Shown here one piece after another: positions 1 to 64,000 of a DNA stretch of 64,000 bases. The notes beneath the pieces are model-generated. The model saw only the letters and a program-made list of their open reading frames with translations, ran no database searches and was not told where the DNA came from. The DNA is from Rhodothermales bacterium. Lineage in GTDB: Bacteria; Bacteroidota; Rhodothermia; Rhodothermales; Bin80. The DNA lies in NCBI GenBank assembly GCA_965116685.1, contig OZ220707.1, positions 851,655 through 915,654 on the forward strand. Reading direction: 5' to 3'. The translations under genes and the position numbers were made by a program. Every line of letters starts with the position of its first letter. Positions within the stretch are counted from its first letter, which is position 1.

Positions 1-683
1 TGGAGCGTGATATTCTTGATAAATATGGCTACCCCCAACCGGAAGCGCTCTTGGAGAGTGCTCTGCGACATGTTGAAATTTGCGCACGACATGGGTTTGA
101 GGACATCGTAATTTCGGTGAAACACTCCGATGTTTTCTTTATGATCCAAGCCTACCGCCTTCTTGCAGAACGAACGGACTTTCCCCTCCACCTGGGAGTC
201 ACGGAGTCTGGCTCGTTCAAGGTGGGTACCATCAAAAGCTCTATTGGGATTGGTGCATTATTGGCAGACGGTATCGGGGATACGATCCGTGTTTCACTGG
301 CTACGGATTCCGTTAAGGAAGTCGAAACTGCACATACGATCCTTAAGTCTCTCCGGATCGGACGCCCTGGAGTAAATATTATCGCCTGCCCCACCTGCGG
401 TCGACTGAATGGAGATCTGTTTTCCATTGTGGAGGAAGTTGAAACTGCTGTAAATGCCCGCAAATTCGAAAAGGATGTGACAGTAGCATTGATGGGATGT
501 GCTGTGAATGGCCCTGGAGAAGCACAGGGAGCGGACCTTGGTATTTCGCTGGGACGTGGACGGGCACACCTATTTAAGCAGGGCAAGGTCATCGGTACGA
601 TACCAGAATCCAAAATCGTAGACACGGTTCTGGAAGCGATTGAAGCATGGGAGCCCGAAGAGGACGCCCAACCTGCGGCGTAG
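1..683 (+). CDS. ispG: 4-hydroxy-3-methylbut-2-enyl diphosphate synthase IspG/GcpE, C-terminal part (gene starts upstream of the window)
   Basis: The reading frame stays open to the window edge. C-terminal Fe-S motifs ACPTCGR and GCAVNGPGE are typical of GcpE/IspG. Confidence 0.9.
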   Translation, partial: ERDILDKYGYPQPEALLESALRHVEICARHGFEDIVISVKHSDVFFMIQAYRLLAERTDFPLHLGVTESGSFKVGTIKSSIGIGALLADGIGDTIRVSLATDSVKEVETAHTILKSLRIGRPGVNIIACPTCGRLNGDLFSIVEEVETAVNARKFEKDVTVALMGCAVNGPGEAQGADLGISLGRGRAHLFKQGKVIGTIPESKIVDTVLEAIEAWEPEEDAQPAA

Positions 684-747
684 AGTCTACCTCGTTTCGT
701 GATCTATCTTAACATCACGCACTTGTGGTGCAAGCTCTCACGCTTTA

Positions 748-1389
748 TCAGTAGTAATCGTCTGACTTTCCCTTCCCGAAAGGGAGTCCGCCATGCCAAT
801 AGGTGATCAATAAGAACCCAGCGGCCATCCCGGCCAAGTGGGCTGCATTTGCTACTCCTGGCTGCAAGCCGGAGGTTGCAAAAAAGAGTTCCAGGAGGCC
901 ATATCCAATCACGAAGAATTTGGCTTTCATGGGAATTGGTGGAAAAATCAACATGATGCGCTGCTCTGGGAACATCAACCCGAATGCCAGAAGGATTCCG
1001 AATACTCCGCCGGATGCGCCAATGGTAGGATAGTTCCCCCCCGTGACAGCAGTGACTGCAAGCTGTGCAAGAGCAGCTCCAATTACACAAACTCCGTAAT
1101 AAATCGAAAAACGCCGGGAACCCCATGTATTCTCAATTTGTGCGCCGAACATCCAGAGCGCAAACATATTGAAGAAGATGTGTCCTATTCCACCATGCAG
1201 GAAACTGTAGCTCACCAGTTGGTGGACCTGAAATCCAGAAGCTAATGGCCATAATCCAAACCATAGAATCAATTGCCCATAAGCAAGCTGCTGACCGAGA
1301 AACACGAGCACATTAATGATGAGAAGGTTCTTTATTATGGGAGGAAACGCCCCAAATCCTCCGAAACCACCATATGAGTAATAAGACAT
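748..1389 (-). CDS. Rhomboid family intramembrane serine protease
   Basis: Multi-TM protein with the rhomboid catalytic Ser motif GASGGVFG and the His motif HLAGMAAG. Confidence 0.85.
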   Translation of the reverse strand: MSYYSYGGFGGFGAFPPIIKNLLIINVLVFLGQQLAYGQLILWFGLWPLASGFQVHQLVSYSFLHGGIGHIFFNMFALWMFGAQIENTWGSRRFSIYYGVCVIGAALAQLAVTAVTGGNYPTIGASGGVFGILLAFGLMFPEQRIMLIFPPIPMKAKFFVIGYGLLELFFATSGLQPGVANAAHLAGMAAGFLLITYWHGGLPFGKGKSDDYY

Positions 1390-1669
1390 TGGAAAAAGCT
1401 TATCAATACCGGGTTATAGCACACAGAACGCATTTTAGTTGCGCAAACTTCATTTTTCCCGCGAAAATGCCCCACGCCTAGCTGCTTGCATCATCCTTGC
1501 CACTACACCATAAAATACCGAGTACGAAATATCTTGGAACATCGTTAGTAGAATAACCAATCAACCCTGTAGGCTGGTCGAGGCTATGAAAAGCCACACA
1601 AATGATCCTGCTGATGGAGATTGGTATCAAAACCTGTATGCTTCGTTCTGGATGCGTTAATCCTTCTCA

Positions 1670-3982
1670 ATGCCAAAAGAAAATCAAAAACGGCTCTCAC
1701 TGATTGCGAGATACAAGAACTTGCTACTTCGCATTTTCCGCAAACAAGATGCCGCGCGTGCTGCATTTATCCTGAGTATTCCGACCCTAGCAGTGGTTCT
1801 CTGCACACTCTTTTTATTGGCATATATGTGGATCCTGTCATGGAATACACCCTCTCTGCGGGAAATTGAGAACCCTGAATTATCCTATGCCAGCGTAGCC
1901 TATACGGCAGATGGTATTGAATTGGCCCGGTTTGGGCGCCAAAACCGGACCTGGGTTCCGTTTGACTCCATTTCTGTTTTCGCACGTCAAGCATTGATTG
2001 CAACGGAAGATCATCGGTTCTATCACCATTGGGGGGTCAATCTATTTCGTACGGCTTCTGCCGCTACCCAATCCTTGCTTGGTAAACTTGGACTCCCTTT
2101 TGAGCGCCAGGGTGGCTCCACAATCACACAACAACTCGCACGCAACATCTACAATGAGCAGATTGGATTTGAAGTCAGTGTGACGCGAAAATTAAAAGAG
2201 ATGGTAACCGCAGTACGTCTAGAGCAACTCTATGCAAAAGATGAGATCGCTGAGATGTATTTGAATACTGTCCCATTTCTCTACAATGCCTACGGGATTG
2301 AAGCTGCCGCACGGACCTATTTTAATAAAGCTGCATCTGACCTGGATCTACTTGAAAGTGCAACACTGATTGGACTTCTTAAGGGGACCTATCGCTATGA
2401 CCCCCAGCGAAATCCCGAGCGATCCAGAATCCGCCGCAATACCGTTTTGCAACGGATGATAACACAGGGATGGCTGGATAAGGACTCCTATGAGATGCTG
2501 AAAGATTCCTTGACCACGACCCGCCTCCGAACCGCGGATGTGACGCAAAGCATTGCACCTTATTTCGCTGAGCAAGTTCGTCAGCGGGTCTCAGAATGGG
2601 GACGTGAAGAAGGCATTGACATCTATAGTAGCAGACTGAGAATTGAGACCACACTCGATTCCAGGTTACAATCAATCGCCCGCTCCGCCGTTACGGGCAC
2701 ACTGGATGGTTTGCAAGCAGTAGTAAACTGTGAGTGGAGTGCTGTATCCAGCCCGCGAATGCGGTATGGAGGTGATATCTCTCAATACCTAACGGACCCT
2801 TGCCACACGGATCCTGATAACCACTGGGCGTGGTTTTGGCAACGTAATTCATCACTTTTGAATACCTATATCCGGGAATCTGTGAGGTATCAAAGCCTTC
2901 TAAGGGAAGGCAAAAACGGATCGGAAGCATTACAGGAACTCAAAGATGATCCCGTATTCATTGACTCGCTCAAAGCAACAAAAAATCGGCTGGAAAACGG
3001 CTTCATTGCAATGGATCCGACAAACGGATATATCAAAGCATGGGTCGGCGGACGGGATCTTTCGACAGATTGGTACGACCATGTAAGCGTTGCAAAGAGA
3101 CAGCCTGGCTCGGTATTCAAACCCTTTACTTATGCATTCGCAATTGATGCCAACTACTCGCCGGAAAAGCTGTATCTTGATTCTGTTTTTCAATATCCAG
3201 ATGAAGTTACAGGGGAGGTTTGGAGCCCACAGAATTTTGGAGATGAAACCAGCGGAGAATGGATGACAATGCGAGAGGGACTGGCCCGCTCTATGAACAC
3301 CGTTACTGCACAGGTAATCCACGATGTCAACCCGCTGAATGTGGCGAACCTCGCAAGAAATATGGGAATCCAGAGTGAGCTGGACGCAGTCCCATCTCTG
3401 GCTTTGGGAACAAGCGAGGTGACACTTCTCGAATCCGTTACTGCCTACAGCACCTTCGCCAATCGGGGAATCCAAACGGATCCTGTAATGATTACCAGAA
3501 TTGTAAACGAAGAGACTGGCAGGGTTATCTATGACTACCAACAGGACTCCTTACGCACGCATCCGCGCGAGGTCCTTTCAGAAGAAAAGACCGCCGTCGT
3601 GATCGACATGCTGCGGGATGTGATCAATAAACCCTATGGTACCGGAATTCGTATTCGAAGTAGTTATGACCTATATGGATATGACTTTGCGGGAAAAACT
3701 GGAACCACACAGGAAGGGGCTGACGGCTGGTTTATTATCATGCACCCAGAGCTGGTTACTGGCGCATGGGTTGGCTTCAATGATCAGCGCATACGTTTTC
3801 GCTCCTCATATTGGGGACAGGGAGCACACAATGCCCTATTTGTAGTGGGCGAATTCCTGCAGAGCGTGTCCGAGGATGAAGAACTCAGGCTCAGCATCAA
3901 TAATACCTTCCCCTCCCCGTTACTGAACAAGCAAATCTCCCCCGGCGATCGTCAAGATCCAAGGACCCGCGTGACCTGGTAA
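1670..3982 (+). CDS. mrcA: Bifunctional penicillin-binding protein 1A (glycosyltransferase GT51 plus transpeptidase)
   Basis: N-terminal TM anchor. GT51 motifs EDHRFYHHWG and GGSTITQQL. Transpeptidase motifs SVFKP (SxxK) and KTGT. Confidence 0.9.
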   Translation: MPKENQKRLSLIARYKNLLLRIFRKQDAARAAFILSIPTLAVVLCTLFLLAYMWILSWNTPSLREIENPELSYASVAYTADGIELARFGRQNRTWVPFDSISVFARQALIATEDHRFYHHWGVNLFRTASAATQSLLGKLGLPFERQGGSTITQQLARNIYNEQIGFEVSVTRKLKEMVTAVRLEQLYAKDEIAEMYLNTVPFLYNAYGIEAAARTYFNKAASDLDLLESATLIGLLKGTYRYDPQRNPERSRIRRNTVLQRMITQGWLDKDSYEMLKDSLTTTRLRTADVTQSIAPYFAEQVRQRVSEWGREEGIDIYSSRLRIETTLDSRLQSIARSAVTGTLDGLQAVVNCEWSAVSSPRMRYGGDISQYLTDPCHTDPDNHWAWFWQRNSSLLNTYIRESVRYQSLLREGKNGSEALQELKDDPVFIDSLKATKNRLENGFIAMDPTNGYIKAWVGGRDLSTDWYDHVSVAKRQPGSVFKPFTYAFAIDANYSPEKLYLDSVFQYPDEVTGEVWSPQNFGDETSGEWMTMREGLARSMNTVTAQVIHDVNPLNVANLARNMGIQSELDAVPSLALGTSEVTLLESVTAYSTFANRGIQTDPVMITRIVNEETGRVIYDYQQDSLRTHPREVLSEEKTAVVIDMLRDVINKPYGTGIRIRSSYDLYGYDFAGKTGTTQEGADGWFIIMHPELVTGAWVGFNDQRIRFRSSYWGQGAHNALFVVGEFLQSVSEDEELRLSINNTFPSPLLNKQISPGDRQDPRTRVTW

Positions 3983-4146
3983 CCCAATGCCTTCTCCCTT
4001 ACTCCTGTAAATAACCTGTCATGGGCCGGGATCAAACAGGAACCAATCCGTGGTGCTCGCATCATATGGCAGTTGATCACTTTGAAGCTTGATCGGTAGC
4101 GAAAAAACTGTATCTTCTGGAGATCGCCTGAGTAGTTTCCAGCACC

Positions 4147-5892
4147 CTATAAGTCTACGATACGTTCCAGTTGCAAAAGCCGAACATCAGCGACCGCCTT
4201 CCCCGGGATGCTGATTGCCCGCAAAACAAGCGGCTCTTGTCCGGCTTCCAGAGAGATGGATCCAAGTACAAGCGAGTGAAAATCCTTGACGTATGACTCA
4301 ATCCTCTGCACACGATCTTCCTTCATTCCGTATTCAGTTGGATCATGTGCATCCACAATCGTAGCTCGCAGCGAAGCATCACCAAAGCTCAGATGAATTT
4401 GAGCGCCTTCATCCCCGACTGCTGCCGTATAATACAATGTCGCTTTGTACTGTCCGGTAGTCAGAACCTCTGCCTCCCATAGAATGGAGTCCTGTGTACT
4501 CGTCCAGTTGGTCAGAAAGCTGTCATTGGGATACCGGTTGGAGCGTTGGATCCCTTCCGATGCTGTCGCATCCCGGGCAGGGAGCCAGGTAATTCTCTCA
4601 TCTTCAAAGCCAATGGTAAAGGGGCGTTTCGGGTAGGATTCGGGGACTACCTCTCGAATCCAGCGTGCTTTTGCTTCTTCCAGAGAGTCCACTAATCCAG
4701 GGTGCTCAGAAGCTAAATCCACGCGCTGCTCTCGGTCATTCACGATATTGAAGAGCCCTCCCGAATGCCCTAAACGATACGTCTGGGTCCTTACACTCGT
4801 GCGTCCTCTCCAATGAGAAAAAATGACCCGCTCTGGCATTGATTTTATCTCCCCTTGAAGTAAAGGCGCAAAGCTAACTCCATCCAATGGATACCTGGTA
4901 TTAAGGTCAATGTTGCTGAACTCGGCCAGGGTTGGCATCAGATCAATCGCAGCAGCGATGTCAGTGATCACAGCCCCCTCAGCAATCACACCGGGCCATT
5001 GCATCAGAAGTGGTGAGCGAACACCTCCTTCATCCGTAGATCCTTTCCTGCCTTTCATGCCGGCATTCCATCGCGGACCATTCGGGCCATTGTCCGAAAA
5101 ATAGAGCACAATGGTCTCTTCCGTGAGAGATAAATCGTCCAGAAGCGTTAAGATCCTACCAACATTCCAGTCAATATTGAGCGTCATGGCGAGGGCTGCC
5201 CGTGTATGGAGGGTATCCTCCTGTTCCGGGGATCGGGGATGTTGCCGGAGCTCCGGTACCTGATCCCACCATTCATCGGGCACCTGCATGGGGGAATGCG
5301 GCGTGTTATAGGGCAAAAAAACAAGAAACGGGGACTCCGCATGCATACGCATAAACTCCATTGCAGACTCTGTCAAGTCATCTGGCAGGTACCCACTCCC
5401 TTGAACGAGTTCACCATTTCTCTCCAGAGGTGGAGAAAAATAATGTCCCCAATGGCCAGAGGGAAACCCATAAAAGTGATCGAATCCGCGGCTGTTTGGG
5501 TGGTATGGGGCCTGCTGTCCGTTGTGCCATTTCCCAAAGACCCCCGTAGCGTAGCCCGCGTCCTGGAAAACCTCAGAGAGTAAAGTCTCATCTGGATCCA
5601 GGCGTTCCGAACCCGCACTGGTTCCATACACACCCGACCGGGGATGGTATCGCCCTGTTAAAAGCTCTGCACGGGTTGGAGAACAGACCGGGCTTACATA
5701 AAAGCTCTCGAATCTGGCACCCGAATGGGCAATCCGATCAATATTCGATGTATTGATACTGGTATTGCCATTGATGGATAAATCGCCCCACCCCTGATCG
5801 TCTGTCAGGATAATGACCACGTTCGGGGGGCGTTCAGCGCTGCAGGATGCGAACAGCATTGCAGCAAATAGTAGATAAATCAATCGGAACAT
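4147..5892 (-). CDS. Secreted or lipoprotein sulfatase (arylsulfatase A family)
   Basis: Signal or lipobox-like N-terminus (LFASCSA), metal site DDQGWGD, and formylglycine motif CSPTRAELLTGR. Confidence 0.85.
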   Translation of the reverse strand: MFRLIYLLFAAMLFASCSAERPPNVVIILTDDQGWGDLSINGNTSINTSNIDRIAHSGARFESFYVSPVCSPTRAELLTGRYHPRSGVYGTSAGSERLDPDETLLSEVFQDAGYATGVFGKWHNGQQAPYHPNSRGFDHFYGFPSGHWGHYFSPPLERNGELVQGSGYLPDDLTESAMEFMRMHAESPFLVFLPYNTPHSPMQVPDEWWDQVPELRQHPRSPEQEDTLHTRAALAMTLNIDWNVGRILTLLDDLSLTEETIVLYFSDNGPNGPRWNAGMKGRKGSTDEGGVRSPLLMQWPGVIAEGAVITDIAAAIDLMPTLAEFSNIDLNTRYPLDGVSFAPLLQGEIKSMPERVIFSHWRGRTSVRTQTYRLGHSGGLFNIVNDREQRVDLASEHPGLVDSLEEAKARWIREVVPESYPKRPFTIGFEDERITWLPARDATASEGIQRSNRYPNDSFLTNWTSTQDSILWEAEVLTTGQYKATLYYTAAVGDEGAQIHLSFGDASLRATIVDAHDPTEYGMKEDRVQRIESYVKDFHSLVLGSISLEAGQEPLVLRAISIPGKAVADVRLLQLERIVDL

Positions 5893-5913
5893 CAGAAAAG
5901 TTGAAGTTATTTT

Positions 5914-6753
5914 TTAAGTATCGACCGCGACCTGGTGCCATGCGGCATATCCCTTCGCTGCAGCTTCTTCAGTCGCCTCCTTCGCACCTTCCTCGCTCTC
6001 AAAGATACCATACACACCCGCACCTGACCCGGTAAGAGATGCAAACCCTGCCCCATTGCGCAGCAGCGAAGACTTGACTTCCTGAATTGCCGGCCATTGT
6101 GAAAACACTGGCTTCTCAAAATCATTGACCAATTCAGACCTCCAACGATCCAGGTCATTGGATCGGACCACCTCAATCATGTTTATGCAATCTGTTCCAG
6201 ATACATGTACCTGCTGAAATGCCCATGCCGTAGAAATATGAATGGGAGGGACGATGACGGCGAGACTGAATGGAAAAACATAATCGGTCATGGGAGTCAG
6301 TCGTTCTCCCCGCCCCTCTGCATACGCGGTCTGTCCATGCAAAAAAAACGGCACATCTGAACCAAGCCTCAGTGCGAGTGACTCCAGTGCAAGGGTTGCA
6401 CCGTCTAATTTCCAAAGACTACATAACATGCGAAGCACGGTAGCGGCATCACTTGATCCGCCCCCAAGTCCCGCACCGTGTGGAAGTATTTTTTCCAGAT
6501 GGAAAGAAGCTCCCTCATCCATACTTGCAACTTCCCGCAAAAGCCTGGCCGCACGGATCACCAGGTTGTCCTCTCCACTGGAAAGCGTAGCATCTGTGCA
6601 GGTCATGCTAACTTTCTCTGCAAGACTGACCGTAATCCTGTCGGCCCATCCAATTGGATGAAACACTGTTGCCAGATCATGGTATCCGTCCGCCCGTCTA
6701 CGTACTATGTGGAGGCCAAGGTTGATTTTGGCCGGAGCACTTTCAAATAACAC
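5914..6753 (-). CDS. ispE: 4-diphosphocytidyl-2-C-methyl-D-erythritol kinase
   Basis: GHMP-kinase motifs PAKINLGLHI and PHGAGLGGGSSDAA. The length of 279 aa fits IspE. Confidence 0.9.
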   Translation of the reverse strand: MLFESAPAKINLGLHIVRRRADGYHDLATVFHPIGWADRITVSLAEKVSMTCTDATLSSGEDNLVIRAARLLREVASMDEGASFHLEKILPHGAGLGGGSSDAATVLRMLCSLWKLDGATLALESLALRLGSDVPFFLHGQTAYAEGRGERLTPMTDYVFPFSLAVIVPPIHISTAWAFQQVHVSGTDCINMIEVVRSNDLDRWRSELVNDFEKPVFSQWPAIQEVKSSLLRNGAGFASLTGSGAGVYGIFESEEGAKEATEEAAAKGYAAWHQVAVDT

Positions 6754-7083
6754 TTTCTCTAACGCTAATTCGTGATTTATACCCCAATCCCGGGAGCATA
6801 TGAAATTCTATGACAAGTTTATGGACTCGGTGTCTTTTGCAGATCCAGCTTAGGGAAAAGCTAAAACTACCTCCTCATATTCTTTAAGATATCAACTCAT
6901 TGAATGCTCACAATAAGATCTAAGATTATCAATCAGAGGCATACAACAGGGGGGATCAGAAATTTGTTTGGAACCATGGCTTGCAGTGCACCGTTGGACC
7001 TTGCCACTTCTGTCAAGATCCCCTCGTATATATCGCTACATCGGCTACTCTGTGTCCATTTTCTGTGTAACTTTTTTTCGCCG

Positions 7084-8796
7084 ATGTTTAGGTTAGTTGC
7101 TTTTTTAGCTACTGCTTTATTGCTTCTTTCGTTTGTCCCTCCTACCAGCGCTCAGTTCCCCAATACCCAGACTCTCCCAATCCCGGATGACCCTCAGGCA
7201 GAATTGCGCAATGCGATGATGGCACGGATTGCGCAATCCGGTCTTCTTGCACTGGAGGGGTCCATTGATCCAAACGAATATATCGTCGGGCCGGGCGACG
7301 TCTTCAATGTAATGATCGGAACCGTAATCCCGACTGAACTCCCTGTAACCGTCTCCGTCTCCGGTATACTTCTATTACCTGAGGTTGGATCGGTGCAAGC
7401 TGGTGGGAAGTCTCTCGCAGAAGTAGAACAGGAAGCAATTAAACTGCTTGAATCCCGCTACGTCAATGCTCCTGTGAGTATTGCATTAGCCCAGGCTCGA
7501 AGCTTTTACGTCCATGTAACCGGCACCGTTCTCCAAACCGGACGCTATCTCATGCTTCCCCGTTCGCGCGTCAGTGATGTCGTTCAACAGGCGCTCACAT
7601 CCGGCGTACTGACTACAAAGTACACGGTAGAGGATGTTCTAGTTGACCATGCGGTACCCGAGTATGATTTTCTACCGGAGATCAATGATGTATACAAACC
7701 CGCACTTCGAAATATTCGCATACAGCACATTGACGGAACGGAAGATCTGGTGGATCTTACCCGTTATCAGACAACCGGGAATACAGATCATAACCCAGTC
7801 TTGCAAGATGGGGATCGCATCAACGTCCCTGCTTATCACACCGTCCGTGAAGGAGTCCGTGTATCCGGAGACGTAGCCTGGCCTGGATTGTATGATTGGC
7901 GGCCGGATGATACGGTATTGAGTGTCCTTGATCTTGCGACGGGAGGGCGTCCTCCTGATGAAACCGTCCAGTTTCGCGTGATGCGCTGGAGTGATGAACA
8001 GTATCGTACCGTACTTGATCATAACCTCAATAGGTTACGGGAGGATTCAATCGCGACACAGCAGTTGATGCCTGGTGATCACATCACCGTTTATGAACGG
8101 GAAACTGCCACAGCCAGTATCGAAGGATGGGTTATATACCCGGGGGAATATCGCATAGAAGGCGGGGTGACCACCTTAAATCAATTGGTCGAACTAGCGG
8201 GCGGCCTCAAGGAAGGCGCCAACCCGAATGCGGCTGTCCTAGAGCGCACGAGTATTGACAAATTAGTCCAAGCCTCCGAAGCACCTCTTGCAACCCCGCA
8301 GAGCCAACCCCTGAGCGGTAATCGGGCAGTTCAATCATTTACTGAGGGATTCCAGAGGTCATTTTCTGGAGAGATCGGCAGTCAGGTGGCAGTTGATATT
8401 GCCGGGGCATTGCTTGGCAGCAGCGACGATATTGTGCTTTATGATGGCGATCGCCTCATCTTCCCACGCGATGAAGGAACAATCTATGTGACCGGCCATG
8501 TTCCCCAACCTGGATATGTCACCTTTGTCCCTGGGATGACCGCCCGGCACTATGTGGAGCGTGCGGGGGGACTGGGCCCTGGAGCTGAAGACGTCTACAT
8601 TTATGACGGGAGCAGTGGAGCCGTACGCAGAGGTCTGGATGAACCTATTCGCTCCGGTGACACGATCTTCGTTGACTGGCTGGAGCAATTGACTCTGAGT
8701 ACACGTCAAATACAATATCAACGAATCCAGGTTATCGTTACAAGCTTATCTGCAGCAACCGGCGTGGCTGCGACAATTATTGCCCTGCTACGATGA
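7084..8796 (+). CDS. Polysaccharide export protein (Wza-like, Poly_export plus SLBB repeats)
   Basis: The Met at 7084 starts a clear signal peptide (MFRLVAFLATALLLLSFVPPTSAQ). The motif IVGPGDVFNVMI and repeated SLBB-like segments follow. The track ORF start at 6904 adds 60 implausible residues. Confidence 0.8.
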   Translation: MFRLVAFLATALLLLSFVPPTSAQFPNTQTLPIPDDPQAELRNAMMARIAQSGLLALEGSIDPNEYIVGPGDVFNVMIGTVIPTELPVTVSVSGILLLPEVGSVQAGGKSLAEVEQEAIKLLESRYVNAPVSIALAQARSFYVHVTGTVLQTGRYLMLPRSRVSDVVQQALTSGVLTTKYTVEDVLVDHAVPEYDFLPEINDVYKPALRNIRIQHIDGTEDLVDLTRYQTTGNTDHNPVLQDGDRINVPAYHTVREGVRVSGDVAWPGLYDWRPDDTVLSVLDLATGGRPPDETVQFRVMRWSDEQYRTVLDHNLNRLREDSIATQQLMPGDHITVYERETATASIEGWVIYPGEYRIEGGVTTLNQLVELAGGLKEGANPNAAVLERTSIDKLVQASEAPLATPQSQPLSGNRAVQSFTEGFQRSFSGEIGSQVAVDIAGALLGSSDDIVLYDGDRLIFPRDEGTIYVTGHVPQPGYVTFVPGMTARHYVERAGGLGPGAEDVYIYDGSSGAVRRGLDEPIRSGDTIFVDWLEQLTLSTRQIQYQRIQVIVTSLSAATGVAATIIALLR

Positions 8797-9956
8797 CCAA
8801 TTCCAAAGTATCTGAGATCGTCTGGTCTTCAATCCAGACAATCCTGAATCGGCGATGGTTTGTGATCGGAGTCACAGGATTTACGGGTATTGCAGCCGTG
8901 ATCATCAGCCTTCTCCTTTCAAACTGGTATATGGCAGAAACACGACTGCTGATTCCTGGGCAAACATCTTCTGGCCTGCTTTCGAGCGTGATCAGCGGAC
9001 GTATCGGGAGCAGTGCCTCCTCACTTCTGGGAGGATTGGTCAGTGACTACCAGCAGGAGCTTGCCATTTTGGACAGCCGTACGGTAAAACAAAGTGTTGT
9101 CGAAGAGTTTGATCTCATTGAGGTGTACGAACTTGCCGATAGCGTATCTCCTATTAACTATGCAATTCAGGAATTGGAGGGAAATATTGAATTCGTCGTG
9201 GACAATGAATACAACTACCTTGCGGTCCAGGTTTATGATAAAGATCCTCAACGGGCAGCTAATATGGCGAATTTCTTTGTTTCAAAATTAAACCAGGTCG
9301 GAATAGATCTATCTACAGAAACTGCCAGATCCTACCGTCGCACGGTCGAAATACGTTACCAGGAAATGGAGGACAGCCTCAGTACGGTTCTATCAGCGAT
9401 CCGTACACTTCAGGAGGAGACCGGCGTACTGGATCTACCCGCACAGGGAGCTGCCTTTATGGAGGGACTGACAGAATGGCGATCCCAGATCTTTCTCGCT
9501 GAACTTAACTTCGAGAATCTGCTGTTTTTATATGGTCCCGACCATTCCCAGACGCGCGCAGCGCAACAGTCAGTCGAACAAGCCAGAGAATCCTATGATC
9601 AGGCCTTGGAAGGTCAAGAGCGGCTCATGCCAGTATCCCAGGACAGCCTTCCAGAAGTTGCATTTAAGTTTGCCCAATTGGAGAAAGAGGTTGTTATCCT
9701 GACGACCCTCATAGAGTTTGCTCGCCCGGTGCTGGAAGAAGCTCAGTTGGCTGAGGAGCGTGCAGCAAAGTCAGTACAGGTGCTTGACCCTGCTATACCA
9801 CCCACAGATAAAGCCCGTCCCTCGCGTGCTGCGATTTGTGTCGTCAGTACGCTCTCGGGCTTCCTGCTTTCTGTGCTTTATGTGCTCCTCAGTGCCTGGT
9901 GGAAACGTAACCATGTTCTGATTGCCTCGAAGCTGTCCCCTGGAGGAACAGTGTAA
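8793..9956 (+). CDS. Polysaccharide chain-length determinant (Wzz/GumC-like PCP, no kinase domain)
   Basis: ATGA overlap with the export gene. TM helices at both ends flank a long helical periplasmic region. Sits within an EPS locus. Confidence 0.7.
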   Translation: MTNSKVSEIVWSSIQTILNRRWFVIGVTGFTGIAAVIISLLLSNWYMAETRLLIPGQTSSGLLSSVISGRIGSSASSLLGGLVSDYQQELAILDSRTVKQSVVEEFDLIEVYELADSVSPINYAIQELEGNIEFVVDNEYNYLAVQVYDKDPQRAANMANFFVSKLNQVGIDLSTETARSYRRTVEIRYQEMEDSLSTVLSAIRTLQEETGVLDLPAQGAAFMEGLTEWRSQIFLAELNFENLLFLYGPDHSQTRAAQQSVEQARESYDQALEGQERLMPVSQDSLPEVAFKFAQLEKEVVILTTLIEFARPVLEEAQLAEERAAKSVQVLDPAIPPTDKARPSRAAICVVSTLSGFLLSVLYVLLSAWWKRNHVLIASKLSPGGTV

Positions 9957-9990
9957 GGAGTTCTATCCGAAACTTGAGTAGGAGCACGTC

Positions 9991-11442
9991 ATGGGACAAG
10001 TTGGAGTTCAACTCTCTCCTCTAAGGATCTACCGCACCGGGAATGCCTTGATCGTGGCTGGGTTCATTCTCGGCCTAGGGCTGACTTTTGCCCTTGCCAG
10101 TACCGGATCTGTCCCATATTTAATCGTACTACCTGCAGCGGTTCTAGGAGTTGTCACAGTAGGAATTTTACTTGCATACCCCCTCCTCAATCTGATGATA
10201 GCGATTTTGGGGTTTGTGCTGATGGCCTCCAATGAAGCGGGTTTTCAAGTAATTGAGATCGCCTATGCAGCCTATCTTTTTGCATTCCTCCTGACGTGGT
10301 TTTTCCGCCATGCGATTTCTGGACGATCTGAGATCCTGACCGAAAAACCTGACTTGGCACTGGCCCTGTTCCTGGGGCTACTTCCAGCAACTTTGATCCT
10401 GACATATTTCTTCCATGGGGATTTTCTGGTAGCATTCAGCGAGTTAATTTCGCTCTCGATGTTACTGGTCTACTTCCCAGTCAAACATGCGGTTGTTCAT
10501 CACCGGACAGGTCCAAAACTCATACTCATTACAGTGGTCGCCATGAGTGTTTTAGTAGCGATTGTAAATTCGTTTGAATATGCATCGGACCTATCAAATG
10601 CTACACATTTATCGCATATTGCTGGATCACGAGTGGTTGAGAACGACGCACTACTCACGATTGGTGCACTCATGAGTCTGACCCTTCTTGTTTATGCCCG
10701 AAGCCCTATTTCACTGCTACTTTCTGCGAGCGCCGTGGCACTCACATTTGCTGGATTGATCATGACACAGGCCCGGGGAGCCTGGCTGGCGTTTATGCTT
10801 GGAATGTTCGTCCTCATTCTACTTGTCCGCACTCCAGAACGAGTCAAAATACTGACGATTGGCACCATTATCAGTGTCCTGATCCTTGGCATCGGGTATA
10901 TCCTGATCGGCCCATTCCTGAATGTAGTCATTGAGGGGATTGTCGAACGGTTTGGAACGATTGCTACATCATTCACCCAAGATCTGTCTCTTGTGAACCG
11001 ATTCCGCGAGACCCAGGCAGTTTTGGAGAGAATTGTATTGAATCCCCTGATCGGATACGGACCTGGTGTCTCCTATGTGTTTTACGACATCGTCCATCAA
11101 TCAACCGACACGGATTCGTTTGTGCATAATGGATATATCGGCCTCTGGTACAAATATGGCCTTTGGGGGCTCGGACTGGTTCTATATTTCTGGTATTCGA
11201 CTGTTAAACTGGGACTGCGTGCATTTCGGAGTGATGCGACGGATTACTGGACCCGTTTGGCTGGCTTAGCAGGTGCCATCCCCCTTGTCGCATTGACAAT
11301 TACCACCCTGGTGGGGAATCCATTTTTTCTGAAGAATCAGTTATTTATCATTGCCATCGCGGCAGGATTAGCAGTCGGCGCCGGTGAACGATCGTCAAAT
11401 CTGACGGCTACTTCATCTGTTGCAACTAAAAACCATACTTAG
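9991..11442 (+). CDS. O-antigen ligase / Wzy-like polymerase family membrane protein
   Basis: About 10-12 predicted TM helices with a Wzy_C-like loop (MTQARGAWLAF). Sits within an EPS locus. Confidence 0.7.
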   Translation: MGQVGVQLSPLRIYRTGNALIVAGFILGLGLTFALASTGSVPYLIVLPAAVLGVVTVGILLAYPLLNLMIAILGFVLMASNEAGFQVIEIAYAAYLFAFLLTWFFRHAISGRSEILTEKPDLALALFLGLLPATLILTYFFHGDFLVAFSELISLSMLLVYFPVKHAVVHHRTGPKLILITVVAMSVLVAIVNSFEYASDLSNATHLSHIAGSRVVENDALLTIGALMSLTLLVYARSPISLLLSASAVALTFAGLIMTQARGAWLAFMLGMFVLILLVRTPERVKILTIGTIISVLILGIGYILIGPFLNVVIEGIVERFGTIATSFTQDLSLVNRFRETQAVLERIVLNPLIGYGPGVSYVFYDIVHQSTDTDSFVHNGYIGLWYKYGLWGLGLVLYFWYSTVKLGLRAFRSDATDYWTRLAGLAGAIPLVALTITTLVGNPFFLKNQLFIIAIAAGLAVGAGERSSNLTATSSVATKNHT

Positions 11443-11661
11443 ACATCTTGCATAGATTTACCCTCTCAACTGAATTATTGGATTCTATCCTCCGTACGAC
11501 GAGGGGTTGTGTAAAGTCAATGGTGCATCGAATCTTAAACTCCATATACGTACTGCTGCTGATACGTACGGCACCCGGGCAGTACCCGGAGAATGAACCA
11601 GTTATTTATGGTTGACCTGATTAGTCAACCATGAGATCTCATGCTTTTGAACTGTTGAATC

Positions 11662-12837
11662 ATGCGAGTACTGATCCACGATTTCGGGGCTTATGCCTTC
11701 CCGGTTACGCTGAGCCAAGCTCTTCAGGATCGCGGATATGAAGTTGGACACGCCTATTGTGACAGTCTCATCACAACCCCTCAAAATGTAAGTGCGGGTT
11801 CTGCTGATTTCACGCTCCTACCTGTCCAGACATCTCGCCCACTCAACAAATACAATCTCGTCCAGCGATGGATTCAGGAACAGGAATACGGGCGGCTGGC
11901 TACTCGTGTCATTCTGGATTTTAACCCGGATGTCGTGATTTCTGCAAATGCACCCCTAAATGCACAGGAACGCATTCTGAGATCATGCAAGCAAAATAGT
12001 ATTCCATTTGTGTTTTGGCTGCAGGACCTGATTGGATTGGCAACTTCAAGAGTACTGAAATCAAAGCTCCCTCTTTTCTCTTCAGTCATCGGCCGCTACT
12101 TCCAGTCGCTTGAGGGACGATTGCTTCGAAAGAGTGATGCCGTAATTTTGATCACGGAGGATTTTACTCCTGCCCTCCAGAAGTTCGGGATTGCATCTGA
12201 CCGCTGTCATGTGATTGAAAACTGGGGCACTCTGGATCGATTTGAAGGCGACCCTTCGACATGGGCGCGAAAAAATGAACTCAATCGGTGCCCCATTCTA
12301 CTTTATGCGGGTACATTGAGTATGAAGCACAACCCTGCTACCCTGCTGCATCTTGCACAGCAGATTGGTAACCGTGCTCAAATTGTGGTCGTTTCGCAAG
12401 GAGCAGGAGCAGATTGGCTTACGAAAACGATTACTGAGCATAATCTTAATAACCTGACGGTTCTACCCTACCAGGAAGTAGATCAACTACCTGCGGTATA
12501 CGCCAGTGCACAAATACTTCTGGTTTTACTCACCGAAGATGCAGGGCAGTTTTCCGTGCCATCAAAAGTATTGACCTGTCTCTGCGCAGGCCGGCCAATT
12601 CTTGCCGCCATCCCCAGAGAAAATCTGGCAGCACGAATAATTAAGGACTCAGGAGCAGGGTTTATTACGGATCCAAATGATCATGTTGAGTTTGTTCAGA
12701 AAGCTCAACTGCTTCTCAATGAACCAGAGTTATGTCAGTCCATGGGCGAAAACGCTCGAAAATGGGCAGATGAACAATTTGAGATCGGTAAAATCACCGA
12801 TCAGTTTGAGCATGTCCTTAAGCAGGCATCTACATGA
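11662..12837 (+). CDS. Glycosyltransferase family 4 (GT-B, WcaI-like)
   Basis: 391-aa GT-B type protein. The C-terminal half has the GT1/GT4 nucleotide-sugar binding pattern. Sits within an EPS locus. Confidence 0.8.
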   Translation: MRVLIHDFGAYAFPVTLSQALQDRGYEVGHAYCDSLITTPQNVSAGSADFTLLPVQTSRPLNKYNLVQRWIQEQEYGRLATRVILDFNPDVVISANAPLNAQERILRSCKQNSIPFVFWLQDLIGLATSRVLKSKLPLFSSVIGRYFQSLEGRLLRKSDAVILITEDFTPALQKFGIASDRCHVIENWGTLDRFEGDPSTWARKNELNRCPILLYAGTLSMKHNPATLLHLAQQIGNRAQIVVVSQGAGADWLTKTITEHNLNNLTVLPYQEVDQLPAVYASAQILLVLLTEDAGQFSVPSKVLTCLCAGRPILAAIPRENLAARIIKDSGAGFITDPNDHVEFVQKAQLLLNEPELCQSMGENARKWADEQFEIGKITDQFEHVLKQAST

Positions 12838-14000
12838 ACCGCCCGATTGCCTATGTAGCACGTTTCGTGCCTGAATATCGACGTCCCATTCTAGAAAAAC
12901 TGAATGAACAATTGGATGGACGGCTCATTGTGTGCGCAGGTACTTCCCGTGACACTTCTTTCAAAGATTTATCCCGTGGCCCTGCCCCAGGCTATCGGCG
13001 CATTGATCTAAAAAATAGATGGATCGGCAACCAAAGGGCATTGATCCAAAATTCGTGCCCTATTTTTGGATGCAATCCCATTGTAATTCTGGCAGAGGAA
13101 TCGCCCCGTACGGTCTCGCTACCCTGGTTACTGGCGACTGCTCGGTTAAAACAGATTGGCACCTTGCTATGGGGGCATTTTTCATCGAATCGGCGAGCAT
13201 TTTCCGAGCGAAATCTGCTTGATCGCTACCGAATCGCTTTGGCAAAACGTGTGGATGGGTGCGTCTGCTATACCGATGAAATCGCGGACCTAATCCGCCC
13301 CCATGTACCTGCTGAACGCCGTTTTATTGCCCGCAACACATTGGACACGGACGAACTGTTCCAGATACATAAGACCTTGGAGGCGGAGGGGAAAGAACAT
13401 GTTCGGGCCCGCCTTGGCATACCTATGCAAGGAAAGACGATGGTATTTATTGGACGCCTTGTCGCTGATAAGAAACCCGAAGTGCTGCTCAATCTGCACA
13501 AGAAGTTATGCACAAAAGAAAAGACCACACTCATTATCATTGGAGATGGCCCGGAGCGGAATCGGCTAATAGCTCAGGCCCAAGATGAAGACCTAGGAAA
13601 TGTATTCTTCCCGGGAACACTCACAAAGCTCGAAGACTCTGCACCCTGGATGTATGCAGCAGATGTAATGGTTTGCCCAGGATATGTCGGGTTAAATGTG
13701 AACCATGCATTTTGTCTGGGCCTCCCTGTGGTTACCTGTAGCAGTCCTGACCCACAAATCCGCTATCACAGCCCGGAGATCGCTTACCTGAAAACCGGTG
13801 TAAACGGCGTGCTGGCTCCTTACGGTGATCTCGATTCTCTTGTGAAAGCAACTCTGACTGTATTAGAAGATCAAGAGCGCTTCTCATCCCAGGCATACGA
13901 GTATGCACAATCACATCTACAATTACAGGGAATGATTGTCGGCTTAGTCCAAGCCATTGAGCATGCGGAGTCCTGTGCATTACATAAACAACCCCTATAG
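12834..14000 (+). CDS. Glycosyltransferase family 4
   Basis: 4-nt overlap with the upstream glycosyltransferase. Motifs FIGRLVADKKPEVLL and GLPVVT are typical of GT4. Confidence 0.8.
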   Translation: MNRPIAYVARFVPEYRRPILEKLNEQLDGRLIVCAGTSRDTSFKDLSRGPAPGYRRIDLKNRWIGNQRALIQNSCPIFGCNPIVILAEESPRTVSLPWLLATARLKQIGTLLWGHFSSNRRAFSERNLLDRYRIALAKRVDGCVCYTDEIADLIRPHVPAERRFIARNTLDTDELFQIHKTLEAEGKEHVRARLGIPMQGKTMVFIGRLVADKKPEVLLNLHKKLCTKEKTTLIIIGDGPERNRLIAQAQDEDLGNVFFPGTLTKLEDSAPWMYAADVMVCPGYVGLNVNHAFCLGLPVVTCSSPDPQIRYHSPEIAYLKTGVNGVLAPYGDLDSLVKATLTVLEDQERFSSQAYEYAQSHLQLQGMIVGLVQAIEHAESCALHKQPL

Positions 14001-14125
14001 CGAACCCTGAACCTACCAGTAAATTAATTCCACGAACCTTGAGATTGTTGTCCTACATTGGGTAATACTTTTACAATGTACCTCATTGAGAACAAGACAC
14101 ATCTCATTCAAGGGAGAGCTGATAA

Positions 14126-15331
14126 ATGAATATGCCGCACACTGTTCTTTTTGACCTGAATGCTGGCGGCCATCACGGCCAGTATGTAAAACAGCTCACG
14201 CAATATTGGTGTGCGCGAACATTTCCAGGCCACCTATCCATTATGGTCACGCCCTCGCTCTTGAAAAAGCACTCCGACCTAATTGAGCTAGTCAAGCGAT
14301 GTGATCGCGCTGATATCCGGGAATTGCCCAAGTGCCCCTCGTCAGGAAACCTTGTCCAGACTGCCAGAATGCAGGGGCACATTCTTAAAAATTCTCTGAA
14401 CGAGTTGAGGCCTTCACACTGCCTGCTTTTGGATTTTGACTTGTTCCAACTCCCTCTCGCATTCGGACTCAGGTTCAAGTATCCAATTTCAATTTCAGGA
14501 ATATATTTTCGACCCTTTTTACGTTCTGAGCATCTGGTCGGACTTCAAACTGGCCTTGGTGATTTTGCACGATATATGCGTAAACGTGTTGTTTTGGCCG
14601 CGGCGCTTCGCAATCCACATTTTAAGTGTCTTTTCAGCCTTGACCCGTACTTTGCAGAAGAGTACAACTCTTCCACTGCATGTGTTCTTCCGCTTCCAGA
14701 CGGCGTTGAGCCGCAGCTTCCTTCAGCCAGTCCATCAGAGACACGGCGTAAGTGGGGTGTGGAATCTGGACGCAGATTGGCACTCTTTTTTGGCAGTTTA
14801 GCCAAACGCAAAGGCATCATTTAGACGTTGGATGCAGTCCGCCTACTTTCCCCCGAGAATCAAACCAAACTGTGCCTGGCATTGGTCGGAACAGTGGCAC
14901 CTGCTGATCAACACGCACTAATGGAACAGCTTGACATCTTAAAAAAATCATCCAGAGTGCAGATAATAAAGGCGTTGCGATTTGTATCCGATACAGAGAT
15001 GATCAACCTATTTTCTGCCTCTGACCTCATTTTGTTGCCCTATCAGCGACACGCCGGATCCAGTGGCATTCTGGTTCGCGCTGCACAGGCTGGTAAACCG
15101 GTATTGGGAAGCAATTACGGACTTATTGGGCGTTATATTCGCGATTTCGAACTCGGCATTCGTGTCGAATCTTCTATGTCCGTTGACATAGCCAGCGGCA
15201 TGTCGCAGTGGTTGGAATCACCGCAGAACTTTCCATTTGATGCAAAAAAAGCTTCCACCTTTGGTGAGCATCATACAGCCGAGCGCTTTTCTGAAGTGAT
15301 ATTTAGCCAGATTTATGATCAACCCCCTTAA
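14126..15331 (+). pseudogene. Glycosyltransferase (GT-B) interrupted by one in-frame TAG at 14822-14824
   Basis: ORFs 14126..14824 and 14828..15331 share a reading frame. The stop falls inside the conserved GT motif: FFGSLAKRKGII-stop-TLDAVRLL. The C-terminal half has the typical GT1 tail. Confidence 0.65.
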
Positions 15332-15527
15332 CTCGATCTTAACCCAAGTTTAGGGATTGACTCGCCGGGTGGGGGGATGCGTAATTCCCCCATACTTGGA
15401 ACTTCCTATATTTGGGAGATTGCATGCTTTTCGCAAATACTAGTTACTACTTCTGTGCCCAAGGCTTAAAGGTCGGATAAAGCCTTTATTTCGCCACGGT
15501 TAAAGAGCACACAACCTACTTGCATCC

Positions 15528-17444
15528 ATGTGCAAAGCAAATATGATTCCTGTGAAACGTCTACTTTATCTGATAGTGATGTGTCATTGTATGGTGCTCA
15601 TTGCAGGTCCACGAGAGATATACGCGCAATTGCCGAGTCAGGGTGTGATCTTCGACGACTTTGAATACACAAGCACCACATGGTGTTCGGAAGTAGATGA
15701 CACATGCGAGGGCTACCCAAATAGACAGCCTCCTTCAGAATCGGTGTTTGGACGAAACGTCTGGCACACGAATACAAGTGGTGACACTACGAACGCACGA
15801 GCTTGGTACCAGTACCTCTGGCAAGAACTAGATTATCTAGAGTATCAGGACACGCTCTCTTCGCTCAATGTGAATGGTAATGGCTATCATCATTTAATTT
15901 TCCGAGCAGATTCAGGCTCCTATGGGGGTCATGAAAGCGATGAAACTATATCATCTAGACAAATTATCTCTGGTTTCACGGCTCGACGAGGTACTTGGGC
16001 GGCGCGTGTCAATTTCGGTGACATGGAGCCTGCTACCGTCGCCGGTTTTGTTCAGGCGTTTTGGACGCTTAGCCTTGCCCACGGAAAAGCAACTGATGGC
16101 TCAATACGATGGAACGAGTTTGATTTCGAATGGAATAACCAATTCAACGATACTACACAAACGTACCACTATCTCAGAACCGGGCACACAGCGGGAGGCA
16201 TAAGTAGTGCGAATGCCAGCACGAGCCATGAACCGCTGTTCGGCCCCGCATGGCCCAATCGTGGTGCAGGTAGTGGTAGTCCGAAAATTCATGATTGGTC
16301 GTGTAAATTCTTCTGGGGAGCTTACGAGTCCGTAAGCCTACTTGACGGACAGGACTGCTCCCGGTTAATAAATCAGGATACAGTGGAGATTGTAACTGAG
16401 CAGGATACAGTCAGATACACACCACTCCATGATCCAGAGATGACTCTTATCCTTCAGATCACTGACAGCACAGTCTTTTACGACATTGCCCCAGACGGCT
16501 GGGGTGGTACCCTCGTAGCCCACTCGGAGATCAGCAATCGCGTCTCCAACCTCCCAATGGCAACCTTATTCAGCCAATACATCGAAAGCGGATCGAAGAT
16601 AGATACCACGGAAAATTATTCGGTGGATTGGTTCTATTACTCACCAAGTACAACGACCAACATCAATGAGGTGAAAGAACACGTCACTTACCTGCGAAAT
16701 ACGGTGTCTACATCCCGCTTTAACAACACAGGCATTGGTCTGGAACGTCCATTTGCACATCTGCCCGGTATCGTGTCTGATTCGTCTAAATCTAATAGAG
16801 CAAATCGGACCACCCCACTCTCGCTTGACTTCAGTCTTAATCCCACCTATATGGTGCCTGGAAGCACAACTACCCTTGTTGCACTTCCACCTCTTAGACA
16901 TGGATTTTATCAATATAAATGGAGATATCGACAACGTTATTCAGATGATTCTCTCTCGGAATGGTTTTCTCTAATAACCACAAATCCTGGTGGATGGGAA
17001 ACAACATTTACATTTCCATCAGGTGTTGAAACTGTCGAATTCAAGGTGCGGCTTGAGGAATTGGAAAGTCCAAGCAACCCAGTCGTCCTTGATAACGACA
17101 CAGTAAAACCTATTACTGAAACATTCGTTATTTTCGCTTATAATGATGCCTCCGCAGGTGGAAAAACAAATCTCGTATCAGGGTTGGTCGGTCTCGAACA
17201 GAACTACCCGAACCCGTTCAATCCGGCTACAAAAATTCACTTCGGCATTCCCGAGCCGGGGCATGTCACTCTTGTTATTTCTGATATTCTGGGACGGGAA
17301 GTCGCACGGCTGGTAGATGAACAAGTGAATGCGGGCCGTCATCAAGTGACATGGGATGCCTCCAGCTTCCCTAGTGGCGTATACATTTATTACTTGCGAA
17401 CTCCTGTACTCACCCAGACCAGAACGATGGTGTTGACGAAGTAG
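15528..17444 (+). CDS. Secreted T9SS-sorted protein with a possible GH16-like (concanavalin-like) catalytic domain
   Basis: N-terminal signal peptide. The C-terminal ~80 aa match the Por-secretion tail pattern (NYPNPFNPATKIHF...SGVYIYYL). WNEFDFEW fits the GH16 E-x-D-x-E motif, but this is a weak motif-only call. Confidence 0.65.
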   Translation: MCKANMIPVKRLLYLIVMCHCMVLIAGPREIYAQLPSQGVIFDDFEYTSTTWCSEVDDTCEGYPNRQPPSESVFGRNVWHTNTSGDTTNARAWYQYLWQELDYLEYQDTLSSLNVNGNGYHHLIFRADSGSYGGHESDETISSRQIISGFTARRGTWAARVNFGDMEPATVAGFVQAFWTLSLAHGKATDGSIRWNEFDFEWNNQFNDTTQTYHYLRTGHTAGGISSANASTSHEPLFGPAWPNRGAGSGSPKIHDWSCKFFWGAYESVSLLDGQDCSRLINQDTVEIVTEQDTVRYTPLHDPEMTLILQITDSTVFYDIAPDGWGGTLVAHSEISNRVSNLPMATLFSQYIESGSKIDTTENYSVDWFYYSPSTTTNINEVKEHVTYLRNTVSTSRFNNTGIGLERPFAHLPGIVSDSSKSNRANRTTPLSLDFSLNPTYMVPGSTTTLVALPPLRHGFYQYKWRYRQRYSDDSLSEWFSLITTNPGGWETTFTFPSGVETVEFKVRLEELESPSNPVVLDNDTVKPITETFVIFAYNDASAGGKTNLVSGLVGLEQNYPNPFNPATKIHFGIPEPGHVTLVISDILGREVARLVDEQVNAGRHQVTWDASSFPSGVYIYYLRTPVLTQTRTMVLTK

Positions 17445-17546
17445 TTTTGCTTCCTTCTAAACTACTCCCAGAAAATCGTCAATCGCTATTCAATATTACA
17501 ATACAGGCGTGTTTGTATCCAATTCTTTCGCAGATACTATCAAACA

Positions 17547-17830
17547 GGCTCTTCGCTTTTATGAGTGGGCAATCTGTTTTTGGGAGCCTTCAGGATACAG
17601 ATCCAGTCCACCGAGATAGAAGTAAATTGCATTTGCCAACCGCTTGGTATTTTGGAATCCGCGGCAGCGGACTTTGATTATTTTGATTCGACTGTTGATG
17701 CGTTCCGCTGGTCCAGTACTGACTTTGAAGATGAATGCATTGAGAATTCCCCAAAGGTATTTTCTGATCGTCTTGGCAACTTTAACCATGGCTTCAAGCC
17801 GACAATGTAAGGCCCGGGCAACCATTTTTT
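17547..17830 (-). mobile_element. Remnant (3' end only) of a second ISL3-family IS in inverted orientation, truncated by the larger ISL3 element
   Basis: Minus-strand ORF 17559..17825 is an ISL3 transposase C-terminus (...RCRGFQNTKRLANAIYFYLGGLDLYP). Terminal IR-like GGCTCTTCGC begins at 17547. Confidence 0.7.
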
Positions 17831-17893
17831 GGTTCTACCGCAATTTGTGTGGAACGATTAAATTTAGGTCCCACCAAAATATAGCTTATATCA

Positions 17894-18593
17894 ATGGAAC
17901 CTTATCTGGACTTGACGCGACTCACCTTGGGATTGGGGGAGGACTGGACGATTGACAAGGCGCTTCTGGATGAGCAGATTCAGCGGATGGACATCTACAT
18001 ATCTCATTCGGGAGGTGCGTTGATTTGTCCCGAGACGAGCGAGACGGGGACGCTCTATGATCATGGAACGGAGCGGACATGACGGCACTTGGATTGCTAT
18101 GAATTCAAGTATTTTGTACATCGCCAGGTTCCCCGGATTCAGTCGTCTGCGGGCGTGAAGACGATCCAGACTCCCTGGCAACGGCGTCGAGTCGGTTTAC
18201 CAGTGTGTTTGAGTGCTGGACGATTCATTTACTGAAAGCAACCAAGAACCAGACGAAGACGGCCCAGCTGCTTCGTCGTAAGTTTGACACGGTCAACCGC
18301 ATCCTGCACCGCAGTGTATCGTGTGGGATGAAGCGCAGGCCGCTGGACGAGATTGCATATGTGAGTGTAGACGAGAAGGCATTTCAGCATGGACATCGCT
18401 ATGCAACGATTGTCAGTGATTCGAGGCGTGGGGTCGTGATTGATGTTGGGGAAGGCCGGGACAAAGCCAGTGCAAAAACTCTGTTAGGCCGCCTTCTGGT
18501 ACAGAAAAAGGGAACGGTCCAGACGATTACGACGGATATGTGGAGGGCCTACATTACCGCGATCCAGAAGCTGTTTCCCACGGCCATCCTGAT
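17894..18593 (+). pseudogene. ISL3 transposase, N-terminal and central part (degenerate)
   Basis: TGA at 18080-18082 lies where the ISL3 consensus has Trp (ERT-stop-RHLD). There is a frameshift before SRFTSVFECW. The DDE_Tnp_ISL3 core (VSVDEKAF...TTDMWRAYITAIQKLFPTAIL) ends abruptly at 18593. Confidence 0.8.
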
Positions 18594-18747
18594 ATCGCGG
18601 TAGGGACCCGGATTGCTCCCACAAGCGCTAACTTGTTTGATTAAGAAAATATTTTTCAATCTGAGGTTTTCTTTTACGGTTAGATCCTCAAGTCCATTCG
18701 AGATCATTTTCCAATCTCGAATCATGGTCTCCAGACCACATGAAGGC

Positions 18748-19923
18748 TCAATCGCCCGAGTTACTTGATTCAAGGCGAACTTGAAGTTTTTCCAAGGGCT
18801 CGTTTGGAATGCGGTAGCCCCAGGGGGAAAAAGTTCGTGCATGACGAACGATTTTTTCCGTGAGCAGTGCCACCAAGAACTTTCCGTAAAGCCAGGCCTT
18901 CGCACTCTCTTGGTCATATTTCGGTAAATGACCAAATTGAGACAATGATTTGAATCGTTTGAATACGAGTTCAACCTGCCACCTCAGGCGATACCAATCA
19001 AGCACCTGCGATGCAGAAAATTGATCTGCTGGAAATGTGGTAAATACAATGACATAGCGCGCAAAGCGTAGCGTTTGTTCCATGGGCTTTGTTCCATGGT
19101 TTTGGGCATCCTTGCGAATTTTCTTGCAGGCCTTCTGGGCCGCTTCCTCTGTTTTCCGAAGGACACAAACACGCCCCGGTACCGGAGGATCCGACCCGAC
19201 GTACACCTTCCATTCCCCAATTGCACCAATGCGGGTGATGGACTCCACCGCACGCAACAGATCAAAGGATGTGTCAGGCTTCGTATGGAAATGGAGCGTA
19301 CCCGTATTCACACGAACGGTGACATACCCACCAGATTTTGTCACGTATTGCACGCCGCTGGCCGTTGCATAGACACGGTCCGCCAGAATATAATCCCCAG
19401 AATGAACCGGAAATTGTTTGAATGATTCGCCGGTTCCCTTTCCCTTGGTTGGAGTAAGTTTGAAGAAATCGCACCCAAAGGAAGGCAGGGCTACGCTATA
19501 ATGTATGCGCCACTGCGACCCAGTTCGTCCAGGCTCGCAGACCACCGTGGCATCAAACGCACGTACTTGATGCTTCGTATCACCAGAGATCGTGCTCCCA
19601 TGTTCCTCAAATAGTGCCTTGCAGAGTGCAGAAAGCCAGTCCCGAGATTTGCGTAGACGTTTGAGCAGCGCTACATCCGATAGCTCGGCCAGATTTGCCT
19701 GACGAGCTCGTACCACGGTTTCACGTAGGGAATGCCCGCATCCCAAATGGATAAGCAGCGTTCGCAGAAGGGCCTCTGGAGACTTATCCTTACGCAGTCC
19801 GCGTAAGGCGCCCGTATCCGCTGCTAAATCCTTCCAGTTCTCGGGCAGAAACGAAAGCAAGACACCCCAGTCCTCACTAATCGGTGCCGTCGTAACGGTT
19901 CGCTTCATGAAAATTCCGATCAA
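18748..19923 (-). CDS. IS4-family DDE transposase
   Basis: Carries the IS4 Y-(2)-R-(3)-E-(6)-K signature YRLRWQVELVFKRFK. The ORF is uninterrupted. The probable ATG start is at 19908; the track start at 19923 is a TTG. Confidence 0.85.
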   Translation of the reverse strand: MIGIFMKRTVTTAPISEDWGVLLSFLPENWKDLAADTGALRGLRKDKSPEALLRTLLIHLGCGHSLRETVVRARQANLAELSDVALLKRLRKSRDWLSALCKALFEEHGSTISGDTKHQVRAFDATVVCEPGRTGSQWRIHYSVALPSFGCDFFKLTPTKGKGTGESFKQFPVHSGDYILADRVYATASGVQYVTKSGGYVTVRVNTGTLHFHTKPDTSFDLLRAVESITRIGAIGEWKVYVGSDPPVPGRVCVLRKTEEAAQKACKKIRKDAQNHGTKPMEQTLRFARYVIVFTTFPADQFSASQVLDWYRLRWQVELVFKRFKSLSQFGHLPKYDQESAKAWLYGKFLVALLTEKIVRHARTFSPWGYRIPNEPLEKLQVRLESSNSGD

Positions 19924-19927
19924 GTTC

Positions 19928-20025
19928 GAGGTTCTTGCAAAACTCTTCTACAATCCGAATAATATACCCGTAGACACTCTCAGAGCAATATTCGCCTCCA
20001 AATGAGAGAGTTTTGCAAGAGGCTC
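19928..20025. mobile_element. 98-bp MITE, copy 1, in the 5' leader of the IS4 transposase gene
   Basis: About 90% identical by eye to 59210-59307. Terminal inverted repeats are GAGGTTCTTGCAAAACTCT / AGAGTTTTGCAAGAGGCTC. Flanked by the direct repeat AGTTC. Confidence 0.8.
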
Positions 20026-20688
20026 AGTTCCTTTGATTTAGGGAAAGCTACAATAATTATTGATTGTAAACAAGTTAGCGCTTATGCGGATTGCTCCGGG
20101 CCCCCCGCACAGATCCGGACGTGCGCGTTAACGCATCCGGCTCCTCCCTCGGGTCGCACCGGCGTGCATAACGGCAGAATTGCCGTAGCCGATTGATCCC
20201 ATAAACTCACTGATCCATCTCTGTGTATGGCGTGAGCCCGGATCTCCCAGCTTCCCCTTGGGTGGGGACCTTCGCTCCAGCGACTCCGCAGGTCGCCCCT
20301 TGTTCGCCGCCTTCTTCACTACTATGTCCCCATCTGACTGCTCCATCCCGTGCATCGCAGGCTTCGGCGTCTTCCGCCTTCCCTGCGCGATCCCAACTCT
20401 GCGTTTAGGACAGGATAGAGCCCTCACAGGTCCCGACAAAATGCGTACATATGTCCCTGAGTTCTTAGACACCGTGGGCCTGTATGCCGCCTCGCCATGG
20501 CGGTGACATACATGTTGCCTTCGACCACTTGGACAGCCTCGGCGACCCAGACGATAACGATTTCGTTGCTCAATAGCTCCGGCCACACGCACCTCTACCG
20601 ACGCTTCGTCGTGACCCTCGCGGGGCACAACGCACGGCTCGAGGAAGTATGTGATTGGTTGCATCTTCATACTACGGGACTTGCACCC

Positions 20689-22572
20689 ATCGCGGTAGGG
20701 ACCCGAGTTTCCTCGGGCCCCCCGCACAGATCCGGACGTGCGCGTTAACGCATCCGGCTCCTCCCTTGGGTTACACTCGCGTGCTTGACGGAAAATCGTC
20801 TCGCCGGCCAGTCGTGTCGTATGTTCAGCTTCGGCCAATAGCGCTCAATGAGGATATCCAACTGCTCCCATGTGGTCCGATCCTTCTGGGATCGTCGACG
20901 TAGGATACACAGCCATACCCATTTCAAGCACTTAAAACATCTCCATAGGTACCGATAACTCCATGGTACGGCATAGTAATTCAGCCATCCATTAAGAACT
21001 TGGCCAAGCCATAGGCCCGTATCATGCACGCTTTCGTGCATCCGGCGCCATAGCTCCCTACGAATTCGTTTTATGAAGCGCACCATGCGCTTCGCGATTG
21101 GCTTACGGCCCAGCCCAAATGACCCCTTACGGGTTTTACGACAGTAATGTGTAAATCCCAGAAAGTCAAAGGTCTTCGGCTTGCCGTCTCCCCGTTTTCT
21201 ACGGTGCTCCATCGCGTTGCGACCAAATTCGATCAGTCGCGTTTTGTCTGGATGCAGACTCAATCCGAATTTCTCCAGTCGGGCCCGCAATGCACGTAGA
21301 AACTTCTCCGCCTCCTCCTTATACTTTCCACAAAATCGTCCGCATAACGAACGATATACGACTCTCCACCGATCTTGCGTGATTTGCGCTGGGACTCAAA
21401 CCATAAGTCCAGCACGTAATGAAGGTAGATGTTGGCCAGAATCGGAGAGATCACCGCGCCTTGCGGCGTGCCTCGCCTACTTTCCTGCCAGTTCCCATCC
21501 TCCATCACCCCCGCCTTCAGAAATTTTGTGATGAGTCGGAGCACCCGTTGATCTGCAATCCGGTGTTCCAGGAAGCGGAGTAACCACTCCTGATCCACCA
21601 TGTCAAAGAATTTCCGAATGTCCGCATCCACCACATAGTTGACCCTCCGGCGTTCGATCACATACGCGACGGCATCCAGTCCATCATGGGCACTGCGCCC
21701 CGGCCTGAATCCATAGCTGAACCCGCAGAACTCATTTTCATAAATGGGCTCTAAGATACATTTTACCATCGCGGTCTGGACGATCTTGTCCTCCAGCGCT
21801 GCGATCCCAAGCGGTCGTGTGCCTCCATCAGGCTTCGGTATATTCACCCGCCTGCTGGGGGTCGCTCGAAACGATCCACGGTGTACGCGTGTGCAGAGAT
21901 CCGCAAGGTTGCGGTCCAAGTCCACGCTATACTCCTCCCACGTCACGTTGTCCACCCCAGGGGACGCTTCTCGCTTTAATGCGAAAAACGCCGCCGTCAG
22001 TGATTCCACGCTGATGTGGTGCAAGAGCGTTGTAAACTTCGGGTTCCGTTGTACGACTTCCCGTATCCGCTCAATCCCCTGGTGCACACGCGCCCATTTC
22101 TGCGCATGGTGTGTGGTGGGATCTTGCGGATTCCCCTCGGGTAGAGGCCTTCGCTCCGACCGCTCCGCGGATGGCTCCTTGTTCGCGGTCTTCCTCACTA
22201 CTATGCCTCTATCTGACTTCTCCATCTCGTGCATCTTAGGCTTCGGCGTCTTCCGCCTTCTCTAAGCGGCCCCGTACGACTACAGGGCAAGATGGAGACC
22301 TCCCAGGTCCCGGCAAAGTGCGTACGTGCGTCCCTGAGTTCCTGGACACCGTGGGCCTGTAGATCCTCTCACCATAACGATGACCTACATGGTGCCTTCG
22401 ACCTGTAACACAGCCTCGACGACCCAGATAATGCATATTTCGTTGCTCAATAGCTCCGGCCACACGCACCGCTGCCGACACTTCATCGGGACCCTCACGG
22501 ATCACAACGCACGGCTCGCGGAAATATGTGTTTTGGTTAAACTTCATACTGCAGGACTTGCACCTGCTACAC
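20689..22572 (-). mobile_element. Group II intron copy A (likely class C-like, no En domain)
   Basis: On the minus strand the 5' end reads GUGUAGCAGGUGCAAGUCCUGC. DV is GAGCCGGAUGCGUUAACGCGCACGUCCGGAUC (20729-20760). DVI has a GAAA loop and a bulged A 8 nt from the 3' end, which reads ...CCGCGAU. Confidence 0.85.
20745..22234 (-). pseudogene. Group II intron reverse transcriptase/maturase, frameshifted after YADD (copy A)
   Basis: The 324-aa ORF holds RT blocks IPKPDGGTRPLGI, FRPGRSAHD, DADIRKFFD, GTPQGAVISPILANIYL and RYADDFV. The 181-aa ORF in another frame continues with ...LHPDKTRLIEF, FDFLGFTHY and the maturase motif LNGWLNYY. The shift is at about 21324-21334. Confidence 0.85.
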
Positions 22573-22595
22573 TTATGCCAGTTAGCCTGGCGTTC

Positions 22596-24479
22596 ATCGC
22601 GGTAGGGACCCGAGTTTCCTCGGGCCCCCCGCACAGATCCGGACGTGCGCGTTAACGCATCCGGCTCCTCCCTTGGGTTACACTCGCGTGCTTGACGGAA
22701 AATCGTCTCGCCGGCCAGTCGTGTCGTATGTTCAGCTTCGGCCAATAGCGCTCAATGAGGATATCCAACTGCTCCCATGTGGTCCGATCCTTCTGGGATC
22801 GTCGACGTAGGATACACAGCCATACCCATTTCAAGCACTTAAAACATCTCCATAGGTACCGATAACTCCATGGTACGGCATAGTAATTCAGCCATCCATT
22901 AAGAACTTGGCCAAGCCATAGGCCCGTATCATGCACGCTTTCGTGCATCCGGCGCCATAGCTCCCTACGAATTCGTTTTATGAAGCGCACCATGCGCTTC
23001 GCGATTGGCTTACGGCCCAGCCCAAATGACCCCTTACGGGTTTTACGACAGTAATGTGTAAATCCCAGAAAGTCAAAGGTCTTCGGCTTGCCGTCTCCCC
23101 GTTTTCTACGGTGCTCCATCGCGTTGCGACCAAATTCGATCAGTCGCGTTTTGTCTGGATGCAGACTCAATCCGAATTTCTCCAGTCGGGCCCGCAATGC
23201 ACGTAGAAACTTCTCCGCCTCCTCCTTATACTTTCCACAAAATCGTCCGCATAACGAACGATATACGACTCTCCACCGATCTTGCGTGATTTGCGCTGGG
23301 ACTCAAACCATAAGTCCAGCACGTAATGAAGGTAGATGTTGGCCAGAATCGGAGAGATCACCGCGCCTTGCGGCGTGCCTCGCCTACTTTCCTGCCAGTT
23401 CCCATCCTCCATCACCCCCGCCTTCAGAAATTTTGTGATGAGTCGGAGCACCCGTTGATCTGCAATCCGGTGTTCCAGGAAGCGGAGTAACCACTCCTGA
23501 TCCACCATGTCAAAGAATTTCCGAATGTCCGCATCCACCACATAGTTGACCCTCCGGCGTTCGATCACATACGCGACGGCATCCAGTCCATCATGGGCAC
23601 TGCGCCCCGGCCTGAATCCATAGCTGAACCCGCAGAACTCATTTTCATAAATGGGCTCTAAGATACATTTTACCATCGCGGTCTGGACGATCTTGTCCTC
23701 CAGCGCTGCGATCCCAAGCGGTCGTGTGCCTCCATCAGGCTTCGGTATATTCACCCGCCTGCTGGGGGTCGCTCGAAACGATCCACGGTGTACGCGTGTG
23801 CAGAGATCCGCAAGGTTGCGGTCCAAGTCCACGCTATACTCCTCCCACGTCACGTTGTCCACCCCAGGGGACGCTTCTCGCTTTAATGCGAAAAACGCCG
23901 CCGTCAGTGATTCCACGCTGATGTGGTGCAAGAGCGTTGTAAACTTCGGGTTCCGTTGTACGACTTCCCGTATCCGCTCAATCCCCTGGTGCACACGCGC
24001 CCATTTCTGCGCATGGTGTGTGGTGGGATCTTGCGGATTCCCCTCGGGTAGAGGCCTTCGCTCCGACCGCTCCGCGGATGGCTCCTTGTTCGCGGTCTTC
24101 CTCACTACTATGCCTCTATCTGACTTCTCCATCTCGTGCATCTTAGGCTTCGGCGTCTTCCGCCTTCTCTAAGCGGCCCCGTACGACTACAGGGCAAGAT
24201 GGAGACCTCCCAGGTCCCGGCAAAGTGCGTACGTGCGTCCCTGAGTTCCTGGACACCGTGGGCCTGTAGATCCTCTCACCATAACGATGACCTACATGGT
24301 GCCTTCGACCTGTAACACAGCCTCGACGACCCAGATAATGCATATTTCGTTGCTCAATAGCTCCGGCCACACGCACCGCTGCCGACACTTCATCGGGACC
24401 CTCACGGATCACAACGCACGGCTCGCGGAAATATGTGTTTTGGTTAAACTTCATACTGCAGGACTTGCACCTGCTACAC
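22596..24479 (-). mobile_element. Group II intron copy B
   Basis: Offset +1907 from copy A, with identical ORF translations. Confidence 0.85.
22652..24141 (-). pseudogene. Group II intron RT/maturase, same frameshift (copy B)
   Basis: The 324-aa and 181-aa translations are identical to copy A. Confidence 0.85.
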
Positions 24480-24502
24480 TTATGCCAGTTAGCCTGGCGT
24501 TC

Positions 24503-26386
24503 ATCGCGGTAGGGACCCGAGTTTCCTCGGGCCCCCCGCACAGATCCGGACGTGCGCGTTAACGCATCCGGCTCCTCCCTTGGGTTACACTCGCGTGCTT
24601 GACGGAAAATCGTCTCGCCGGCCAGTCGTGTCGTATGTTCAGCTTCGGCCAATAGCGCTCAATGAGGATATCCAACTGCTCCCATGTGGTCCGATCCTTC
24701 TGGGATCGTCGACGTAGGATACACAGCCATACCCATTTCAAGCACTTAAAACATCTCCATAGGTACCGATAACTCCATGGTACGGCATAGTAATTCAGCC
24801 ATCCATTAAGAACTTGGCCAAGCCATAGGCCCGTATCATGCACGCTTTCGTGCATCCGGCGCCATAGCTCCCTACGAATTCGTTTTATGAAGCGCACCAT
24901 GCGCTTCGCGATTGGCTTACGGCCCAGCCCAAATGACCCCTTACGGGTTTTACGACAGTAATGTGTAAATCCCAGAAAGTCAAAGGTCTTCGGCTTGCCG
25001 TCTCCCCGTTTTCTACGGTGCTCCATCGCGTTGCGACCAAATTCGATCAGTCGCGTTTTGTCTGGATGCAGACTCAATCCGAATTTCTCCAGTCGGGCCC
25101 GCAATGCACGTAGAAACTTCTCCGCCTCCTCCTTATACTTTCCACAAAATCGTCCGCATAACGAACGATATACGACTCTCCACCGATCTTGCGTGATTTG
25201 CGCTGGGACTCAAACCATAAGTCCAGCACGTAATGAAGGTAGATGTTGGCCAGAATCGGAGAGATCACCGCGCCTTGCGGCGTGCCTCGCCTACTTTCCT
25301 GCCAGTTCCCATCCTCCATCACCCCCGCCTTCAGAAATTTTGTGATGAGTCGGAGCACCCGTTGATCTGCAATCCGGTGTTCCAGGAAGCGGAGTAACCA
25401 CTCCTGATCCACCATGTCAAAGAATTTCCGAATGTCCGCATCCACCACATAGTTGACCCTCCGGCGTTCGATCACATACGCGACGGCATCCAGTCCATCA
25501 TGGGCACTGCGCCCCGGCCTGAATCCATAGCTGAACCCGCAGAACTCATTTTCATAAATGGGCTCTAAGATACATTTTACCATCGCGGTCTGGACGATCT
25601 TGTCCTCCAGCGCTGCGATCCCAAGCGGTCGTGTGCCTCCATCAGGCTTCGGTATATTCACCCGCCTGCTGGGGGTCGCTCGAAACGATCCACGGTGTAC
25701 GCGTGTGCAGAGATCCGCAAGGTTGCGGTCCAAGTCCACGCTATACTCCTCCCACGTCACGTTGTCCACCCCAGGGGACGCTTCTCGCTTTAATGCGAAA
25801 AACGCCGCCGTCAGTGATTCCACGCTGATGTGGTGCAAGAGCGTTGTAAACTTCGGGTTCCGTTGTACGACTTCCCGTATCCGCTCAATCCCCTGGTGCA
25901 CACGCGCCCATTTCTGCGCATGGTGTGTGGTGGGATCTTGCGGATTCCCCTCGGGTAGAGGCCTTCGCTCCGACCGCTCCGCGGATGGCTCCTTGTTCGC
26001 GGTCTTCCTCACTACTATGCCTCTATCTGACTTCTCCATCTCGTGCATCTTAGGCTTCGGCGTCTTCCGCCTTCTCTAAGCGGCCCCGTACGACTACAGG
26101 GCAAGATGGAGACCTCCCAGGTCCCGGCAAAGTGCGTACGTGCGTCCCTGAGTTCCTGGACACCGTGGGCCTGTAGATCCTCTCACCATAACGATGACCT
26201 ACATGGTGCCTTCGACCTGTAACACAGCCTCGACGACCCAGATAATGCATATTTCGTTGCTCAATAGCTCCGGCCACACGCACCGCTGCCGACACTTCAT
26301 CGGGACCCTCACGGATCACAACGCACGGCTCGCGGAAATATGTGTTTTGGTTAAACTTCATACTGCAGGACTTGCACCTGCTACAC
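24503..26386 (-). mobile_element. Group II intron copy C
   Basis: Offset +3814 from copy A, with identical ORF translations. Confidence 0.85.
24559..26048 (-). pseudogene. Group II intron RT/maturase, same frameshift (copy C)
   Basis: The 324-aa and 181-aa translations are identical to copy A. Confidence 0.85.
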
Positions 26387-26409
26387 TTATGCCAGTTAGC
26401 CTGGCGTTC

Positions 26410-28293
26410 ATCGCGGTAGGGACCCGAGTTTCCTCGGGCCCCCCGCACAGATCCGGACGTGCGCGTTAACGCATCCGGCTCCTCCCTTGGGTTACACTCG
26501 CGTGCTTGACGGAAAATCGTCTCGCCGGCCAGTCGTGTCGTATGTTCAGCTTCGGCCAATAGCGCTCAATGAGGATATCCAACTGCTCCCATGTGGTCCG
26601 ATCCTTCTGGGATCGTCGACGTAGGATACACAGCCATACCCATTTCAAGCACTTAAAACATCTCCATAGGTACCGATAACTCCATGGTACGGCATAGTAA
26701 TTCAGCCATCCATTAAGAACTTGGCCAAGCCATAGGCCCGTATCATGCACGCTTTCGTGCATCCGGCGCCATAGCTCCCTACGAATTCGTTTTATGAAGC
26801 GCACCATGCGCTTCGCGATTGGCTTACGGCCCAGCCCAAATGACCCCTTACGGGTTTTACGACAGTAATGTGTAAATCCCAGAAAGTCAAAGGTCTTCGG
26901 CTTGCCGTCTCCCCGTTTTCTACGGTGCTCCATCGCGTTGCGACCAAATTCGATCAGTCGCGTTTTGTCTGGATGCAGACTCAATCCGAATTTCTCCAGT
27001 CGGGCCCGCAATGCACGTAGAAACTTCTCCGCCTCCTCCTTATACTTTCCACAAAATCGTCCGCATAACGAACGATATACGACTCTCCACCGATCTTGCG
27101 TGATTTGCGCTGGGACTCAAACCATAAGTCCAGCACGTAATGAAGGTAGATGTTGGCCAGAATCGGAGAGATCACCGCGCCTTGCGGCGTGCCTCGCCTA
27201 CTTTCCTGCCAGTTCCCATCCTCCATCACCCCCGCCTTCAGAAATTTTGTGATGAGTCGGAGCACCCGTTGATCTGCAATCCGGTGTTCCAGGAAGCGGA
27301 GTAACCACTCCTGATCCACCATGTCAAAGAATTTCCGAATGTCCGCATCCACCACATAGTTGACCCTCCGGCGTTCGATCACATACGCGACGGCATCCAG
27401 TCCATCATGGGCACTGCGCCCCGGCCTGAATCCATAGCTGAACCCGCAGAACTCATTTTCATAAATGGGCTCTAAGATACATTTTACCATCGCGGTCTGG
27501 ACGATCTTGTCCTCCAGCGCTGCGATCCCAAGCGGTCGTGTGCCTCCATCAGGCTTCGGTATATTCACCCGCCTGCTGGGGGTCGCTCGAAACGATCCAC
27601 GGTGTACGCGTGTGCAGAGATCCGCAAGGTTGCGGTCCAAGTCCACGCTATACTCCTCCCACGTCACGTTGTCCACCCCAGGGGACGCTTCTCGCTTTAA
27701 TGCGAAAAACGCCGCCGTCAGTGATTCCACGCTGATGTGGTGCAAGAGCGTTGTAAACTTCGGGTTCCGTTGTACGACTTCCCGTATCCGCTCAATCCCC
27801 TGGTGCACACGCGCCCATTTCTGCGCATGGTGTGTGGTGGGATCTTGCGGATTCCCCTCGGGTAGAGGCCTTCGCTCCGACCGCTCCGCGGATGGCTCCT
27901 TGTTCGCGGTCTTCCTCACTACTATGCCTCTATCTGACTTCTCCATCTCGTGCATCTTAGGCTTCGGCGTCTTCCGCCTTCTCTAAGCGGCCCCGTACGA
28001 CTACAGGGCAAGATGGAGACCTCCCAGGTCCCGGCAAAGTGCGTACGTGCGTCCCTGAGTTCCTGGACACCGTGGGCCTGTAGATCCTCTCACCATAACG
28101 ATGACCTACATGGTGCCTTCGACCTGTAACACAGCCTCGACGACCCAGATAATGCATATTTCGTTGCTCAATAGCTCCGGCCACACGCACCGCTGCCGAC
28201 ACTTCATCGGGACCCTCACGGATCACAACGCACGGCTCGCGGAAATATGTGTTTTGGTTAAACTTCATACTGCAGGACTTGCACCTGCTACAC
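26410..28293 (-). mobile_element. Group II intron copy D
   Basis: Offset +5721 from copy A, with identical ORF translations. Confidence 0.85.
26466..27955 (-). pseudogene. Group II intron RT/maturase, same frameshift (copy D)
   Basis: The 324-aa and 181-aa translations are identical to copy A. Confidence 0.85.
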
Positions 28294-28316
28294 TTATGCC
28301 AGTTAGCCTGGCGTTC

Positions 28317-30200
28317 ATCGCGGTAGGGACCCGAGTTTCCTCGGGCCCCCCGCACAGATCCGGACGTGCGCGTTAACGCATCCGGCTCCTCCCTTGGGTT
28401 ACACTCGCGTGCTTGACGGAAAATCGTCTCGCCGGCCAGTCGTGTCGTATGTTCAGCTTCGGCCAATAGCGCTCAATGAGGATATCCAACTGCTCCCATG
28501 TGGTCCGATCCTTCTGGGATCGTCGACGTAGGATACACAGCCATACCCATTTCAAGCACTTAAAACATCTCCATAGGTACCGATAACTCCATGGTACGGC
28601 ATAGTAATTCAGCCATCCATTAAGAACTTGGCCAAGCCATAGGCCCGTATCATGCACGCTTTCGTGCATCCGGCGCCATAGCTCCCTACGAATTCGTTTT
28701 ATGAAGCGCACCATGCGCTTCGCGATTGGCTTACGGCCCAGCCCAAATGACCCCTTACGGGTTTTACGACAGTAATGTGTAAATCCCAGAAAGTCAAAGG
28801 TCTTCGGCTTGCCGTCTCCCCGTTTTCTACGGTGCTCCATCGCGTTGCGACCAAATTCGATCAGTCGCGTTTTGTCTGGATGCAGACTCAATCCGAATTT
28901 CTCCAGTCGGGCCCGCAATGCACGTAGAAACTTCTCCGCCTCCTCCTTATACTTTCCACAAAATCGTCCGCATAACGAACGATATACGACTCTCCACCGA
29001 TCTTGCGTGATTTGCGCTGGGACTCAAACCATAAGTCCAGCACGTAATGAAGGTAGATGTTGGCCAGAATCGGAGAGATCACCGCGCCTTGCGGCGTGCC
29101 TCGCCTACTTTCCTGCCAGTTCCCATCCTCCATCACCCCCGCCTTCAGAAATTTTGTGATGAGTCGGAGCACCCGTTGATCTGCAATCCGGTGTTCCAGG
29201 AAGCGGAGTAACCACTCCTGATCCACCATGTCAAAGAATTTCCGAATGTCCGCATCCACCACATAGTTGACCCTCCGGCGTTCGATCACATACGCGACGG
29301 CATCCAGTCCATCATGGGCACTGCGCCCCGGCCTGAATCCATAGCTGAACCCGCAGAACTCATTTTCATAAATGGGCTCTAAGATACATTTTACCATCGC
29401 GGTCTGGACGATCTTGTCCTCCAGCGCTGCGATCCCAAGCGGTCGTGTGCCTCCATCAGGCTTCGGTATATTCACCCGCCTGCTGGGGGTCGCTCGAAAC
29501 GATCCACGGTGTACGCGTGTGCAGAGATCCGCAAGGTTGCGGTCCAAGTCCACGCTATACTCCTCCCACGTCACGTTGTCCACCCCAGGGGACGCTTCTC
29601 GCTTTAATGCGAAAAACGCCGCCGTCAGTGATTCCACGCTGATGTGGTGCAAGAGCGTTGTAAACTTCGGGTTCCGTTGTACGACTTCCCGTATCCGCTC
29701 AATCCCCTGGTGCACACGCGCCCATTTCTGCGCATGGTGTGTGGTGGGATCTTGCGGATTCCCCTCGGGTAGAGGCCTTCGCTCCGACCGCTCCGCGGAT
29801 GGCTCCTTGTTCGCGGTCTTCCTCACTACTATGCCTCTATCTGACTTCTCCATCTCGTGCATCTTAGGCTTCGGCGTCTTCCGCCTTCTCTAGGCGGCCC
29901 CGTACGACTACAGGGCAAGATGGAGACCTCCCAGGTCCCGGCAAAGTGCGTACGTGCGTCCCTGAGTTCCTGGACACCGTGGGCCTGTAGATCCTCTCAC
30001 CATAACGATGACCTACATGGTGCCTTCGACCTGTAACACAGCCTCGACGACCCAGATAATGCATATTTCGTTGCTCAATAGCTCCGGCCACACGCACCGC
30101 TGCCGACACTTCATCGGGACCCTCACGGATCACAACGCACGGCTCGCGGAAATATGTGTTTTGGTTAAACTTCATACTGCAGGACTTGCACCTGCTACAC
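28317..30200 (-). mobile_element. Group II intron copy E (5'-most copy in intron orientation)
   Basis: Offset +7628 from copy A. Carries a single observed substitution at 29893. Confidence 0.85.
28373..29862 (-). pseudogene. Group II intron RT/maturase, same frameshift (copy E)
   Basis: The 324-aa and 181-aa translations are identical to copy A. Confidence 0.85.
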
Positions 30201-30223
30201 TTATGCCAGTTAGCCTGGCGTTC

Positions 30224-30252
30224 GTTACATTTTGCCAGTTAGCCTGGCGCTC
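30224..30252 (-). repeat. Orphan, slightly diverged copy of the intron leader hairpin (no intron attached)
   Basis: The minus strand reads GAGCGCCAGGCUAACUGGCAAAAUGUAAC. The leader in each unit reads GAACGCCAGGCUAACUGGCAUAA followed by GUGUAGC. The two share an identical 17-nt core. Confidence 0.7.
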
Positions 30253-30535
30253 CCAAGAGTTATTCCCCAAGGCCCGCCTGATCCACGATCGTTTTCATTT
30301 GATCCAGTACCTCAACAAAGGGATTGATCCGGTTCGCCGCAGGGAAGTGAAACAGCATGAGGAACTCAAACCCAGTCGTTATGCGATCTTGAAAAACGAA
30401 CCGTATCGAACGCAAACGCAAGACGAGATCTTCAACGTCATCCAGGAAGCCAACTTGCAGGTCAGCGTTGCCTGGCGGCTGCGAGAGGAATTCAAGGCGA
30501 TCTTCCGATGCGACTCATGGTCGGATGCAAAGCAA
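30253..30535 (+). pseudogene. ISL3 transposase, central fragment
   Basis: Translation QELFPKARLIHDRFHLIQYLNKGIDPVRRREV...FRCDSWSDAKQ matches the DDE_Tnp_ISL3 region. It ends at the IS1634-like insertion. Confidence 0.8.
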
Positions 30536-30644
30536 AACCTGACTTTGACGGTTTCGATTTTTCCAGGTACAAAACCACTGTTTCCGTGCTTTCTGGGAGG
30601 TTTTTTTTTGGCCTTCCTGTGTAGTGTTCAGTCTTGCTTTTTAA

Positions 30645-31448
30645 TTGTATTTTTCGTATCTTTGTAATTCACCAACCAACTGTGTCATGTGGGTCCGAGA
30701 ACTCAAACGAAAAACCACGAAAAACATCTCTGTCCAGATTGTTGAGAGCTACCGTAATAAGGAAAGAAAGCCGCGGGTTCGTATCGTCCGACACATGGGA
30801 AGCGTTCACCCGGATGCAGTGGACGGTCTGGTTAAAATTGCCTATCTGGAATTAGCTCGGATCCAAGAAGACCTGCAACCCTCCTTATTTCCTGCAGAGT
30901 CTTATGTAGACGAGGTGGTGGCTGCCCGCAGAAAAAAACGGGAGTCGAAGGCACTGGTGATCAAAGATGCACGGAAGCTGGAGGAAATACGGCGCATCTG
31001 TCTGGGCTTTCACGAGGTCATGGGGGCCCTGTATCACCAGATGCGGTTTACAGAGGTCTTTGATCGCCGTCAGAAGATGTCTCGTCGTCTGTTCAAGCAA
31101 GCGGTTTTACTTCGTCTGGCTGCACCTGGGGATAGTAAACTGGCCCATGCACGGCAGATGTCCAAGGATGCGGGGGTGGACGTTCCGGTGGAGAAGTTCT
31201 ATCGGATGATGGATGCCGTCACGGACGACCGAATTGAACAGATGAAGCAGCTGGTCTCCAACGAGACGCTCGGCATGCTTGGCGGGAAACTGAAGGTGCT
31301 GTTTTTTGATGTGACGACATTGAGCTTTGCCAGTGAGTTGCCGGATGAGCTACGCAAGAAAGGGTTTAGCAAGGATGGGAAGCCCAAAAAGGTTCAGTTG
31401 GTCTTGGCATTGATCCAAACCCAAGAAGGGCTTCCGGTCACGTACGAA
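30645..31448 (+). pseudogene. IS1634-family transposase, N-terminal half (interrupted)
   Basis: N-terminus (M)WVRELKRKTTKNISVQIVESYRNKERKPRVRIVRHMG and ...KKGFSKDGKPKKVQLVLALIQTQEGLPVTYE are typical of the family. The probable start is at 30687. Confidence 0.8.
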
Positions 31449-33548
31449 CCCATAATATTCATCTCAATTTAGCAGTTTCGTATTGATAAGCATCTGGGGA
31501 GCCTTATCCTGCTATATTTGTTCCATTCATTGGGCGATTAGCCCTGTTTTTCGTGGATTTTGATCGAATAAACCTCTGTTTTCGTTCTGAATCAAGTCAG
31601 CTGACCTGTTTAAGAATTATCTACTCATTTCACCCTCAAGGTGATCCCATGTCCCCGTCTTCTGCGCCTCTTTTTGTGCTTCCCTTCAACCAGTCAATTC
31701 GGATCAAATCGTCTAGTCGCAACCATACGACCTCGGACGCAGGCGCATTCTTGTTGCGGTCGGTGATTGATCGCACCGGAATCTTGGACTTTTTGACCGA
31801 TCAACTGCACGATCCTCGGGATCCACATCGTATCCACTATCCTTTGTTTGAATACACAGTGGCTGCTTCCGTTAATGCAGGGCTGGAGTTGCTTGTGGAC
31901 GGATGTGGTCAGCCAGGATGCGGCCTTTAGCGTGTCCACCAGCACCAGTCGGGGGGATGGGGTAGTCGGATCGGATCGTACGTTGGCATCGCAGCCGACC
32001 ATGTCCCGCTTGGTGGGTCTGCTGGGCATGGTACAGAATCTGGTTCACTTGAAGGCAGGGCTTCTGAAGGTGGGGATGGAGCATATGCTGGTCCAAAACG
32101 GTGGACGGCGGCGCGATGAAGTGGTCATTGATGTGGATGCGATGCCCGTGGATGCACACGGCAACCAGCTTGGCAGCAAGTATCATGGGCATTATAAGCG
32201 GACCATCTTCCTTCCCCTGATTGCTTCGTGCGGGGAGAGTGGGGATGTGCTCGGGGCGCAATTGCGTCCGGGAACTCAGCGCGAGGTCACCGATTGCGAG
32301 GACTTCATCGTTCCCATCGCCCATGCGGTGCGCCAGCATGTCGCCGACCAAGTCATTGTCCGTATGGACGCCGGCTTCAATAGTGGTGCGTTGTGTGCAC
32401 GACTGGAGGCCGAAAATATTGGCTATCTCATGCGTCTACGCAAGAACAAGACACTGGAGCAGATGGCCGCAAAGTACGTGAAGGATCGCCCGTTGGAGGA
32501 TATGACCTGCATTGAATTGACCTATGGTGCGAAGTCGTGGGAATGTACTCGTCGGGTGGTATTAGTGATCAAGTCGCGCCCGGGAGAACTCTATGATAGG
32601 GTCTATTTTTTGGTGACCAATCTTGACGCGGAGATGTATCCAGGTCAGAAGTTGGTTCCCATGTACAGTCAACGCGGGAAGGCGGAGATGCATCAGGGCG
32701 AGATGAAAATCGCCTGCAGCGCATCATTGTCGTCCTCTCCACGTCCCAAGTCGCATTACCGTCAGAGACCGATTGAGCGTACATACGAAGTGGATCCCGA
32801 TGCGGAGGTCGGCGCGGAGAATGATGTGCGCCTCCAGGTGTACATGCTGGCCTACCAGCTTCTTCACATCAGTCGATGCAACTTGCATAGTCCGCCTCCA
32901 CCGTTGGATGAGACGCCATCGTCTGAACAGACTCCACCGGCGCCAACGCAATGCGCCCAGGGGCTGCGTCAAACGAATCTACCTGGAACTGTGCTGGACG
33001 AATCAACGGGGGGCGCCTTGGAGACGGATGCGCAGGACTCCCCGGACCCCGATCGGCAAGAGGCGCACATGCACATTCGCCGCTTCCGACTGTGTGTGCT
33101 GAAGGTCGGTGCAACCATGGCACGTCATGGCCGCTATGTAACCTTTTATATCGCCCAGTCAGCCGTGCAGGCCTGGAAGCGTTTCCTGGAACATTTTCAG
33201 CAGTTGCAATGGTACACAATACCGGAATATTGAAGCTGAGCCTTTCCGCTACACCCGGAATTCGTGCCTGCTTCGGGCCGGACTCCGAAGCGAAAACCCT
33301 CCCCGGAGGTGATTCTTGGAACGAGTGTAGAGCGAAACGGACCTCGCTGTAGGACTGGACTGCACATGAGGAATGGATTGACCGGAAATCCACCTCAATC
33401 AACCCGGAAAATATGCGAGAATGACCTCGGGAGTCGCCCCAATCGTGAAGGTCAACTCGCAGATCCCATCTCACACAGGAAATCCTGACTCCTCACAACC
33501 AAAGACGCACTTTGGAGCCATGGGAAAATCCATGATGAATAATATGGG
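31449..33548 (+). mobile_element. IS1380-family insertion sequence (2100 bp)
   Basis: IRs are CCCATAATATTCATC at the left and GATGAATAATATGGG at the right. A 5-bp target duplication ACGAA lies at 31444-31448 and 33549-33553. Removing the element restores ...VTYELFPGNTTD in the IS1634 transposase. Confidence 0.85.
31649..33233 (+). pseudogene. IS1380-family transposase with a frameshift near codon 70
   Basis: The N-terminal piece (31649-~31860, ...TSDAGAFLLRSVIDRTGILDFLTDQLHDPRD) is in a different frame from the 461-aa ORF 31848..33233, which carries LASQPTMSRL, DVDAMPVDAHGNQLGSKYHGHYK, RMDAGF and YSQRGKAEMHQGEMK. Confidence 0.75.
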
Positions 33549-33553
33549 ACGAA

Positions 33554-34450
33554 CTCTTTCCCGGCAATACCACCGATGTAAAGACGCTTGAACCGGCGAT
33601 GACGCGCCTCAAAGAATGTTTTGATTTGGATCGGATGATTGTCGTTGCCGATTCAGGGATGTTGAGCAAGGAGAATTTAGCGTTGTTGCAAAGTCTGGGC
33701 TGTGACTATATCGTGGCTGCACGTTTACGGTCATTAAATCAACTCCACACCAAGACGATTCTCGGGGCACAGTCTTGGAAGGTTTTAACGACGGGTCGTA
33801 AGGTTACCGAACACAAACTTGGTGGTCGACGCTTGATTTTGCGCTATTGTCCAAAGAAGGCAGCTCGGGATGTACATTCACGGGAGAAGGCAATTGAGAA
33901 GGTGAAGAATCGTTTGAAACAGGGGGTCAAGGGCACCGGCAGAAGTGGTCGATTTCTGAAGGTGAAGCAGGATGGAGTGAGCTTAGATCAAGCAGCGATT
34001 GTTCGGGATGAGAAGTTTGATGGGCTGCATGGGGTCTGGACGAGTCTGGAGGATCTGACTCCAGAACAAGTCTATCAACATTATGGAGAGTTATGGCGAA
34101 TTGAAGAAGGTTTTCGTGTGATGAAACACACCATGGCGATCCGGCCCATCTTTCACTGGGTCGAGCGTCGGGTGCGTGCCCATATTGCAATCTGTTTTGT
34201 TGCATTTGCCCTGTTACGGATCTTCCGACACCGATATAATGCGAGGTTTGGTTCAAAACATCGCCTGAGTGAAGGGCAGATTTTAGCAGAACTTGGTGCG
34301 GTGGAAACCTCCATGATTTGTGATCGAGGCAATCGGGCAGAATACCTTCTTCCATCGAAGGTTACCGAAACGAGCGGGCGCCTATACCAGACAGTCGGTC
34401 TGACGATACAGCGCCAGACCGTACTGTTCAAAGAGGGGACGACCTCCTAA
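33554..34450 (+). pseudogene. IS1634-family transposase, C-terminal half
   Basis: In frame with 30645..31448 once the IS1380 element and one TSD copy are removed. Contains the DDE region DRMIVVADSGM and YGELWRIEEGFRVMK. Confidence 0.8.
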
Positions 34451-34575
34451 ATCAAGCGTCCCATTCGGTCTCGATCTTCATCATTCCGCCCTGAAAAGGG
34501 GGATTGGTAGTGTTCAGTTTTCCCGGAAATCCCACTCCAGAACCCCTGTGACGGAGGTAACCGTCGAAGTCAAGA

Positions 34576-34848
34576 TGGTCGGATGCAAAGCAATACGTTC
34601 AACTCTGGCTGAAAAGTGTGAACGAGGCGGGTGTGCAGGAGATCATGGATGCGGCCGAGATGTTTGAACGTCATCTCACCGGAGTGTGTAATGCACGTTT
34701 CCATGAACAATCCAATGCCAAGACATGCAACGGGAAGATCCAGGAGGTCAAAACGATCGGAAGATGGTACAGAAAATTTGAAAACTTCCGATCTGCCATC
34801 CTTTTTTTCTGCGGAGATATAGACCTCTATCCACAACCTTCGCGGTAG
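34576..34848 (+). pseudogene. ISL3 transposase, C-terminal fragment
   Basis: Translation WSDAKQYVQLWLKSVNEAGVQEIMDAAEMFERH...GKIQEVKTIGRWYRKFENFRSAILFFCGDIDLYP is an ISL3 C-terminus that ends in the right IR. Confidence 0.8.
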
Positions 34849-35125
34849 AACCTCTTGTATATTGGGTTCAAGTCAAAAACGAACCCCCGATGCCAAACCA
34901 TTATACTCGTGAAATTCCCGTGCTGAGTGATTCAGAACGAGCAGAACTGGAACGTTGGATCCGCATTTGAGCAAAAATCTCATGGGCAGAGCAGTGTGAG
35001 ACAAAATACAGTGAAGTGAGTAGTAGGTTCTGTATTGGGTAATAGATAGCCATCGTACGGGAGCCAAGTCGAAACAAATCCCAAAAAAATTTGTCATCCT
35101 TGAATTTAAACCGCTAAAGAGTGCC

Positions 35126-35923
35126 TTGGCTGAAGTTCTTAGATACTGCGACGAATTTGGACACTTATGGAGACTTAATTTGAGACTATCTGTAAAAAAT
35201 ATTATTCCAGCCCCTTTGGTATCCCCTCTGAAGACAGTAAGAGACCGACTGCGGTTCCTCCATATCGGATTGCTGGGAGTGCGGGCATCTGTGAATACCG
35301 TCTACTATGGCTCGACATATGGTGGGTATGCCATCCCGCCTGACATTGTACGTAATACGGTTGGCGTATGCTGTGGCGCAGGAGAGGATATCAGCTTTGA
35401 GATCGCTATGGCGAAAGAGTTGGGGGCACGAGTTCATATCCTAGATCCTACACCTCGATCCGTTAGTTTTTGCGAGCGGAGTCTCTCCCAATTTTTGGGA
35501 ACCCCACAAAAAGAATTGCTCTATTTCCATCCTTACGGTGTGTGGTCAGAGTCTAAAATGATGCGCTTCTACGCACCTACCAACCCTGATCATGTGAGTC
35601 ATTCAGTCGTGAATCTTCAAAATACTTCAGAATACTTTGAAGCAAAGGTTCTTTCCCCAGATGATGTTATGGATCAAATTAATGAATCCTCAATTCAGTT
35701 CCTAAAGCTGAACATTGAGGGGGCTGAATATGAAGTGATCCGATCGTGGTTCAATGCTGGTCATCGACCAAGGATAATTTGCATCAATTTTGACGAGCTT
35801 CATTCTCCGGCGGATTCGGGTGCGGTTGAACGCCTCAGACAACTCGTAAAAGATTTCACGAAAGCATCCTATGTTCCAGTAAATATCTATTCTACGAAAG
35901 TCACCTACTTGAGAACAGACTAG
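35126..35923 (+). CDS. FkbM-family methyltransferase
   Basis: SAM-binding region GVCCGAGEDISFEIAMA and the FkbM-type motif FLKLNIEGAEYEVI. Confidence 0.7.
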   Translation: MAEVLRYCDEFGHLWRLNLRLSVKNIIPAPLVSPLKTVRDRLRFLHIGLLGVRASVNTVYYGSTYGGYAIPPDIVRNTVGVCCGAGEDISFEIAMAKELGARVHILDPTPRSVSFCERSLSQFLGTPQKELLYFHPYGVWSESKMMRFYAPTNPDHVSHSVVNLQNTSEYFEAKVLSPDDVMDQINESSIQFLKLNIEGAEYEVIRSWFNAGHRPRIICINFDELHSPADSGAVERLRQLVKDFTKASYVPVNIYSTKVTYLRTD

Positions 35924-36140
35924 GATTCGTAGTATTGGAGGTCGGTTTGCCGAATTCTTAAATGCATCCCTGTGAGTAGAAAAGAGATCCATTCCAAGTC
36001 TTCATAAGTGTGGCTCTCGCATGAAATTAATCCCTCCGCCCGACTGTATGCTTTAACCCAATCAGCACATGTGGATGTAAATCTTACACAGTCCACACTC
36101 AATTCATCAGGCTCAAAATGGAGGATCAATCTTCACCCGG

Positions 36141-36920
36141 TCACACTCCACGCAATTGACAAAGAACCGCCATGTGAGCATGATAAAATTTGGACCACAG
36201 CGTGCCACAATACCTGGGCAAATAATGTTCCGTGTACATTTTTGCAAAACGCCTCAATTGACCGCAATCACTATAAGCAAATTTGACAGTCTCCTTATTG
36301 AAGAATGGCGCGTAGACATATTCATCAACTATGTCTAGCCCGGCATGAGAAAGCAATCTCAAAAAATCTGACTTACCAAAGAACTGAACATGCCCCGCGG
36401 GATGCTTACCCCGATCCTGGAACGCTCCCTTAATTCTTCCAATAATTAAGTTTTCCAGCGGGACTTCAGTGACCACACTCTCATATTTAAGATCAAATAG
36501 AGATTCCAAAAATTGCGCGGGCCTCTCCAGATGTTCCAAAACATGACTGCAGATGACCAAGTCAAATTCTGTTCTTCCAAACAACCTGGCAAAATCCACT
36601 TTCATGATATCTCCTGTCGCCGAATGCACATCTGGCAGATTCTGTTTAACAAATGCTATGGCTTCGGTTGAATAGTCTACTGCATAATAGGATTGCGCTA
36701 CACCACGTCGCTGAAGTTCGGCGATCAAAGCGCCCGTTCCACTACCAACCTCCAAAATGGTCTCTGGCTTTAGTCTATTTCGATTGAGCAATATGCAGAT
36801 TGAATCTGCCTTTTGCTTCGCCCCTCTACGAAGCCATTCTGCTTGACGTTCGAGCGAGTTGGCATACTTTGAACTGTAATGATCTCTGCCAGTGAGACCG
36901 GGTTCCAAGGAATGTATCAT
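36141..36920 (-). CDS. Class I SAM-dependent methyltransferase
   Basis: Motif I ILEVGSGTGALIAEL, followed by the acidic post-I residue (YAVDYS). Confidence 0.8.
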   Translation of the reverse strand: MIHSLEPGLTGRDHYSSKYANSLERQAEWLRRGAKQKADSICILLNRNRLKPETILEVGSGTGALIAELQRRGVAQSYYAVDYSTEAIAFVKQNLPDVHSATGDIMKVDFARLFGRTEFDLVICSHVLEHLERPAQFLESLFDLKYESVVTEVPLENLIIGRIKGAFQDRGKHPAGHVQFFGKSDFLRLLSHAGLDIVDEYVYAPFFNKETVKFAYSDCGQLRRFAKMYTEHYLPRYCGTLWSKFYHAHMAVLCQLRGV

Positions 36921-37074
36921 TGGGAAAGTTCCGTTCTGGAATATTTAAATCAGGCTACCGGATGCATGAATAGTGTCTAGATTCTGATTTTTGGGCACTT
37001 TCAAATTGAAGTTGCCCGGGTATCCAACTCCGCAATTCACAGTACAAACACCCGCTGTAAGCGGATCATGGCCC

Positions 37075-38580
37075 CTAATCTACCTCGCCCAGCAGACGCT
37101 TGATGAATGGGAACGCAGCAAATGCCACAATCCCGGCAATACCGATCATGATTGCCACATTACTGAAGAGAGCTGCCGCAGCCAACATCTCTAGTTGCCC
37201 TGCAACGAGCCCTGCGAACAAGTTGCCCAGTGCAGTTCCGATAAACCATACCCCCATCATTTGCCCTACCCTTCCCACAGGAGCCAACTTGGTGATTGAA
37301 GAAAGTCCAACCGGACTCAGACTCAACTCCCCTACCGTGTGTAGAAAATACATGACGACAAGCCAGACCGGAGACACCAGGGATCCATCCTCTGCATTCG
37401 CCGCACCCCAGGCAATGACAAAAAAGCCCGCCGCCAATCCTAATAATCCAATAGCGAATTTTGCGGGAATGGATGGATTCCGCTTAAGTCTGGCCAGCGT
37501 AATCCAGAGAGAGCCAAAGACAGGTGCAAGGATAATGATGAATGTGGAGTTGACCGATTGAAGCCAACTGGCAGGCAATTCCCATCCTCCCAGCATCCGA
37601 TCTGTAGAGTCCCGGGCAAATAGATTGAGGGACGATCCTGCCTGCTCAAATCCCGACCAGAAAATGGCAGCCAGAATGAATAACCAGAAAATGACAACTA
37701 AGCGCTTCTTCTCCAACTTGGTATGGTTGGCGAAAATGAGGAGATAAGCAAAAAATACCACTGCAATTCCAATCACTGCATACCCAAGCCAGGCGGCGAG
37801 TGTCTCCAGTGGGAGCGCCTGTAAAAGCAGCGTGCCTGCCACCGCAGCAATCACAAATGAGGATGCCAACACGATGTAAGTGACACGCGTTTTTTTCTTC
37901 AATGCATCTTCGGACGCATCTGATTTCAATAAACCGGCATCCCCCAGATATTTCGTTCCCATACGATATTGAATCAGTCCGAGGATCATGCCTATGCCCG
38001 CCAGAGAAAATCCATAATGCCAATTGTAGGATTCGCCCAGCCATCCGGTCAGGATTGGCCCGGCAAATGCTCCAAGATTGATTCCCGTGTAAAAAATCGA
38101 AAACCCTGCATCCCGCCTTGCACCACCTTCTGGATACAAGTCCCCGACCATGGTGCTTACATTTGGCTTAAGCAGACCTGTACCAATGACAATGAACATC
38201 AACCCCAGAAAAAAACTGCCGTTATCCGAGAAGCCTACCAGTGGACCAGCCATCGTGAAATGCCCCAACGCAATAATGCATCCTCCAACAAAAACCGCCT
38301 TACGCTGCCCCCAAAGGTTATCTGCAATCCATCCACCAGGTAATGCTAGGACGTACACAAAAAAAGTGTATAGACCATAGATCGCTCCTGCCCTGCCTTC
38401 CCCAAACTCTAATCCCGGATTCCCTTCCGTAGCCGCAGTCGTCATAAAAAGCACCAAAAGCGCTCGCATACCGTAATAGCTGAACCGCTCCCAGAGCTCC
38501 GTAAAGAATAATGTAGAAAGTCCCCGGGGATGGCCGAACCATTGTGCGGCATGTGGGGGTTTAGTACCTGTTGTCATCAC
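37075..38580 (-). CDS. Proton-dependent oligopeptide (POT/PTR2) family di-/tripeptide transporter
   Basis: PTR2 signature FFTELWERFSYYGMRALLVLF, with about 14 TM helices. Confidence 0.9.
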   Translation of the reverse strand: MMTTGTKPPHAAQWFGHPRGLSTLFFTELWERFSYYGMRALLVLFMTTAATEGNPGLEFGEGRAGAIYGLYTFFVYVLALPGGWIADNLWGQRKAVFVGGCIIALGHFTMAGPLVGFSDNGSFFLGLMFIVIGTGLLKPNVSTMVGDLYPEGGARRDAGFSIFYTGINLGAFAGPILTGWLGESYNWHYGFSLAGIGMILGLIQYRMGTKYLGDAGLLKSDASEDALKKKTRVTYIVLASSFVIAAVAGTLLLQALPLETLAAWLGYAVIGIAVVFFAYLLIFANHTKLEKKRLVVIFWLFILAAIFWSGFEQAGSSLNLFARDSTDRMLGGWELPASWLQSVNSTFIIILAPVFGSLWITLARLKRNPSIPAKFAIGLLGLAAGFFVIAWGAANAEDGSLVSPVWLVVMYFLHTVGELSLSPVGLSSITKLAPVGRVGQMMGVWFIGTALGNLFAGLVAGQLEMLAAAALFSNVAIMIGIAGIVAFAAFPFIKRLLGEVD

Positions 38581-38720
38581 TTTTGTCTGTAGTGTCGCGG
38601 TGCAAGATACGAGGTCTGTTTGATTTTGTGAAATCTTCTCATGAAAAATGATTACTCCTACACGTGTATCCGGTATATTTACCGGTTGCTTGGCTCAGGC
38701 CGAAAATTCACATACTAACA

Positions 38721-40550
38721 ATGTCTAGCTTTTCAGAAAACATTACGAATCAACATCCAGATCGAACACACACTTGCGGCAAGCTCTCGGATATACATCT
38801 AGGTGAGCAGGTTGTACTAAAAGGCTGGGTGGATACACGGCGGGATCTAGGAGGTGTCATTTTTATAGATCTCCGGGATCGCTATGGCCTGACGCAAATT
38901 GTATTCTCGCCTCAAGACAATCCCGCTGCACATGAACTTGCGGACCGCCTGCGCAGCGAGTACGTCATCTCCGTCATGGGCTTTGTTGCACCGCGCTCAC
39001 CCGAAACCGTGAATCCCAAACTCTCAACGGGGAGAATTGAGGTTCGAGTTGAGAGTCTCCTCATTCTTGCCGAATCGGAGACCTTGCCATTTTCCATCTC
39101 CAGTCATACACAAAAGACAAAGCTAGCCTCTGAAGATCTGCGCCTGAGATATCGGTACCTTGATCTCAGGAGACCGGATCTGTTACAGAAAATGATCCTG
39201 AGACATCAGGTTTACCAAGTGATCCACCGCTATTTTGATGCAGAAGGATTTCTTGAAGTGGAAACGCCAACCCTCATGAAATCAACACCCGAGGGTGCAC
39301 GCGACTATCTGGTTCCAAGCCGGGTACATCCGGCATCCTTCTACGCCCTTCCTCAGAGTCCACAGACCTATAAGCAGCTTCTGATGATCGGGGGATTAGA
39401 TAAATATGTTCAGATTGTCAAATGCTTCCGAGACGAAGACCTGCGTGCCGACCGGCAACCGGAGTTCACACAGATTGATGTGGAAATGGCCTTTGCAACG
39501 GAAGAGGCAGTCTATTCCCTGATCGAAGGCTTGATGTCAGCACTCTGGGACGAGGTTCTTGGCATTAAGCTGCCCACCCCCTTTCCGCAACTGACCTACC
39601 AGGATGCACTCTGGAAATATGGCTCTGACAAGCCTGACCTGCGTTTTGATCTTCAGATATGCAGCCTCAGTTCTACGTTCGAAAACTCGGGATTCCGTGT
39701 ATTCGATCAGGTTCTTTCTGCAGGAGGGTCGGTATTGGGACTGGTCATTCCAGAGTTTGGTGACAAGGGCAGAGGGTATATGGATCGCCTGGATAAGACG
39801 GTGGTGCGCAAACAAATCGGAGCCGGCGGTCTGATTCATGTGCGAATCCCTTCCGACGGCTCCCCTCCCAACTGTTCTGTAAAAACTCATGTGCTTCCAG
39901 AAGAATTTGTAACCGGGGCGATCCAGATATCTGGAGCCAAGGCAGGAGATCTCCTACTGATTCTTTGTGGCCAATGGCCCACGGTACAACAGCAAATGGG
40001 AGCCCTCCGCCTGCATATGGCCCATGAGCTTGGCTGCGTCGATGAGAGCTCCTGGCAGTTTGCATGGATTACAGAATTCCCGCTACTGCAATGGGATGAG
40101 CGGGAAAAACGCTATTCAGCCATGCATCATCCGTTTACCTCCCCAAGAATAGATGATCTGGAACTGCTCTCAAGCGATCCGGCACATGTTCGCGCTCGCG
40201 CCTACGATATCGTGCTCAATGGAATGGAGATTGGAGGAGGATCAATCCGTATCCATGATCAAAAAGTTCAAAAACAAATGTTCGATACTCTGGGAATTCC
40301 CGACGAAGAGAGTGAAGAACGATTTGGATTTTTGCTCGAAGCTTTGCGTTACGGAGCCCCTCCGCATGGAGGGATCGCCATGGGGCTGGATCGGATTGCC
40401 ATGCTACTTTCACAATCAACGTCTCTCCGGGAAGTGATTGCATTTCCGAAGACACAAAGTGCACAAGAGCCTATGTCTGGCACCCCCTCAACGGTTGAAC
40501 CTGAACGACTCAATGAATTAAATATTCGGTCTATCCCAAAGCCCGAATGA
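38721..40550 (+). CDS. aspS: Aspartate--tRNA ligase
   Basis: OB-fold N-terminus (GWVDTRRDLGGVIFIDLRDRYG), class II motifs (FRDEDLRADRQPEFTQID, GGGSIRIH, GLDR). The ATG at 38721 is preferred over the track start at 38664. Confidence 0.92.
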   Translation: MSSFSENITNQHPDRTHTCGKLSDIHLGEQVVLKGWVDTRRDLGGVIFIDLRDRYGLTQIVFSPQDNPAAHELADRLRSEYVISVMGFVAPRSPETVNPKLSTGRIEVRVESLLILAESETLPFSISSHTQKTKLASEDLRLRYRYLDLRRPDLLQKMILRHQVYQVIHRYFDAEGFLEVETPTLMKSTPEGARDYLVPSRVHPASFYALPQSPQTYKQLLMIGGLDKYVQIVKCFRDEDLRADRQPEFTQIDVEMAFATEEAVYSLIEGLMSALWDEVLGIKLPTPFPQLTYQDALWKYGSDKPDLRFDLQICSLSSTFENSGFRVFDQVLSAGGSVLGLVIPEFGDKGRGYMDRLDKTVVRKQIGAGGLIHVRIPSDGSPPNCSVKTHVLPEEFVTGAIQISGAKAGDLLLILCGQWPTVQQQMGALRLHMAHELGCVDESSWQFAWITEFPLLQWDEREKRYSAMHHPFTSPRIDDLELLSSDPAHVRARAYDIVLNGMEIGGGSIRIHDQKVQKQMFDTLGIPDEESEERFGFLLEALRYGAPPHGGIAMGLDRIAMLLSQSTSLREVIAFPKTQSAQEPMSGTPSTVEPERLNELNIRSIPKPE

Positions 40551-40978
40551 CTGATGCCTATGCATTATTACTGCAAGATCAATTCCCCTGGGAGCGCTGG
40601 GAAAAATTAATCCTCTCCGAGGGCATCCTGCTGGATCGCCAAAAAAAAACGCCCCATCCCCGGTATCCAGATATTATTTATCCGATGGATTATGGGTTCA
40701 TCTGCAATACCTCAAGCTCTGATGGTGCTGAAGTGGATGTATTCGTGGGCTCTGGTGGAGAGCGCCTAGTTGGAATGATGGTCACAGATGACTACCGGCA
40801 AGGGGACCGGGAGATCAAATTCCTCTGGCGCTGCCTTCCTTCAGAGATTTATCTGGCGTATGGGTTCATCAATTTTGATCCTTCGAAGTTAAAGGGACGG
40901 CTTATCCTTCGCTTTCCCATGAAAATACTCTGGGAAATGCAGGAGCAAAGGATTGAGCATTCGGAAAATTTGCCGTAA
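40547..40978 (+). CDS. Small inorganic-pyrophosphatase-like protein
   Basis: YPMDYGFICNTSSSDGAEVDVFV resembles the family I PPase motif YP-NYG-I--T---DGD-VDVLV. ATGA overlap with aspS. Confidence 0.5.
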   Translation: MTDAYALLLQDQFPWERWEKLILSEGILLDRQKKTPHPRYPDIIYPMDYGFICNTSSSDGAEVDVFVGSGGERLVGMMVTDDYRQGDREIKFLWRCLPSEIYLAYGFINFDPSKLKGRLILRFPMKILWEMQEQRIEHSENLP

Positions 40979-41007
40979 ATTGGTGGGTTGTTAGTTCTCT
41001 ATATTTT

Positions 41008-41411
41008 GATCCCGTAGCTCAGTTGGAAGAGCATCTGACTTTAAGTCATGGAGCCTCTTGCAGGAAACTGCATGAGTGGAGGCTGCTGTATGCTGGGACG
41101 CCCTAAAGTCGTCGCTACGTCGTCACACGTAAAAATGCGACGGATAGATGGGTAATCAGCAGGCAACCTTGAATTGGGCAATCCAGTCCGTTCCCTTAAC
41201 CGTGCCGGGTTATTGGAAATCATTCTGGGCCCTTTTCCGCATGGTGCGGATTCAAGAGAGCCCTCAGAGGCCATACGCAGCCCACCCTACCCCATCAAAT
41301 TGGAAGGGTGAAGAGATGGTCCAGACCACAACATGAATCCAAATGGCCGGTGAAAGCCGGTGTGGTAGGTTAATCAGAGGGTCCCAGGTTCGAGCCCTGG
41401 CGGGATCACCA
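41008..41411 (+). tRNA. tRNA-Lys(UUU) gene interrupted in the anticodon loop by a 328-nt insert (exons 41008-41041 and 41370-41411, including encoded CCA)
   Basis: The acceptor GAUCCCG/CGGGAUC, D arm GCUC-AGUUGGAA-GAGC, anticodon stem UCUGA/UCAGA, T arm CCAGG-UUCGAGC-CCUGG and A73 all pair perfectly once 41042-41369 is removed. The joined loop reads CUUUUAA. Confidence 0.8.
41042..41369 (+). ncRNA. Putative group I intron in the tRNA-Lys anticodon loop (between positions 34 and 35)
   Basis: The 5' exon ends in U and the insert ends in G. GNRA-capped hairpins lie at 41059-41072 and 41347-41360. Pseudoknot-compatible pairings are GGAUUCA (41248-54) with UGAAUCC (41334-40), and ACCAC (41325-29) with GUGGU (41362-66). 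Q-like AAUCAGCAGG and R-like UCCAGACCACA elements are present. Confidence 0.55.
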
Positions 41412-41414
41412 TCA

Positions 41415-41501
41415 GCCCGGGTGGCGGAATAGGTAGACGCGCTGTCTTGAGGGGGCAGTGCCCTTATGGGCGTGCTGGTTCGATTCCAGTCCCGGGCACC
41501 A
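41415..41501 (+). tRNA. tRNA-Leu(GAG), class II with a long variable arm, CCA encoded
   Basis: Acceptor GCCCGGG/CCCGGGC, anticodon stem CUGUC/GGCAG with loop UUGAGGG, long variable arm, T loop UUCGAUU. Confidence 0.9.
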
Positions 41502-41646
41502 TTTCTTCGTCTTTCCGCAGATAGTGCGTAGAGACTGATTTGCCAACCCGTTGTGATCATATACAGAGCTTTTTCTCAATTGGATTCTCAGTTCAACGGA
41601 TCAATGTGCGGGAGCTGTACTCGACCTATTATTCCCATCTGTTATC

Positions 41647-42036
41647 ATGGAGGATCGCGTCGATAATCCCCCTTTTGTTCCAGAGTATAGCAAACCGGAA
41701 TCTCCCGGAATCTGGATGAACCTTGATAACACGGTATCAATCTATATGATTGTAACCCAGGAGATGGATTTCCCCGAAGCCGCGCAGACAGCATTCCAGA
41801 TTGTCAAAGATGCCCAGGATCGATTCCCTGACTGGCCGCGCAGTTTCTACCTTGATATAGAGGGAAACAAAGTGGCCGATATGCCTCATGAAGACAAGTG
41901 GATTGAATTCCAGCAAGAATTCTGGTTTTCCACGCTTGCACATTTTCTAACAAGTTTTGATCTTCCGCTGACCGGTCCACTACTCAACCCCAATCCGCAA
42001 CGAAACGATCTACCTGACTCGCTGGGCATCAGATAA
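41647..42036 (+). CDS. Hypothetical protein
   Basis: 129-aa ORF in an otherwise empty interval. No motif recognised. Confidence 0.45.
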   Translation: MEDRVDNPPFVPEYSKPESPGIWMNLDNTVSIYMIVTQEMDFPEAAQTAFQIVKDAQDRFPDWPRSFYLDIEGNKVADMPHEDKWIEFQQEFWFSTLAHFLTSFDLPLTGPLLNPNPQRNDLPDSLGIR

Positions 42037-42199
42037 TGGCCTTCAGCGGTGCAGAAAACAGACTTGATATTGGTGAATAGATGTCCTGCATTGTATCTTG
42101 TGGGAACGATGAAAGCTTAGACTGATCTATGTGTGCAGCGGTTTGTATTTTGGATGGTGCCTTGGTATTTTTGCTCCTATAACACAGTTATTCTAACAA

Positions 42200-43471
42200 T
42201 TGCGCATGCTGCGAATCACCTTTACTATTTTGGCCATCGTGGCGTCGACCATTACGCTCAGTATCAACTCAATGGAGATGAATGAGTGGTGGAAATACGT
42301 CCCAATGGCAGGCCTCATTCTGATCTCGCTGATCCTGTGGATTGCTGTCCCTTCTCCAAAACGTAGCCGTAAGCCAAAAACCTCAGATTCAGACCTTCAG
42401 GCATTAAATGAAGAAGAGTCATTAGCTGATTTAGGGATCTTGGATATTCGCCCAATAGGCTCGGACAACTCTTCTGCAGACTTGGAAGAATTGTCTTCTG
42501 ACCAGAAAACTCAGGACACAGCTACAGATGCAGATGCACCCGAGGTGGTTCAACTGAGCCTACTAACAGAAACTCCCCAACAGAATCTTGGAGATACACT
42601 CCTTCCATACGTGCCCAACAACCCACTTGATAAACATATCCTAACTCCAATCCTGCAAGGATTCCGTGCCATACTTGACGCTCATTCCGTCGGAGTTATT
42701 CGCCCGATCTCGGACGACTACGAGTACGAAGTTTGCGGTACAGCAGGCTTCGACTGGATACGTGCCCGAGGAGAATCGTTTGTTCTGAAGTATGACCTTC
42801 TGAACGAATCCGAAACCGCGGCAATTCATTCTGTTGGTTCCAAAGGTCTGCAGTCGAATCACCTGACCTACAGCAGGAAGCCGGCCAGTATTACTTACAT
42901 CGGAATTACTCCCATTGGACAAACTGACAAGCTGCTGCTTGTAGATACCATAAATAAAAATGGGCTATCTCATCCCCGTGCCAAGAAGTTACTCAGAAAT
43001 TTCGGACAGACGCTCGCGCTACTGCTCTACAGGGAAGACCCAAATCGCCCTCGGCATGAGATTGTTTACGAAGAAATGGTCATGGCAAAAGCTGAAAACA
43101 GAGATCTTGTATTCGCCCTAGTGGTTCCTCAGAGGTCAGAGACACTCACCAAAATGTATGGGGATTTTCTTGATGATATCGAAAAAACATTCTCAGATTG
43201 CTTACTTCGTGCAGATCCAAAGAGCCGTGTGGTCAAATTTGGTGAACTCCTGTACGGCGTCTTTCAGAATTGCCAAAAAGATGGACTTGAAGTCTGGCAC
43301 CACACGGTTCAAAGCGAGATTGCAAATCAGGGGGGATTACTCACTGGAGGGGCATTCATTGGGGCGGTGGTCATGACCAATGAGCATCAAACTGCTGACC
43401 ACCTGCGTGATGATGCCAAACGTGCCTTGATCAAGGCCTATGAGGGCCCGGCCGAAACGGTGATTCTTTAG
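42200..43471 (+). CDS. Hypothetical membrane-anchored protein (two N-terminal TM helices, acidic linker, globular C-terminal region)
   Basis: 423-aa ORF. VVKFGELLYGVF may be a degenerate GGDEF-like segment, but this is very tentative. Confidence 0.5.
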   Translation: MRMLRITFTILAIVASTITLSINSMEMNEWWKYVPMAGLILISLILWIAVPSPKRSRKPKTSDSDLQALNEEESLADLGILDIRPIGSDNSSADLEELSSDQKTQDTATDADAPEVVQLSLLTETPQQNLGDTLLPYVPNNPLDKHILTPILQGFRAILDAHSVGVIRPISDDYEYEVCGTAGFDWIRARGESFVLKYDLLNESETAAIHSVGSKGLQSNHLTYSRKPASITYIGITPIGQTDKLLLVDTINKNGLSHPRAKKLLRNFGQTLALLLYREDPNRPRHEIVYEEMVMAKAENRDLVFALVVPQRSETLTKMYGDFLDDIEKTFSDCLLRADPKSRVVKFGELLYGVFQNCQKDGLEVWHHTVQSEIANQGGLLTGGAFIGAVVMTNEHQTADHLRDDAKRALIKAYEGPAETVIL

Positions 43472-44156
43472 CGCTTACCAGTGGGACAAATAAAAAATCT
43501 CCGCGCTTACTTGATTCATACGAATTTTTGCCGGTTCGAATCACTTTCGTCATAAGTTGTCGGTTCTCATCTCCCACCGGCACGACCAGACGCCCACCAC
43601 GTCTTTGTTCATTCGGTTCCCGGAGTTGCTCAAGGAGCCTTTGGGGAATTTCGAGTGCTCCTGCAGTTACGATAATCCCATCGAATGGAGCGATACCCGG
43701 CCATCCCTGGGTCCCATCTCCAACGCGCAGTAACGCTCGATAATTGAGTTTGCTCAGAGCTGATTTTGCCCGCTCATGCAATCTTCGATGCCGCTCAACT
43801 GAGTAGACCCGGACCCCCATTTCACAGAGTATAGCCGCTTGATACCCACTACCGGTACCAATCTCCAGCACCTTATCACCCGGTTCCGTATCCAGTAGCA
43901 TAGTCTGAAATGCTACCGTAGTTGGCTGGGAAATCGTCTGTCGCATACCGATCGGCAGTGCTAGATCTTCATAGGCCCGATGCTGCAAGGCTGGCTCAAT
44001 AAATTGTTCTCGCTTGACCCGCCCAATCGCAGCTAGAGTACGCTCGTCTGTCACACCATTTTCTTTGACCGTTTCGACCAACTCTGCTCTCCTTCGAATA
44101 TAAACCCCGCCTGATTTCGCCATACTAAAACTATTTTTCTGTTTGACCCAGCCCAC
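43431..44156 (-). CDS. pcm: Protein-L-isoaspartate O-methyltransferase
   Basis: Motifs QTISQPTTVA and VLEIGTGSGYQAAIL. An alternative start at 44123 would avoid the overlap with cdaA. Confidence 0.9.
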   Translation of the reverse strand: MGWVKQKNSFSMAKSGGVYIRRRAELVETVKENGVTDERTLAAIGRVKREQFIEPALQHRAYEDLALPIGMRQTISQPTTVAFQTMLLDTEPGDKVLEIGTGSGYQAAILCEMGVRVYSVERHRRLHERAKSALSKLNYRALLRVGDGTQGWPGIAPFDGIIVTAGALEIPQRLLEQLREPNEQRRGGRLVVPVGDENRQLMTKVIRTGKNSYESSKRGDFLFVPLVSAKESPFRPGPHRP

Positions 44157-44925
44157 CTGAGGATATCCGTGTACTCAAAGCTTCAAATAATTGACTTCTT
44201 AGCTCTTCTGCCGTAAGTCCGGAAATCATTACACCTTGCTCTGCAACAGAGATTTTCCCGGTTTCCTCGGATACGACCACTACAAATGCGTCTGTTTCTT
44301 CTGTCAGCCCAACGGCCGCCCTGTGTCTTGTTCCAAATTGCACCCCCAAGCGCTTACTGCGAGAAACGGGTAAGATACAACGCGCTGCCTCAATACGGTT
44401 ATCCGAAATAATGACTGCTCCATCATGCAGTGGGCTACTCGTGTGAAAGATGGAAACCAAGAGGTTTCTGCTGATTCCCGCCTGTAAAGATTCTCCTGTT
44501 TCCTCATAACTTCGGAGCCCACTGGTGCGCTTGAATGCAATCAACGCCCCCAATCTCTGCTGGCTCAGCGTGCTGGTCGCGGCAACGATTTCGGTGACCA
44601 CCTCCTCTTTACCCACGGGTGTAAAGAGGCGCCGCAAGAGCGGGGTCTGTCCTAAAAAAATCAGTACTCGCCGAATCTCTGGTTGAAATACAATGATCGC
44701 TGCCAATACATAAATGTCGTTGAGAGCCGAAAACATGGATTGTAACACCTTCATGTCCGTCACTTCGACCAGAAACTGGATAAACAGAAGGCCCAGTAAC
44801 CCCCCAAACAATGAAACCGCCAGCGTGCCACGCATGGTTATGTAGAGCCGGTAGAACACAAGAGCTACCAACAGGATCTCGAACAGATCAATCAGCCGCA
44901 CCGGGATGATGCCAAAAAGGTTCAT
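44131..44925 (-). CDS. cdaA: Diadenylate cyclase CdaA (three TM helices plus DAC domain)
   Basis: DAC motifs GALIAF, PLHDGAVII, GTRHRAA and VVVVSEETGKISVA. Confidence 0.9.
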   Translation of the reverse strand: MNLFGIIPVRLIDLFEILLVALVFYRLYITMRGTLAVSLFGGLLGLLFIQFLVEVTDMKVLQSMFSALNDIYVLAAIIVFQPEIRRVLIFLGQTPLLRRLFTPVGKEEVVTEIVAATSTLSQQRLGALIAFKRTSGLRSYEETGESLQAGISRNLLVSIFHTSSPLHDGAVIISDNRIEAARCILPVSRSKRLGVQFGTRHRAAVGLTEETDAFVVVVSEETGKISVAEQGVMISGLTAEELRSQLFEALSTRISSGGLGQTEK

Positions 44926-45842
44926 GATGAGACGTGTAAAACTGCTTCCAGGCCTTGAATCATTTCACGGGTTTCACGAACATCATGAGTTCGGATAATC
45001 TTTGCCCCCTGAAGTACCGCCGCAGCCGCCATTCCAAGTGATCCGAATAAGCGATCATGGACTGGTACCGGTGCCGCATTATCACTTAGGACCTGGCCAA
45101 CTGTGCTCTTGCGAGATATCCCTACCAATACAGGATACCGCAATTCCGTGAGTAAATCAAGTCGCTTGATCAAGCGCAAGTTATCCCTGTGCCGTTTACC
45201 AAACCCAAACCCGGGATCTATCACAATGCTCTCTACACCCACCTCCCGGGCCCGCTCTGCCGACTCTGCCAAGCTTTCATACACTGCAACAGCTACATCC
45301 TTATAGTCAACCGCATGAACTAAACTGCCTTCATGACGAACCGAATGCATGATCACGTATGCCGCCCCCACCTCCGCCGCATACTCCGCCGAGGTGGATC
45401 CATTCTGCAGACCAGATACATCATTAATCATGTGTGCTCCGGCATCAAGCGCCCTCAACGCAACGGGAGGGCTAAATGTATCTGCGGAAATAATCGCCTC
45501 AGGAAATGACTGCCGGATTGCTTTGATCACAGGGACAATACGCTTGGTCTCACATTCATCTGAAACCCGCTCTGCACCTGCCCCATAGACACTTCCACGC
45601 GGACGCGACGAGGCACCTCCAACATCAATAATCGCTGCTCCTTCCTCAAGCATGACTTCCGCGCGGCTTAGCGCTTCAGATGTGCTGATATATTTACCAC
45701 CATCATAAAAAGAGTCCGGGGTTACATTCAAAATCCCCATGATCACAGCACCGTTGGTGCAATCAAGCCACTGATCTCGGCAGATCAAACCGGAAGGTTT
45801 ATCGTTTGCGGAGCGATCTGTGATATTATGCGGATCCTGCAT
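44922..45842 (-). CDS. folP: Dihydropteroate synthase
   Basis: GILNVTPDSFYDGG, IIDVGGASSRPG-like and DPGFGFGK motifs. 4-nt overlap with cdaA. Confidence 0.9.
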   Translation of the reverse strand: MQDPHNITDRSANDKPSGLICRDQWLDCTNGAVIMGILNVTPDSFYDGGKYISTSEALSRAEVMLEEGAAIIDVGGASSRPRGSVYGAGAERVSDECETKRIVPVIKAIRQSFPEAIISADTFSPPVALRALDAGAHMINDVSGLQNGSTSAEYAAEVGAAYVIMHSVRHEGSLVHAVDYKDVAVAVYESLAESAERAREVGVESIVIDPGFGFGKRHRDNLRLIKRLDLLTELRYPVLVGISRKSTVGQVLSDNAAPVPVHDRLFGSLGMAAAAVLQGAKIIRTHDVRETREMIQGLEAVLHVSS

Positions 45843-45954
45843 CTTCCTATATGTGTTTAACGGCGCGAATCAATTATAAACGTGCGTGGCGGGGGGCCGG
45901 CATAACTATTCAGATCAACCTTACTTACTGTCTGTTGCGATCTCCGTCTAAACT

Positions 45955-47469
45955 ATGAATCAACGCGCACCTGCCAAAATACAAGCCAGGCTGTTGCGGC
46001 GCTTACTGCGTCGCGCTTCAAACACCGAGTGGGGGCATAGGTTTGAGTTTTCACGAATTGCCCGAGAGTCGGATGTCGCGAAAGCGTACCAGGCCCGCGT
46101 ACCCATTCACACCTATGATGACCTTCAACCGTTTGTGGATCAAGTGCGGGCGGGTGCAGAGGATCTGTTTTGGCCAGGCGGGATTAAACATTTTGCCGTC
46201 TCAAGCGGAACTGCTTCAAAAGGAAAAGTAATTCCTCTCAGTGAGGATATGCTCCGGTTGAATCGCAGTTTTGCCGTAACGCTTACCTTGCAGTATTTGA
46301 TGCGCTCAATGTCCATCAAAACGCTTCTTGGTAGGCATCTGACCCTTCCCGGAACCATTGAAGGCGATCCCAATTTCCCCAGCACTCTCATTGGAGAGGT
46401 TAGTGGATTGCAAACTCTTTTTGCTCCTAAAATCTTCAGGCGTTTCCTGCAGGCGGTTCCATCTTCGATTGCCTTCGCTCCCGACTGGGATGAAAAGTTA
46501 CGCTCTGTTGTTGACCAGACTATGAACCAGGATATTCGCCTGGTAGCGATGGCTCCGACATGGGCCTTGGTGGTTTTTGGGCTACTAATTGAGCGGTACA
46601 ATGAAGTGAATGGAACCAGTGTGAAGACCGTTGGAGAGGTGTGGCCCAACCTGCAATTATATATTTCAGGAGGGGTTGCCCTGAGCTCCTATCGATCCAT
46701 TCTTGAAGAACAAATTGGATTACCCAATATAGATTTTCTGGAAGTCTACGGCGCTTCAGAGGGGTTTTTCTCCTATCAAACCAACTTAAGCGACCCCGCC
46801 ATGCATCTGCATCTGAATAATGGCGTCTTCTACGAGTTTGTGCCGCTGGAGGAACTCACATCAGAAAATCCAAGTAGATTGACCCTCGAGCATGTAGAAA
46901 CCGGGATAAGATATGCTCCAATTCTCACCACATGCAGTGGACTCTGGTCTTATGTATTAGGCGATGTAATTCGTTTTACCAATACCTCTCCGCACAAGAT
47001 TGTGGTTGCCGGCAGGACATCGGAGATGATTGACAAGTATGGGGAAGCCGTTTTTGGTGAGGATGCCCGTGAAGCGATCAACAGAACCTGTGACGTTACA
47101 GGTAGCCTTGTTCGGGAATACCACGTTTCTGCCATCCCCCCAAATAGTATGAAGACTCCGACCCATGAATGGCTACTTGAGTTTAGCCGAATCCCCCAGG
47201 ACTGCGAGGCATTTACCCGATCACTGGATTTTGCACTTTGTGATATTAACCGCCATTATCAAATTCGCCGTGAAGCAAAAGCCTTCCGGCCACCCGAGAT
47301 TGTACTTGTCCCGGACGGGACCTTCAACGCATGGCTGAAAACTAGCAAGGGACAGATTCGTAGCCAGACGAAGGTCCCTAGAATGAGTGACCAGCGCAAT
47401 ATCGCAGATGGCATTCTAGCACATGCCGGACAGGACGCTCGTCGAATTCGTGTGGATGAATTCATGTAG
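45955..47469 (+). CDS. GH3 (auxin-responsive promoter) family adenylate-forming protein
   Basis: 504 aa with the GH3-type motif FAVSSGTASKGKVIPL and the overall family layout common in FCB genomes. Confidence 0.75.
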   Translation: MNQRAPAKIQARLLRRLLRRASNTEWGHRFEFSRIARESDVAKAYQARVPIHTYDDLQPFVDQVRAGAEDLFWPGGIKHFAVSSGTASKGKVIPLSEDMLRLNRSFAVTLTLQYLMRSMSIKTLLGRHLTLPGTIEGDPNFPSTLIGEVSGLQTLFAPKIFRRFLQAVPSSIAFAPDWDEKLRSVVDQTMNQDIRLVAMAPTWALVVFGLLIERYNEVNGTSVKTVGEVWPNLQLYISGGVALSSYRSILEEQIGLPNIDFLEVYGASEGFFSYQTNLSDPAMHLHLNNGVFYEFVPLEELTSENPSRLTLEHVETGIRYAPILTTCSGLWSYVLGDVIRFTNTSPHKIVVAGRTSEMIDKYGEAVFGEDAREAINRTCDVTGSLVREYHVSAIPPNSMKTPTHEWLLEFSRIPQDCEAFTRSLDFALCDINRHYQIRREAKAFRPPEIVLVPDGTFNAWLKTSKGQIRSQTKVPRMSDQRNIADGILAHAGQDARRIRVDEFM

Positions 47470-47529
47470 GGCTTGGGGACTTGAGTTTTTCCTAGACCCT
47501 ACCTGCACAAAAATCCTTCGCCCTCCATC

Positions 47530-48330
47530 CTATCCCTGAACTGCGATGCTGGGGATCGCCCAATAATCCAAGTGGGACAGGGTTTCTTCCACGAGACACG
47601 CCGGGCCCCCGAGCATCGGCAACGGTGCCGACCGCCCATCCAGAAGAGCGGAGAGGTCACACTCTGTTCCATCCAGATAGCGTAGAACCCCGCCATTGGC
47701 CGACAACATTGCATAGCCCGGAGTCAGATCCCAGACTTTGTCGTGGCCGATCAGGACTACATGAGCACCCCCCGTTGCTACCAGGCTCAGATGCGCCGAT
47801 GCCGTTCCCAAGGATAGAACACGGCCCGGAAACGAATCCCGAAGTGTATATCGCTGATGGGGGCGTGCATGGGTCAGTAAAATGGTGTTTGTGTGCAAGG
47901 AACGATCCGTCGTCAGTAACCTGCGCTGAGAATTCCTCCATACATGTGTTCCGGTTGAGTAAAACAGATCCCTGGTTGCAGGAAGATAGATGAACCCTGC
48001 AACCGGCTCGTTTTCTTCGATCAATCCAACAGCGATCCCCCAACTTGCCATTCCCGCCATGAACGGAATGGTGCCGTCAATCGGATCAATCGTCCAGTAG
48101 CGTGAACCCTGCCGCGGACTCCGTAACATCTCATCTTCTTCTGCGATGACTCCATCCTGGGGAAACTGACGCATAATCGCAGCGACCAGATATTCCTGAA
48201 CAGCTTTATCTGCGGCAGTAACCGGTGAACCATCCCGCTTGATCTCATGAGTTGTGCAAAGAAAATGGCTCATTGCACGACGCCCAGCTTCCTCTAATAA
48301 CGGACGGAAAAAAAATTCCAGTGACTCCAT
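47530..48330 (-). CDS. Inositol monophosphatase family protein
   Basis: Motifs AEED, WTIDPIDGT and a WDxxxG-like segment (VWDLTPG). Confidence 0.85.
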   Translation of the reverse strand: MESLEFFFRPLLEEAGRRAMSHFLCTTHEIKRDGSPVTAADKAVQEYLVAAIMRQFPQDGVIAEEDEMLRSPRQGSRYWTIDPIDGTIPFMAGMASWGIAVGLIEENEPVAGFIYLPATRDLFYSTGTHVWRNSQRRLLTTDRSLHTNTILLTHARPHQRYTLRDSFPGRVLSLGTASAHLSLVATGGAHVVLIGHDKVWDLTPGYAMLSANGGVLRYLDGTECDLSALLDGRSAPLPMLGGPACLVEETLSHLDYWAIPSIAVQG

Positions 48331-48432
48331 GAGACTGAACGGTTGGATTGATCGTCAACATGTACCAATGCAGGTTGTTTAACGCATGACCAGTACATGT
48401 TACCATATTCCTCGATCTAAAACAAATTTATT

Positions 48433-49152
48433 ATGTGCTTACGAATTCACCTATGCAGTGGTCCCCGGAATGTCTCTACAGCACTCATGTATTCATTCGC
48501 CCAGCGCCCGGATACATATGTGATTGACGAGCCACTCTACGCCCATTACCTTCGACATACGGATGCATCGCATCCCGGTCGAGATGAAATCCTGGCCACA
48601 ATGGAGCATTCCGGAGAAAAGGTCGTCCAGGAGGTCCTCATGGGGCCATGCAATCATCCTGTACTCTTCGTCAAAAATATGGGACATCATCTGATTGATC
48701 TAGACTGGGCATTCCTGGATCAGATGACCACGGTGATCCTAATTCGTGACCCCGAACAGATGCTTCCTTCACTCATCAATCAGGTTCCACGACCCGAACT
48801 CGCGGATACAGCATTAGCCATGCAGCGAAAAGTTTTCGACTATCTAACCCACCGTGGACAATCTCCTTGTGTCCTTGATGCACGCGAAGTCTTAATCGAC
48901 CCTGAAAAAATCCTTCGCAATCTGTGTGCAGAACTTGGAATCAGTTTTGATCCAGTCATGCTCCACTGGGAAGCAAAGCCTATCCCGGAGGATGGGGTCT
49001 GGGCCCCGTACTGGTATCATGTGCTCCACAAATCCACCGGCTTTGCACCCTACACGCATAAGTCGGCCCCCTTCCCCGATTTTCTGCGTCCATTACTCAA
49101 TGAGTGTATTCCCTATTATAATTACCTATATCACCACGCCCTAAAAGCCTAA
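48433..49152 (+). CDS. Uncharacterised sulfotransferase-like (P-loop) protein
   Basis: The N-terminal GPRNVSTALMYSF pattern recurs next to class IV aminotransferases. The family assignment is from memory only. Confidence 0.45.
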   Translation: MCLRIHLCSGPRNVSTALMYSFAQRPDTYVIDEPLYAHYLRHTDASHPGRDEILATMEHSGEKVVQEVLMGPCNHPVLFVKNMGHHLIDLDWAFLDQMTTVILIRDPEQMLPSLINQVPRPELADTALAMQRKVFDYLTHRGQSPCVLDAREVLIDPEKILRNLCAELGISFDPVMLHWEAKPIPEDGVWAPYWYHVLHKSTGFAPYTHKSAPFPDFLRPLLNECIPYYNYLYHHALKA

Positions 49153-49159
49153 ACCAGTC

Positions 49160-50065
49160 ATGCATATCTCAATACCCGACGAGCGTAACGATACCATCAT
49201 GGTATGGATCAAGGATCGCCTGGTGCCCCGATCCAAGGCAAAGGTTTCTGTATTCGACAGCGTCGTCCAAGGCGGGGATGCGGTCTGGGAGGGCCTGCGT
49301 ATCTATGATGGACGCGTCTTTGAGTTAGATGCGCACATGGCCCGACTCATGCAATCTGCACATGCCATGGGATTTGTAGACCTCCCCACACATGAATTTG
49401 TCCGTGATGCCCTCTTTGCCACCTTGAAAGCCAACGGGATGCGTGACGATACCCATGTACGACTGACCTTGACCCGAGGAAAAAAAACCACATCCGGGAT
49501 GGATCCCCGCCTCAATGTATACGGCCCTACGCTCATTGTCCTGGCGGAGTGGAAAAAACCGGTTTATGCAGAAAGCGGTATCCGCCTGATCACCTCTTCC
49601 ATCCGCCGTAATACTCCACAGTGTCTGGACTCCAAAATTCACCACAATAACCTCATCAACAACATCCTTGCGAAAATCCAGGCAAACTTGGCCGGGGTGG
49701 ATGATGCAGTCATGCTGGACATCCACGGATACCTCTCTGAGACCAATGCAACCAACATTTTTCTCGTAAGGAACGGCCAGATTCTGACCCCCTGGCCGGA
49801 CAGTTGCCTACCCGGAATTACACGTGCAAAGGTTCTCGGAATATCCCGGGACCTGAATATTTCCTGTCATGAGGTGAATCTTTCGATCACCGATATGTAT
49901 ACAGCAGACGAGATGTTTACCACTGGCACGATGGGGGAATTGACTCCTGTCCTCGAAGTAGATGGACGAATCATTGGTAGCGGCAAGCCGGGCCCTCTCA
50001 CGTTGCAACTGCGTGATGCCTATTGGGAAAAAACCAGATTCGAGGGAACTCCCCTGCCATTTTAA
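49160..50065 (+). CDS. Aminotransferase class IV (branched-chain/D-amino-acid aminotransferase family)
   Basis: Fold-type IV PLP motifs: ETNATNIF, LPGITR and the catalytic Lys region SKIHHNNL. Confidence 0.8.
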   Translation: MHISIPDERNDTIMVWIKDRLVPRSKAKVSVFDSVVQGGDAVWEGLRIYDGRVFELDAHMARLMQSAHAMGFVDLPTHEFVRDALFATLKANGMRDDTHVRLTLTRGKKTTSGMDPRLNVYGPTLIVLAEWKKPVYAESGIRLITSSIRRNTPQCLDSKIHHNNLINNILAKIQANLAGVDDAVMLDIHGYLSETNATNIFLVRNGQILTPWPDSCLPGITRAKVLGISRDLNISCHEVNLSITDMYTADEMFTTGTMGELTPVLEVDGRIIGSGKPGPLTLQLRDAYWEKTRFEGTPLPF

Positions 50066-50746
50066 TCAGGGAATATCCAGGACTTTATGCGTCTGAACAC
50101 TGAGCCTCCACTGCGGATGCTCAAGACAATAGTTAAGGGATTCCTGGGTATTCGCAGCAAGGTTCGGGCCATCCATCGGCTGTAAAAAGAAATACTCAAA
50201 CTCCAGCATCTCAAACTCCGTTGGCATCGCGTCCGGCTGCGGGAACACGAGCTTGAGTTCATTGCCGCTCTTCAGCACCAGGGGGGCACCTGCTTTGGGA
50301 CTTACGCAAATCCAGTCCAGCCCATCAGGTGGAATCAGTGTGCCGTTGGTTTCCACAGCAACCTCAAAACCATGTGCCTGAAGGGCCTGAATCAAAGGGC
50401 GATCCATCTGTAAAAGAGGCTCTCCCCCCGTACAGACTACATAGGGTTTTGCACGGGTGGACGTTGCGCTGGGCCAGGCTGCGCAGACTGCATCCGTAAG
50501 CGCTGCCGGTGTTCCAAAGCGCCCGCCTCCAACCCCATCCATGCCGACAAAATCTGTATCACAGAATGGGCAGATTGCGCTGGAACGATCTTTTTCATGC
50601 CCACTCCAGAGGTTGCAGCCGGCAAACCGCAGAAAGACTGCAGGGCGCCCTGTCATATGGCCTTCTCCCTGAAGTGTATAGTAAATTTCTTTTACTGTGT
50701 AAGCCATGCAAATCGCTCCCCAAGCCCTGGGGCATTCGCTCCCCAA
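50066..50746 (-). CDS. queE: 7-carboxy-7-deazaguanine synthase (radical SAM)
   Basis: TLQGEGHMTGRPAVFLRFAGCNLWS...CPFCDTDF matches the QueE cluster motif. The likely start is at 50707 (MAYTVKEIYYTLQGEG). Confidence 0.85.
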   Translation of the reverse strand: MGSECPRAWGAICMAYTVKEIYYTLQGEGHMTGRPAVFLRFAGCNLWSGHEKDRSSAICPFCDTDFVGMDGVGGGRFGTPAALTDAVCAAWPSATSTRAKPYVVCTGGEPLLQMDRPLIQALQAHGFEVAVETNGTLIPPDGLDWICVSPKAGAPLVLKSGNELKLVFPQPDAMPTEFEMLEFEYFFLQPMDGPNLAANTQESLNYCLEHPQWRLSVQTHKVLDIP

Positions 50747-51165
50747 TCCAGAACCGCCACGGTTAAGCGACTAGCTGTAACCTTCCGGTCCTGTTCATCT
50801 ACAATACTGATTTGCCAGACCTGAGTTTTTCGTCCGAGATGTAACGGGGACGCTGTGCCGATTACACGGCCACTGCGGACCCCTCTTAAGTGATTTGCAT
50901 TGACCTCAAGCCCTACTACATACTGTTTTCTGATGTCCACACACAGGACTCCCGCAACACTCCCCAGGGTTTCTGCCAGTACGACCGAAGCTCCCCCATG
51001 CAACAGCCCGATGGGTTGATTCGTGCGATGGTCTACCGGCATGGATGCGCGCAGGTAATCAGGGCCGACCTCCGTGAACCTGATGTCAAGGTGCTCCACC
51101 ATCGTCCCTTTCCCTCGATTGTTCAGTTGTTCCACGGTTACATCGCTTTTCCAGATTTTCGCCAT
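50692..51165 (-). CDS. PaaI/YbdB-type hotdog-fold thioesterase
   Basis: GLLHGGASVVLAETLGS motif, about 150 aa. Confidence 0.8.
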   Translation of the reverse strand: MAKIWKSDVTVEQLNNRGKGTMVEHLDIRFTEVGPDYLRASMPVDHRTNQPIGLLHGGASVVLAETLGSVAGVLCVDIRKQYVVGLEVNANHLRGVRSGRVIGTASPLHLGRKTQVWQISIVDEQDRKVTASRLTVAVLDWGANAPGLGERFAWLTQ

Positions 51166-51289
51166 GTTATTCGGAATTTCTATAAATACTCGACCTTATA
51201 CGCACATACACGAATATCTACCACTGGATGGAGATTGATCCATTGCACTCGCAACACCTGAGCCACAAAAATCAGAGCATATGACATGG

Positions 51290-52225
51290 CTATGCATAAT
51301 CCTGTTTTTCACTCTTTTTGCGCCAATAGCGTGCAAAGCCGTACCAGCTCTCACGCGGCTGCCCCATATAGTTGTATGGCTCCTGAAATGATTCATCCAC
51401 CAAGGCATGCATCTGCTTCATTTCTGAGGTATGAAAGGCTTTTGCCCGCTCAGCATCGGATTCGCAGTCATCCTTCAGGGAGCACTGAACTGCACCTGCC
51501 CATGCACGCAATCGTCTACGCATCTCAGATAGATGCTCCTTTACATCATGTACAAGCCCAAAATGCGTCAGAAACAGCTTCCTGGGGGCCTGCTCTTCCA
51601 GCCTTGTAAGCGACTCCTCCCATAGAACCAAATCAATATCCGGTGGGGGTGCTACGGGAATAATATAATCTGCACCTTCAATTCTCATCCCTGCAGCATC
51701 GCCGGCAAATGCCACTTCTGCTTCATCCTCCAACCACGCAATATGATGAGATGCATGCCCGGGCGTATAGCAGGACCGTAATTTGCGACCACCTATATCC
51801 AGTACAGCTCCATCCTCTACCGCATGAACCTGGCTCGCAGGAATCGGCAAGATCTCTCCCCATAGCAGATCCATTCGTTCTCCATAGATCCGCCGGGCAC
51901 TTTGAATCAGCCGTTCCGGGTTGACCAGGTGACGTACTCCGACTGGGTGCACATGAATATTCAGCTTCGGCAAAGCTGCTGCCAATCGGCCTGTGCAGCC
52001 TGCGTGATCCAAATGAATATGCGTTAGAACCACGTTCCGAACTGCTGCCAATCCACCATGAGATTTCAATGCCTGCTCCAGCGTATGCAATGTGCTTGAA
52101 GGCCCCGGGTCAATCAGTGTCAATCCCTGGTTCGTTTCAAGCACTGCACAGGCAATCAGGCGTGATCGTCCGCGAAACTGCACATCCACCAGCCATGTAG
52201 GAAGTTCGCTGCTCAGAAGTTGCAC
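51290..52225 (-). CDS. MBL-fold metallo-hydrolase
   Basis: The HxHxDH motif THIHLDHAG and a downstream His (TPGHASHH). Confidence 0.85.
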   Translation of the reverse strand: MQLLSSELPTWLVDVQFRGRSRLIACAVLETNQGLTLIDPGPSSTLHTLEQALKSHGGLAAVRNVVLTHIHLDHAGCTGRLAAALPKLNIHVHPVGVRHLVNPERLIQSARRIYGERMDLLWGEILPIPASQVHAVEDGAVLDIGGRKLRSCYTPGHASHHIAWLEDEAEVAFAGDAAGMRIEGADYIIPVAPPPDIDLVLWEESLTRLEEQAPRKLFLTHFGLVHDVKEHLSEMRRRLRAWAGAVQCSLKDDCESDAERAKAFHTSEMKQMHALVDESFQEPYNYMGQPRESWYGFARYWRKKSEKQDYA

Positions 52226-52270
52226 GGTCCGGGTTGGGTTTACTCTGAGATTAACTTCATGAGCACATCC

Positions 52271-53692
52271 TCAAAGATCATCGTCCGTCAGGATGGGCAG
52301 ATCCTCCTGGAACGGTGGCATGAGCGGGCGAGCTTTCCTCCATGTATCGTCTAACTGTACAGACATATCATCATGGTGAATCAACACCGGACCATTATAC
52401 CTGGCTTCCATCGGACCATTCTCTAAACGGAGCACACCTCGGGGGCATACCGTCGCACACATCCCGCACCCCACACAGGAGGCACGTACAATATTCTGGC
52501 CTCTTTGTGCATACCACCTTACATCGATCCCCATTTCGCAATAGGTTGAGCAGTTCCCGCACGAAATACATTGCCCTCCATTAGTCGTAATCCTGAATCT
52601 GGATAAGTACTTTTGCAAGAGACCAAGAACGGCTGCCATTGGGCAACCAAATCGGCACCACACACGGGTCCCCATGATTGGATAGAAACCAACTCCGATC
52701 ACCCCTGCAAAAATCAACCCGATAAAGAACCCATACCATCTTGAAAACTCTTGCGACATCCCTCCCAGCAGGCCGCCGCCCAACCACTGATTGCCCCAGA
52801 GCATCAGTGTTGTCACGACCACGAACACCAGGACGCTGTGCACCATCCAGCGCTCTATTTTCCAGGCTTTGGTTGACTTGTCAGAAAGATGTCGGAACGG
52901 GTCTCCTGCCGTCTCTGCGAGGCCGCCACAACCACAGACCCATGAGCAGTACCAGCGCTTCCCAAAGAAATAGGTTAAGACTGGCGTGGCAATCACGGTC
53001 ATTACAGCGGTCCAGAATAACAGAAAAATCCCCAGACCGGGTCCCTGTGTTAGGGAGCTAAAGGTACTCGGCCACAGGTAATCATACTTGAGCGGCCAGA
53101 AATAACTGAAATAAAACTCGGGCTCATTCAAGAGTACCATAAGGTTGGGGATCAAAAAAGCCAGCCCCAATTGAAAAAACATCACCGAAATTGTACGCAG
53201 AATCTGGTAGCGGTTATCCCGGTACTTGATGAGCATCCGGGCTCCCATCACGAGCACGGCAAGGGTATAAAAAAGTCCATACAAAAACCATTGATCCGCA
53301 GGGGTCCCGCGGATCGCTATACTCAGTCCATCGGTGGCCCGCACGAGCTGTTCAAGGTTTGAGGGGGCCCAGTAAAGGATGATATAAAAGCCGGTGAATA
53401 TAATTCCCAGTACCCATCCTGCCATCCCCCGTGCAGTTACCCCGGAAAACCATACGCCATTATTGTTGACCCCTGCCGGCTGTTGAAGTAGCTCTGCAAA
53501 AAGGATCCCACTGCCAGACAGCAGCCCCGCAAGCGAAAATGCGAACGTAACCGTAGGGTTCAATGCCCCTTCCCCTAAAAAGGTAACCAGAAGTGCCAAC
53601 AGGCCAACTCCAATGAGGGCCAAGCCAATTTTTTGACGTGTGGAGTAGTTCGATCCTGACGATGTAAGCTGTAAACTTGCCTGATATTCCAT
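52271..53692 (-). CDS. Membrane-bound 4Fe-4S ferredoxin-type protein
   Basis: Multiple TM helices plus the Cys clusters CSWVCGCG, CRFGCP, CISCGNCSTYC and CVGCGMCATVCP. Confidence 0.8.
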   Translation of the reverse strand: MEYQASLQLTSSGSNYSTRQKIGLALIGVGLLALLVTFLGEGALNPTVTFAFSLAGLLSGSGILFAELLQQPAGVNNNGVWFSGVTARGMAGWVLGIIFTGFYIILYWAPSNLEQLVRATDGLSIAIRGTPADQWFLYGLFYTLAVLVMGARMLIKYRDNRYQILRTISVMFFQLGLAFLIPNLMVLLNEPEFYFSYFWPLKYDYLWPSTFSSLTQGPGLGIFLLFWTAVMTVIATPVLTYFFGKRWYCSWVCGCGGLAETAGDPFRHLSDKSTKAWKIERWMVHSVLVFVVVTTLMLWGNQWLGGGLLGGMSQEFSRWYGFFIGLIFAGVIGVGFYPIMGTRVWCRFGCPMAAVLGLLQKYLSRFRITTNGGQCISCGNCSTYCEMGIDVRWYAQRGQNIVRASCVGCGMCATVCPRGVLRLENGPMEARYNGPVLIHHDDMSVQLDDTWRKARPLMPPFQEDLPILTDDDL

Positions 53693-53700
53693 TTGGATTT

Positions 53701-54957
53701 CTATGCCACTGCGGCCTGACGATAGACCGCGTTCGAATAAAATTCGGTATCAAACCGAGCTTTCCCAAGAGATGCAAGGACCTCCTCTACAGGGGTACCA
53801 CTGCGGATCCATGCTTCGCATTGATCCTGTCGCAGACGCAGCCCCATTACATTGAATCCCAGTATCCTGCCAATATTGCGATCACTGTTGATACGCAGGA
53901 GTTTCTTTCCCCTCTGAAATAACTGTGATCGAATATGTGATCCCGGTTGGGCAGGTATGTCTCCGTAGGTCTGATATTCGATGGTGAAAAATTTTGCCGA
54001 ATTAAAAAATATTCCCCGCCGGTATGGGGTCCGATGTCCGCAGAGCGTACGGGCCACGACTTTCCCATGAGCTCGGCCGGTATACCACAGCTGCTCAATC
54101 CGCCGACTTCCGATGCCATCTGCATTGAATTCCGCGCAATCCCCGGCGGCATAGATATCCGGCACATTGGTTTCAAAAAATTCATTGACTACAATGCCTC
54201 TGTTTGTCTCAATCCCCGAAGCTTTTGCAAGATCGATATTGGGATGGACGCCTGCGGTGAGGCCGACAAACTGACATTCAATACGCTCGTTGTTGCTGGT
54301 CTCAATCGCTTCAACGGTTTCAGGGCCAAGGATGGACTTCAACTCCGTATTCAGTCTTAGATCAATCCCATGCTCATAAATCTCACTATTGATCAGTGCC
54401 GACTCTTCTTTGGGCAGCAAATAGTCCATATAACTGTTTTCCCGCACAAGAAACGTTACAGGAATATGCCGGGCATGAAGCATCTCTGCCATCTCTATCC
54501 CAATCAGGCCTCCTCCCACCACCACACCGTGGGAGATGTTCTGGGTATTACGCTCCATCAATGCCAGATCCTGCATCCCGTACAGTCCCTGCACCCCCAT
54601 TAAATCCTGTCCGGGCCAACCGAATTTATTTGACTGTGACCCCGTTGCCAGAAGAAGTGCATCATAGGCAATATCGTTCCCATCCGCAATCCGGACCACT
54701 TTCTGTTCGGGATCAATCCGGGATACATACCCCCGAACCAGGTTTATTTTATTCTTGGACCAGAAGTGATCTTCATAGGGTTTGGTCTCCTGATAGCGCA
54801 TATGCCCCATGTAAATGTACATCAGAGCAGTTCGTGCGTAAAAGTGATCGGTTTCACTGGACACCACTGTGACGCTGTCACCGCTTAACTTGCGTATAAA
54901 CCGTGCAGCGGTAACGCCTGTGATCCCGTTTCCAATAATGACGATATTCCGAGCCAT
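53701..54957 (-). CDS. NAD(P)/FAD-dependent pyridine-nucleotide-disulfide-type oxidoreductase
   Basis: Two Rossmann motifs, IVIIGNGITGVTAA and VVVGGGLIGIEMA, plus AAGDCA. Confidence 0.8.
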   Translation of the reverse strand: MARNIVIIGNGITGVTAARFIRKLSGDSVTVVSSETDHFYARTALMYIYMGHMRYQETKPYEDHFWSKNKINLVRGYVSRIDPEQKVVRIADGNDIAYDALLLATGSQSNKFGWPGQDLMGVQGLYGMQDLALMERNTQNISHGVVVGGGLIGIEMAEMLHARHIPVTFLVRENSYMDYLLPKEESALINSEIYEHGIDLRLNTELKSILGPETVEAIETSNNERIECQFVGLTAGVHPNIDLAKASGIETNRGIVVNEFFETNVPDIYAAGDCAEFNADGIGSRRIEQLWYTGRAHGKVVARTLCGHRTPYRRGIFFNSAKFFTIEYQTYGDIPAQPGSHIRSQLFQRGKKLLRINSDRNIGRILGFNVMGLRLRQDQCEAWIRSGTPVEEVLASLGKARFDTEFYSNAVYRQAAVA

Positions 54958-55028
54958 GACACATAATGATTTATGGGAAGTTACGCTAGGAGATATAACA
55001 TATCAACACCTTAACGTTTGAATCGCTC

Positions 55029-55910
55029 ATGCCGGAGTTGATCTACGGGATTGCCGGAAATACAGCAAAGGACGAGTTGTGGCCGCTCATCCAGCGATTA
55101 GTCGCCTGGATGGAGACGGAAGAGATCAACTATCAACTGCACACCCCTATTACTGAGGGCCTCCTGGAGCGTTCTTTTATATCTGCCGAGTGTGCAGAAA
55201 AAGTATCCTCGGATGCGCTCGCCGGCACAAGTAGTATTATTCTTTCCATCGGGGGAGATGGAACCCTTCTGCACACAGCCTTTGAAGTTGGTGGAGCTGG
55301 CGTTCCAATTCTGGGAGTCAACATTGGACATCTCGGATTTTTGGCCGATGTTGAAGCCAGCCGGATCCAGCACGCACTGCACTTACTGAATACTGATCAA
55401 TACCAAATTGAACAACGAAGTGCCCTCAGCCTGACCGGCCCACATACCGGCTGGGCCCTCAATGACATTGTCGTTACACGGCAGCCTGCAGGTGGCCTTG
55501 CAGCGATAGATATGCTGGTTGACGGCACCAAACTAAACCGTTACTGGGGAGATGGGTTGATTATTGCGACCCCGACTGGATCAACCGCCTATTCGCTGGC
55601 CGTTGGGGGACCTATCGTCATGCCTGGGAGCAATGTAATCCTCGTGAGTCCTGTCGCCCCGCACAGTCTGACCGTTCGTCCGATTGTGTTACCTGCACAA
55701 TCAACCCTGACCCTGCAGCTGGCATCAAGCTCATCGGATTGTACGATTGCTCTGGATGGGCGAACGCATCTCATTACTCAAAAGCAGAAGCCCTACACGA
55801 TACGCCGGGCCGATCATTCCATCAAACTGGTCCGGCTTGAGGATACGCATTATTTCGGTACCCTTCGATCGAAACTTTCCTGGGGAATGGGGGCCCAAAT
55901 GATTCCATGA
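55029..55910 (+). CDS. nadK: NAD kinase
   Basis: Motifs GGDGTLL, NDIVV and TPTGSTAYSLA. Confidence 0.9.
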   Translation: MPELIYGIAGNTAKDELWPLIQRLVAWMETEEINYQLHTPITEGLLERSFISAECAEKVSSDALAGTSSIILSIGGDGTLLHTAFEVGGAGVPILGVNIGHLGFLADVEASRIQHALHLLNTDQYQIEQRSALSLTGPHTGWALNDIVVTRQPAGGLAAIDMLVDGTKLNRYWGDGLIIATPTGSTAYSLAVGGPIVMPGSNVILVSPVAPHSLTVRPIVLPAQSTLTLQLASSSSDCTIALDGRTHLITQKQKPYTIRRADHSIKLVRLEDTHYFGTLRSKLSWGMGAQMIP

Positions 55911-56662
55911 GGGGCGCCGTCATACTGATTGTATTGATCATTACCGGATGTGCCGGCTCCCGCCCTGCTCTTGATCGGATTGATCCAGTTGAGGCCTATG
56001 AGGTCGAATCCGTGATGGATAGCGTTTGGGCTCATGCACTTCCCATTTCCTTAAAAGCAAGGGGGGATCTATCCATGAAGACCCCGCTCTATTCGGGAAC
56101 GTTGACAGCTGAGATCGCGCACCGCAGGGCCGACTCACTGCTTATGGTCTTCCGTGTCCGAGGTCTTAGCATAGAAGGCGGCCGTCTATTGGTCACGCAG
56201 GACAGCTTGTTTTTCTATGATCGATTTGCGCAGACATTACGCATCGCGGATAGTCGTCATCCAGCATTGCCAGCTTTATTTTCTGTTCAAAATGCAACTG
56301 AGCAGATGCTCGGCTACGTTCGCCCAATTCCAGGGACTCCCCTTCAATTGGAGTCAACTCAGGATGGATTAGTCCTCACGGATTCCCTTGTGCACAGAAC
56401 GTACACGGTTGATCCTGAATACTGGCGCACGGTCCAGATGACGCAATATGATGCATCAGGAACACTTATAGAAGCCCTCTATTTCAGTGATTTCTTTGCG
56501 GTTGGTGAAGAATTCTTCCCACGCCAGATCATCTACCGGAACCCGGCGATGAACACGAATGCAATCCTGTATTATCAATCTCTTTCGATCAATGAACCCA
56601 TTACTTCCATGTCTCTTGACCTGCCCGGTGGTGTAAATCGTGTTCTATTACCGGAAGAATAA
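55907..56662 (+). CDS. Lipoprotein (DUF4292/LolB-like, tentative)
   Basis: Lipobox LIITGCAGS. 4-nt overlap with nadK. The family call is from memory of FCB synteny. Confidence 0.45.
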   Translation: MRGAVILIVLIITGCAGSRPALDRIDPVEAYEVESVMDSVWAHALPISLKARGDLSMKTPLYSGTLTAEIAHRRADSLLMVFRVRGLSIEGGRLLVTQDSLFFYDRFAQTLRIADSRHPALPALFSVQNATEQMLGYVRPIPGTPLQLESTQDGLVLTDSLVHRTYTVDPEYWRTVQMTQYDASGTLIEALYFSDFFAVGEEFFPRQIIYRNPAMNTNAILYYQSLSINEPITSMSLDLPGGVNRVLLPEE

Positions 56663-56707
56663 GTACAGACCTTTATCTTTAATCATTCCCTTGAATTTAT
56701 CTCTCTC

Positions 56708-58126
56708 ATGCCAAATACTTTCGATGTCATTGTAGTCGGGACAGGACCCGGCGGATATGAAACTGCAATCCGGGCTACACAACTCGGCTTCAAGACTGCG
56801 GTGGTTGAAAAAAATAAGTTGGGTGGGGTCTGCCTGAATGTAGGCTGTATTCCCACCAAAGCGCTTCTGAAAAGTGCAGAGCTTGTGTCCTATGCCAACA
56901 ATTTGAGTTCTTATGGCCTGGAATTGGACGGAACGATTCGTGCCGATTTTCCAAAAGTGATCGAACGCAGTCGAACGGTTGCCAAGAAAATGAATTCTGG
57001 TGTGCAGTACCTCATGAAAAAGAATAATATCGAGGTGGTATTTGGACATGCGAAGTTGACCGGAAGCGGTGCATTAAGTGTCAGTCCATCTGTAGATATG
57101 GATGGTAAAAAAGTGGGGAGTGCGCGTAAGCTCAAGGCAAAGCACATTATCCTCGCAACAGGGGCACGAGCCAGGGAGATCCCCCCTCTTCCGATTGACG
57201 GAGAAAAAATTATTGACTACAAGGGAGCGATGCTCCAAAAAACGCTACCCGCCCGTTTGCTGATTGCCGGCGCAGGTGCGATCGGGGTCGAGTTTGCATA
57301 CTTTTATCATCACATGGGCACAAAAGTGCATCTGGTTGAGCTTTTAGACCGCATTGTGCCGATTGAAGACGAGGATGTATCCAAACAGTTAGCCCGGTCA
57401 TTCAAAAAAGCTGGCATCAAGGTCAGTACTGGTTCAACGGTTGAACGTGTAGAAGAAGACGGTAAGACGCTCAAAGTGCATCTGAAAACCGCCCGGAAAA
57501 ACGAAGTCATTGAGGTTGACCAGGTCCTTAGTTCGGTTGGGATTACGGGAAATATTGAAGACTTGGGGCTGGAGGACGTTGGAGTCGAAACGGATCGTGG
57601 ATTTATTAAAACGGATGGATTGTCCCGCACCAAGGTAAAAGGTGTCTATGCAATCGGGGATGTGGCCGGTCCGCCGTGGCTTGCCCACAAGGCGAGTCAT
57701 GAGGGTATCCTCTGTGTTGAAAATATTGCCGGAAAAGAAGTCCATGCACTGGACAAGGAAAATGTTCCAGGATGCACCTATTGCCAACCTCAGATTGCTT
57801 CTGTAGGATATACTGAACATGCTGCCCGTGAAAAAGGGCTGGATATCAAGATTGGTAAATTTCCCTTTTCTGCATCCGGGAAAGCTTCTGCGGCTGGACA
57901 CACGGATGGTTTTGTAAAGGTGATCTATGATGCAAAATACGGGGAGCTTCTTGGGTGCCATGTGATCGGCCATGATGCTACGGAGCTCATCGCGGAGGTC
58001 GTTACTGCGCGTACACTGGAAACCACCTACCATGAAATCCTGGACGCGGTCCATCCCCACCCGACCCTGTCCGAAGCCATCATGGAAGCGACACGTGACG
58101 CACTGGGGCAGTCAATCAACATTTAG
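56708..58126 (+). CDS. lpdA: Dihydrolipoyl dehydrogenase
   Basis: GTGPGGY, the redox disulfide GGVCLNVGCIPTK, and the C-terminal HPHPTLSE. Confidence 0.92.
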   Translation: MPNTFDVIVVGTGPGGYETAIRATQLGFKTAVVEKNKLGGVCLNVGCIPTKALLKSAELVSYANNLSSYGLELDGTIRADFPKVIERSRTVAKKMNSGVQYLMKKNNIEVVFGHAKLTGSGALSVSPSVDMDGKKVGSARKLKAKHIILATGARAREIPPLPIDGEKIIDYKGAMLQKTLPARLLIAGAGAIGVEFAYFYHHMGTKVHLVELLDRIVPIEDEDVSKQLARSFKKAGIKVSTGSTVERVEEDGKTLKVHLKTARKNEVIEVDQVLSSVGITGNIEDLGLEDVGVETDRGFIKTDGLSRTKVKGVYAIGDVAGPPWLAHKASHEGILCVENIAGKEVHALDKENVPGCTYCQPQIASVGYTEHAAREKGLDIKIGKFPFSASGKASAAGHTDGFVKVIYDAKYGELLGCHVIGHDATELIAEVVTARTLETTYHEILDAVHPHPTLSEAIMEATRDALGQSINI

Positions 58127-58315
58127 TTCATGTCCTGAGCTAAAATAGTCGGAAAACTACGCAGTTCAAGGGATGCCTCGGACAAAGATCTCCGGTGATC
58201 CTGTCATTTGGCGTGGTAGCCCATGTGCTCGGAATCAGTGATCTACATGGTCGGAATGTGCATTTTATTTCAGTAATTCAAGGTTTTTTAGCAGATACTC
58301 CATAGGAATTTTTAG

Positions 58316-59287
58316 ATGAACTTTCAACAGCCAAAACCAGACTCAAAAAAATATTCAGACCTCATTAACGAGATTCAGAAAGGCGTAATCAAAATCCCCA
58401 AGTTTCAACGCGAGTTTGTCTGGAGTATAGATAAGACAGCCAAGCTACTGGACAGCATTCTGAAAGGATATCCGATTGGTACATTTATTTTTTGGCAAAC
58501 AGATGAACGAATTAATGACATTAAGAACGTTGGGAACTTGGAGATTCCCGATACGCCGGAAGGAAACCAAGTTCAGTATGTATTGGACGGACAACAACGT
58601 ATTACCTCCCTTTTTGCTGCTTACCTTGGTGCTCGGATTCAGAAGACGGGCGAAAAGACGATAACGGACTATAACAAGATTTTTGTCAATCTCGACAAAG
58701 ATATAAGCGAAAATGACGGCCAGGTAATTACCGCCGAAACCACGGGGGAGAAAAATATATCGCTATCTGAAGTCCTGAACTTTAACTATGCCAAAGCAAA
58801 AGAACTTTCCGATGAATTCAGTGACGACGAATTAGATACTATCAATGCATATTCAACGGCGTTTAAGACGTATGAATTCTCAACTGTAGTTCTTAGAAAG
58901 GAAGATATTGACTCGGCAATCGAAGTTTTCACTCGTATTAACACAAGCGGGCAAACACTTACATTGTTTGAAATCGTGTCTGCCAAAACCTATGATGAAG
59001 AGCAAGGGTTCGATATGCAGGCGAAGTGGGAAGACTTTATAAAAGAACTTAAGGATATTCGGTATGAAGGTATATCGAGCACTGTAATTCTCAGCCTGCT
59101 TTCTCTTGTTCTAAGCCGAACTAAAGAATGCAAACGCAAGACCATACTGGCTTTGGATAAGCAAGCGATAATAAATAATTGGGATGCGGCAATATCTGCC
59201 TTAAAGGATGAGGTTCTTGCAAAACTCTTCTACAATCCACATTCTATGCCCGTAGACACCCTCAGAGCAATATTTTCCTCCAAATGA
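58316..59287 (+). CDS. GmrSD-like protein, N-terminal DUF262 (ParB-like NTPase) fragment, terminated by a stop inside an inserted MITE
   Basis: DUF262 motifs IKIPKFQREFVWS and LDGQQRITSL. The last 26 codons and the stop come from the 98-bp insert. Confidence 0.75.
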   Translation: MNFQQPKPDSKKYSDLINEIQKGVIKIPKFQREFVWSIDKTAKLLDSILKGYPIGTFIFWQTDERINDIKNVGNLEIPDTPEGNQVQYVLDGQQRITSLFAAYLGARIQKTGEKTITDYNKIFVNLDKDISENDGQVITAETTGEKNISLSEVLNFNYAKAKELSDEFSDDELDTINAYSTAFKTYEFSTVVLRKEDIDSAIEVFTRINTSGQTLTLFEIVSAKTYDEEQGFDMQAKWEDFIKELKDIRYEGISSTVILSLLSLVLSRTKECKRKTILALDKQAIINNWDAAISALKDEVLAKLFYNPHSMPVDTLRAIFSSK

Positions 59288-59307
59288 GAGGGTTTTGCAA
59301 CAGGTTC
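59210..59307. mobile_element. 98-bp MITE, copy 2, inserted in the GmrSD-like gene
   Basis: Same element as 19928-20025. Flanked by the 4-bp direct repeat GGAT (59206-59209 and 59308-59311). Insert plus duplication is 102 bp, so the frame is preserved but a TGA is introduced at 59285-59287. Confidence 0.8.
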
Positions 59308-59359
59308 GGATAGTATTGATTACTTCAGGACGACCTACCGAATACCTGTCTCCCAGATC

Positions 59360-60538
59360 TTGCCTTATGATGCTCTATTGGCTTCATTTGCGTATTTCTT
59401 CATCTTGAATGAAGGGAAACCGGGACCAATTCAACGGAAATATCTCGAAGAGTTCTTCTGGCGTATGTCGTTGTCTTATCGGTATTCAAGCTCTGCAGAA
59501 TCACGGCTGGCACAGGATATAAGGCGGATTGATCTGATCTTGAAGGATGAACGTCCTGATTACAGCGATATCAATGTTTATCTGGACTCCCCACAGTCAC
59601 TGGTTGATGCAAATTTCAGTGCAGGAAACAGCTATTGCAAGGCTGTGCTTTGTCTATTGGCATACCAGGAGCCTAAAAACTTTCAGGATAATGGCAAAGT
59701 TATTCTTGATAATTCATGGTTAAAGAGAGCAAACAGCAAAAATTACCACCATTTTTTCCCGAAAAAGTATCTGAAGAACAAAGGGCTTTCAAACGGTAAC
59801 AGCTTGGTCAATATCACCTTTGTCAGTGATCATTTGAACAAAAGAATTATAGGTGCAAGGGCACCTTCAAGCTATATTGGTGATTTCAAGGATGAGAACA
59901 GTGATATAAATAAAGCTTTGAACTCGCACTTTATTGATCTAGATGGATTTGGGATTGAAAGTGATGACTACAAGGTTTTCCGGGAGGCTAGATCTAAGTT
60001 GATATTTGACGAGCTGAAGGCAAGGATTGAATTAAGTCGGGAACCTATCAGTGACGAAGTACAAGAGTTAATCACGGCCGGTGAGAGTGGTACAGTCGAG
60101 TTTAAGTCAACGCTCCGTTATGACCTTCGAGAAAAATGCGTAAACAAAAAACTTGAGTATGTCATTGCAAAGACAATAGCTGCCTTTCTTAATAGCGAAG
60201 GAGGAAATTTGTTTATTGGTATTGATGATAATCAGAATGCCCTTGGGCTGTCAGACGATATCGAAAGCTTAAAAAAGAAAAATGTGGATGGCTTTGAACT
60301 ACAACTTATTGAAGTAATCAAGAAATATATAGGCGGAAGTCACATGACACATATAAAAATATCGTTTCCTATGTACGACGATGTTCAGGTCTGCCGGGCT
60401 CAGGTTGCGAAAAGTGGCCAACCAGTGTTTACGAAATTTGGCGAGAAAGAAGACTTCTTTGTTCGTTCAGGGTGCTCATCCCAGCCGCTAAGCCGTGAAG
60501 AGCAAAGTGCCTATGAAAAAGAACATTGGAGTAATTAA
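59360..60538 (+). CDS. GmrSD-like protein, C-terminal fragment: DUF1524-like His-Me finger region fused to an AlbA_2 (Schlafen-type) domain
   Basis: Same frame as 58316..59287. NYHHFFPKKYL...NITFVSDHLNKRI is a DUF1524-type motif. ESGTVEFKSTLRYD...FLNSEGGNLFIGIDD matches AlbA_2. Only a TTG start is available. Confidence 0.65.
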   Translation: MPYDALLASFAYFFILNEGKPGPIQRKYLEEFFWRMSLSYRYSSSAESRLAQDIRRIDLILKDERPDYSDINVYLDSPQSLVDANFSAGNSYCKAVLCLLAYQEPKNFQDNGKVILDNSWLKRANSKNYHHFFPKKYLKNKGLSNGNSLVNITFVSDHLNKRIIGARAPSSYIGDFKDENSDINKALNSHFIDLDGFGIESDDYKVFREARSKLIFDELKARIELSREPISDEVQELITAGESGTVEFKSTLRYDLREKCVNKKLEYVIAKTIAAFLNSEGGNLFIGIDDNQNALGLSDDIESLKKKNVDGFELQLIEVIKKYIGGSHMTHIKISFPMYDDVQVCRAQVAKSGQPVFTKFGEKEDFFVRSGCSSQPLSREEQSAYEKEHWSN

Positions 60539-60583
60539 CGCCTGGCATAAGAGGGGGCACCCCAAAGTTAGTGGGGAAACGGA

Positions 60584-61444
60584 TCAATTCAACTCCTGGC
60601 GAGCTATTTCTACATGAGTGACAAGCTTGGACGCCAACCTGCCGCTAAATATGCCGCGTACTGGGGGAAAATCTCTATAATCCCTACCGACTGCAACCTG
60701 GATGTGGCGCTCATCGCAATCTCCATCGTTGACGGGATCCACACCAAACCAGCCTGCGCCCGGCAACCAGCATTCAACCCATGCGTGACTCTCACTACGT
60801 CCGCCAGCATTACCGTCCGATCCAAGGTATCCCGACACATAACGAGATGGAATGCCCCAACTCCGCAATATTGAAATCATCACATGAGCATAGTCTTGAC
60901 ACACGCCCCGACCACTTTCAAGTATGTGATCTATCGGCGACTGCGCTGTAGTACTCCCGGGCTCGTAGACAAAGGCCGCACGTAGCGCCGCTTTAAGTTC
61001 TTGGATGCTGTTCAAGGGAGTGTTGGCTTTCTCTATCCCGAATTCCTTCATGAATCGCTTCAACGTAGCGGATGAAGGCCGTGCGAAGCAGCTGGGTTGG
61101 AGCATTATCCACTGTTGCGGAGCCTGTATGGCAGCTTCGAGCGCGGCCCAGCTTAAGGTGCCGAGAGATTCAGGCAGCGGAGGTTGGGGAATCACATCAA
61201 CCTCAGAGAGCGCACGGATATGAAGTTCGTGATGTGGGCTGGGACGATCAAAAAAATGTCCCCGGTTACCATAAGGGCCGGTAAAAACAAAGATCGATCC
61301 CCCAGGATCAGTGCTCAGTGAAAAGCTGCGGACCAACTGGCGAAGATTACGAGCAGGTACCAGAAAAAGCGTAATCACCGACCCAGTTACGGCACTTTCG
61401 TACGTAAATTTCAACTCGTGACGTATTGAGTAGCGAGCAGTCAT
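60584..61444 (-). CDS. Transglutaminase-like cysteine protease family protein
   Basis: Catalytic Cys motif GRGVCQDYAHVMISILRSWGIPSRYVSGY and a downstream H...D. ATGA overlap with the alpha-E gene if the start is at 61444; the track start is 61513. Confidence 0.85.
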   Translation of the reverse strand: MTARYSIRHELKFTYESAVTGSVITLFLVPARNLRQLVRSFSLSTDPGGSIFVFTGPYGNRGHFFDRPSPHHELHIRALSEVDVIPQPPLPESLGTLSWAALEAAIQAPQQWIMLQPSCFARPSSATLKRFMKEFGIEKANTPLNSIQELKAALRAAFVYEPGSTTAQSPIDHILESGRGVCQDYAHVMISILRSWGIPSRYVSGYLGSDGNAGGRSESHAWVECWLPGAGWFGVDPVNDGDCDERHIQVAVGRDYRDFPPVRGIFSGRLASKLVTHVEIARQELN

Positions 61445-62409
61445 GATGGCAATCCCTGCTCCAAGGGATAATCTATATATTCTGCAATGATGAGATCGTG
61501 AAGTGTGCGGCACTCTTCAGCAAAATCTCCCAAGAAACCCTGTGTGCCTGCACCCTCCGCGGAAGCTTGCAAGTTCGTCTCAATTGTGGCGGATAGACGC
61601 AGCATGTGGCGGTGTGGCGCTCTTCGCGGATACCGTCTACCCGCCGGGTCTATATCCGATAGCAAGTATTGAACGGACCGGGTCGCAAAACTCAGGGAAC
61701 GCGGAACCTCAGGATTGGATATCAAAAATACCAGTGCACGCCCTGGCTGAATCACCATTGAGCACTCTCGGCAGTATGCCTCGTAGGCAGCGCACACGTC
61801 TAGCAGTCCTGCCCACATTTGAGATTTTTTATTTGAGGGACGGGACCATGCTTGCAACAGGGCTGTCTGGAGCTGTAGCCGTTCGACAAAGCGGCCCAAC
61901 TCAAAGAATCGCCACGCATTGTCCCTAGACATCCCGGCTTCAATGACGCCGGATAAATGCCGCAGTCGGTCAACGACCCCTGCAGGCAGCCTATTGGGCC
62001 CTTGGGCCCAATACTCCGTAAAGTCGCAGTTTCGGAGCCATAAAAAGCCATCATTGAGACATGTCCAAACCCGGACCGGCAGCCACGGACGAAGCTGTTT
62101 AGCATTATCGCGTGCTGTAGTCCAACTCTGGATGATGGAATCTGGATTTTCGGTGTCCTCAATCAGGTGAGCGGCAAGCGCAAAGGCATCGGGAACTAGA
62201 AAGGCTTCTGCATCACCAGTTTCCGTAGGAGATGTGGGAGGAGGCTGTGCCAATGCCGCATACAAGAGCTGCCAGCCGTGCGCCAGCACATCAGCAGGCG
62301 TATCAACCAGACGTGCAAGATGATGATCCAGCAGCCGTGCAGTATGCTCAGCACGCTCGAAATATCGGCCCATCCAGTAAAAATCCCCAGCGGCTCTAGC
62401 CAGCATCAC
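61441..62409 (-). CDS. Alpha-E domain protein (DUF403)
   Basis: N-terminus AGDFYWMGRYFERAEHTARLLD is typical of alpha-E proteins. The gene is translationally coupled to its neighbours. Confidence 0.8.
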   Translation of the reverse strand: MMLARAAGDFYWMGRYFERAEHTARLLDHHLARLVDTPADVLAHGWQLLYAALAQPPPTSPTETGDAEAFLVPDAFALAAHLIEDTENPDSIIQSWTTARDNAKQLRPWLPVRVWTCLNDGFLWLRNCDFTEYWAQGPNRLPAGVVDRLRHLSGVIEAGMSRDNAWRFFELGRFVERLQLQTALLQAWSRPSNKKSQMWAGLLDVCAAYEAYCRECSMVIQPGRALVFLISNPEVPRSLSFATRSVQYLLSDIDPAGRRYPRRAPHRHMLRLSATIETNLQASAEGAGTQGFLGDFAEECRTLHDLIIAEYIDYPLEQGLPS

Positions 62410-63968
62410 ACATCCCTTTCTTTTTCGTTAATAATCCATAAGTCCTTGCAACCTCCGCCCTGACTCGAGTTGACGACCAGGCTTCCCTGGCGAAGTGCAA
62501 CGCGACAGAGCCCTCCAGGCGCTATCCAGGTTTCTTTTCTTCCTCGCAGCACAAAAGGGCGAACATCCACATGGCGTGGCACTATCTTTCCGTCAATAAA
62601 GCACGGTGCACGAGAAAGTGCAAGCGTCGGTTGGGAAATAAAATTCGCCGGATCGGTTCGCAGCCGTTCAGCAAAATCCCTTTTTTCCTTTGCCGATGCA
62701 TGTGGTCCGACCAACATCCCGTACCCCCCAGATCCTCCAACTTCCTTCACAACTAATTTGTCAAGATTTTCCAGTGTATATGTTAGTCCCTCAGGGGTCC
62801 GGCACAGGTACGTCTCGACATTGGAAAGAATCGGCTCCTCGGAAAGAAAATATCGAATGAGATCGGGTACGTAAGCATAAAGCGCCTTGTCATCAGCCAC
62901 GCCGGTACCAGGAGCATTGGCGATTACAACGTTGCCCATCCTGTATGCATGGAACAGGCCGGGTACACCCAAGAGGGAATCACTGCGAAAAGTCACCGGA
63001 TCCAAAAAATCGTCGTCCACCCTTCGGTAGATTACATCAACTCTCTTGAGTCCGGTGACTGTTCGCATGAACACCAGACCATCATGTACTACCATGTCAC
63101 GCCCTTCAACGAGTTCGGCGCCCATCTCGCCAGCGAGAAAGGCATGTTCGTAGTACGCTGAGCTGTATCGGCCGGGAGTCAGCACTGCTATCCGTGGGCT
63201 CTGTGTCCAAGTAACGAGTGAGGCCAGCTGGGAATAAAGTTGCCCTGGATATGGAAGAACCTCCCGCACATTATATGCCCGATACAGTCGCGGCATTACT
63301 TGCTTTATTGCAGCACGGCAGGCAAGCATGTAGGAGACGCCAGACGGTACACGGAGATTGTCCTCGAGGACGGAAAATCCATCACGAGTACGGACTACAT
63401 CGGTGCCGCAAACCGACACATAGACATCGTGGGGAACCTTTGTGCCCAGCATCTCCATGCGGTATTGGGGACATCCCAAAACCAATTCGTAGGGTACGAT
63501 ACCGTCACGCAACGACCACCCTTTATGGTAAATATCCTTCAAGAACAGATTGATCGCGTGCAAACGCTGTCGAAGCCCTTGGTCAATATGATTCCATTCA
63601 GAATCAGTTAGGACCCGCGGCACGCAGTCGATGGGAATAATTTGTTCAGTGACTTCTTCTTTACCAATGACAGTGAAGGTGATCCCCTCGTGAAGGAACT
63701 GCCGCCGAACGCTGTCCTGAAGCTGCATCAACTGCTCTGGCATGGCATTGTTAAGCGCCGTGCCCAGTCGCTCCGCTATCGTCCGCGACGTCCCATCGTC
63801 GTGGAACATCTCGTCGCGAAAACAGCTTTCTATCGAATAATGAGAAAACCCCCCTTCACCAGCAACAGTGGGGCCAGCTACACTTGGCCTTACGCGATCG
63901 AAAGACAGGTGTGCCGTGGCGCTCAAATTATCCGGGATAGATGTGGTTGCCGTCACTGGAGTATCCAT
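62406..63968 (-). CDS. Circularly permuted type-2 ATP-grasp protein
   Basis: 520 aa. Conserved synteny with the alpha-E and transglutaminase genes, and family-typical segments (GVSYMLACR, VIANAPGTGVADDKALY). Confidence 0.75.
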   Translation of the reverse strand: MDTPVTATTSIPDNLSATAHLSFDRVRPSVAGPTVAGEGGFSHYSIESCFRDEMFHDDGTSRTIAERLGTALNNAMPEQLMQLQDSVRRQFLHEGITFTVIGKEEVTEQIIPIDCVPRVLTDSEWNHIDQGLRQRLHAINLFLKDIYHKGWSLRDGIVPYELVLGCPQYRMEMLGTKVPHDVYVSVCGTDVVRTRDGFSVLEDNLRVPSGVSYMLACRAAIKQVMPRLYRAYNVREVLPYPGQLYSQLASLVTWTQSPRIAVLTPGRYSSAYYEHAFLAGEMGAELVEGRDMVVHDGLVFMRTVTGLKRVDVIYRRVDDDFLDPVTFRSDSLLGVPGLFHAYRMGNVVIANAPGTGVADDKALYAYVPDLIRYFLSEEPILSNVETYLCRTPEGLTYTLENLDKLVVKEVGGSGGYGMLVGPHASAKEKRDFAERLRTDPANFISQPTLALSRAPCFIDGKIVPRHVDVRPFVLRGRKETWIAPGGLCRVALRQGSLVVNSSQGGGCKDLWIINEKERDV

Positions 63969-64000
63969 TTTCGATACAATCCCATATTCTTAGCCAGATT

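Follow-up and report, generated by a model that had tools for sequence, protein, structure and literature searches.

The 64,000-nucleotide stretch of Rhodothermales DNA analysed here (the window) carries on its minus strand a 646-nt group II intron without an open reading frame (ORF), designated V, of which the 3.76-Mb genome contains 13 copies with 99.3 to 99.8% identity. It is very probable that V originated once, by an in-frame deletion of about 1.27 kb of its reverse transcriptase (RT) gene, and later spread as a family, with the nesting and mobility described below. The data are best read as mobilization of V by an RT acting in trans, and the family is mobile now or was so until recently. 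The window copy, for its part, is inactive, because an insertion sequence (IS) in domain VI (DVI) separates the branch site and the 3' splice site from the ribozyme.

In the window, V is interrupted by an array of five type-A introns and by the IS. All six stand-alone V copies begin with the same 29 nt (GAGCGCCAGGCUAACUGGCAAAAUGUAAC) that in the window lie at 30224..30252 on the minus strand; these nucleotides 1 to 29 are thereby defined as the true 5' end and finish with UGUAAC, the IBS1 of the type-A introns. The rest of the diverged intron runs from 20688 to 20087 and then from 18608 to 18594. Nucleotides 30 to 631 (20087..20688, minus strand), assigned with Rfam and by alignment, comprise the remainder of D1, D2, D3, a DIV remnant, DV and the 5' half of DVI, and include EBS1 (20528-20532), the EBS3 U (20467), a 75-aa remnant ORF (20128-20355) and DV (20112-20143). 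Nucleotides 632 to 646 (18594..18608, minus strand) hold the 3' strand of DVI, in which the bulged A at 18601 is the branch point, and the terminal ...CCGCGAU. The 5' exon ends in CUUGG (30253..30257, minus strand), the IBS1 of V, lying antisense within an ISL3 transposase gene, and the first base of the 3' exon is A (18593, IBS3). Removal of the five type-A units and the IS leaves a contiguous V of 646 nt, one base off the family consensus, as in a twintron. An earlier sequence-only reading of the window had described the 5' end of V as lacking the leader, which was wrong: the first 29 nt are found at 30252 to 30224, directly upstream of the array. The extent that it gave for V (20098-20688 plus 18594-18619) therefore misses the part lying across the array.

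The same reading had proposed that V lacks roughly 1.27 kb of ORF, in agreement with its length of 646 nt versus 1,914 to 1,919 nt for the full-size introns. It had also proposed that about 45 RT codons were kept; retention was borne out, and the number was too low. Alignment to the type-A and type-B introns showed that V still has the DIVa region surrounding the start codon. The N-terminal piece comprises about 55 to 60 codons, continuing in frame to the original stop and yielding the 75-aa remnant. A functional peptide was considered for this remnant and rejected, given that the frame is broken in the 78 to 80%-identical ORF-less relatives of genomes G011 and G004. The genome search that had been suggested for further ORF-less copies returned the 13 V copies, six of them stand-alone and seven nested. 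V is not, then, a one-off sixth variant derived by deletion, but a family of 13 copies that is found in other species too.

V shows the features of a group II intron, namely the D1-D3 fold, DV and a DVI with a branch-point A. The Rfam model RF02005 matched V over its full length with 163 to 165 bits (cut-off, 49); in the window, V (20460-20683) scored 163 bits, versus 148 bits for the array copies. Among 113 consensus D1-D3 pairs derived from an alifold of 29 sequences, V preserves 110, as many as the full-length introns, and the disrupted D1-D3 helices expected of a random deletion derivative were not found. The full-length match to RF00029 reached 38.5 bits, slightly below the gathering cut-off of 40, and its alignment to a stand-alone V copy stops exactly on AU. 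DV reads GAGCCGGAUGCGU-UAAC-..., with an AC bulge, and the branch A lies 7 nt from the 3' end; in the DV triad, G-A replaces the usual G-U, a change common to the three subfamilies V, A and B. The DVI stem is CCCGGA-GCAA-UCCGGG in V versus CCCGAG-GAAA-CUCGGG in the array copies. The covariation noted earlier between these two became stronger when 18 relatives were compared: 98.5% of the DV and DVI cells were paired (DV, 100%; DVI, 97%), with compensatory changes and eight pairs altered on both sides.

The boundaries of V depart in part from the consensus 5' GUGYG...AY 3', since its 3' end is AU but its 5' end is GAGCG. GUGYG is the near-universal 5' end of group II introns, and here only the B subfamily (GUGCG) has it, type-A introns starting with GAACG. 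Nucleotide 3 forms the epsilon pair with column 119, which covaries from G-C to A-U in the GAACG and GUACG introns, the change at nt 3 being compensated at the epsilon' partner. A covarying partner was also sought for the U2A change and none was detected, nt 3 alone having one. GAGCG ends are carried by several related multicopy introns as well, and these, together with the 13 copies of V itself, suggest that V would be catalytically competent; judged from sequence, the noncanonical ends GAGCG and GAACG evidently still work. The first 23 nt, the "leader" of the earlier reading, begin every intron of the V/A/B clade. Three ways of placing this hairpin outside the intron (a piece of the 5' exon, a class-C-type terminator target, or a B.c.I4-like 3' extension, "domain VII") were rejected, since type-B introns start with GUGCGCCAGGCUAACUGG exactly there and the EBS1/IBS1 pairing puts the splice site before the hairpin.

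The IS in DVI (18620..20086, 1,467 bp) encodes a 391-aa transposase (18748-19923, minus strand) that matches NCBIfam transpos_IS4_1 with 143 bits (cut-off, 115) and Pfam DDE_Tnp_1. Its ends read CA(C/T)AAGCGCTAACTTGTTTG, the terminal inverted repeats agreeing at 19 of 20 positions, and an additional repeat of about 99 nt lies inside the element at about 19928-20026. The target duplication flanking it is 11 bp long and reads GGAGCAATCCG on the intron strand, with copies at 20087-20097 and 18609-18619 (minus strand). Thus, the insertion in the DVI loop had been recognized correctly, while its end at 20087 and a 10-bp duplication had to be corrected. The DDE transposase, the inverted repeats of about 20 bp starting with CA, the direct target duplication of 11 bp and the marked target preference are those of the IS4 family. 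What differs from the family is that all five copies in this genome share one position in a group II intron DVI hairpin; the insertions involve two intron subfamilies and either orientation, each with the 11-bp duplication, which is chimeric in one case (3.419 Mb). A general specificity of the element for introns was rejected, as relatives in other species occupy other short GC-clamped palindromes. Two different IS elements favor intron hairpins, one the DVI loop and the other the 5' hairpin loop, an observation cited by the reading of V and A as mutually dependent that is discussed below.

The five type-A introns (5 x 1,907 nt, GAACGCC...CCGCGAU; 20689..30223, minus strand) stand head to tail between nt 29 and 30 of V. 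Tandem Repeats Finder misses this array because its period exceeds 500. The insertion point, UGUAAC|G, matches the EBS1 (GUUACA) and EBS3 (C) of the type-A introns, and the arrangement V(1-29)-[A]1-5-V(30-646) is found identically at seven loci, the window and six others. Altogether, 19 of the 21 A copies in the genome are housed in V, spread over 7 of the 13 V copies. Four of the window units are 100% identical and the 5'-most one deviates from them at a single base; all five have the same 7-nt deletion after YADDFV, which frameshifts the RT. Arrays elsewhere in the genome contain 3, 4 and 3+1 units and mix A variants of 1,907, 1,913, 1,914 and 1,920 nt. The true 5' end of V, the recurrence at seven loci and the match to the A guides argue for nesting of the array within V by retrohoming. 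Some of the window units could have been added by unequal crossing-over, given the four identical copies. Furthermore, the two ISL3 flanks of the window locus overlap by 30 nt, and therefore recombination has also remodeled the locus, which does not represent a simple series of insertions.

The target sites of V are in agreement with its guides. CUUGG or a near match, complementary to the V EBS1 CCAAG, precedes all 12 readable copies, and IBS3 is A at 11 of 13. The EBS1-IBS1 and EBS3-IBS3 pairings take four covarying states across subfamilies and species: CCAAG/CUUGG and U/A in V, GUUACA/UGUAAC and C/G in A, CGUCCC/GGGGCG and A/U in B, and CCUGAU/AUCAGG and G/C in the V-like elements of G011 and G004. 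The 13 V copies have 13 distinct flanks with base-precise boundaries, and empty paralogous sites show that V was inserted without target duplication. The copies are more than 99% identical, versus 72 to 84% for the homologous host sites. With the replication origin set from dnaA and the GC-skew minimum at 1.95 Mb, the lagging-strand template carries all 13 copies.

Intact RT genes are present in 7 of the 21 A copies (498 to 500 aa) and in all six B copies (497 aa); none is among the five window units. The neighboring introns had been put forward as potential helpers of V, and their shared frameshift speaks against this. The RT matches TIGR04416 with 371 bits and has no endonuclease domain; the nearest solved RTs are IIC type, and a literature search on the class behind Rfam D1D4-6 and on introns in Rhodothermales gave nothing useful. 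The ORF-deletion junction of V recurs at full length in seven other genomes or species of the genus, with 74 to 94% identity, and genome G005 has at least eight ORF-less copies. The shared deletion breakpoint, the dispersed EBS/IBS-matched sites and the intact related RT in the genome are those of a TeI3-like family. In the sister species G003 the nesting is reversed, an ORF-less intron lying inside an RT ORF; this opposite arrangement, V within the RT gene of A, is also cited by the mutual-dependence reading.

According to the proposed mechanism, the RT/maturase of a related intron of the same genome, type A or B, would splice V, and the V lariat would reverse-splice into single-stranded DNA at replication forks, EBS1 CCAAG pairing with CUUGG and the EBS3 U with A. 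The cDNA would probably be primed by nascent lagging-strand DNA because the RT lacks an endonuclease domain. At the window locus, V would have entered the ISL3 transposase gene in antisense orientation, after which type-A introns may have homed repeatedly into V DNA past nt 29 (UGUAAC|G). Since A starts with G, each insertion restores the target site, and new A copies would pile up on the 5' side, giving the head-to-tail array of five. Finally, an IS4-family element with a preference for short, GC-clamped palindromes would have entered the DVI stem-loop.

Beyond this, V and A may be mutually dependent selfish introns, with V as a harmless landing pad, hairpins targeted by IS elements and a nest of several layers that expands by itself, a tentative proposal that we regard as rather less probable than its negation. 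If it were true, V would move by the RT of A (or B), the only regular homing site of A would be the 7-nt site in V, and every new V copy would be a landing pad to be filled by A, often repeatedly.

The sequence-only reading had explained the 3' junction of the array by illegitimate recombination, a 5'-truncated variant having been fused to the array's 3' end through a shared GCGAU. The junction is truly ...CCGCGAU|GGGUGCAAG, and a GUGCGAU start would overlap it. However, V in fact starts with GAGCGCCAGG..., 29 nt ahead of GGGUGCAAG, and GCGAU does not precede GGGUG in any stand-alone copy; moreover, the "missing" 29 nt are directly upstream of the array, and the same junction, fitting the EBS1 and EBS3 of A, occurs at seven independent loci. 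Such a fusion is thus scarcely credible, and nesting of the array by retrohoming is the preferred account. Its growth might instead be apparent, as an artifact of long-read metagenome assembly, or due solely to unequal crossing-over, in concordance with the 100% identity of four of the five units and with a genome that appears to be metagenome assembled. Neither a local duplication nor an assembly collapse or expansion would mix A variants as the other arrays do, the one-base difference in the 5'-most unit is expected if the newest insertion is 5', and tandem reintegration has been demonstrated experimentally (PMC12584367). We consider this explanation very improbable, and repeated homing is retained.

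It could also be argued that V is an immobile deletion relic copied at the DNA level by duplication or recombination, for example by hitchhiking on IS elements. Several V copies do lie within repeats (ISL3 and a further repeated gene family), the chimeric ISL3 flanks in the window and the chimeric duplication at 3.419 Mb attest to recombination between copies, and the 5' end GAGCG is noncanonical. Copying of this kind is nevertheless unlikely to a high degree, in view of the 13 different, base-precise flanks, the greater divergence of the host sites than of V, the agreement of IBS1 and IBS3 with the V guide across sites, the 13/13 strand bias, and the joint change of EBS1/EBS3 and targets in ORF-less relatives elsewhere. 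Retrohoming with a helper RT accordingly remains the preferred reading of the spread of V.

For annotation, the region from 18.6 to 30.3 kb is one nested mobile-DNA composite in a dead ISL3 element, and in itself the window copy of V is without function.

Among bacteria, group II introns that lack an ORF but are still mobile are rare (PMC4424553). V joins those of Thermosynechococcus elongatus, from which trans-mobilized ORF-less introns, twintrons and introns inserted into IS elements have been reported (Mohr, Ghanem & Lambowitz 2010, PMC2882425), and the nesting pattern is already known from that cyanobacterium. Like TeI3, V derives from one ancestral ORF deletion with shared breakpoints, after which copies multiplied (to 17 in T. 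elongatus and 13 in this genome). As with TeI3 and TeI4, families have diverged EBS sequences, the helper RTs (putative for V) come from related introns, and one intron is interrupted by an IS; introns make up a similar share of both genomes (about 1.3 to 1.6%). In contrast to T. elongatus, the ORF-less intron here houses the ORF-containing one, at nt 29/30 in the 5' strand of domain I and not in DIV, and the nesting is repeated, producing tandem arrays with as many as five units; G003 shows the T. elongatus direction, ORF-less within RT ORF. Two-thirds of the A copies are RT frameshifted, V and A begin with GAGCG and GAACG, respectively, and the phylum is a different one. T. elongatus has been studied experimentally, while V is known from its sequence alone.

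T. elongatus is the one well-studied case and serves as a model for the possible multiplication of introns in early eukaryotes. This Rhodothermales genus is an independent natural system, with about 40 introns in 3.76 Mb, three subfamilies and retargeted guides, and offers an ORF-less lineage persisting across species, nesting in two directions and naturally occurring tandem stacks that reach five copies. For tandem stacking, the closest parallel is the Escherichia coli IIB1 intron EcKTE56.groEL, which reintegrates in tandem because EBS3 can pair with the initial G of the intron already in place (Gomes et al. 2025, PMC12584367). Both systems place a second copy at the same 5'-exon junction through EBS3 and the first G and produce exact head-to-tail copies. 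There, two copies were obtained in overexpression assays with a U-G wobble at EBS3, whereas here natural arrays reach five units, the EBS3 pair is a Watson-Crick C-G, and the target lies inside another intron. In Methanosarcina acetivorans, as cited in PMC2882425 and PMC4424553, ORF-less and RT-encoding introns likewise home into related introns, with up to five introns per nest and no surrounding coding exons; those nests are archaeal and of the intron-within-intron-within-intron type at ORF sites, unlike the tandem stacks at a single junction found in V.

Six group II intron domain-I matches were detected in the window with Rfam, all on the minus strand. Five (148 bits each) were spaced 1907 nt apart and form an array of full-length, RT-encoding introns (A), whose units were identical except for a single base in the unit nearest position 30223. 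The sixth, a diverged match at 20460-20683 (163 bits), belongs to a shorter, ORF-less intron (V) lying beyond the last array unit; it runs from 20688 to 20087 on the minus strand, is interrupted by a 1467-bp insertion sequence (IS, 18620-20086), and ends with its 3' terminus, ...CCCUACCGCGAU, at 18608-18594 (minus strand). Thus far, the sequence-only reading was borne out: Rfam matches and sequence reading agreed with six introns, the last one diverged and IS interrupted, and alignment confirmed both the loss of ∼1.27 kb of ORF and the DVI stems reported for the variant (CCCGGA-GCAA-UCCGGG) and the array copies (CCCGAG-GAAA-CUCGGG). The first 29 nt of V were found on the other side of the array (30252 to 30224, minus strand), and once the array, the IS and a single target-duplication copy were taken out, an intron of 646 nt remained, one base off the family consensus. 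V retains a 75-aa open remnant of the ORF (20128-20355, minus strand), which begins at the RT start codon and reaches the original stop in the DV loop. The copy in G003, a related genome of the same genus, keeps this frame open as well, but more distantly related ORF-less introns have it disrupted, and selection is probably not maintaining it.

A BLAST search of the reconstructed variant against the whole genome (one contig of 3,755,968 bp, apparently a metagenome-assembled Rhodothermales genome) yielded 13 V copies with identities of 99.3 to 99.8%. Six of them stand alone, with the 5' boundary CUUGG/GAGCGCCAGGCUAACUGGCAAAAUGUAAC-GGGUGCAAGUCCC... (slashes mark junctions), and the remaining seven, including that in the window, show exactly the same 29-nt start, followed by one to five A introns, after which V resumes at GGGUGCAAG. 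V had been thought to lack a "23-nt leader" at its 5' end and to be fused to the array through a GCGAU microhomology; neither proposal survived, since the V start is intact beyond the array, is present in the six stand-alone copies and occurs in the identical arrangement at seven loci. Moreover, introns of a third subfamily, B (∼82% identical, six copies), have their canonical start, GUGCGCCAGGCUAACUGG, exactly where the leader begins. The leader is each intron's own 5' end (GAGCG in V and GAACG in A), and the array is nested within V. In one V copy (genome positions 2,496,461-2,496,497), the A-run directly upstream of the A-intron insertion site was longer by 8 A (GGCAAAAAAAAAAAATGTAAC).

To compare guides and targets, EBS1 was taken as the terminal loop placed by the Rfam model, and EBS3, the single column N in GGUGUC-N-AAGAAC, was compared with the first 3'-exon base. 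The EBS1 loop varied by subfamily, matching the 5' exon each time: CCAAG with IBS1 CUUGG in V, GUUACA with UGUAAC in A, and CGUCCC with GGGGCG in B, the EBS3 and first 3'-exon bases being U and A, C and G, and A and U, respectively. A fourth guide state (CCUGAU with AUCAGG, G with C) was observed in ORF-less relatives of other species. Nucleotides 24 to 30 of V, UGUAAC/G, constitute a perfect A target, and every A starts with G, so that insertion regenerates UGUAAC/G and leaves the junction open to further copies. Repeated A integration between nt 29 and 30 of V would build a head-to-tail array, a re-integration mechanism that an E. coli intron has been shown experimentally to use (PMC12584367). 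Elsewhere in the genome, arrays contain mixed A variants of 1907, 1913, 1914 and 1920 nt, which favors separate insertions over local duplication alone, and some of the four identical window units may have been added by unequal crossing-over. Of the 21 A copies, 19 are nested in V; the remaining two, which stand alone, carry an altered EBS1, GAUACU, matching their own exons (AGUAUU).

Several observations bear on the mobility of V. The 13 copies have 13 different flanks and base-precise ends, with no target duplication, and empty sites were recovered from paralogues of three host sequences (...CCUGG/AAGCAGG and ...CACCUGG/AACAAAUCC). At two homologous sites, the flanks were only 72 to 76% identical and the V copies more than 99%, marking these as independent recent insertions. 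The minimum of the cumulative GC skew falls at dnaA (1.955 Mb), and the V sense strand was on the lagging-strand template in all 13 cases (two-sided binomial P of ∼2e-4). Such a bias is expected for introns with an RT lacking the endonuclease domain (PMC4424553); no recognizable endonuclease domain was found among the profile matches of the intact A and B proteins (497 to 500 aa, TIGR04416 at 371 bits).

In the window, V lies antisense within an ISL3 transposase gene, whose pieces flank the V/array composite at 17900-18593 and 30253-30517 and share a 30-nt overlap. The 5' exon, terminating at site 2 (...AACUCUUGG/), is 96.8% identical to a V-bearing ISL3 at 2.35 Mb, whereas the 3' exon, which begins at site 1 (...GUGG/AUCAGG), 30 nt earlier, is only 80% identical to it. 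Compared with the same paralogues, identity was 85.6 to 96.8% on the 5'-exon side and 76.8 to 80% on the 3'-exon side. The simplest reading is that the locus would be a recombinant of two ISL3 copies bearing V at sites 30 nt apart.

A 100-nt probe spanning the ORF deletion of V gave full-length matches in seven further genomes of the genus (74 to 94% identity), and one of the related genomes, G005, contained at least eight ORF-less copies of ∼646 nt each. In G003 (locus L025, contig CBDBMQ010000024, 289-2846), a V-like ORF-less intron (93% identical, 5' GUGCG, target CUUGG/A) was located within an A-like RT gene, at A nt 843/846; the A copies of the present genome read CUUAG at that site. The ORF-less lineage is thus an old one whose targeting has changed at least twice, and it and A nest within each other.

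The adjoining array copies had been regarded as potential helpers of V. However, all five have lost 7 nt (TATGTTTTC to AA) immediately past YADDFV (21324-21346 and the equivalent place in each unit), which frameshifts the RT ahead of its last motifs and the maturase domain, and they are thus not its helpers. The deletion is present in 14 of the 21 A copies genome-wide, the defective 1907-nt form occupying three loci and the 1913-nt one four, so RT-defective full-length introns have spread too. Elsewhere in the genome, seven A and six B copies are intact, and these are the candidate drivers of V. By identity across the first 299 nt, V D1 was nearer to B (88%) than to A (82%), and by eye in the alignment, the DIVa region around the start codon looks nearer to A.

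The stand-alone V matched the whole RF02005 model with 165 bits, above the ORF-containing A copies, and the whole RF00029 model (DV-DVI) with 38.5 bits, slightly below the cutoff of 40, the latter alignment stopping exactly at the terminal AU. Across 18 distinct DV-DVI sequences, drawn from this genome and related ones, 98.5% of cells were paired, with two-sided changes in eight pairs; the three distal DVI pairs showed three to four double changes each and no unpaired cells, and slid controls fell to 21 to 48% paired cells. The covariation proposed for the DVI helix therefore became stronger with more copies. The D1-D3 helices were likewise intact: in an alignment of 29 sequences with 113 consensus pairs, V kept 110, B 110 and A 109, and V differed from B by six compensatory, ten one-sided and two disruptive changes. 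Neither of the two outcomes named in advance as refuting the sequence-only reading was thus obtained. The change of G3 to A in GAACG and GUACG introns showed perfect covariation with a C-to-U change of the GAAGCG loop, giving the expected epsilon-epsilon' pair. U2A is common to V, A and several multicopy relatives, and a search for a covarying partner found none.

For its part, the IS interrupting V was confirmed as an IS4-family element in DVI (transpos_IS4_1, 143 bits, plus DDE_Tnp_1), with 20-bp terminal inverted repeats and a target duplication of 11 bp rather than the 10 bp first read. Its insertion leaves the ribozyme cut off from both branch-point A (18601) and 3' splice site and, with the 9.5-kb array in domain I, makes the window V an inactivated relic. 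All five IS copies in the genome occupy the same DVI-hairpin position; three in V share one orientation, the window copy is opposite, and the fifth, whose 11-mer differs (AGGGAAACCUG), lies in a B-type 3' fragment. The V-borne copy at 3.419 Mb has a B-type left duplication (AGGGAAACCTG, 3,419,159-3,419,169) and a V-type right one (GGAGCAATCCG, 3,420,535-3,420,545), a sign that IS copies residing in different introns have undergone recombination or gene conversion. In other species, relatives of this IS occupy different short GC-clamped palindromes and not introns, so the DVI stem-loop is a well-fitting and abundant, but not exclusive, target. A ∼99-nt repeat that looks like a miniature mobile repeat is present inside the window IS (∼19928-20026) and the identical IS at 2,045,226, and absent from the other three IS copies; it occurs again at window 59210-59307 and at about 25 further sites in the genome. 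A second IS (four copies, 2.63 kb, 762-aa transposase, ends CTGCCTTGTAC, 8-bp duplication) occurs twice, outside the window, at one spot in the intron 5' hairpin loop (GGCTAACT), in one A and one V copy (genome 3,652,604-3,655,232 and 2,351,871-2,354,498).

Every principle observed here has already been described for Thermosynechococcus elongatus, in which a single ORF deletion was followed by proliferation, with diverged EBS families and driver RTs acting in trans, and in which introns insert preferentially into other introns and IS elements (PMC2882425). The region is a good natural system of a known type, though its V copy is inactive. It differs from T. elongatus in that the ORF-containing intron sits inside the ORF-less one, at domain I, in its natural tandem stacks of up to five copies, in the RT defects of most A copies, in its noncanonical 5' termini, and in the use of DVI as an IS hot spot.

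Follow-up and report, generated by a model that had tools for sequence, protein, structure and literature searches.

Group II introns that insert into one another have been described in several systems. The E. coli subgroup IIB1 intron EcKTE56.groEL can integrate in tandem at an occupied homing site, where its EBS3 pairs with the G that opens the resident copy, and among integration-positive colonies such tandems amounted to 4% for the full-length intron and 22% for an ORF-deleted intron (Gomes, Toffano-Nioche, Gautheret, Costa, Mob DNA 2025; PMC12584367). In Methanosarcina acetivorans, group II introns home repeatedly into other group II introns (Dai and Zimmerly 2003, as summarised in PMC4424553). 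Additionally, group II RTs are reported to switch templates readily (PMC3683930). A sequence-only reading of the locus analyzed here held its configuration to be undescribed, which was too strong, as zero-spacer tandem integration was shown in 2025 (PMC12584367) and repeated intron-into-intron homing is known from Methanosarcina (PMC4424553).

Our analysis of the window (the whole 64,000-nt stretch of Rhodothermales DNA) indicated that the locus is a twintron, in which an inner intron, A, is present five times in tandem within an outer intron, B, probably through site-specific re-invasion of a regenerated target. As in EcKTE56.groEL, 3' and 5' ends are joined with zero spacer, and a new copy is likewise proposed to enter where the unaltered 5' exon meets the resident's first G. 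A further parallel is that the E. coli intron yields tandems at a higher rate when its ORF is deleted and it is mobilised in trans than when it is full-length. The E. coli tandems comprise two copies, were obtained in over-expression assays and account for ~3% of intron-containing reads, whereas five copies are found here in a natural Rhodothermaceae genome. The EBS3-IBS3 contact is a U-G wobble in E. coli and a predicted canonical C-G pair here; the target is the stop codon of a housekeeping gene in the former and another intron in the latter. Moreover, A belongs to a different lineage (Rfam D1D4-6), its RT is frameshifted and its 5' end reads GAACG. The likeness to M. acetivorans lies in the use of related introns as homing sites, the mobilisation of ORF-less derivatives in trans, exons without host genes, the provision of a "perpetual homing site" and insertions offset by recombinational deletion; the archaeal arrangements belong to other lineages and are nested up to five deep rather than forming homotypic head-to-tail arrays. 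In bacterial and plastid twintrons (Trichodesmium, Euglena; PMC4649490, PMC4424553), one group II intron precisely interrupts another and the outer intron is restored only once the inner one is removed, which is also the arrangement here, but the inner element of the present locus is a five-fold tandem and the outer intron is ORF-less and broken by an insertion sequence (IS).

The five-unit head-to-tail array with a 1907-bp period that had been read from the letters was reproduced by offset self-comparison, and interval 20689-30223 of the window is exactly 5 x 1907 bp (Table 1). Tandem Repeats Finder called no repeat in the window because its longest period is 500. All ORFs of the array recur at +1907 bp, and an RF02005 match in every unit identifies each as a minus-strand group II intron; both points agree with the earlier claims. 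The complete length of A is 1907 nt per unit. A2-A5 are mutually 100% identical over 1907 nt, and the single difference claimed between copies, 27986 versus 29893, proved to be the sole mismatch; window position 29893 is intron nt 331 of A1, where C is derived and U ancestral. The internal junctions read ...CCGCGAU/GAACGCC four times with zero nucleotides between copies, and the native 5' exon (UGUAAC) is found upstream of A1 only. The copy number of five is that of the metagenome assembly (a single-contig 3.76-Mb MAG).

Table 1. Features of the intron array and its surroundings (window positions).
Feature	Position	Strand	Remarks
ISL3-family transposase fragment, C-terminal part	30253..30667	+	PF01610 profile positions 71-172
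Intron B nt 1-29	30224..30252	-	GAGCG, hairpin GCCAG-GCUAA-CUGGC, then AAAAUGUAAC
Intron A1	28317..30223	-	full 1907-nt copy, 5'-most; bears the single SNP
A1 EBS1 GUUACA	30037-30032	-	
A1 candidate EBS3 C, intron nt 252	29972	-	
Intron A2	26410..28316	-	identical to A3-A5
Intron A3	24503..26409	-	100% over 1907 nt
Intron A4	22596..24502	-	100% over 1907 nt
Intron A5	20689..22595	-	3'-most copy; last base adjoins B nt 30
A5 D1-D4	22337-22560	-	Rfam
A5 RT ORF halves	21260-22234 and 20745-21290	-	
A5 frameshift, net -7 nt	21327/21326	-	
A5 D5/D6	20689-20762	-	Rfam
Intron B from nt 30	20087..20688	-	D1-D4, remnant of deleted RT ORF, D5, 5' half of D6
IS in D6 loop of B	18620..20086	-	1467 bp
DDE_Tnp_1 transposase ORF of IS	18748-19923	-	
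Intron B 3' end	18594..18619	-	second target-duplication copy, D6 3' strand with bulged A, ...CGCGAU
ISL3-family transposase fragment, N-terminal part	18205..18593	+	PF01610 profile positions 1-80

The Rfam search for domains D1-D4 that had been suggested as a check returned RF02005 (group-II-D1D4-6) at 147.8 bits per A unit (gathering score 49). The RF00029 match covered the full model and ended exactly at ...CGCGAU in every unit, confirming the position given for D5/D6; its score in the A units was 39.9 bits, 0.1 under the gathering score of 40, and homologues in relatives scored 40-58 bits. The D5 of 32 nt with its AGC triad and the bulged A of D6, 8 nt from the 3' end, were both visible in the Rfam alignment as described. 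The intron's 5' end was found to lie elsewhere than proposed. An intron of 1884 nt starting at GUGUAGCAGG and preceded by a conserved 23-nt spacer had been described; the real unit has 1907 nt, and those 23 nt are the 5'-terminal GNNCG and hairpin of the intron itself, and the array therefore has no spacers. Seventeen family copies at unrelated sites revealed G(U/A)(G/A)(C/U)G and the hairpin directly before GUGUAGC, and their similarity ends upstream of these elements. Pairing is 100% in both 5' helices, which also show compensatory changes. In other genomes of the Rhodothermales, where homologues occupy more than 12 unrelated sites, all of these introns begin with GUGCG and the hairpin; GUGCG is the 5' end in 12 of the 17 aligned family copies. 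We also considered the supposed spacer as a captured piece of 5' exon or as ISL3 sequence and rejected both, as it is intronic in solo copies. The Rfam D1D4-6 model begins 35 nt inside this intron family, so that automated boundary calls miss the 5' hairpin, and the corrected boundaries are relevant to the annotation of the family.

The canonical GUGYG 5' end is absent from both introns of the locus, the A copies having GAACG and B having GAGCG. The GAACG end is common to the A copies and L034_outer, their closest relative. Despite this 5' end, the A element is clearly of group II descent. A search for a compensatory rescue of GAACG (an epsilon' partner) found no column specific to A and L034 except one stem position, and when metagenomes were scanned for a 5' end of the GAACG type (GAACGCCAGGCTAACTGGCA), seven matches came back, all of them unrelated chance matches without intron similarity. 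The literature on Rhodothermus and Salinibacter, consulted for the intron class, yielded nothing.

The array is nested in a sixth, related intron, B, which had been missed in the earlier reading, and the insertion is precise, between B nt 29 and 30. Intron B accounts for a sixth RF02005 match (20460-20683, 163.2 bits), comprises segments 30252-30224 and 20688-18594, and is both ORF-less and interrupted by an IS. When B nt 1-29 were joined to nt 30 onward, the sequence aligned without gaps to the B-type introns of L034 and L007; no base was lost or duplicated in B, as retrohoming would give. The exons of B are antisense ISL3 transposase sequence. The 5' exon is the antisense of the C-terminal fragment and ends ...AACUCUUGG at 30253, and the 3' exon is the antisense of the N-terminal fragment and begins AUCAGG at 18593; the first 30 nt of this 3' exon imperfectly repeat (22/30) the final 30 nt of the 5' one. 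The IBS1 of B in the ISL3 exon, CUUGG, pairs with the EBS1 of B, CCAAG. The IS that interrupts B has terminal inverted repeats (CATAAGCGCTAACTTGTTT) and an 11-bp target duplication (GGAGCAATCCG), one copy of which lies at 20097-20087. As B has no ORF and is broken by the IS, the unit is probably not a functioning splicing cassette.

The insertion site of the array matches the EBS1 and the candidate EBS3 of A. EBS1 of A (GUUACA) pairs with UGUAAC, the IBS1 formed by the last 6 nt of B before the array, over 6 bp with no wobble. In about 12 family copies the final 5-6 nt of the 5' exon and the EBS1 loop vary in concert; the EBS1/exon pairs include GGUAAU/AUUGCC, CCCCAU/AUGGGG, CCGCAU/AUGCGG, AAACUU/AAGUUU and CCAAGA/UCUUGG, and the variants AUACGC/GCGUAU and GUACGC/GCGUAC. 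The 5' exon of the closest relative, L034_outer, does not match its own EBS1. Within the array, A1 is the only copy whose 5' exon pairs with EBS1; the ...CGCGAU ends found at the internal junctions match EBS1 at three positions only, two of these being G-U pairs. A model in which new copies insert behind the 3' end of a resident copy is thus not supported and was rejected, whereas insertion at the junction of the B fragment and the intron is supported. In 13 of 16 copies the candidate EBS3, nt 252 within GGUGUC-N-AAGAAC, is Watson-Crick complementary to the exon base at +1. The assignment was made by covariation and has three exceptions, among them the intron on the upstream side of the L031 tandem junction (G against a +1 G). 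The candidate EBS3 of A is C; the insertion site is followed by G in B (GGGUG), and A likewise starts with G (GAACG). Because the first base of A is itself a G and the 5' exon is unchanged, the occupied site would still be a full target. No EBS2 could be assigned; the conserved AUCUGG segment was considered for this role and discarded, as the Rfam consensus shows it as a structural stem.

The RT/maturase ORF lies in domain IV, and in the A copies a net loss of 7 nt directly after YADDFV divides it into parts of 324 aa and 181 aa. This frameshift is identical in all five units, which upholds the earlier argument that amplification was not driven by the array's own RT. PF00078 matched the N-terminal half of the ORF. 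Five intact RTs, 98-99% identical to that of A and overlooked at first, are encoded in the same 3.76-Mb genome, and nine of the ten window proteins tested were located on the 3,755,968-bp contig that encodes them. These sister RTs could serve the array in trans, and the presence of ORF-less B-type copies at EBS1-matching sites indicates that trans-mobilisation is routine in this family. In the intact paralogue P0001, TIGR04416 scored 371 bits (cut-off 300); the match covers residues 67-438 of 486 aa and the best PDB relatives are En-less, in agreement with the proposed absence of an endonuclease domain. Both halves of the split ORF are under purifying selection (A versus L034, dN/dS ~0.15), and no convincing -1 slippery heptamer was found at the frameshift; in the doubtful reading, taken up below, that the frameshift is functional, the selection would point to its being bypassed or to each half acting on its own. 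As a separate observation, the non-canonical GAACG 5' end and the broken RT, present in all five copies, weigh against re-invasion.

The family shares several features with group IIC introns (B.h.I1, GsI-IIC). The RT is En-less and its nearest solved relatives are IIC RTs (7uim, E 9e-45; GsI-IIC 6ar1, E 3.5e-43), the ribozyme is small (~440 nt outside the ORF), and a DNA hairpin lies 9-10 nt upstream of the insertion point of A. This is a likeness by features and not a class placement. Most family targets have no upstream hairpin. Unlike group IIC introns, the family targets 5-6-bp IBS1 plus IBS3 sequences in IS elements, repeat elements and introns, and not terminators or attC sites; the family IEP has 486-500 aa, compared with ~420 aa for IIC.

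Of the three origins offered by the sequence-only reading, iterative self-targeted insertion is favoured by the base pairing, with unequal recombination possible at a later stage. The non-autonomous intron A (1907 nt, frameshifted RT) would have retrohomed into the 5' region of ORF-less B at nt 29/30, the site being chosen by pairing of UGUAAC with EBS1 GUUACA and of the next base, G, with the candidate EBS3 C. Such an insertion would leave the 5' exon intact and restore G at +1, regenerating the target. Later A copies could then reverse-splice into the same junction, each directly upstream of the previous one, and the array would grow at its 5' end, with RT/maturase presumably supplied in trans by intact sister introns of the same genome. 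From two copies on, the perfect 1.9-kb repeats would be open to unequal recombination of the RecA type, which could also alter the copy number. We infer the occurrence of re-invasion, and likewise its share among the five copies relative to recombination; amplification by recombination would account just as well for copies that are nearly identical. Among the 49 related loci scanned, no other homotypic full-length tandem was found, although re-invasion, if easy, should be commoner. Zero-spacer junctions between introns were found in two other genomes (L031 11520/11521; L007 264/265).

It is unlikely that the five copies are an assembly artefact, in which the true copy number is lower or variable and five was fixed by the assembler. 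The source is a single 3.76-Mb contig assembled from a metagenome, perfect 1.9-kb repeats are difficult to count with reads that span less than ~10 kb, and the lone SNP is possibly a consensus error. However, a junction of 3' end and 5' end must occur in reads to be assembled, so that a tandem of two copies or more is real. Unresolved tandem repeats are usually collapsed by assemblers and not expanded, and both edges of the array are unique and biologically coherent (on one side the 5' exon that matches EBS1, on the other B nt 30).

An origin at the DNA level only appears quite improbable. A single A insertion would have been duplicated by slipped replication or illegitimate recombination and expanded by unequal crossing-over, with no second retrohoming. 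The first duplication would need breakpoints exactly at the two terminal nucleotides of the intron, ~1/1900 per end, and there is no microhomology at ...GUAAC/GAACG and ...GCGAU/GGGUG, whereas retrohoming into the regenerated site yields the observed junctions by construction. The heterotypic zero-spacer junctions in other genomes are also not obtainable by duplication. This origin would nevertheless be in keeping with copies that are identical but for one derived SNP, in an edge copy, and with the same RT frameshift and GAACG in every copy; perfect 1.9-kb tandem repeats favour unequal recombination, being its classic substrates.

One-step integration of a concatemeric cDNA, made by RT template-switching from one intron RNA's 5' end to another's 3' end or by rolling-circle copying of circular intron RNA, is scarcely plausible: it would fit the identical copies, the exact 3'-end-to-5'-end joins, the ready template switching of group II RTs and the known occurrence of intron circles, but a fully reverse-spliced intron RNA has no free 5' end for switching, switching usually adds or loses bases while all junctions, four internal and two outer, are perfect, the 5' one of the outer pair has the form of a clean splice junction matched to EBS1, and we know of no precedent for the integration of such a concatemer.

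The arrangement, most likely produced by re-invasion of a regenerated target, is unusual, yet consistent with known intron biology. No earlier natural example of multi-copy re-invasion of an occupied homing site was found in the literature searched, and the locus may be the first natural multi-copy case of a behaviour known from two-copy laboratory events. A more far-reaching and doubtful reading is that A is a hyperparasitic lineage with a self-regenerating homing site in the 5' hairpin region of sibling introns, the frameshift and GAACG being functional and not decay. If so, one landing pad would become a growing array, and one transcript would free several intron RNAs by sequential splicing. 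The pairing suggests a sequence rule for re-invasion, in which EBS3 is complementary to the first base of the intron itself; the rule is testable across genomes and could explain the local build-up of introns. In this Rhodothermales locus, introns, ORF-less derivatives and IS elements are nested in one another, and such nesting bears on how retroelements persist without damage to host genes.

Comparison of the window with itself at an offset of 1907 bp revealed unbroken identity between 20688-28316 and 22595-30223, which corresponds to five units (A1, the 5'-most, to A5, the 3'-most), with a sole mismatch between units at 27986 versus 29893. With one unit as the BLAST query, four copies in the window matched at 100% and one at 99.95%, and every ORF of the array recurred at +1907. 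The repeat and the single nucleotide difference described in the sequence-only reading were thus reproduced. Tandem Repeats Finder reported no repeat in the window because its period limit was 500, below 1907. The Rfam model RF02005 (group-II-D1D4-6) matched the minus strand of each unit with 147.8 bits against a gathering score of 49, which upheld the earlier assignment to group II introns. RF00029 (domains V/VI) scored 39.9 bits per unit, 0.1 under its gathering score of 40; its match ended exactly at ...CGCGAU. In the alignment, domain V measured 32 nt and carried the AGC triad, and the bulged A lay 8 nt from the 3' end, as had been proposed. The reverse transcriptase (RT) ORF was found in two pieces of 324 aa and 181 aa, in agreement with the frameshift noted previously.

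The same reading had taken each intron to be 1884 nt long and preceded by a 23-nt spacer. Relatives of the A RT were collected from genome collections, and the close ones were all from Rhodothermales and Rhodothermaceae MAGs. All solo copies had GUGCG-CCAGGCUAACUGGC-AAAA directly upstream of GUGUAGCGGG, and the flanks further upstream of GUGCG were mutually unrelated. The shared hairpin and the unrelated flanks beyond it indicate that the "spacer" is the first 23 nt of the intron, consisting of a canonical GUGCG and a small hairpin. In a 17-copy alignment, two 5' hairpins were both 100% paired and showed compensatory changes (e.g., C-G to U-A in three copies). Additionally, the domain I loop CGAGGCNG-N6/7-GGUCGAAGG co-varied with the 5-6 nt that end the 5' exon, directly before GNNCG (EBS1 loop/5' exon end: GGUAAU/AUUGCC, GGCAA/UUGCC, CCCCAU/AUGGGG, CCGCAU/AUGCGG, AAACUU/AAGUUU, AUACGC/GCGUAU, GUACGC/GCGUAC and CCAAGA/UCUUGG), and this base pairing independently fixes the intron 5' boundary. 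The intron thus fills the whole 1907-nt unit, and the copies are joined into a concatemer with zero spacer; the earlier 5' boundary did not hold. The A copies in the window begin with GAACG rather than GUGCG. The RF02005 model starts 35 nt inside the intron, in the loop of the second 5' helix (e.g., window 29965-30188); boundary calls based on it leave out GUGCG together with the 5' hairpin, and this was probably one source of the error.

A sixth, divergent D1D4-6 match was found at 20460-20683 (163 bits). The five copies stood as described, but a surrounding intron, designated B, had been overlooked. When the two parts of B were joined, they aligned without gaps to the ORF-less "B-type" introns of L034 and L007, two of the related genome loci, which shows the A array to be a precise insertion between nt 29 and 30 of B and the locus to be a twintron.

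Organization of the twintron locus, in minus-strand reading order
Feature	Window position	Strand	Description
ISL3 transposase remnant		antisense	upstream of B; end ...AACUCUUGG
B, first 29 nt	30252-30224	minus	GAGCGCCAGGCUAACUGGCAAAAUGUAAC
A1 through A5	20689-30223	minus	inserted after nt 29 of B
B, from nt 30 on	20688 downward	minus	GGGUGCAAGUCCCG...; RT ORF almost completely deleted
IS, 1467 bp	18620-20086		in D6 loop of B; 11-bp target duplication
B 3' end	18594	minus	
Second ISL3 remnant			beyond B 3' end

The EBS1 of B (CCAAG) pairs with its own 5' exon (CUUGG). An imperfect direct repeat (22/30) links the final 30 nt of the 5' exon (30253-30282) to the first 30 nt of the 3' exon (18564-18593). 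Both encode one and the same stretch of the ISL3 transposase (QELFPKARLI versus QKLFPTAILI), which suggests that B arose by recombination between two introns at sites 30 nt apart in two paralogous ISL3 elements. The IS in the D6 loop encodes a DDE_Tnp_1 transposase and has inverted repeats CATAAGCGCTAACTTGTTT; a fragment of it is also present at window 59210-59307. Its relatives interrupt or adjoin introns of the A/B family in other Rhodothermales (L002 7337-8698, L031 about 11562-12854, L029, L033 and L001), and in L031 the relative sits after intron nt 42; the preferred target of the IS may be intron sequence that ends in ...A(A/G)UCC. Beside the array, 30253-34450 consists of transposase remnants (an ISL3 fragment and ORFs of DDE_Tnp_1_4 at 31848-33233 and DDE_Tnp_1 at 33599-34450). 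The setting of the introns is a mobile-element graveyard; none of them lies in a host gene. Cumulative GC skew fell over the entire window (1-64000), indicating a C-rich plus strand; the minus strand carries all six introns. A preference for the lagging-strand template has been reported for En-less introns, with which this orientation would fit.

The EBS1 of A (GUUACA) showed a perfect 6-bp match to the six nt before A1 (UGUAAC), and the junction between UGUAAC and A1 is a bona fide homing junction. At the internal junctions, the preceding copy ends in ...CGCGAU, which pairs with EBS1 at three positions only, two of them G-U; this weak pairing speaks against homing of new copies behind a resident copy. 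A search of the domain I alignment for columns that complement base +1, the first of the 3' exon, gave one candidate EBS3, nt 252 in GGUGUC-N-AAGAAC, which was Watson-Crick in 13/16 copies. The candidate is C in A. B offers G at +1 (GGGUG), and insertion of A, which starts with G, puts a G there again. With IBS1 unchanged and IBS3 restored, the occupied site would still be a complete target, and repeated reverse splicing at the junction of the B fragment and the intron would build a head-to-tail stack with zero spacer and the newest copy at the 5' end. The sequence of A at the position homologous to the insertion site is AGG instead of GGG, which would not pair with EBS3 and may keep A from nesting in itself.

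Re-invasion of a self-regenerating homing site is the best explanation of the array, with recombination as a possible contributor. Unequal homologous recombination can have raised or lowered the copy number once two copies were present, and may account for some of the five. The count of five comes from the assembly and could be inflated there; the junction of 3' end and 5' end must nevertheless be in the reads, so that no fewer than two copies in tandem are real. An origin at the DNA level only is unlikely, since the initial duplication would require breakpoints precisely on the terminal nt of the intron at both ends, without microhomology. Six flawless junctions, together with the clean 5' junction of splice type, speak against a concatemeric cDNA made in one step, whether by template switching or by rolling-circle copying. 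The A1 substitution is derived, the ancestral base being present in relatives and A2-A5, and does not discriminate between origin models.

Re-invasion as proposed for A has been demonstrated with the groEL IIB1 intron of E. coli, in which tandems arose via an EBS3(U)-G1 wobble and were found among integration-positive colonies at 4% for the full-length and 22% for the ORF-deleted intron (PMC12584367); in contrast to that U-G wobble, the EBS3 pair in A would be canonical (candidate C-G). In Methanosarcina, introns home into other introns, ORF-less passengers included (PMC4424553). Although the solved RTs nearest to that of the A family are IIC enzymes, the targeting of the family does not appear IIC-like; the intron matches Rfam D1D4-6, and the En-less RT of the family has 486-500 aa.

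The complex RT indel common to all five copies follows YADDFV and changes GUGG[UGUGUUUUC]AGUA to GUGG[AA]AGUA (net -7 nt; window 21326-21327 and equivalents in the other units). Nine of the ten window proteins tested were found on a 3,755,968-bp contig, which also carries five intact RTs 98-99% identical to that of A and two of the B-related type. ORF-less B-type introns occupy EBS1-matched sites in several genomes, which indicates that mobilisation in trans is evidently routine in the A/B family. The closest relative of A, the outer intron of L034 (88-90% identical, different MAG), has both GAACG and the same indel (L034 around 11500), and its 5' exon does not match its own EBS1. The RT ORF halves are still open in both introns, with dN/dS between them of 0.14 (N-terminal half) and 0.16 (C-terminal half) at a dS of about 0.4. 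The halves are under purifying selection despite the frameshift, which would fit a frameshift that is tolerated or bypassed, or alternatively gene conversion by intact sister introns; no convincing slippery site was found at the frameshift.

Nesting was common in related Rhodothermales genomes, with B-type introns inside RT ORFs (L034 and L033) and a full-length intron within domain I of an ORF-less intron (L007 and L035). Nt ~296/297 of the A/B family was repeatedly occupied by another group II intron (L001 3633-9894, L005 8003-9897, L031 4577-9897 and L037 7998-9894), which matched RF01999 (D1D4-2) and RF00029 and ended exactly where the outer intron resumes; this position is a second recurrent intron-in-intron homing site. 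Two heterotypic zero-spacer junctions, in which a 3' end is directly followed by GUGCG, were present between 11520 and 11521 of L031 and between 264 and 265 of L007; at the former, the candidate EBS3 of the upstream intron (G) mismatches the G of the next. Among the 49 loci scanned there was no further homotypic tandem of full-length introns. One chromosome of Bradyrhizobium sp. DASA03120 (NZ_CP182469.1; L012-L046) carried at least 25 copies of a 55%-identical RT, none in tandem within the 10-kb flanks examined, and a related intron lineage has so proliferated there. ORF-less B-type derivatives of about 645 nt, present in at least three genomes (L034 10455-11100, L007 1-264 + 265-2831 and window B), have one internal deletion in common. 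They lie at sites matching their own EBS1 (CCAAG/CUUGG) and so behave as a MITE-like non-autonomous intron family. The locus is real, unusual and explicable by known biology: five copies of a non-autonomous group II intron, arranged naturally in tandem with zero spacer and nested in a related intron.

Follow-up and report, generated by a model that had tools for sequence, protein, structure and literature searches.

A tRNA-Lys(UUU) gene of Rhodothermales split between U34 and U35 by a predicted group I intron without an open reading frame

Introduction

A tRNA gene whose two halves lie 328 nt apart raises the question of what separates them, whether the gene can still yield its tRNA and how the interruption came about. 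Such a locus is situated at positions 41008-41411 of the 64,000-nt stretch of Rhodothermales DNA analyzed here (hereafter “the window”), and all the features described below are on its plus strand. A previous sequence-only reading had seen in it a tRNA-Lys(UUU) gene interrupted by a group I intron between U34 and U35, and this central interpretation stood every test that we ran. We hold with high confidence that the locus 41008-41411 represents a functional tRNA-Lys(UUU) gene from an uncultured Rhodothermales bacterium, carrying between U34 and U35 a group I intron devoid of an open reading frame (ORF).

Loci of this kind are easily overlooked. ARAGORN in its default mode misses the split tRNA-Lys gene, and an Rfam search at gathering level reports nothing at this locus; genomes of the clade consequently look as if they were devoid of a tRNA-Lys(UUU) gene, and annotation pipelines need intron-aware tRNA searching. 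The knowledge on the mechanism of group I introns is left unchanged by our analysis, and tRNA-Lys insertions of this class have been on record since 2020. What is new here is that the intron tracks its flanking genes, together with the occurrence of PD-(D/E)XK ORFs in the P6 domain of several relatives and of deletion remnants of such ORFs in others.

The Split Gene and Its Splice-Site Register

The 5' exon (41008..41041) comprises tRNA positions 1-34 and ends in C32-U33-U34; the 3' exon (41370..41411) comprises positions 35-73 (41370-41408) followed by an encoded CCA (41409-41411). Once joined, they form a 76-nt tRNA-Lys(UUU), CCA included, with four stems free of mispairs, the anticodon loop CUUUUAA and the discriminator base A73, and ARAGORN assigns the joined exons to tRNA-Lys(ttt). 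The flawless cloverleaf, the loop and A73 had thus been read correctly from the letters alone. Anticodon UUU and discriminator A73 are the main identity elements for lysyl-tRNA synthetase (LysRS) in Escherichia coli. The 73 nt of an intact tRNA-Lys(UUU) gene at a related locus (L055) are identical to the joined exons of the window, its 5' half being the same 34-mer as 41008-41041.

The boundaries of the intron can be drawn in two registers: U occupies both 41040 and 41041, and G both 41368 and 41369, and either choice leaves a U before the intron and a G at its end. With both boundaries moved one base to the left (intron 41041-41368), the anticodon loop would become CUGUUAA and the gene would encode tRNA-Asn(GUU). 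ARAGORN with introns allowed does detect the split tRNA, placing the 328-nt intron at position 34, and calls the genomic locus tRNA-Asn(gtt); besides, a 31-nt stretch of the 3' half is common to four tRNA-Asn(GUU) genes of Flavobacteriales or Crocinitomicaceae. The homologous introns nonetheless argue for the lysine register. The wobble pair U41041·G41051 at the splice site of P1 is U·G in 36 of 36 homologues, and the conserved splice-site U·G of the Rfam model aligns to this very pair, while the preceding U (41040) faces A41052 in a Watson-Crick pair, again in all 36. The last intron base is G in every homologue (the omega-G, G41369 in the window), and five of these introns end in ...UAAG, for which only the lysine boundary is possible, since the shifted register would leave them with a terminal A. 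Moreover, the 16 intact genes that share the acceptor stem of the window all have anticodon UUU (16/16), whereas the tRNA-Asn genes differ in their acceptor stem and carry G73 in place of the A73 of the split gene. On the position of the U·G pair in P1, the ...UAAG ends and the UUU of the intact genes, the Asn(GUU) register was rejected, and we consider it very improbable.

An Asn(GUU) product was one of the outcomes that the sequence-only reading had named as fatal to its own proposal, along with the lack of a covariance-model match; the former is excluded, and such a match exists (see below). Its claims that the insert follows a U (U41041) and ends in G (G41369, the omega-G rule) are confirmed. 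So is its claim that the 34/35 site is that of the classical tRNA-Leu(UAA) intron, both being “position 3” in the nomenclature of Williams (2020).

Group I Identity and Fold of the Insert

The covariance-model search that had been recommended together with the original reading matched 41032-41337 to the full Rfam model Intron_gpI (RF00028, model positions 1-253) with 44.2 bits and an E-value of 4.8e-10 (search of 571 nt), a score that falls below the gathering score of 50. Thirteen Rhodothermales homologues are likewise not reported by this model at gathering level; four phage homologues that are shorter and share the P4/P5/Q core reach 56.5-64.3 bits, above that score. The minimum free energy (MFE) of the intron has a z of -3.4 with respect to 100 shuffles, and the MFE fold independently gives P3, P4, P5, P5a/b, P6, P6a, P8, and P9. 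Judged by the RF00028 match, the 36 same-site homologues and the covariation described below, the 328-nt insert (41042..41369) is a genuine group I intron without an endonuclease ORF, and its splicing is predicted. A different kind of element (a MITE, an IS fragment or an assembly artefact) lying by chance in the anticodon loop would agree with the silence of default annotation tools at the locus, but it is refuted by the full-length match to the group I model and by the covariation that backs the P3/P7 pseudoknot; the identical locus is also present in an independent assembly (L001, from ERR14375725), with homologues in 36 genomes and eight metagenome contigs, and we give this explanation practically no credence.

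In an alignment of 36 distinct homologues (64-97% identity), 94.6% of the cells pair as proposed, vs. 33-40% when the partners are slid by 1-3 columns; compensatory changes are found at 27 pairs, and none of 500 shuffles reaches the observed values. The addition of six phage homologues raises the number of compensatory pairs to 40, and over both alignments 92.8-94.6% of the cells are paired, vs. 33-41% in the slid controls. All the helices of the P3-P8 core are present in canonical order, with covariation in support of the P3/P7 pseudoknot.

In P1 (41039..41053), exon bases C-U-U and intron bases U-A (41039-43) pair with the internal guide UGGAG (41049-53). P2 (41055..41076) is formed by 41055-63 and 41068-76, with the GAAA loop L2 at 41064-67; six of its nine pairs show compensatory changes and 97.8% of its cells are paired, the window copy having one U·U mismatch (41058·41073) that is A-U in its nearest relatives. 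The 5' strand of P3, GGCUGC (41081..41086), pairs with GCAGCC (41277..41282); the helix is invariant in Rhodothermales, and with the phage homologues five of its six pairs are compensatory and 100% of its cells paired. The P4-P5 domain (41091..41161) contains P4 (41091-96 / 41156-61), invariant and recurring as a core motif in 58 viral contigs, and P5 (41100-03 / 41150-53), both recovered by the MFE fold. It also includes P5a (41109-15 / 41137-43), with six of seven pairs compensatory, P5b (41117-20 / 41127-30), in which U-A and C-G covary in a proportion of 17:17, and an A-rich stretch (41131-36); P5a and P5b are backed by covariation and by the MFE fold. The P6 domain (41162..41262) consists of P6 (41162-64 / 41260-62), P6a (41168-74 / 41250-56; five of seven pairs compensatory) and a variable P6b insert (41175-41249), which is where an endonuclease ORF is situated in some relatives.

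The R element (41263-41276) follows, and includes the 5' strand of P7, G(A)GGCCA (41267..41273), with A41268 bulged, at the position expected from the Rfam consensus AGACUA/UAGUC. Its partner UGGUCC (41317..41322), placed by the Rfam model and the covariation alignments, comes after J8/7 (AAGAGA, 41311-16). P7 is paired in 100% of the cells in both alignments, and one compensatory pair appears once the phage homologues are added. G41269-C41321 is the predicted guanosine-binding pair, presumably the counterpart of G264-C311 of the Tetrahymena intron, on which analogy the assignment is made. P8 (41283..41310; 41283-88 / 41305-10, with an inner P8a at 41292-94 / 41301-03) has the support of both covariation and the MFE fold. 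The P9 domain (41325..41369) is composed of P9 (41325-30 / 41361-66), P9a (41332-34 / 41343-45) and P9b (41347-51 / 41356-60), the latter closed by a GAAA tetraloop (41352-55), and ends in the terminal AGG with the omega-G at 41369; P9 and P9b are paired in 98.6 and 99.4% of the cells, respectively, with compensatory pairs.

Within the Rhodothermales, P4, P6, most of P7, and P8 are invariant, and so offer no covariation signal there. These invariant core helices are backed by the phage homologues and by their agreement with the consensus of the family.

The fold differs in some points from that first drawn from the letters. The complementarity between 41248-54 and 41334-40, which had been taken for a helix of P3/P7 type, is confined to the window and the three relatives closest to it (7/7 or 5-6/7 pairs) and is absent from the other 32 homologues; about three 7-mer complementarities of this sort are expected by chance in 328 nt, according to our estimate, and it was rejected as a tertiary or pseudoknot helix. 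The pairing of 41325-29 with 41362-66 is real, although it is nested and corresponds to P9, not to a pseudoknot. Similarly, AAUCAGCAGG, named as Q, was placed well, as it is the 3' strand of P4, but UCCAGACCACA, named as R, turns out to consist of the end of S followed by the 5' strand of P9.

Comparison With Known tRNA Introns

The architecture of the intron is IC3-like: it has P2 without P2.1, it has neither P7.1 nor P7.2, L2 and L9b carry GAAA, and J7/3 has only 3 nt. The four classical tRNA introns of bacteria belong to subgroup IC3. The intron of tRNA-Leu(UAA) (Leu.3Ug, from cyanobacteria and plastids) and that of Azoarcus tRNA-Ile(CAU) are, like the window intron, inserted in the anticodon loop, the former at the same loop position. 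The classical introns also share with it a P1 made from anticodon-loop bases, the splice-site U·G wobble and the terminal G, as well as the presence of P2, the absence of P7.1/P7.2 and the GAAA tetraloops on P2 and P9. The core sequences are different: P4 and J3/4 read UGUAUGCUGG...UCAGCA in the window, vs. AAAUUCGGGG...CCCGA in classical tRNA introns, and J6/7 reads CUCAGAG, vs. GUAGAG. In P4, J3/4, and J6/7 the window intron thus departs from the IC3 seeds and the classical tRNA introns, and matches a core type common to many phage introns.

The sequence-only reading had regarded a group I intron in tRNA-Lys(UUU) as unprecedented, which does not hold: Williams (2020; bioRxiv 10.1101/2020.01.27.920355) extended the four classical types of tRNA intron to 21, and the seed alignment of that work includes Lys.3Ug, Lys.4Ug, and Lys.2Ug introns, the Lys.3Ug seed being homologous to the window intron. 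The class Lys.3Ug was predicted by software (Williams, 2020), and no splicing test of it was found in the literature. The window intron appears to belong to this class, as it lies between the third and fourth bases of the anticodon loop (U34/U35) of a Lys-type tRNA body, and Mle24.Lys.3Ug, its closest relative in print, gives the best global alignment score to it among the 15 seed introns compared. Both introns have the same host tRNA and insertion point (CUU / intron ...g / UUAA), the guide UGGAG, the AGG ending, the same order of helices and GAAA in L2 and L9, and share the identical 15-nt blocks AUGCUGGGACGCCCU and UGGGUAAUCAGCAGG (P4/P5 and P5'/P4'); the differences between them in P3, P6, P7, and P8 are compensatory. 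The window intron is longer (328 nt, vs. approximately 250 nt in Mle24), its P6 extension being much larger and its P5 extension different. For Rhodothermales, Rhodothermus or Salinibacter, a literature search brought up no relevant work on group I introns.

Proposed Splicing

The split gene would be transcribed, probably as one unit with the tRNA-Leu(GAG) gene beginning 3 nt downstream, and the intron would fold into the canonical P1-P9 group I architecture. C32-U33-U34 and the first two intron bases would pair with the guide UGGAG (41049-53) to form P1, placing U41041·G41051 at the 5' splice site, and a free guanosine bound at the P7 site (G41269-C41321) would attack after U41041. The terminal G41369 would next occupy the guanosine site of P7, and the 3'-OH of U34 would attack the bond after G41369, whereby U34 is ligated to U35 and the loop CUUUUAA is formed again. 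Catalysis by the window intron is suggested by its conservation. The GAAA tetraloops of L2 and L9b probably clamp the fold, if the Azoarcus tRNA-Ile intron is taken as a model, and their docking in the window intron is proposed by this analogy.

On direct reading, P10 is weak or absent in the window intron, and alignment of the exons would therefore rely on the anticodon stem. The weak P10 could also be expected if the insert were a true group I intron that depends in vivo on a host protein, such as a chaperone or a factor binding tRNA, for its folding or for exon alignment. Protein assistance in vivo is known for many group I introns, and the score of the model is lowered here by the long variable P5 and P6 extensions, which would suit such dependence as well. 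However, its closest well-studied relatives, which interrupt bacterial tRNA genes in Azoarcus and Anabaena, self-splice in vitro, and the two conserved GAAA tetraloops suggest a tertiary clamp made of RNA only; a need for protein help is hence considered rather unlikely.

Distribution, Neighborhood and Inheritance

Same-site homologues of 315-423 nt are present in 36 species-level genomes, nearly all of them Rhodothermales, and in 16 further genomes, nearly all titled Rhodothermales, the tRNA-Lys gene is uninterrupted at the syntenic locus. The neighborhood (AspRS / 143-aa ORF / tRNA-Lys / tRNA-Leu(GAG)) is the same around the intact genes wherever flanks are available. The tRNA-Leu(GAG) gene (41415..41501; ARAGORN, and Rfam with 48.6 bits) starts 3 nt after the CCA in the window and lies downstream in nearly all related loci, which makes co-transcription of the pair likely. 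In a scan for sigma-70 promoters and terminators around the two tRNA genes, sites were no commoner than in shuffled sequence, and none was found upstream of the tRNA; the scan says little here, since the group may use other promoter types.

Across the intron-bearing loci the exons are nearly invariant, while the introns go down to 64% identity. Where the acceptor stem varies, it does so in a compensatory manner across the split: G7-C66 is replaced by A-U in five genomes, and in L057 the stem reads GACCUCG/CGAGGUC. A 31-nt word of the 3' exon is common to all 56 genome loci and has exactly one match per genome, including 14 records titled whole chromosomes, the gene count per genome being that of the matches to this word only. 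Exon invariance, acceptor-stem covariation and the single match per genome point to a gene that has been kept functional; it is plausible that no other tRNA-Lys(UUU) gene exists and that splicing of the split one is hence essential.

The identity of the introns follows that of the proteins encoded by the flanking genes (Spearman 0.87, n = 30), and in a neighbor-joining tree of these proteins, which is crude (about 440 aligned residues), the intact genes form one clade. An intron tracking its flanking genes in this manner fits vertical descent. These data bear on whether the locus might be a dead tRNA gene with a decayed, non-splicing intron, another tRNA-Lys gene supplying lysine decoding. Such a state would be compatible with the lack of an endonuclease ORF, the Rfam score under the gathering score and the one mismatch in P2 of the window. 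It would not be expected of a pseudogene, however, that exons and catalytic core stay near-invariant in 36 species while the peripheral helices change in a compensatory way, that acceptor-stem pairs covary between the exons, that the exon word is matched once per genome (whole-chromosome records included), or that the intron co-diverges with its flanking genes, and we judge a dead gene to be highly unlikely.

Endonuclease ORFs, Phage Relatives and Origin

The window intron contains no ORF above 77 aa, in keeping with the first reading, in which no homing-endonuclease ORF was evident; the window copy is therefore not a mobile intron in the sense of having an endonuclease ORF inside it. Three relatives do carry ORFs of 130-160 aa in P6, which match PF11645 with E-values of 5e-21 (L118, 150 aa), 2e-18 (L114) and 4e-17 (L094). 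L118 is a host-type metagenome contig, L094 and L114 are large phage contigs, and the ORFs of L118 and L114 are 49% identical. PF11645 is probably linked to I-Ssp6803I in Pfam. A search of PDB sequences with the ORFs of the relatives did not retrieve I-Ssp6803I, the best match being an Hjc resolvase with an E-value of 0.01. I-Ssp6803I is the PD-(D/E)XK homing endonuclease of the Synechocystis tRNA-fMet intron, according to the citation in PMC3943268 (ref. 50). The resemblance thus lies in a mobile form with a small PD-(D/E)XK endonuclease, borne here by L118, L094, and L114 and, unlike in Synechocystis, absent from the window copy.

In two further loci (L029 and L117), P6 keeps both ends of the endonuclease ORF around an internal deletion. 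When the phage endonucleases were compared with the Rhodothermales introns by tblastn, most of the matches corresponded to the conserved ribozyme core translated as MGNQQAT, and a weak match in L029 to a real ORF remnant; in the window intron the core was the only match, with nothing in P6b. One orthologous locus thus occurs as an intact gene, with an intron plus a PD-(D/E)XK ORF, with an intron plus deletion remnants of the ORF, and with an ORF-less intron, these being the stages expected of a homing-endonuclease cycle. Together with the close relatives in phage tRNA-Lys genes, the series is convenient for studying the spread, the loss of mobility and the fixation of tRNA introns.

The intron most likely entered the tRNA gene as a mobile element with a PD-(D/E)XK homing endonuclease in P6; we infer the direction of its transfer between phage and host. 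The ORF-bearing form would persist in phage tRNA-Lys genes and in one host-type contig, and the lineage of the window would have lost the ORF, the intron being inherited vertically thereafter in one Rhodothermales clade. A wider reading is offered tentatively, with slightly more doubt than belief: the split gene would be the sole source of tRNA-Lys(UUU) for a family-level clade of Rhodothermales, in which ribozyme splicing would have been indispensable for reading AAA codons from the origin of the clade onward. The intron would stem from an exchange with large phages, in the tRNA arrays of which the endonuclease form is still present, and one orthologous locus would preserve every stage of endonuclease decay.

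The P4-P5-Q core motif of the window intron is carried by 58 IMG/VR contigs. The viral copies are mostly situated in protein-coding genes and contain ORFs, in contrast to the window intron. The phage introns L094 and L114 split tRNA-Lys(UUU) at the same site as in the window, with ribozymes approximately 70% identical to that of the window, but the phage tRNA-Lys exons differ from the Rhodothermales gene in having other acceptor stems.

The split tRNA-Lys(UUU) gene and its recognition

Excision of positions 41042-41369 (328 nt) fuses GATCCCGTAGCTCAGTTGGAAGAGCATCTGACTT with TTAATCAGAGGGTCCCAGGTTCGAGCCCTGGCGGGATCACCA, and ARAGORN folds the joined 76-mer (exons 41008-41041 and 41370-41411) as a tRNA-Lys(ttt) with four perfectly paired stems, a CUUUUAA loop, discriminator A73 and an encoded CCA. 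Direct reading and ARAGORN thus bear out the exon junction, cloverleaf, loop and discriminator described in a sequence-only reading of the locus. With default settings, ARAGORN does not call the split tRNA-Lys, only the adjoining tRNA-Leu(GAG) (41415-41501) being found at the locus, and Rfam reports no group I intron in the whole window at gathering scores; the practical value of the locus lies in a split tRNA-Lys gene that is missed by standard annotation. The search with Intron_gpI (RF00028) proposed in that reading was carried out locally by E-value, and returned an alignment spanning the full model (1-253) at 41032-41337 with an E-value of 4.8e-10, although its 44.2 bits fall under the gathering score of 50. 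Compared with 100 dinucleotide shuffles, the minimum free energy of the intron is lower by 3.4 sd, and the corresponding fold recovers P3, P4, P5, P5a/b, P6, P6a, P8 and P9 unaided. No ORF longer than 77 aa was found in the intron, in agreement with the earlier reading that no homing-endonuclease ORF is evident in it. The insert is a genuine group I intron within a real tRNA-Lys(UUU) gene at 41008-41411, its proposed boundaries being correct and its splicing predicted.

Distribution and conservation of the locus

Relatives were found via a 31-nt word of the 3' exon, scanning one genome per species. This yielded 56 loci, one per genome, nearly all titled Rhodothermales or Rhodothermaceae metagenome-assembled genomes: 36 carry an insert of 315-423 nt at exactly the same site (one of them cut by a contig end), 16 are intact tRNA-Lys(UUU) genes, and the remaining four are Flavobacteriales or Crocinitomicaceae tRNA-Asn(GUU) genes. 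The word matched once per genome, including 14 whole-chromosome-titled records; a divergent paralogue would escape it. An independent assembly (L001) contains the window's own contig, identical, and the introns of the nearest species representatives are 96-97% identical to that of the window. One intact gene (L055) equals the window's joined exons over 73 nt, and the order AspRS, 143-aa ORF, tRNA-Lys, tRNA-Leu(GAG) is common to intron-bearing and intron-free genomes. In five intron-bearing genomes the pair G7-C66, which spans both exons, is replaced in a compensatory manner by A-U, and another locus (L057) shows an acceptor stem GACCUCG/CGAGGUC, also compensatory across both exons. Such cross-exon compensation is the signature of a tRNA still in use. 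The 143-aa ORF (40547-40978, forward strand), which at its start overlaps the stop codon of AspRS, is conserved beside the tRNA pair throughout Rhodothermales; its match to inorganic pyrophosphatase (PF00719) is weak and sub-threshold (22.5 bits, cut-off 23.5).

Lysine or asparagine register

Because U occupies both 41040 and 41041, and G both 41368 and 41369, a register one base leftward yields the anticodon GUU, and this is exactly the register called at the locus by ARAGORN when introns are allowed. The tRNA-Asn(GUU) register was excluded on three counts. The wobble U41041·G41051, where the conserved splice-site pair of Rfam aligns, and the neighboring Watson-Crick pair U41040-A41052 are both present in 36/36 homologues; the intron ends in ...UAAG in five homologues, and is therefore G-terminal in the Lys register only; and the anticodon is UUU in every intact gene sharing the body of the split gene. 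The four Flavobacteriales tRNA-Asn(GUU) genes, with part of the 3' half in common, have a different acceptor stem and G73. The 31 nt that these genes (L023, L038, L048, L056; Flavobacteriales or Crocinitomicaceae) have in common with the Rhodothermales tRNA-Lys take in the anticodon stem's 3' strand together with the variable loop and T arm, which accounts for the Asn label that intron-aware tRNA finders can wrongly give the split gene.

Relation to known tRNA introns

The Rfam model and an exon-based mapper, applied to ~80,000 genomes, expanded the 4 known tRNA intron settings to 21, with Mle24.Lys.3Ug, Mpe6.Lys.4Ug and Dba165.Lys.2Ug included in the seed alignment (Williams, bioRxiv 2020). 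Mle24.Lys.3Ug and the window intron agree in insertion point and guide sequence (UGGAG), and both contain the identical blocks AUGCUGGGACGCCCU and UGGGUAAUCAGCAGG and end in AGG. Their P3, P6, P7 and P8 differ through compensatory changes. The window intron belongs to this class, catalogued in 2020, so its tRNA-Lys setting was already known, contrary to what had been supposed from the sequence. The “group I introns” described in cyanobacterial tRNA-Lys by a 2017 paper, at 22-49 nt, do not constitute a valid precedent. A literature search for group I introns in Rhodothermales found nothing.

Intron structure

A group I structure, derived by hand under the guidance of the Rfam alignment and the published Lys.3Ug seed, was projected onto an alignment of 36 distinct introns (64-97% identity). 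Standard pairs occupy 94.6% of cells, vs. 33-40% with the 3' partners slid by 1-3 columns, and 27 pairs show compensatory changes; the observed pairing or covariation was reached by 0/500 shuffles. Covariation is strong in P2, P5a, P6a and P9a. P3, P4, P6, P7 and P8 are invariant in the Rhodothermales clade, so this alignment is uninformative on them, a gap resolved by adding six phage homologues: P3 is then compensatory in five of its six pairs, P3 and P7 are 100% paired, and compensatory pairs rise to 40 overall. Neither of the helices initially assigned to a pseudoknot retains that role, since 41325-30/41361-66 is P9 instead, and 41248-54/41334-40 lacks conservation, being limited to the window plus its three nearest relatives. 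The window's P2, otherwise of 9 bp, carries a U·U mismatch at 41058 and 41073 in place of the A-U of the three closest relatives (L039, L003, L011), a single recent substitution.

Phage copies and intron history

The P4-P5-Q core motif, in the exact form ATGCTGGRACNCCC...GGGYWATCAGCAGG, occurs in 58 IMG/VR viral contigs (L058-L115), mostly in protein-coding genes and sometimes in phage tRNA arrays; four shorter copies score above the Rfam gathering score (56.5-64.3 bits). In the phage introns of protein-coding genes, an ORF often begins just past P6. Two large phage-like contigs with tRNA arrays, L094 (263 kb) and L114 (180 kb), have a tRNA-Lys(UUU) split at the window's site by introns of 648 nt (3665-4312, reverse strand) and 708 nt (3536-4243, reverse strand), respectively. 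Their ribozymes are ~70% identical to that of the window, and each has a P6-loop ORF matching PF11645 (PD-(D/E)XK endonuclease family). In a further phage tRNA-Lys(UUU) (L085), the insertion point of a related intron lies one base later (CUUU|...|UAA).

A metagenome scan with the intron end plus 3' exon returned eight host-type contigs, each with tRNA-Leu(GAG) after tRNA-Lys. In L118 (JAAUYD010024619.1), a host-type tRNA-Lys(UUU) followed by tRNA-Leu(GAG) carries a 699-nt intron (168-866, forward strand) with an intact 150-aa PF11645 ORF in P6 (E 5e-21), 49% identical to the L114 ORF. The final ~20 codons of the L118 ORF traverse the P6, P7 and P3 ribozyme strands. In three introns of 423-435 nt (L029, at 1576-1998 on the reverse strand, L117 and L121) an internal deletion of ~270 nt has left the two termini of the endonuclease ORF in place, and these introns represent intermediate steps in its loss. 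In the window, P6b (41175-41249) lies where the relatives have their ORF, with no endonuclease-ORF remnant detectable in it. Intron identity rises with that of the flanking proteins (Spearman 0.87, n=30), and the intact genes form one clade in a rough neighbor-joining tree. Because of the ORF-bearing and remnant-bearing relatives, this correlation and the intact-gene clade, the data are consistent with one invasion by an intron that carried the endonuclease, followed by endonuclease decay and vertical inheritance of the ribozyme. The evolutionary value of the locus is that it preserves the whole life cycle of the homing endonuclease of a tRNA intron.

Apparent mobile elements elsewhere in the window

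A tandem head-to-tail array of group II introns, with a unit of ~1.9 kb and six Rfam group-II-D1D4-6 matches, lies at 20407-30192 (reverse strand). Five units are spaced exactly 1907 bp and show 100% identity across the 300 nt compared; over a 281-nt stretch covering the D1-D4 matches these five copies agree, and the sixth (20407-20687) is 81% identical. A reverse-transcriptase ORF (324 aa, PF00078) is present in every unit. The array may reflect genuine repeated self-insertion or may be an artefact of assembly. It is bordered by DDE transposase ORFs (PF01609 and PF01610) at 18748-19923 (reverse strand) and 30008-30667 (forward strand), so that the whole stretch at 18.7-31.5 kb has the appearance of a mobile-element nest.
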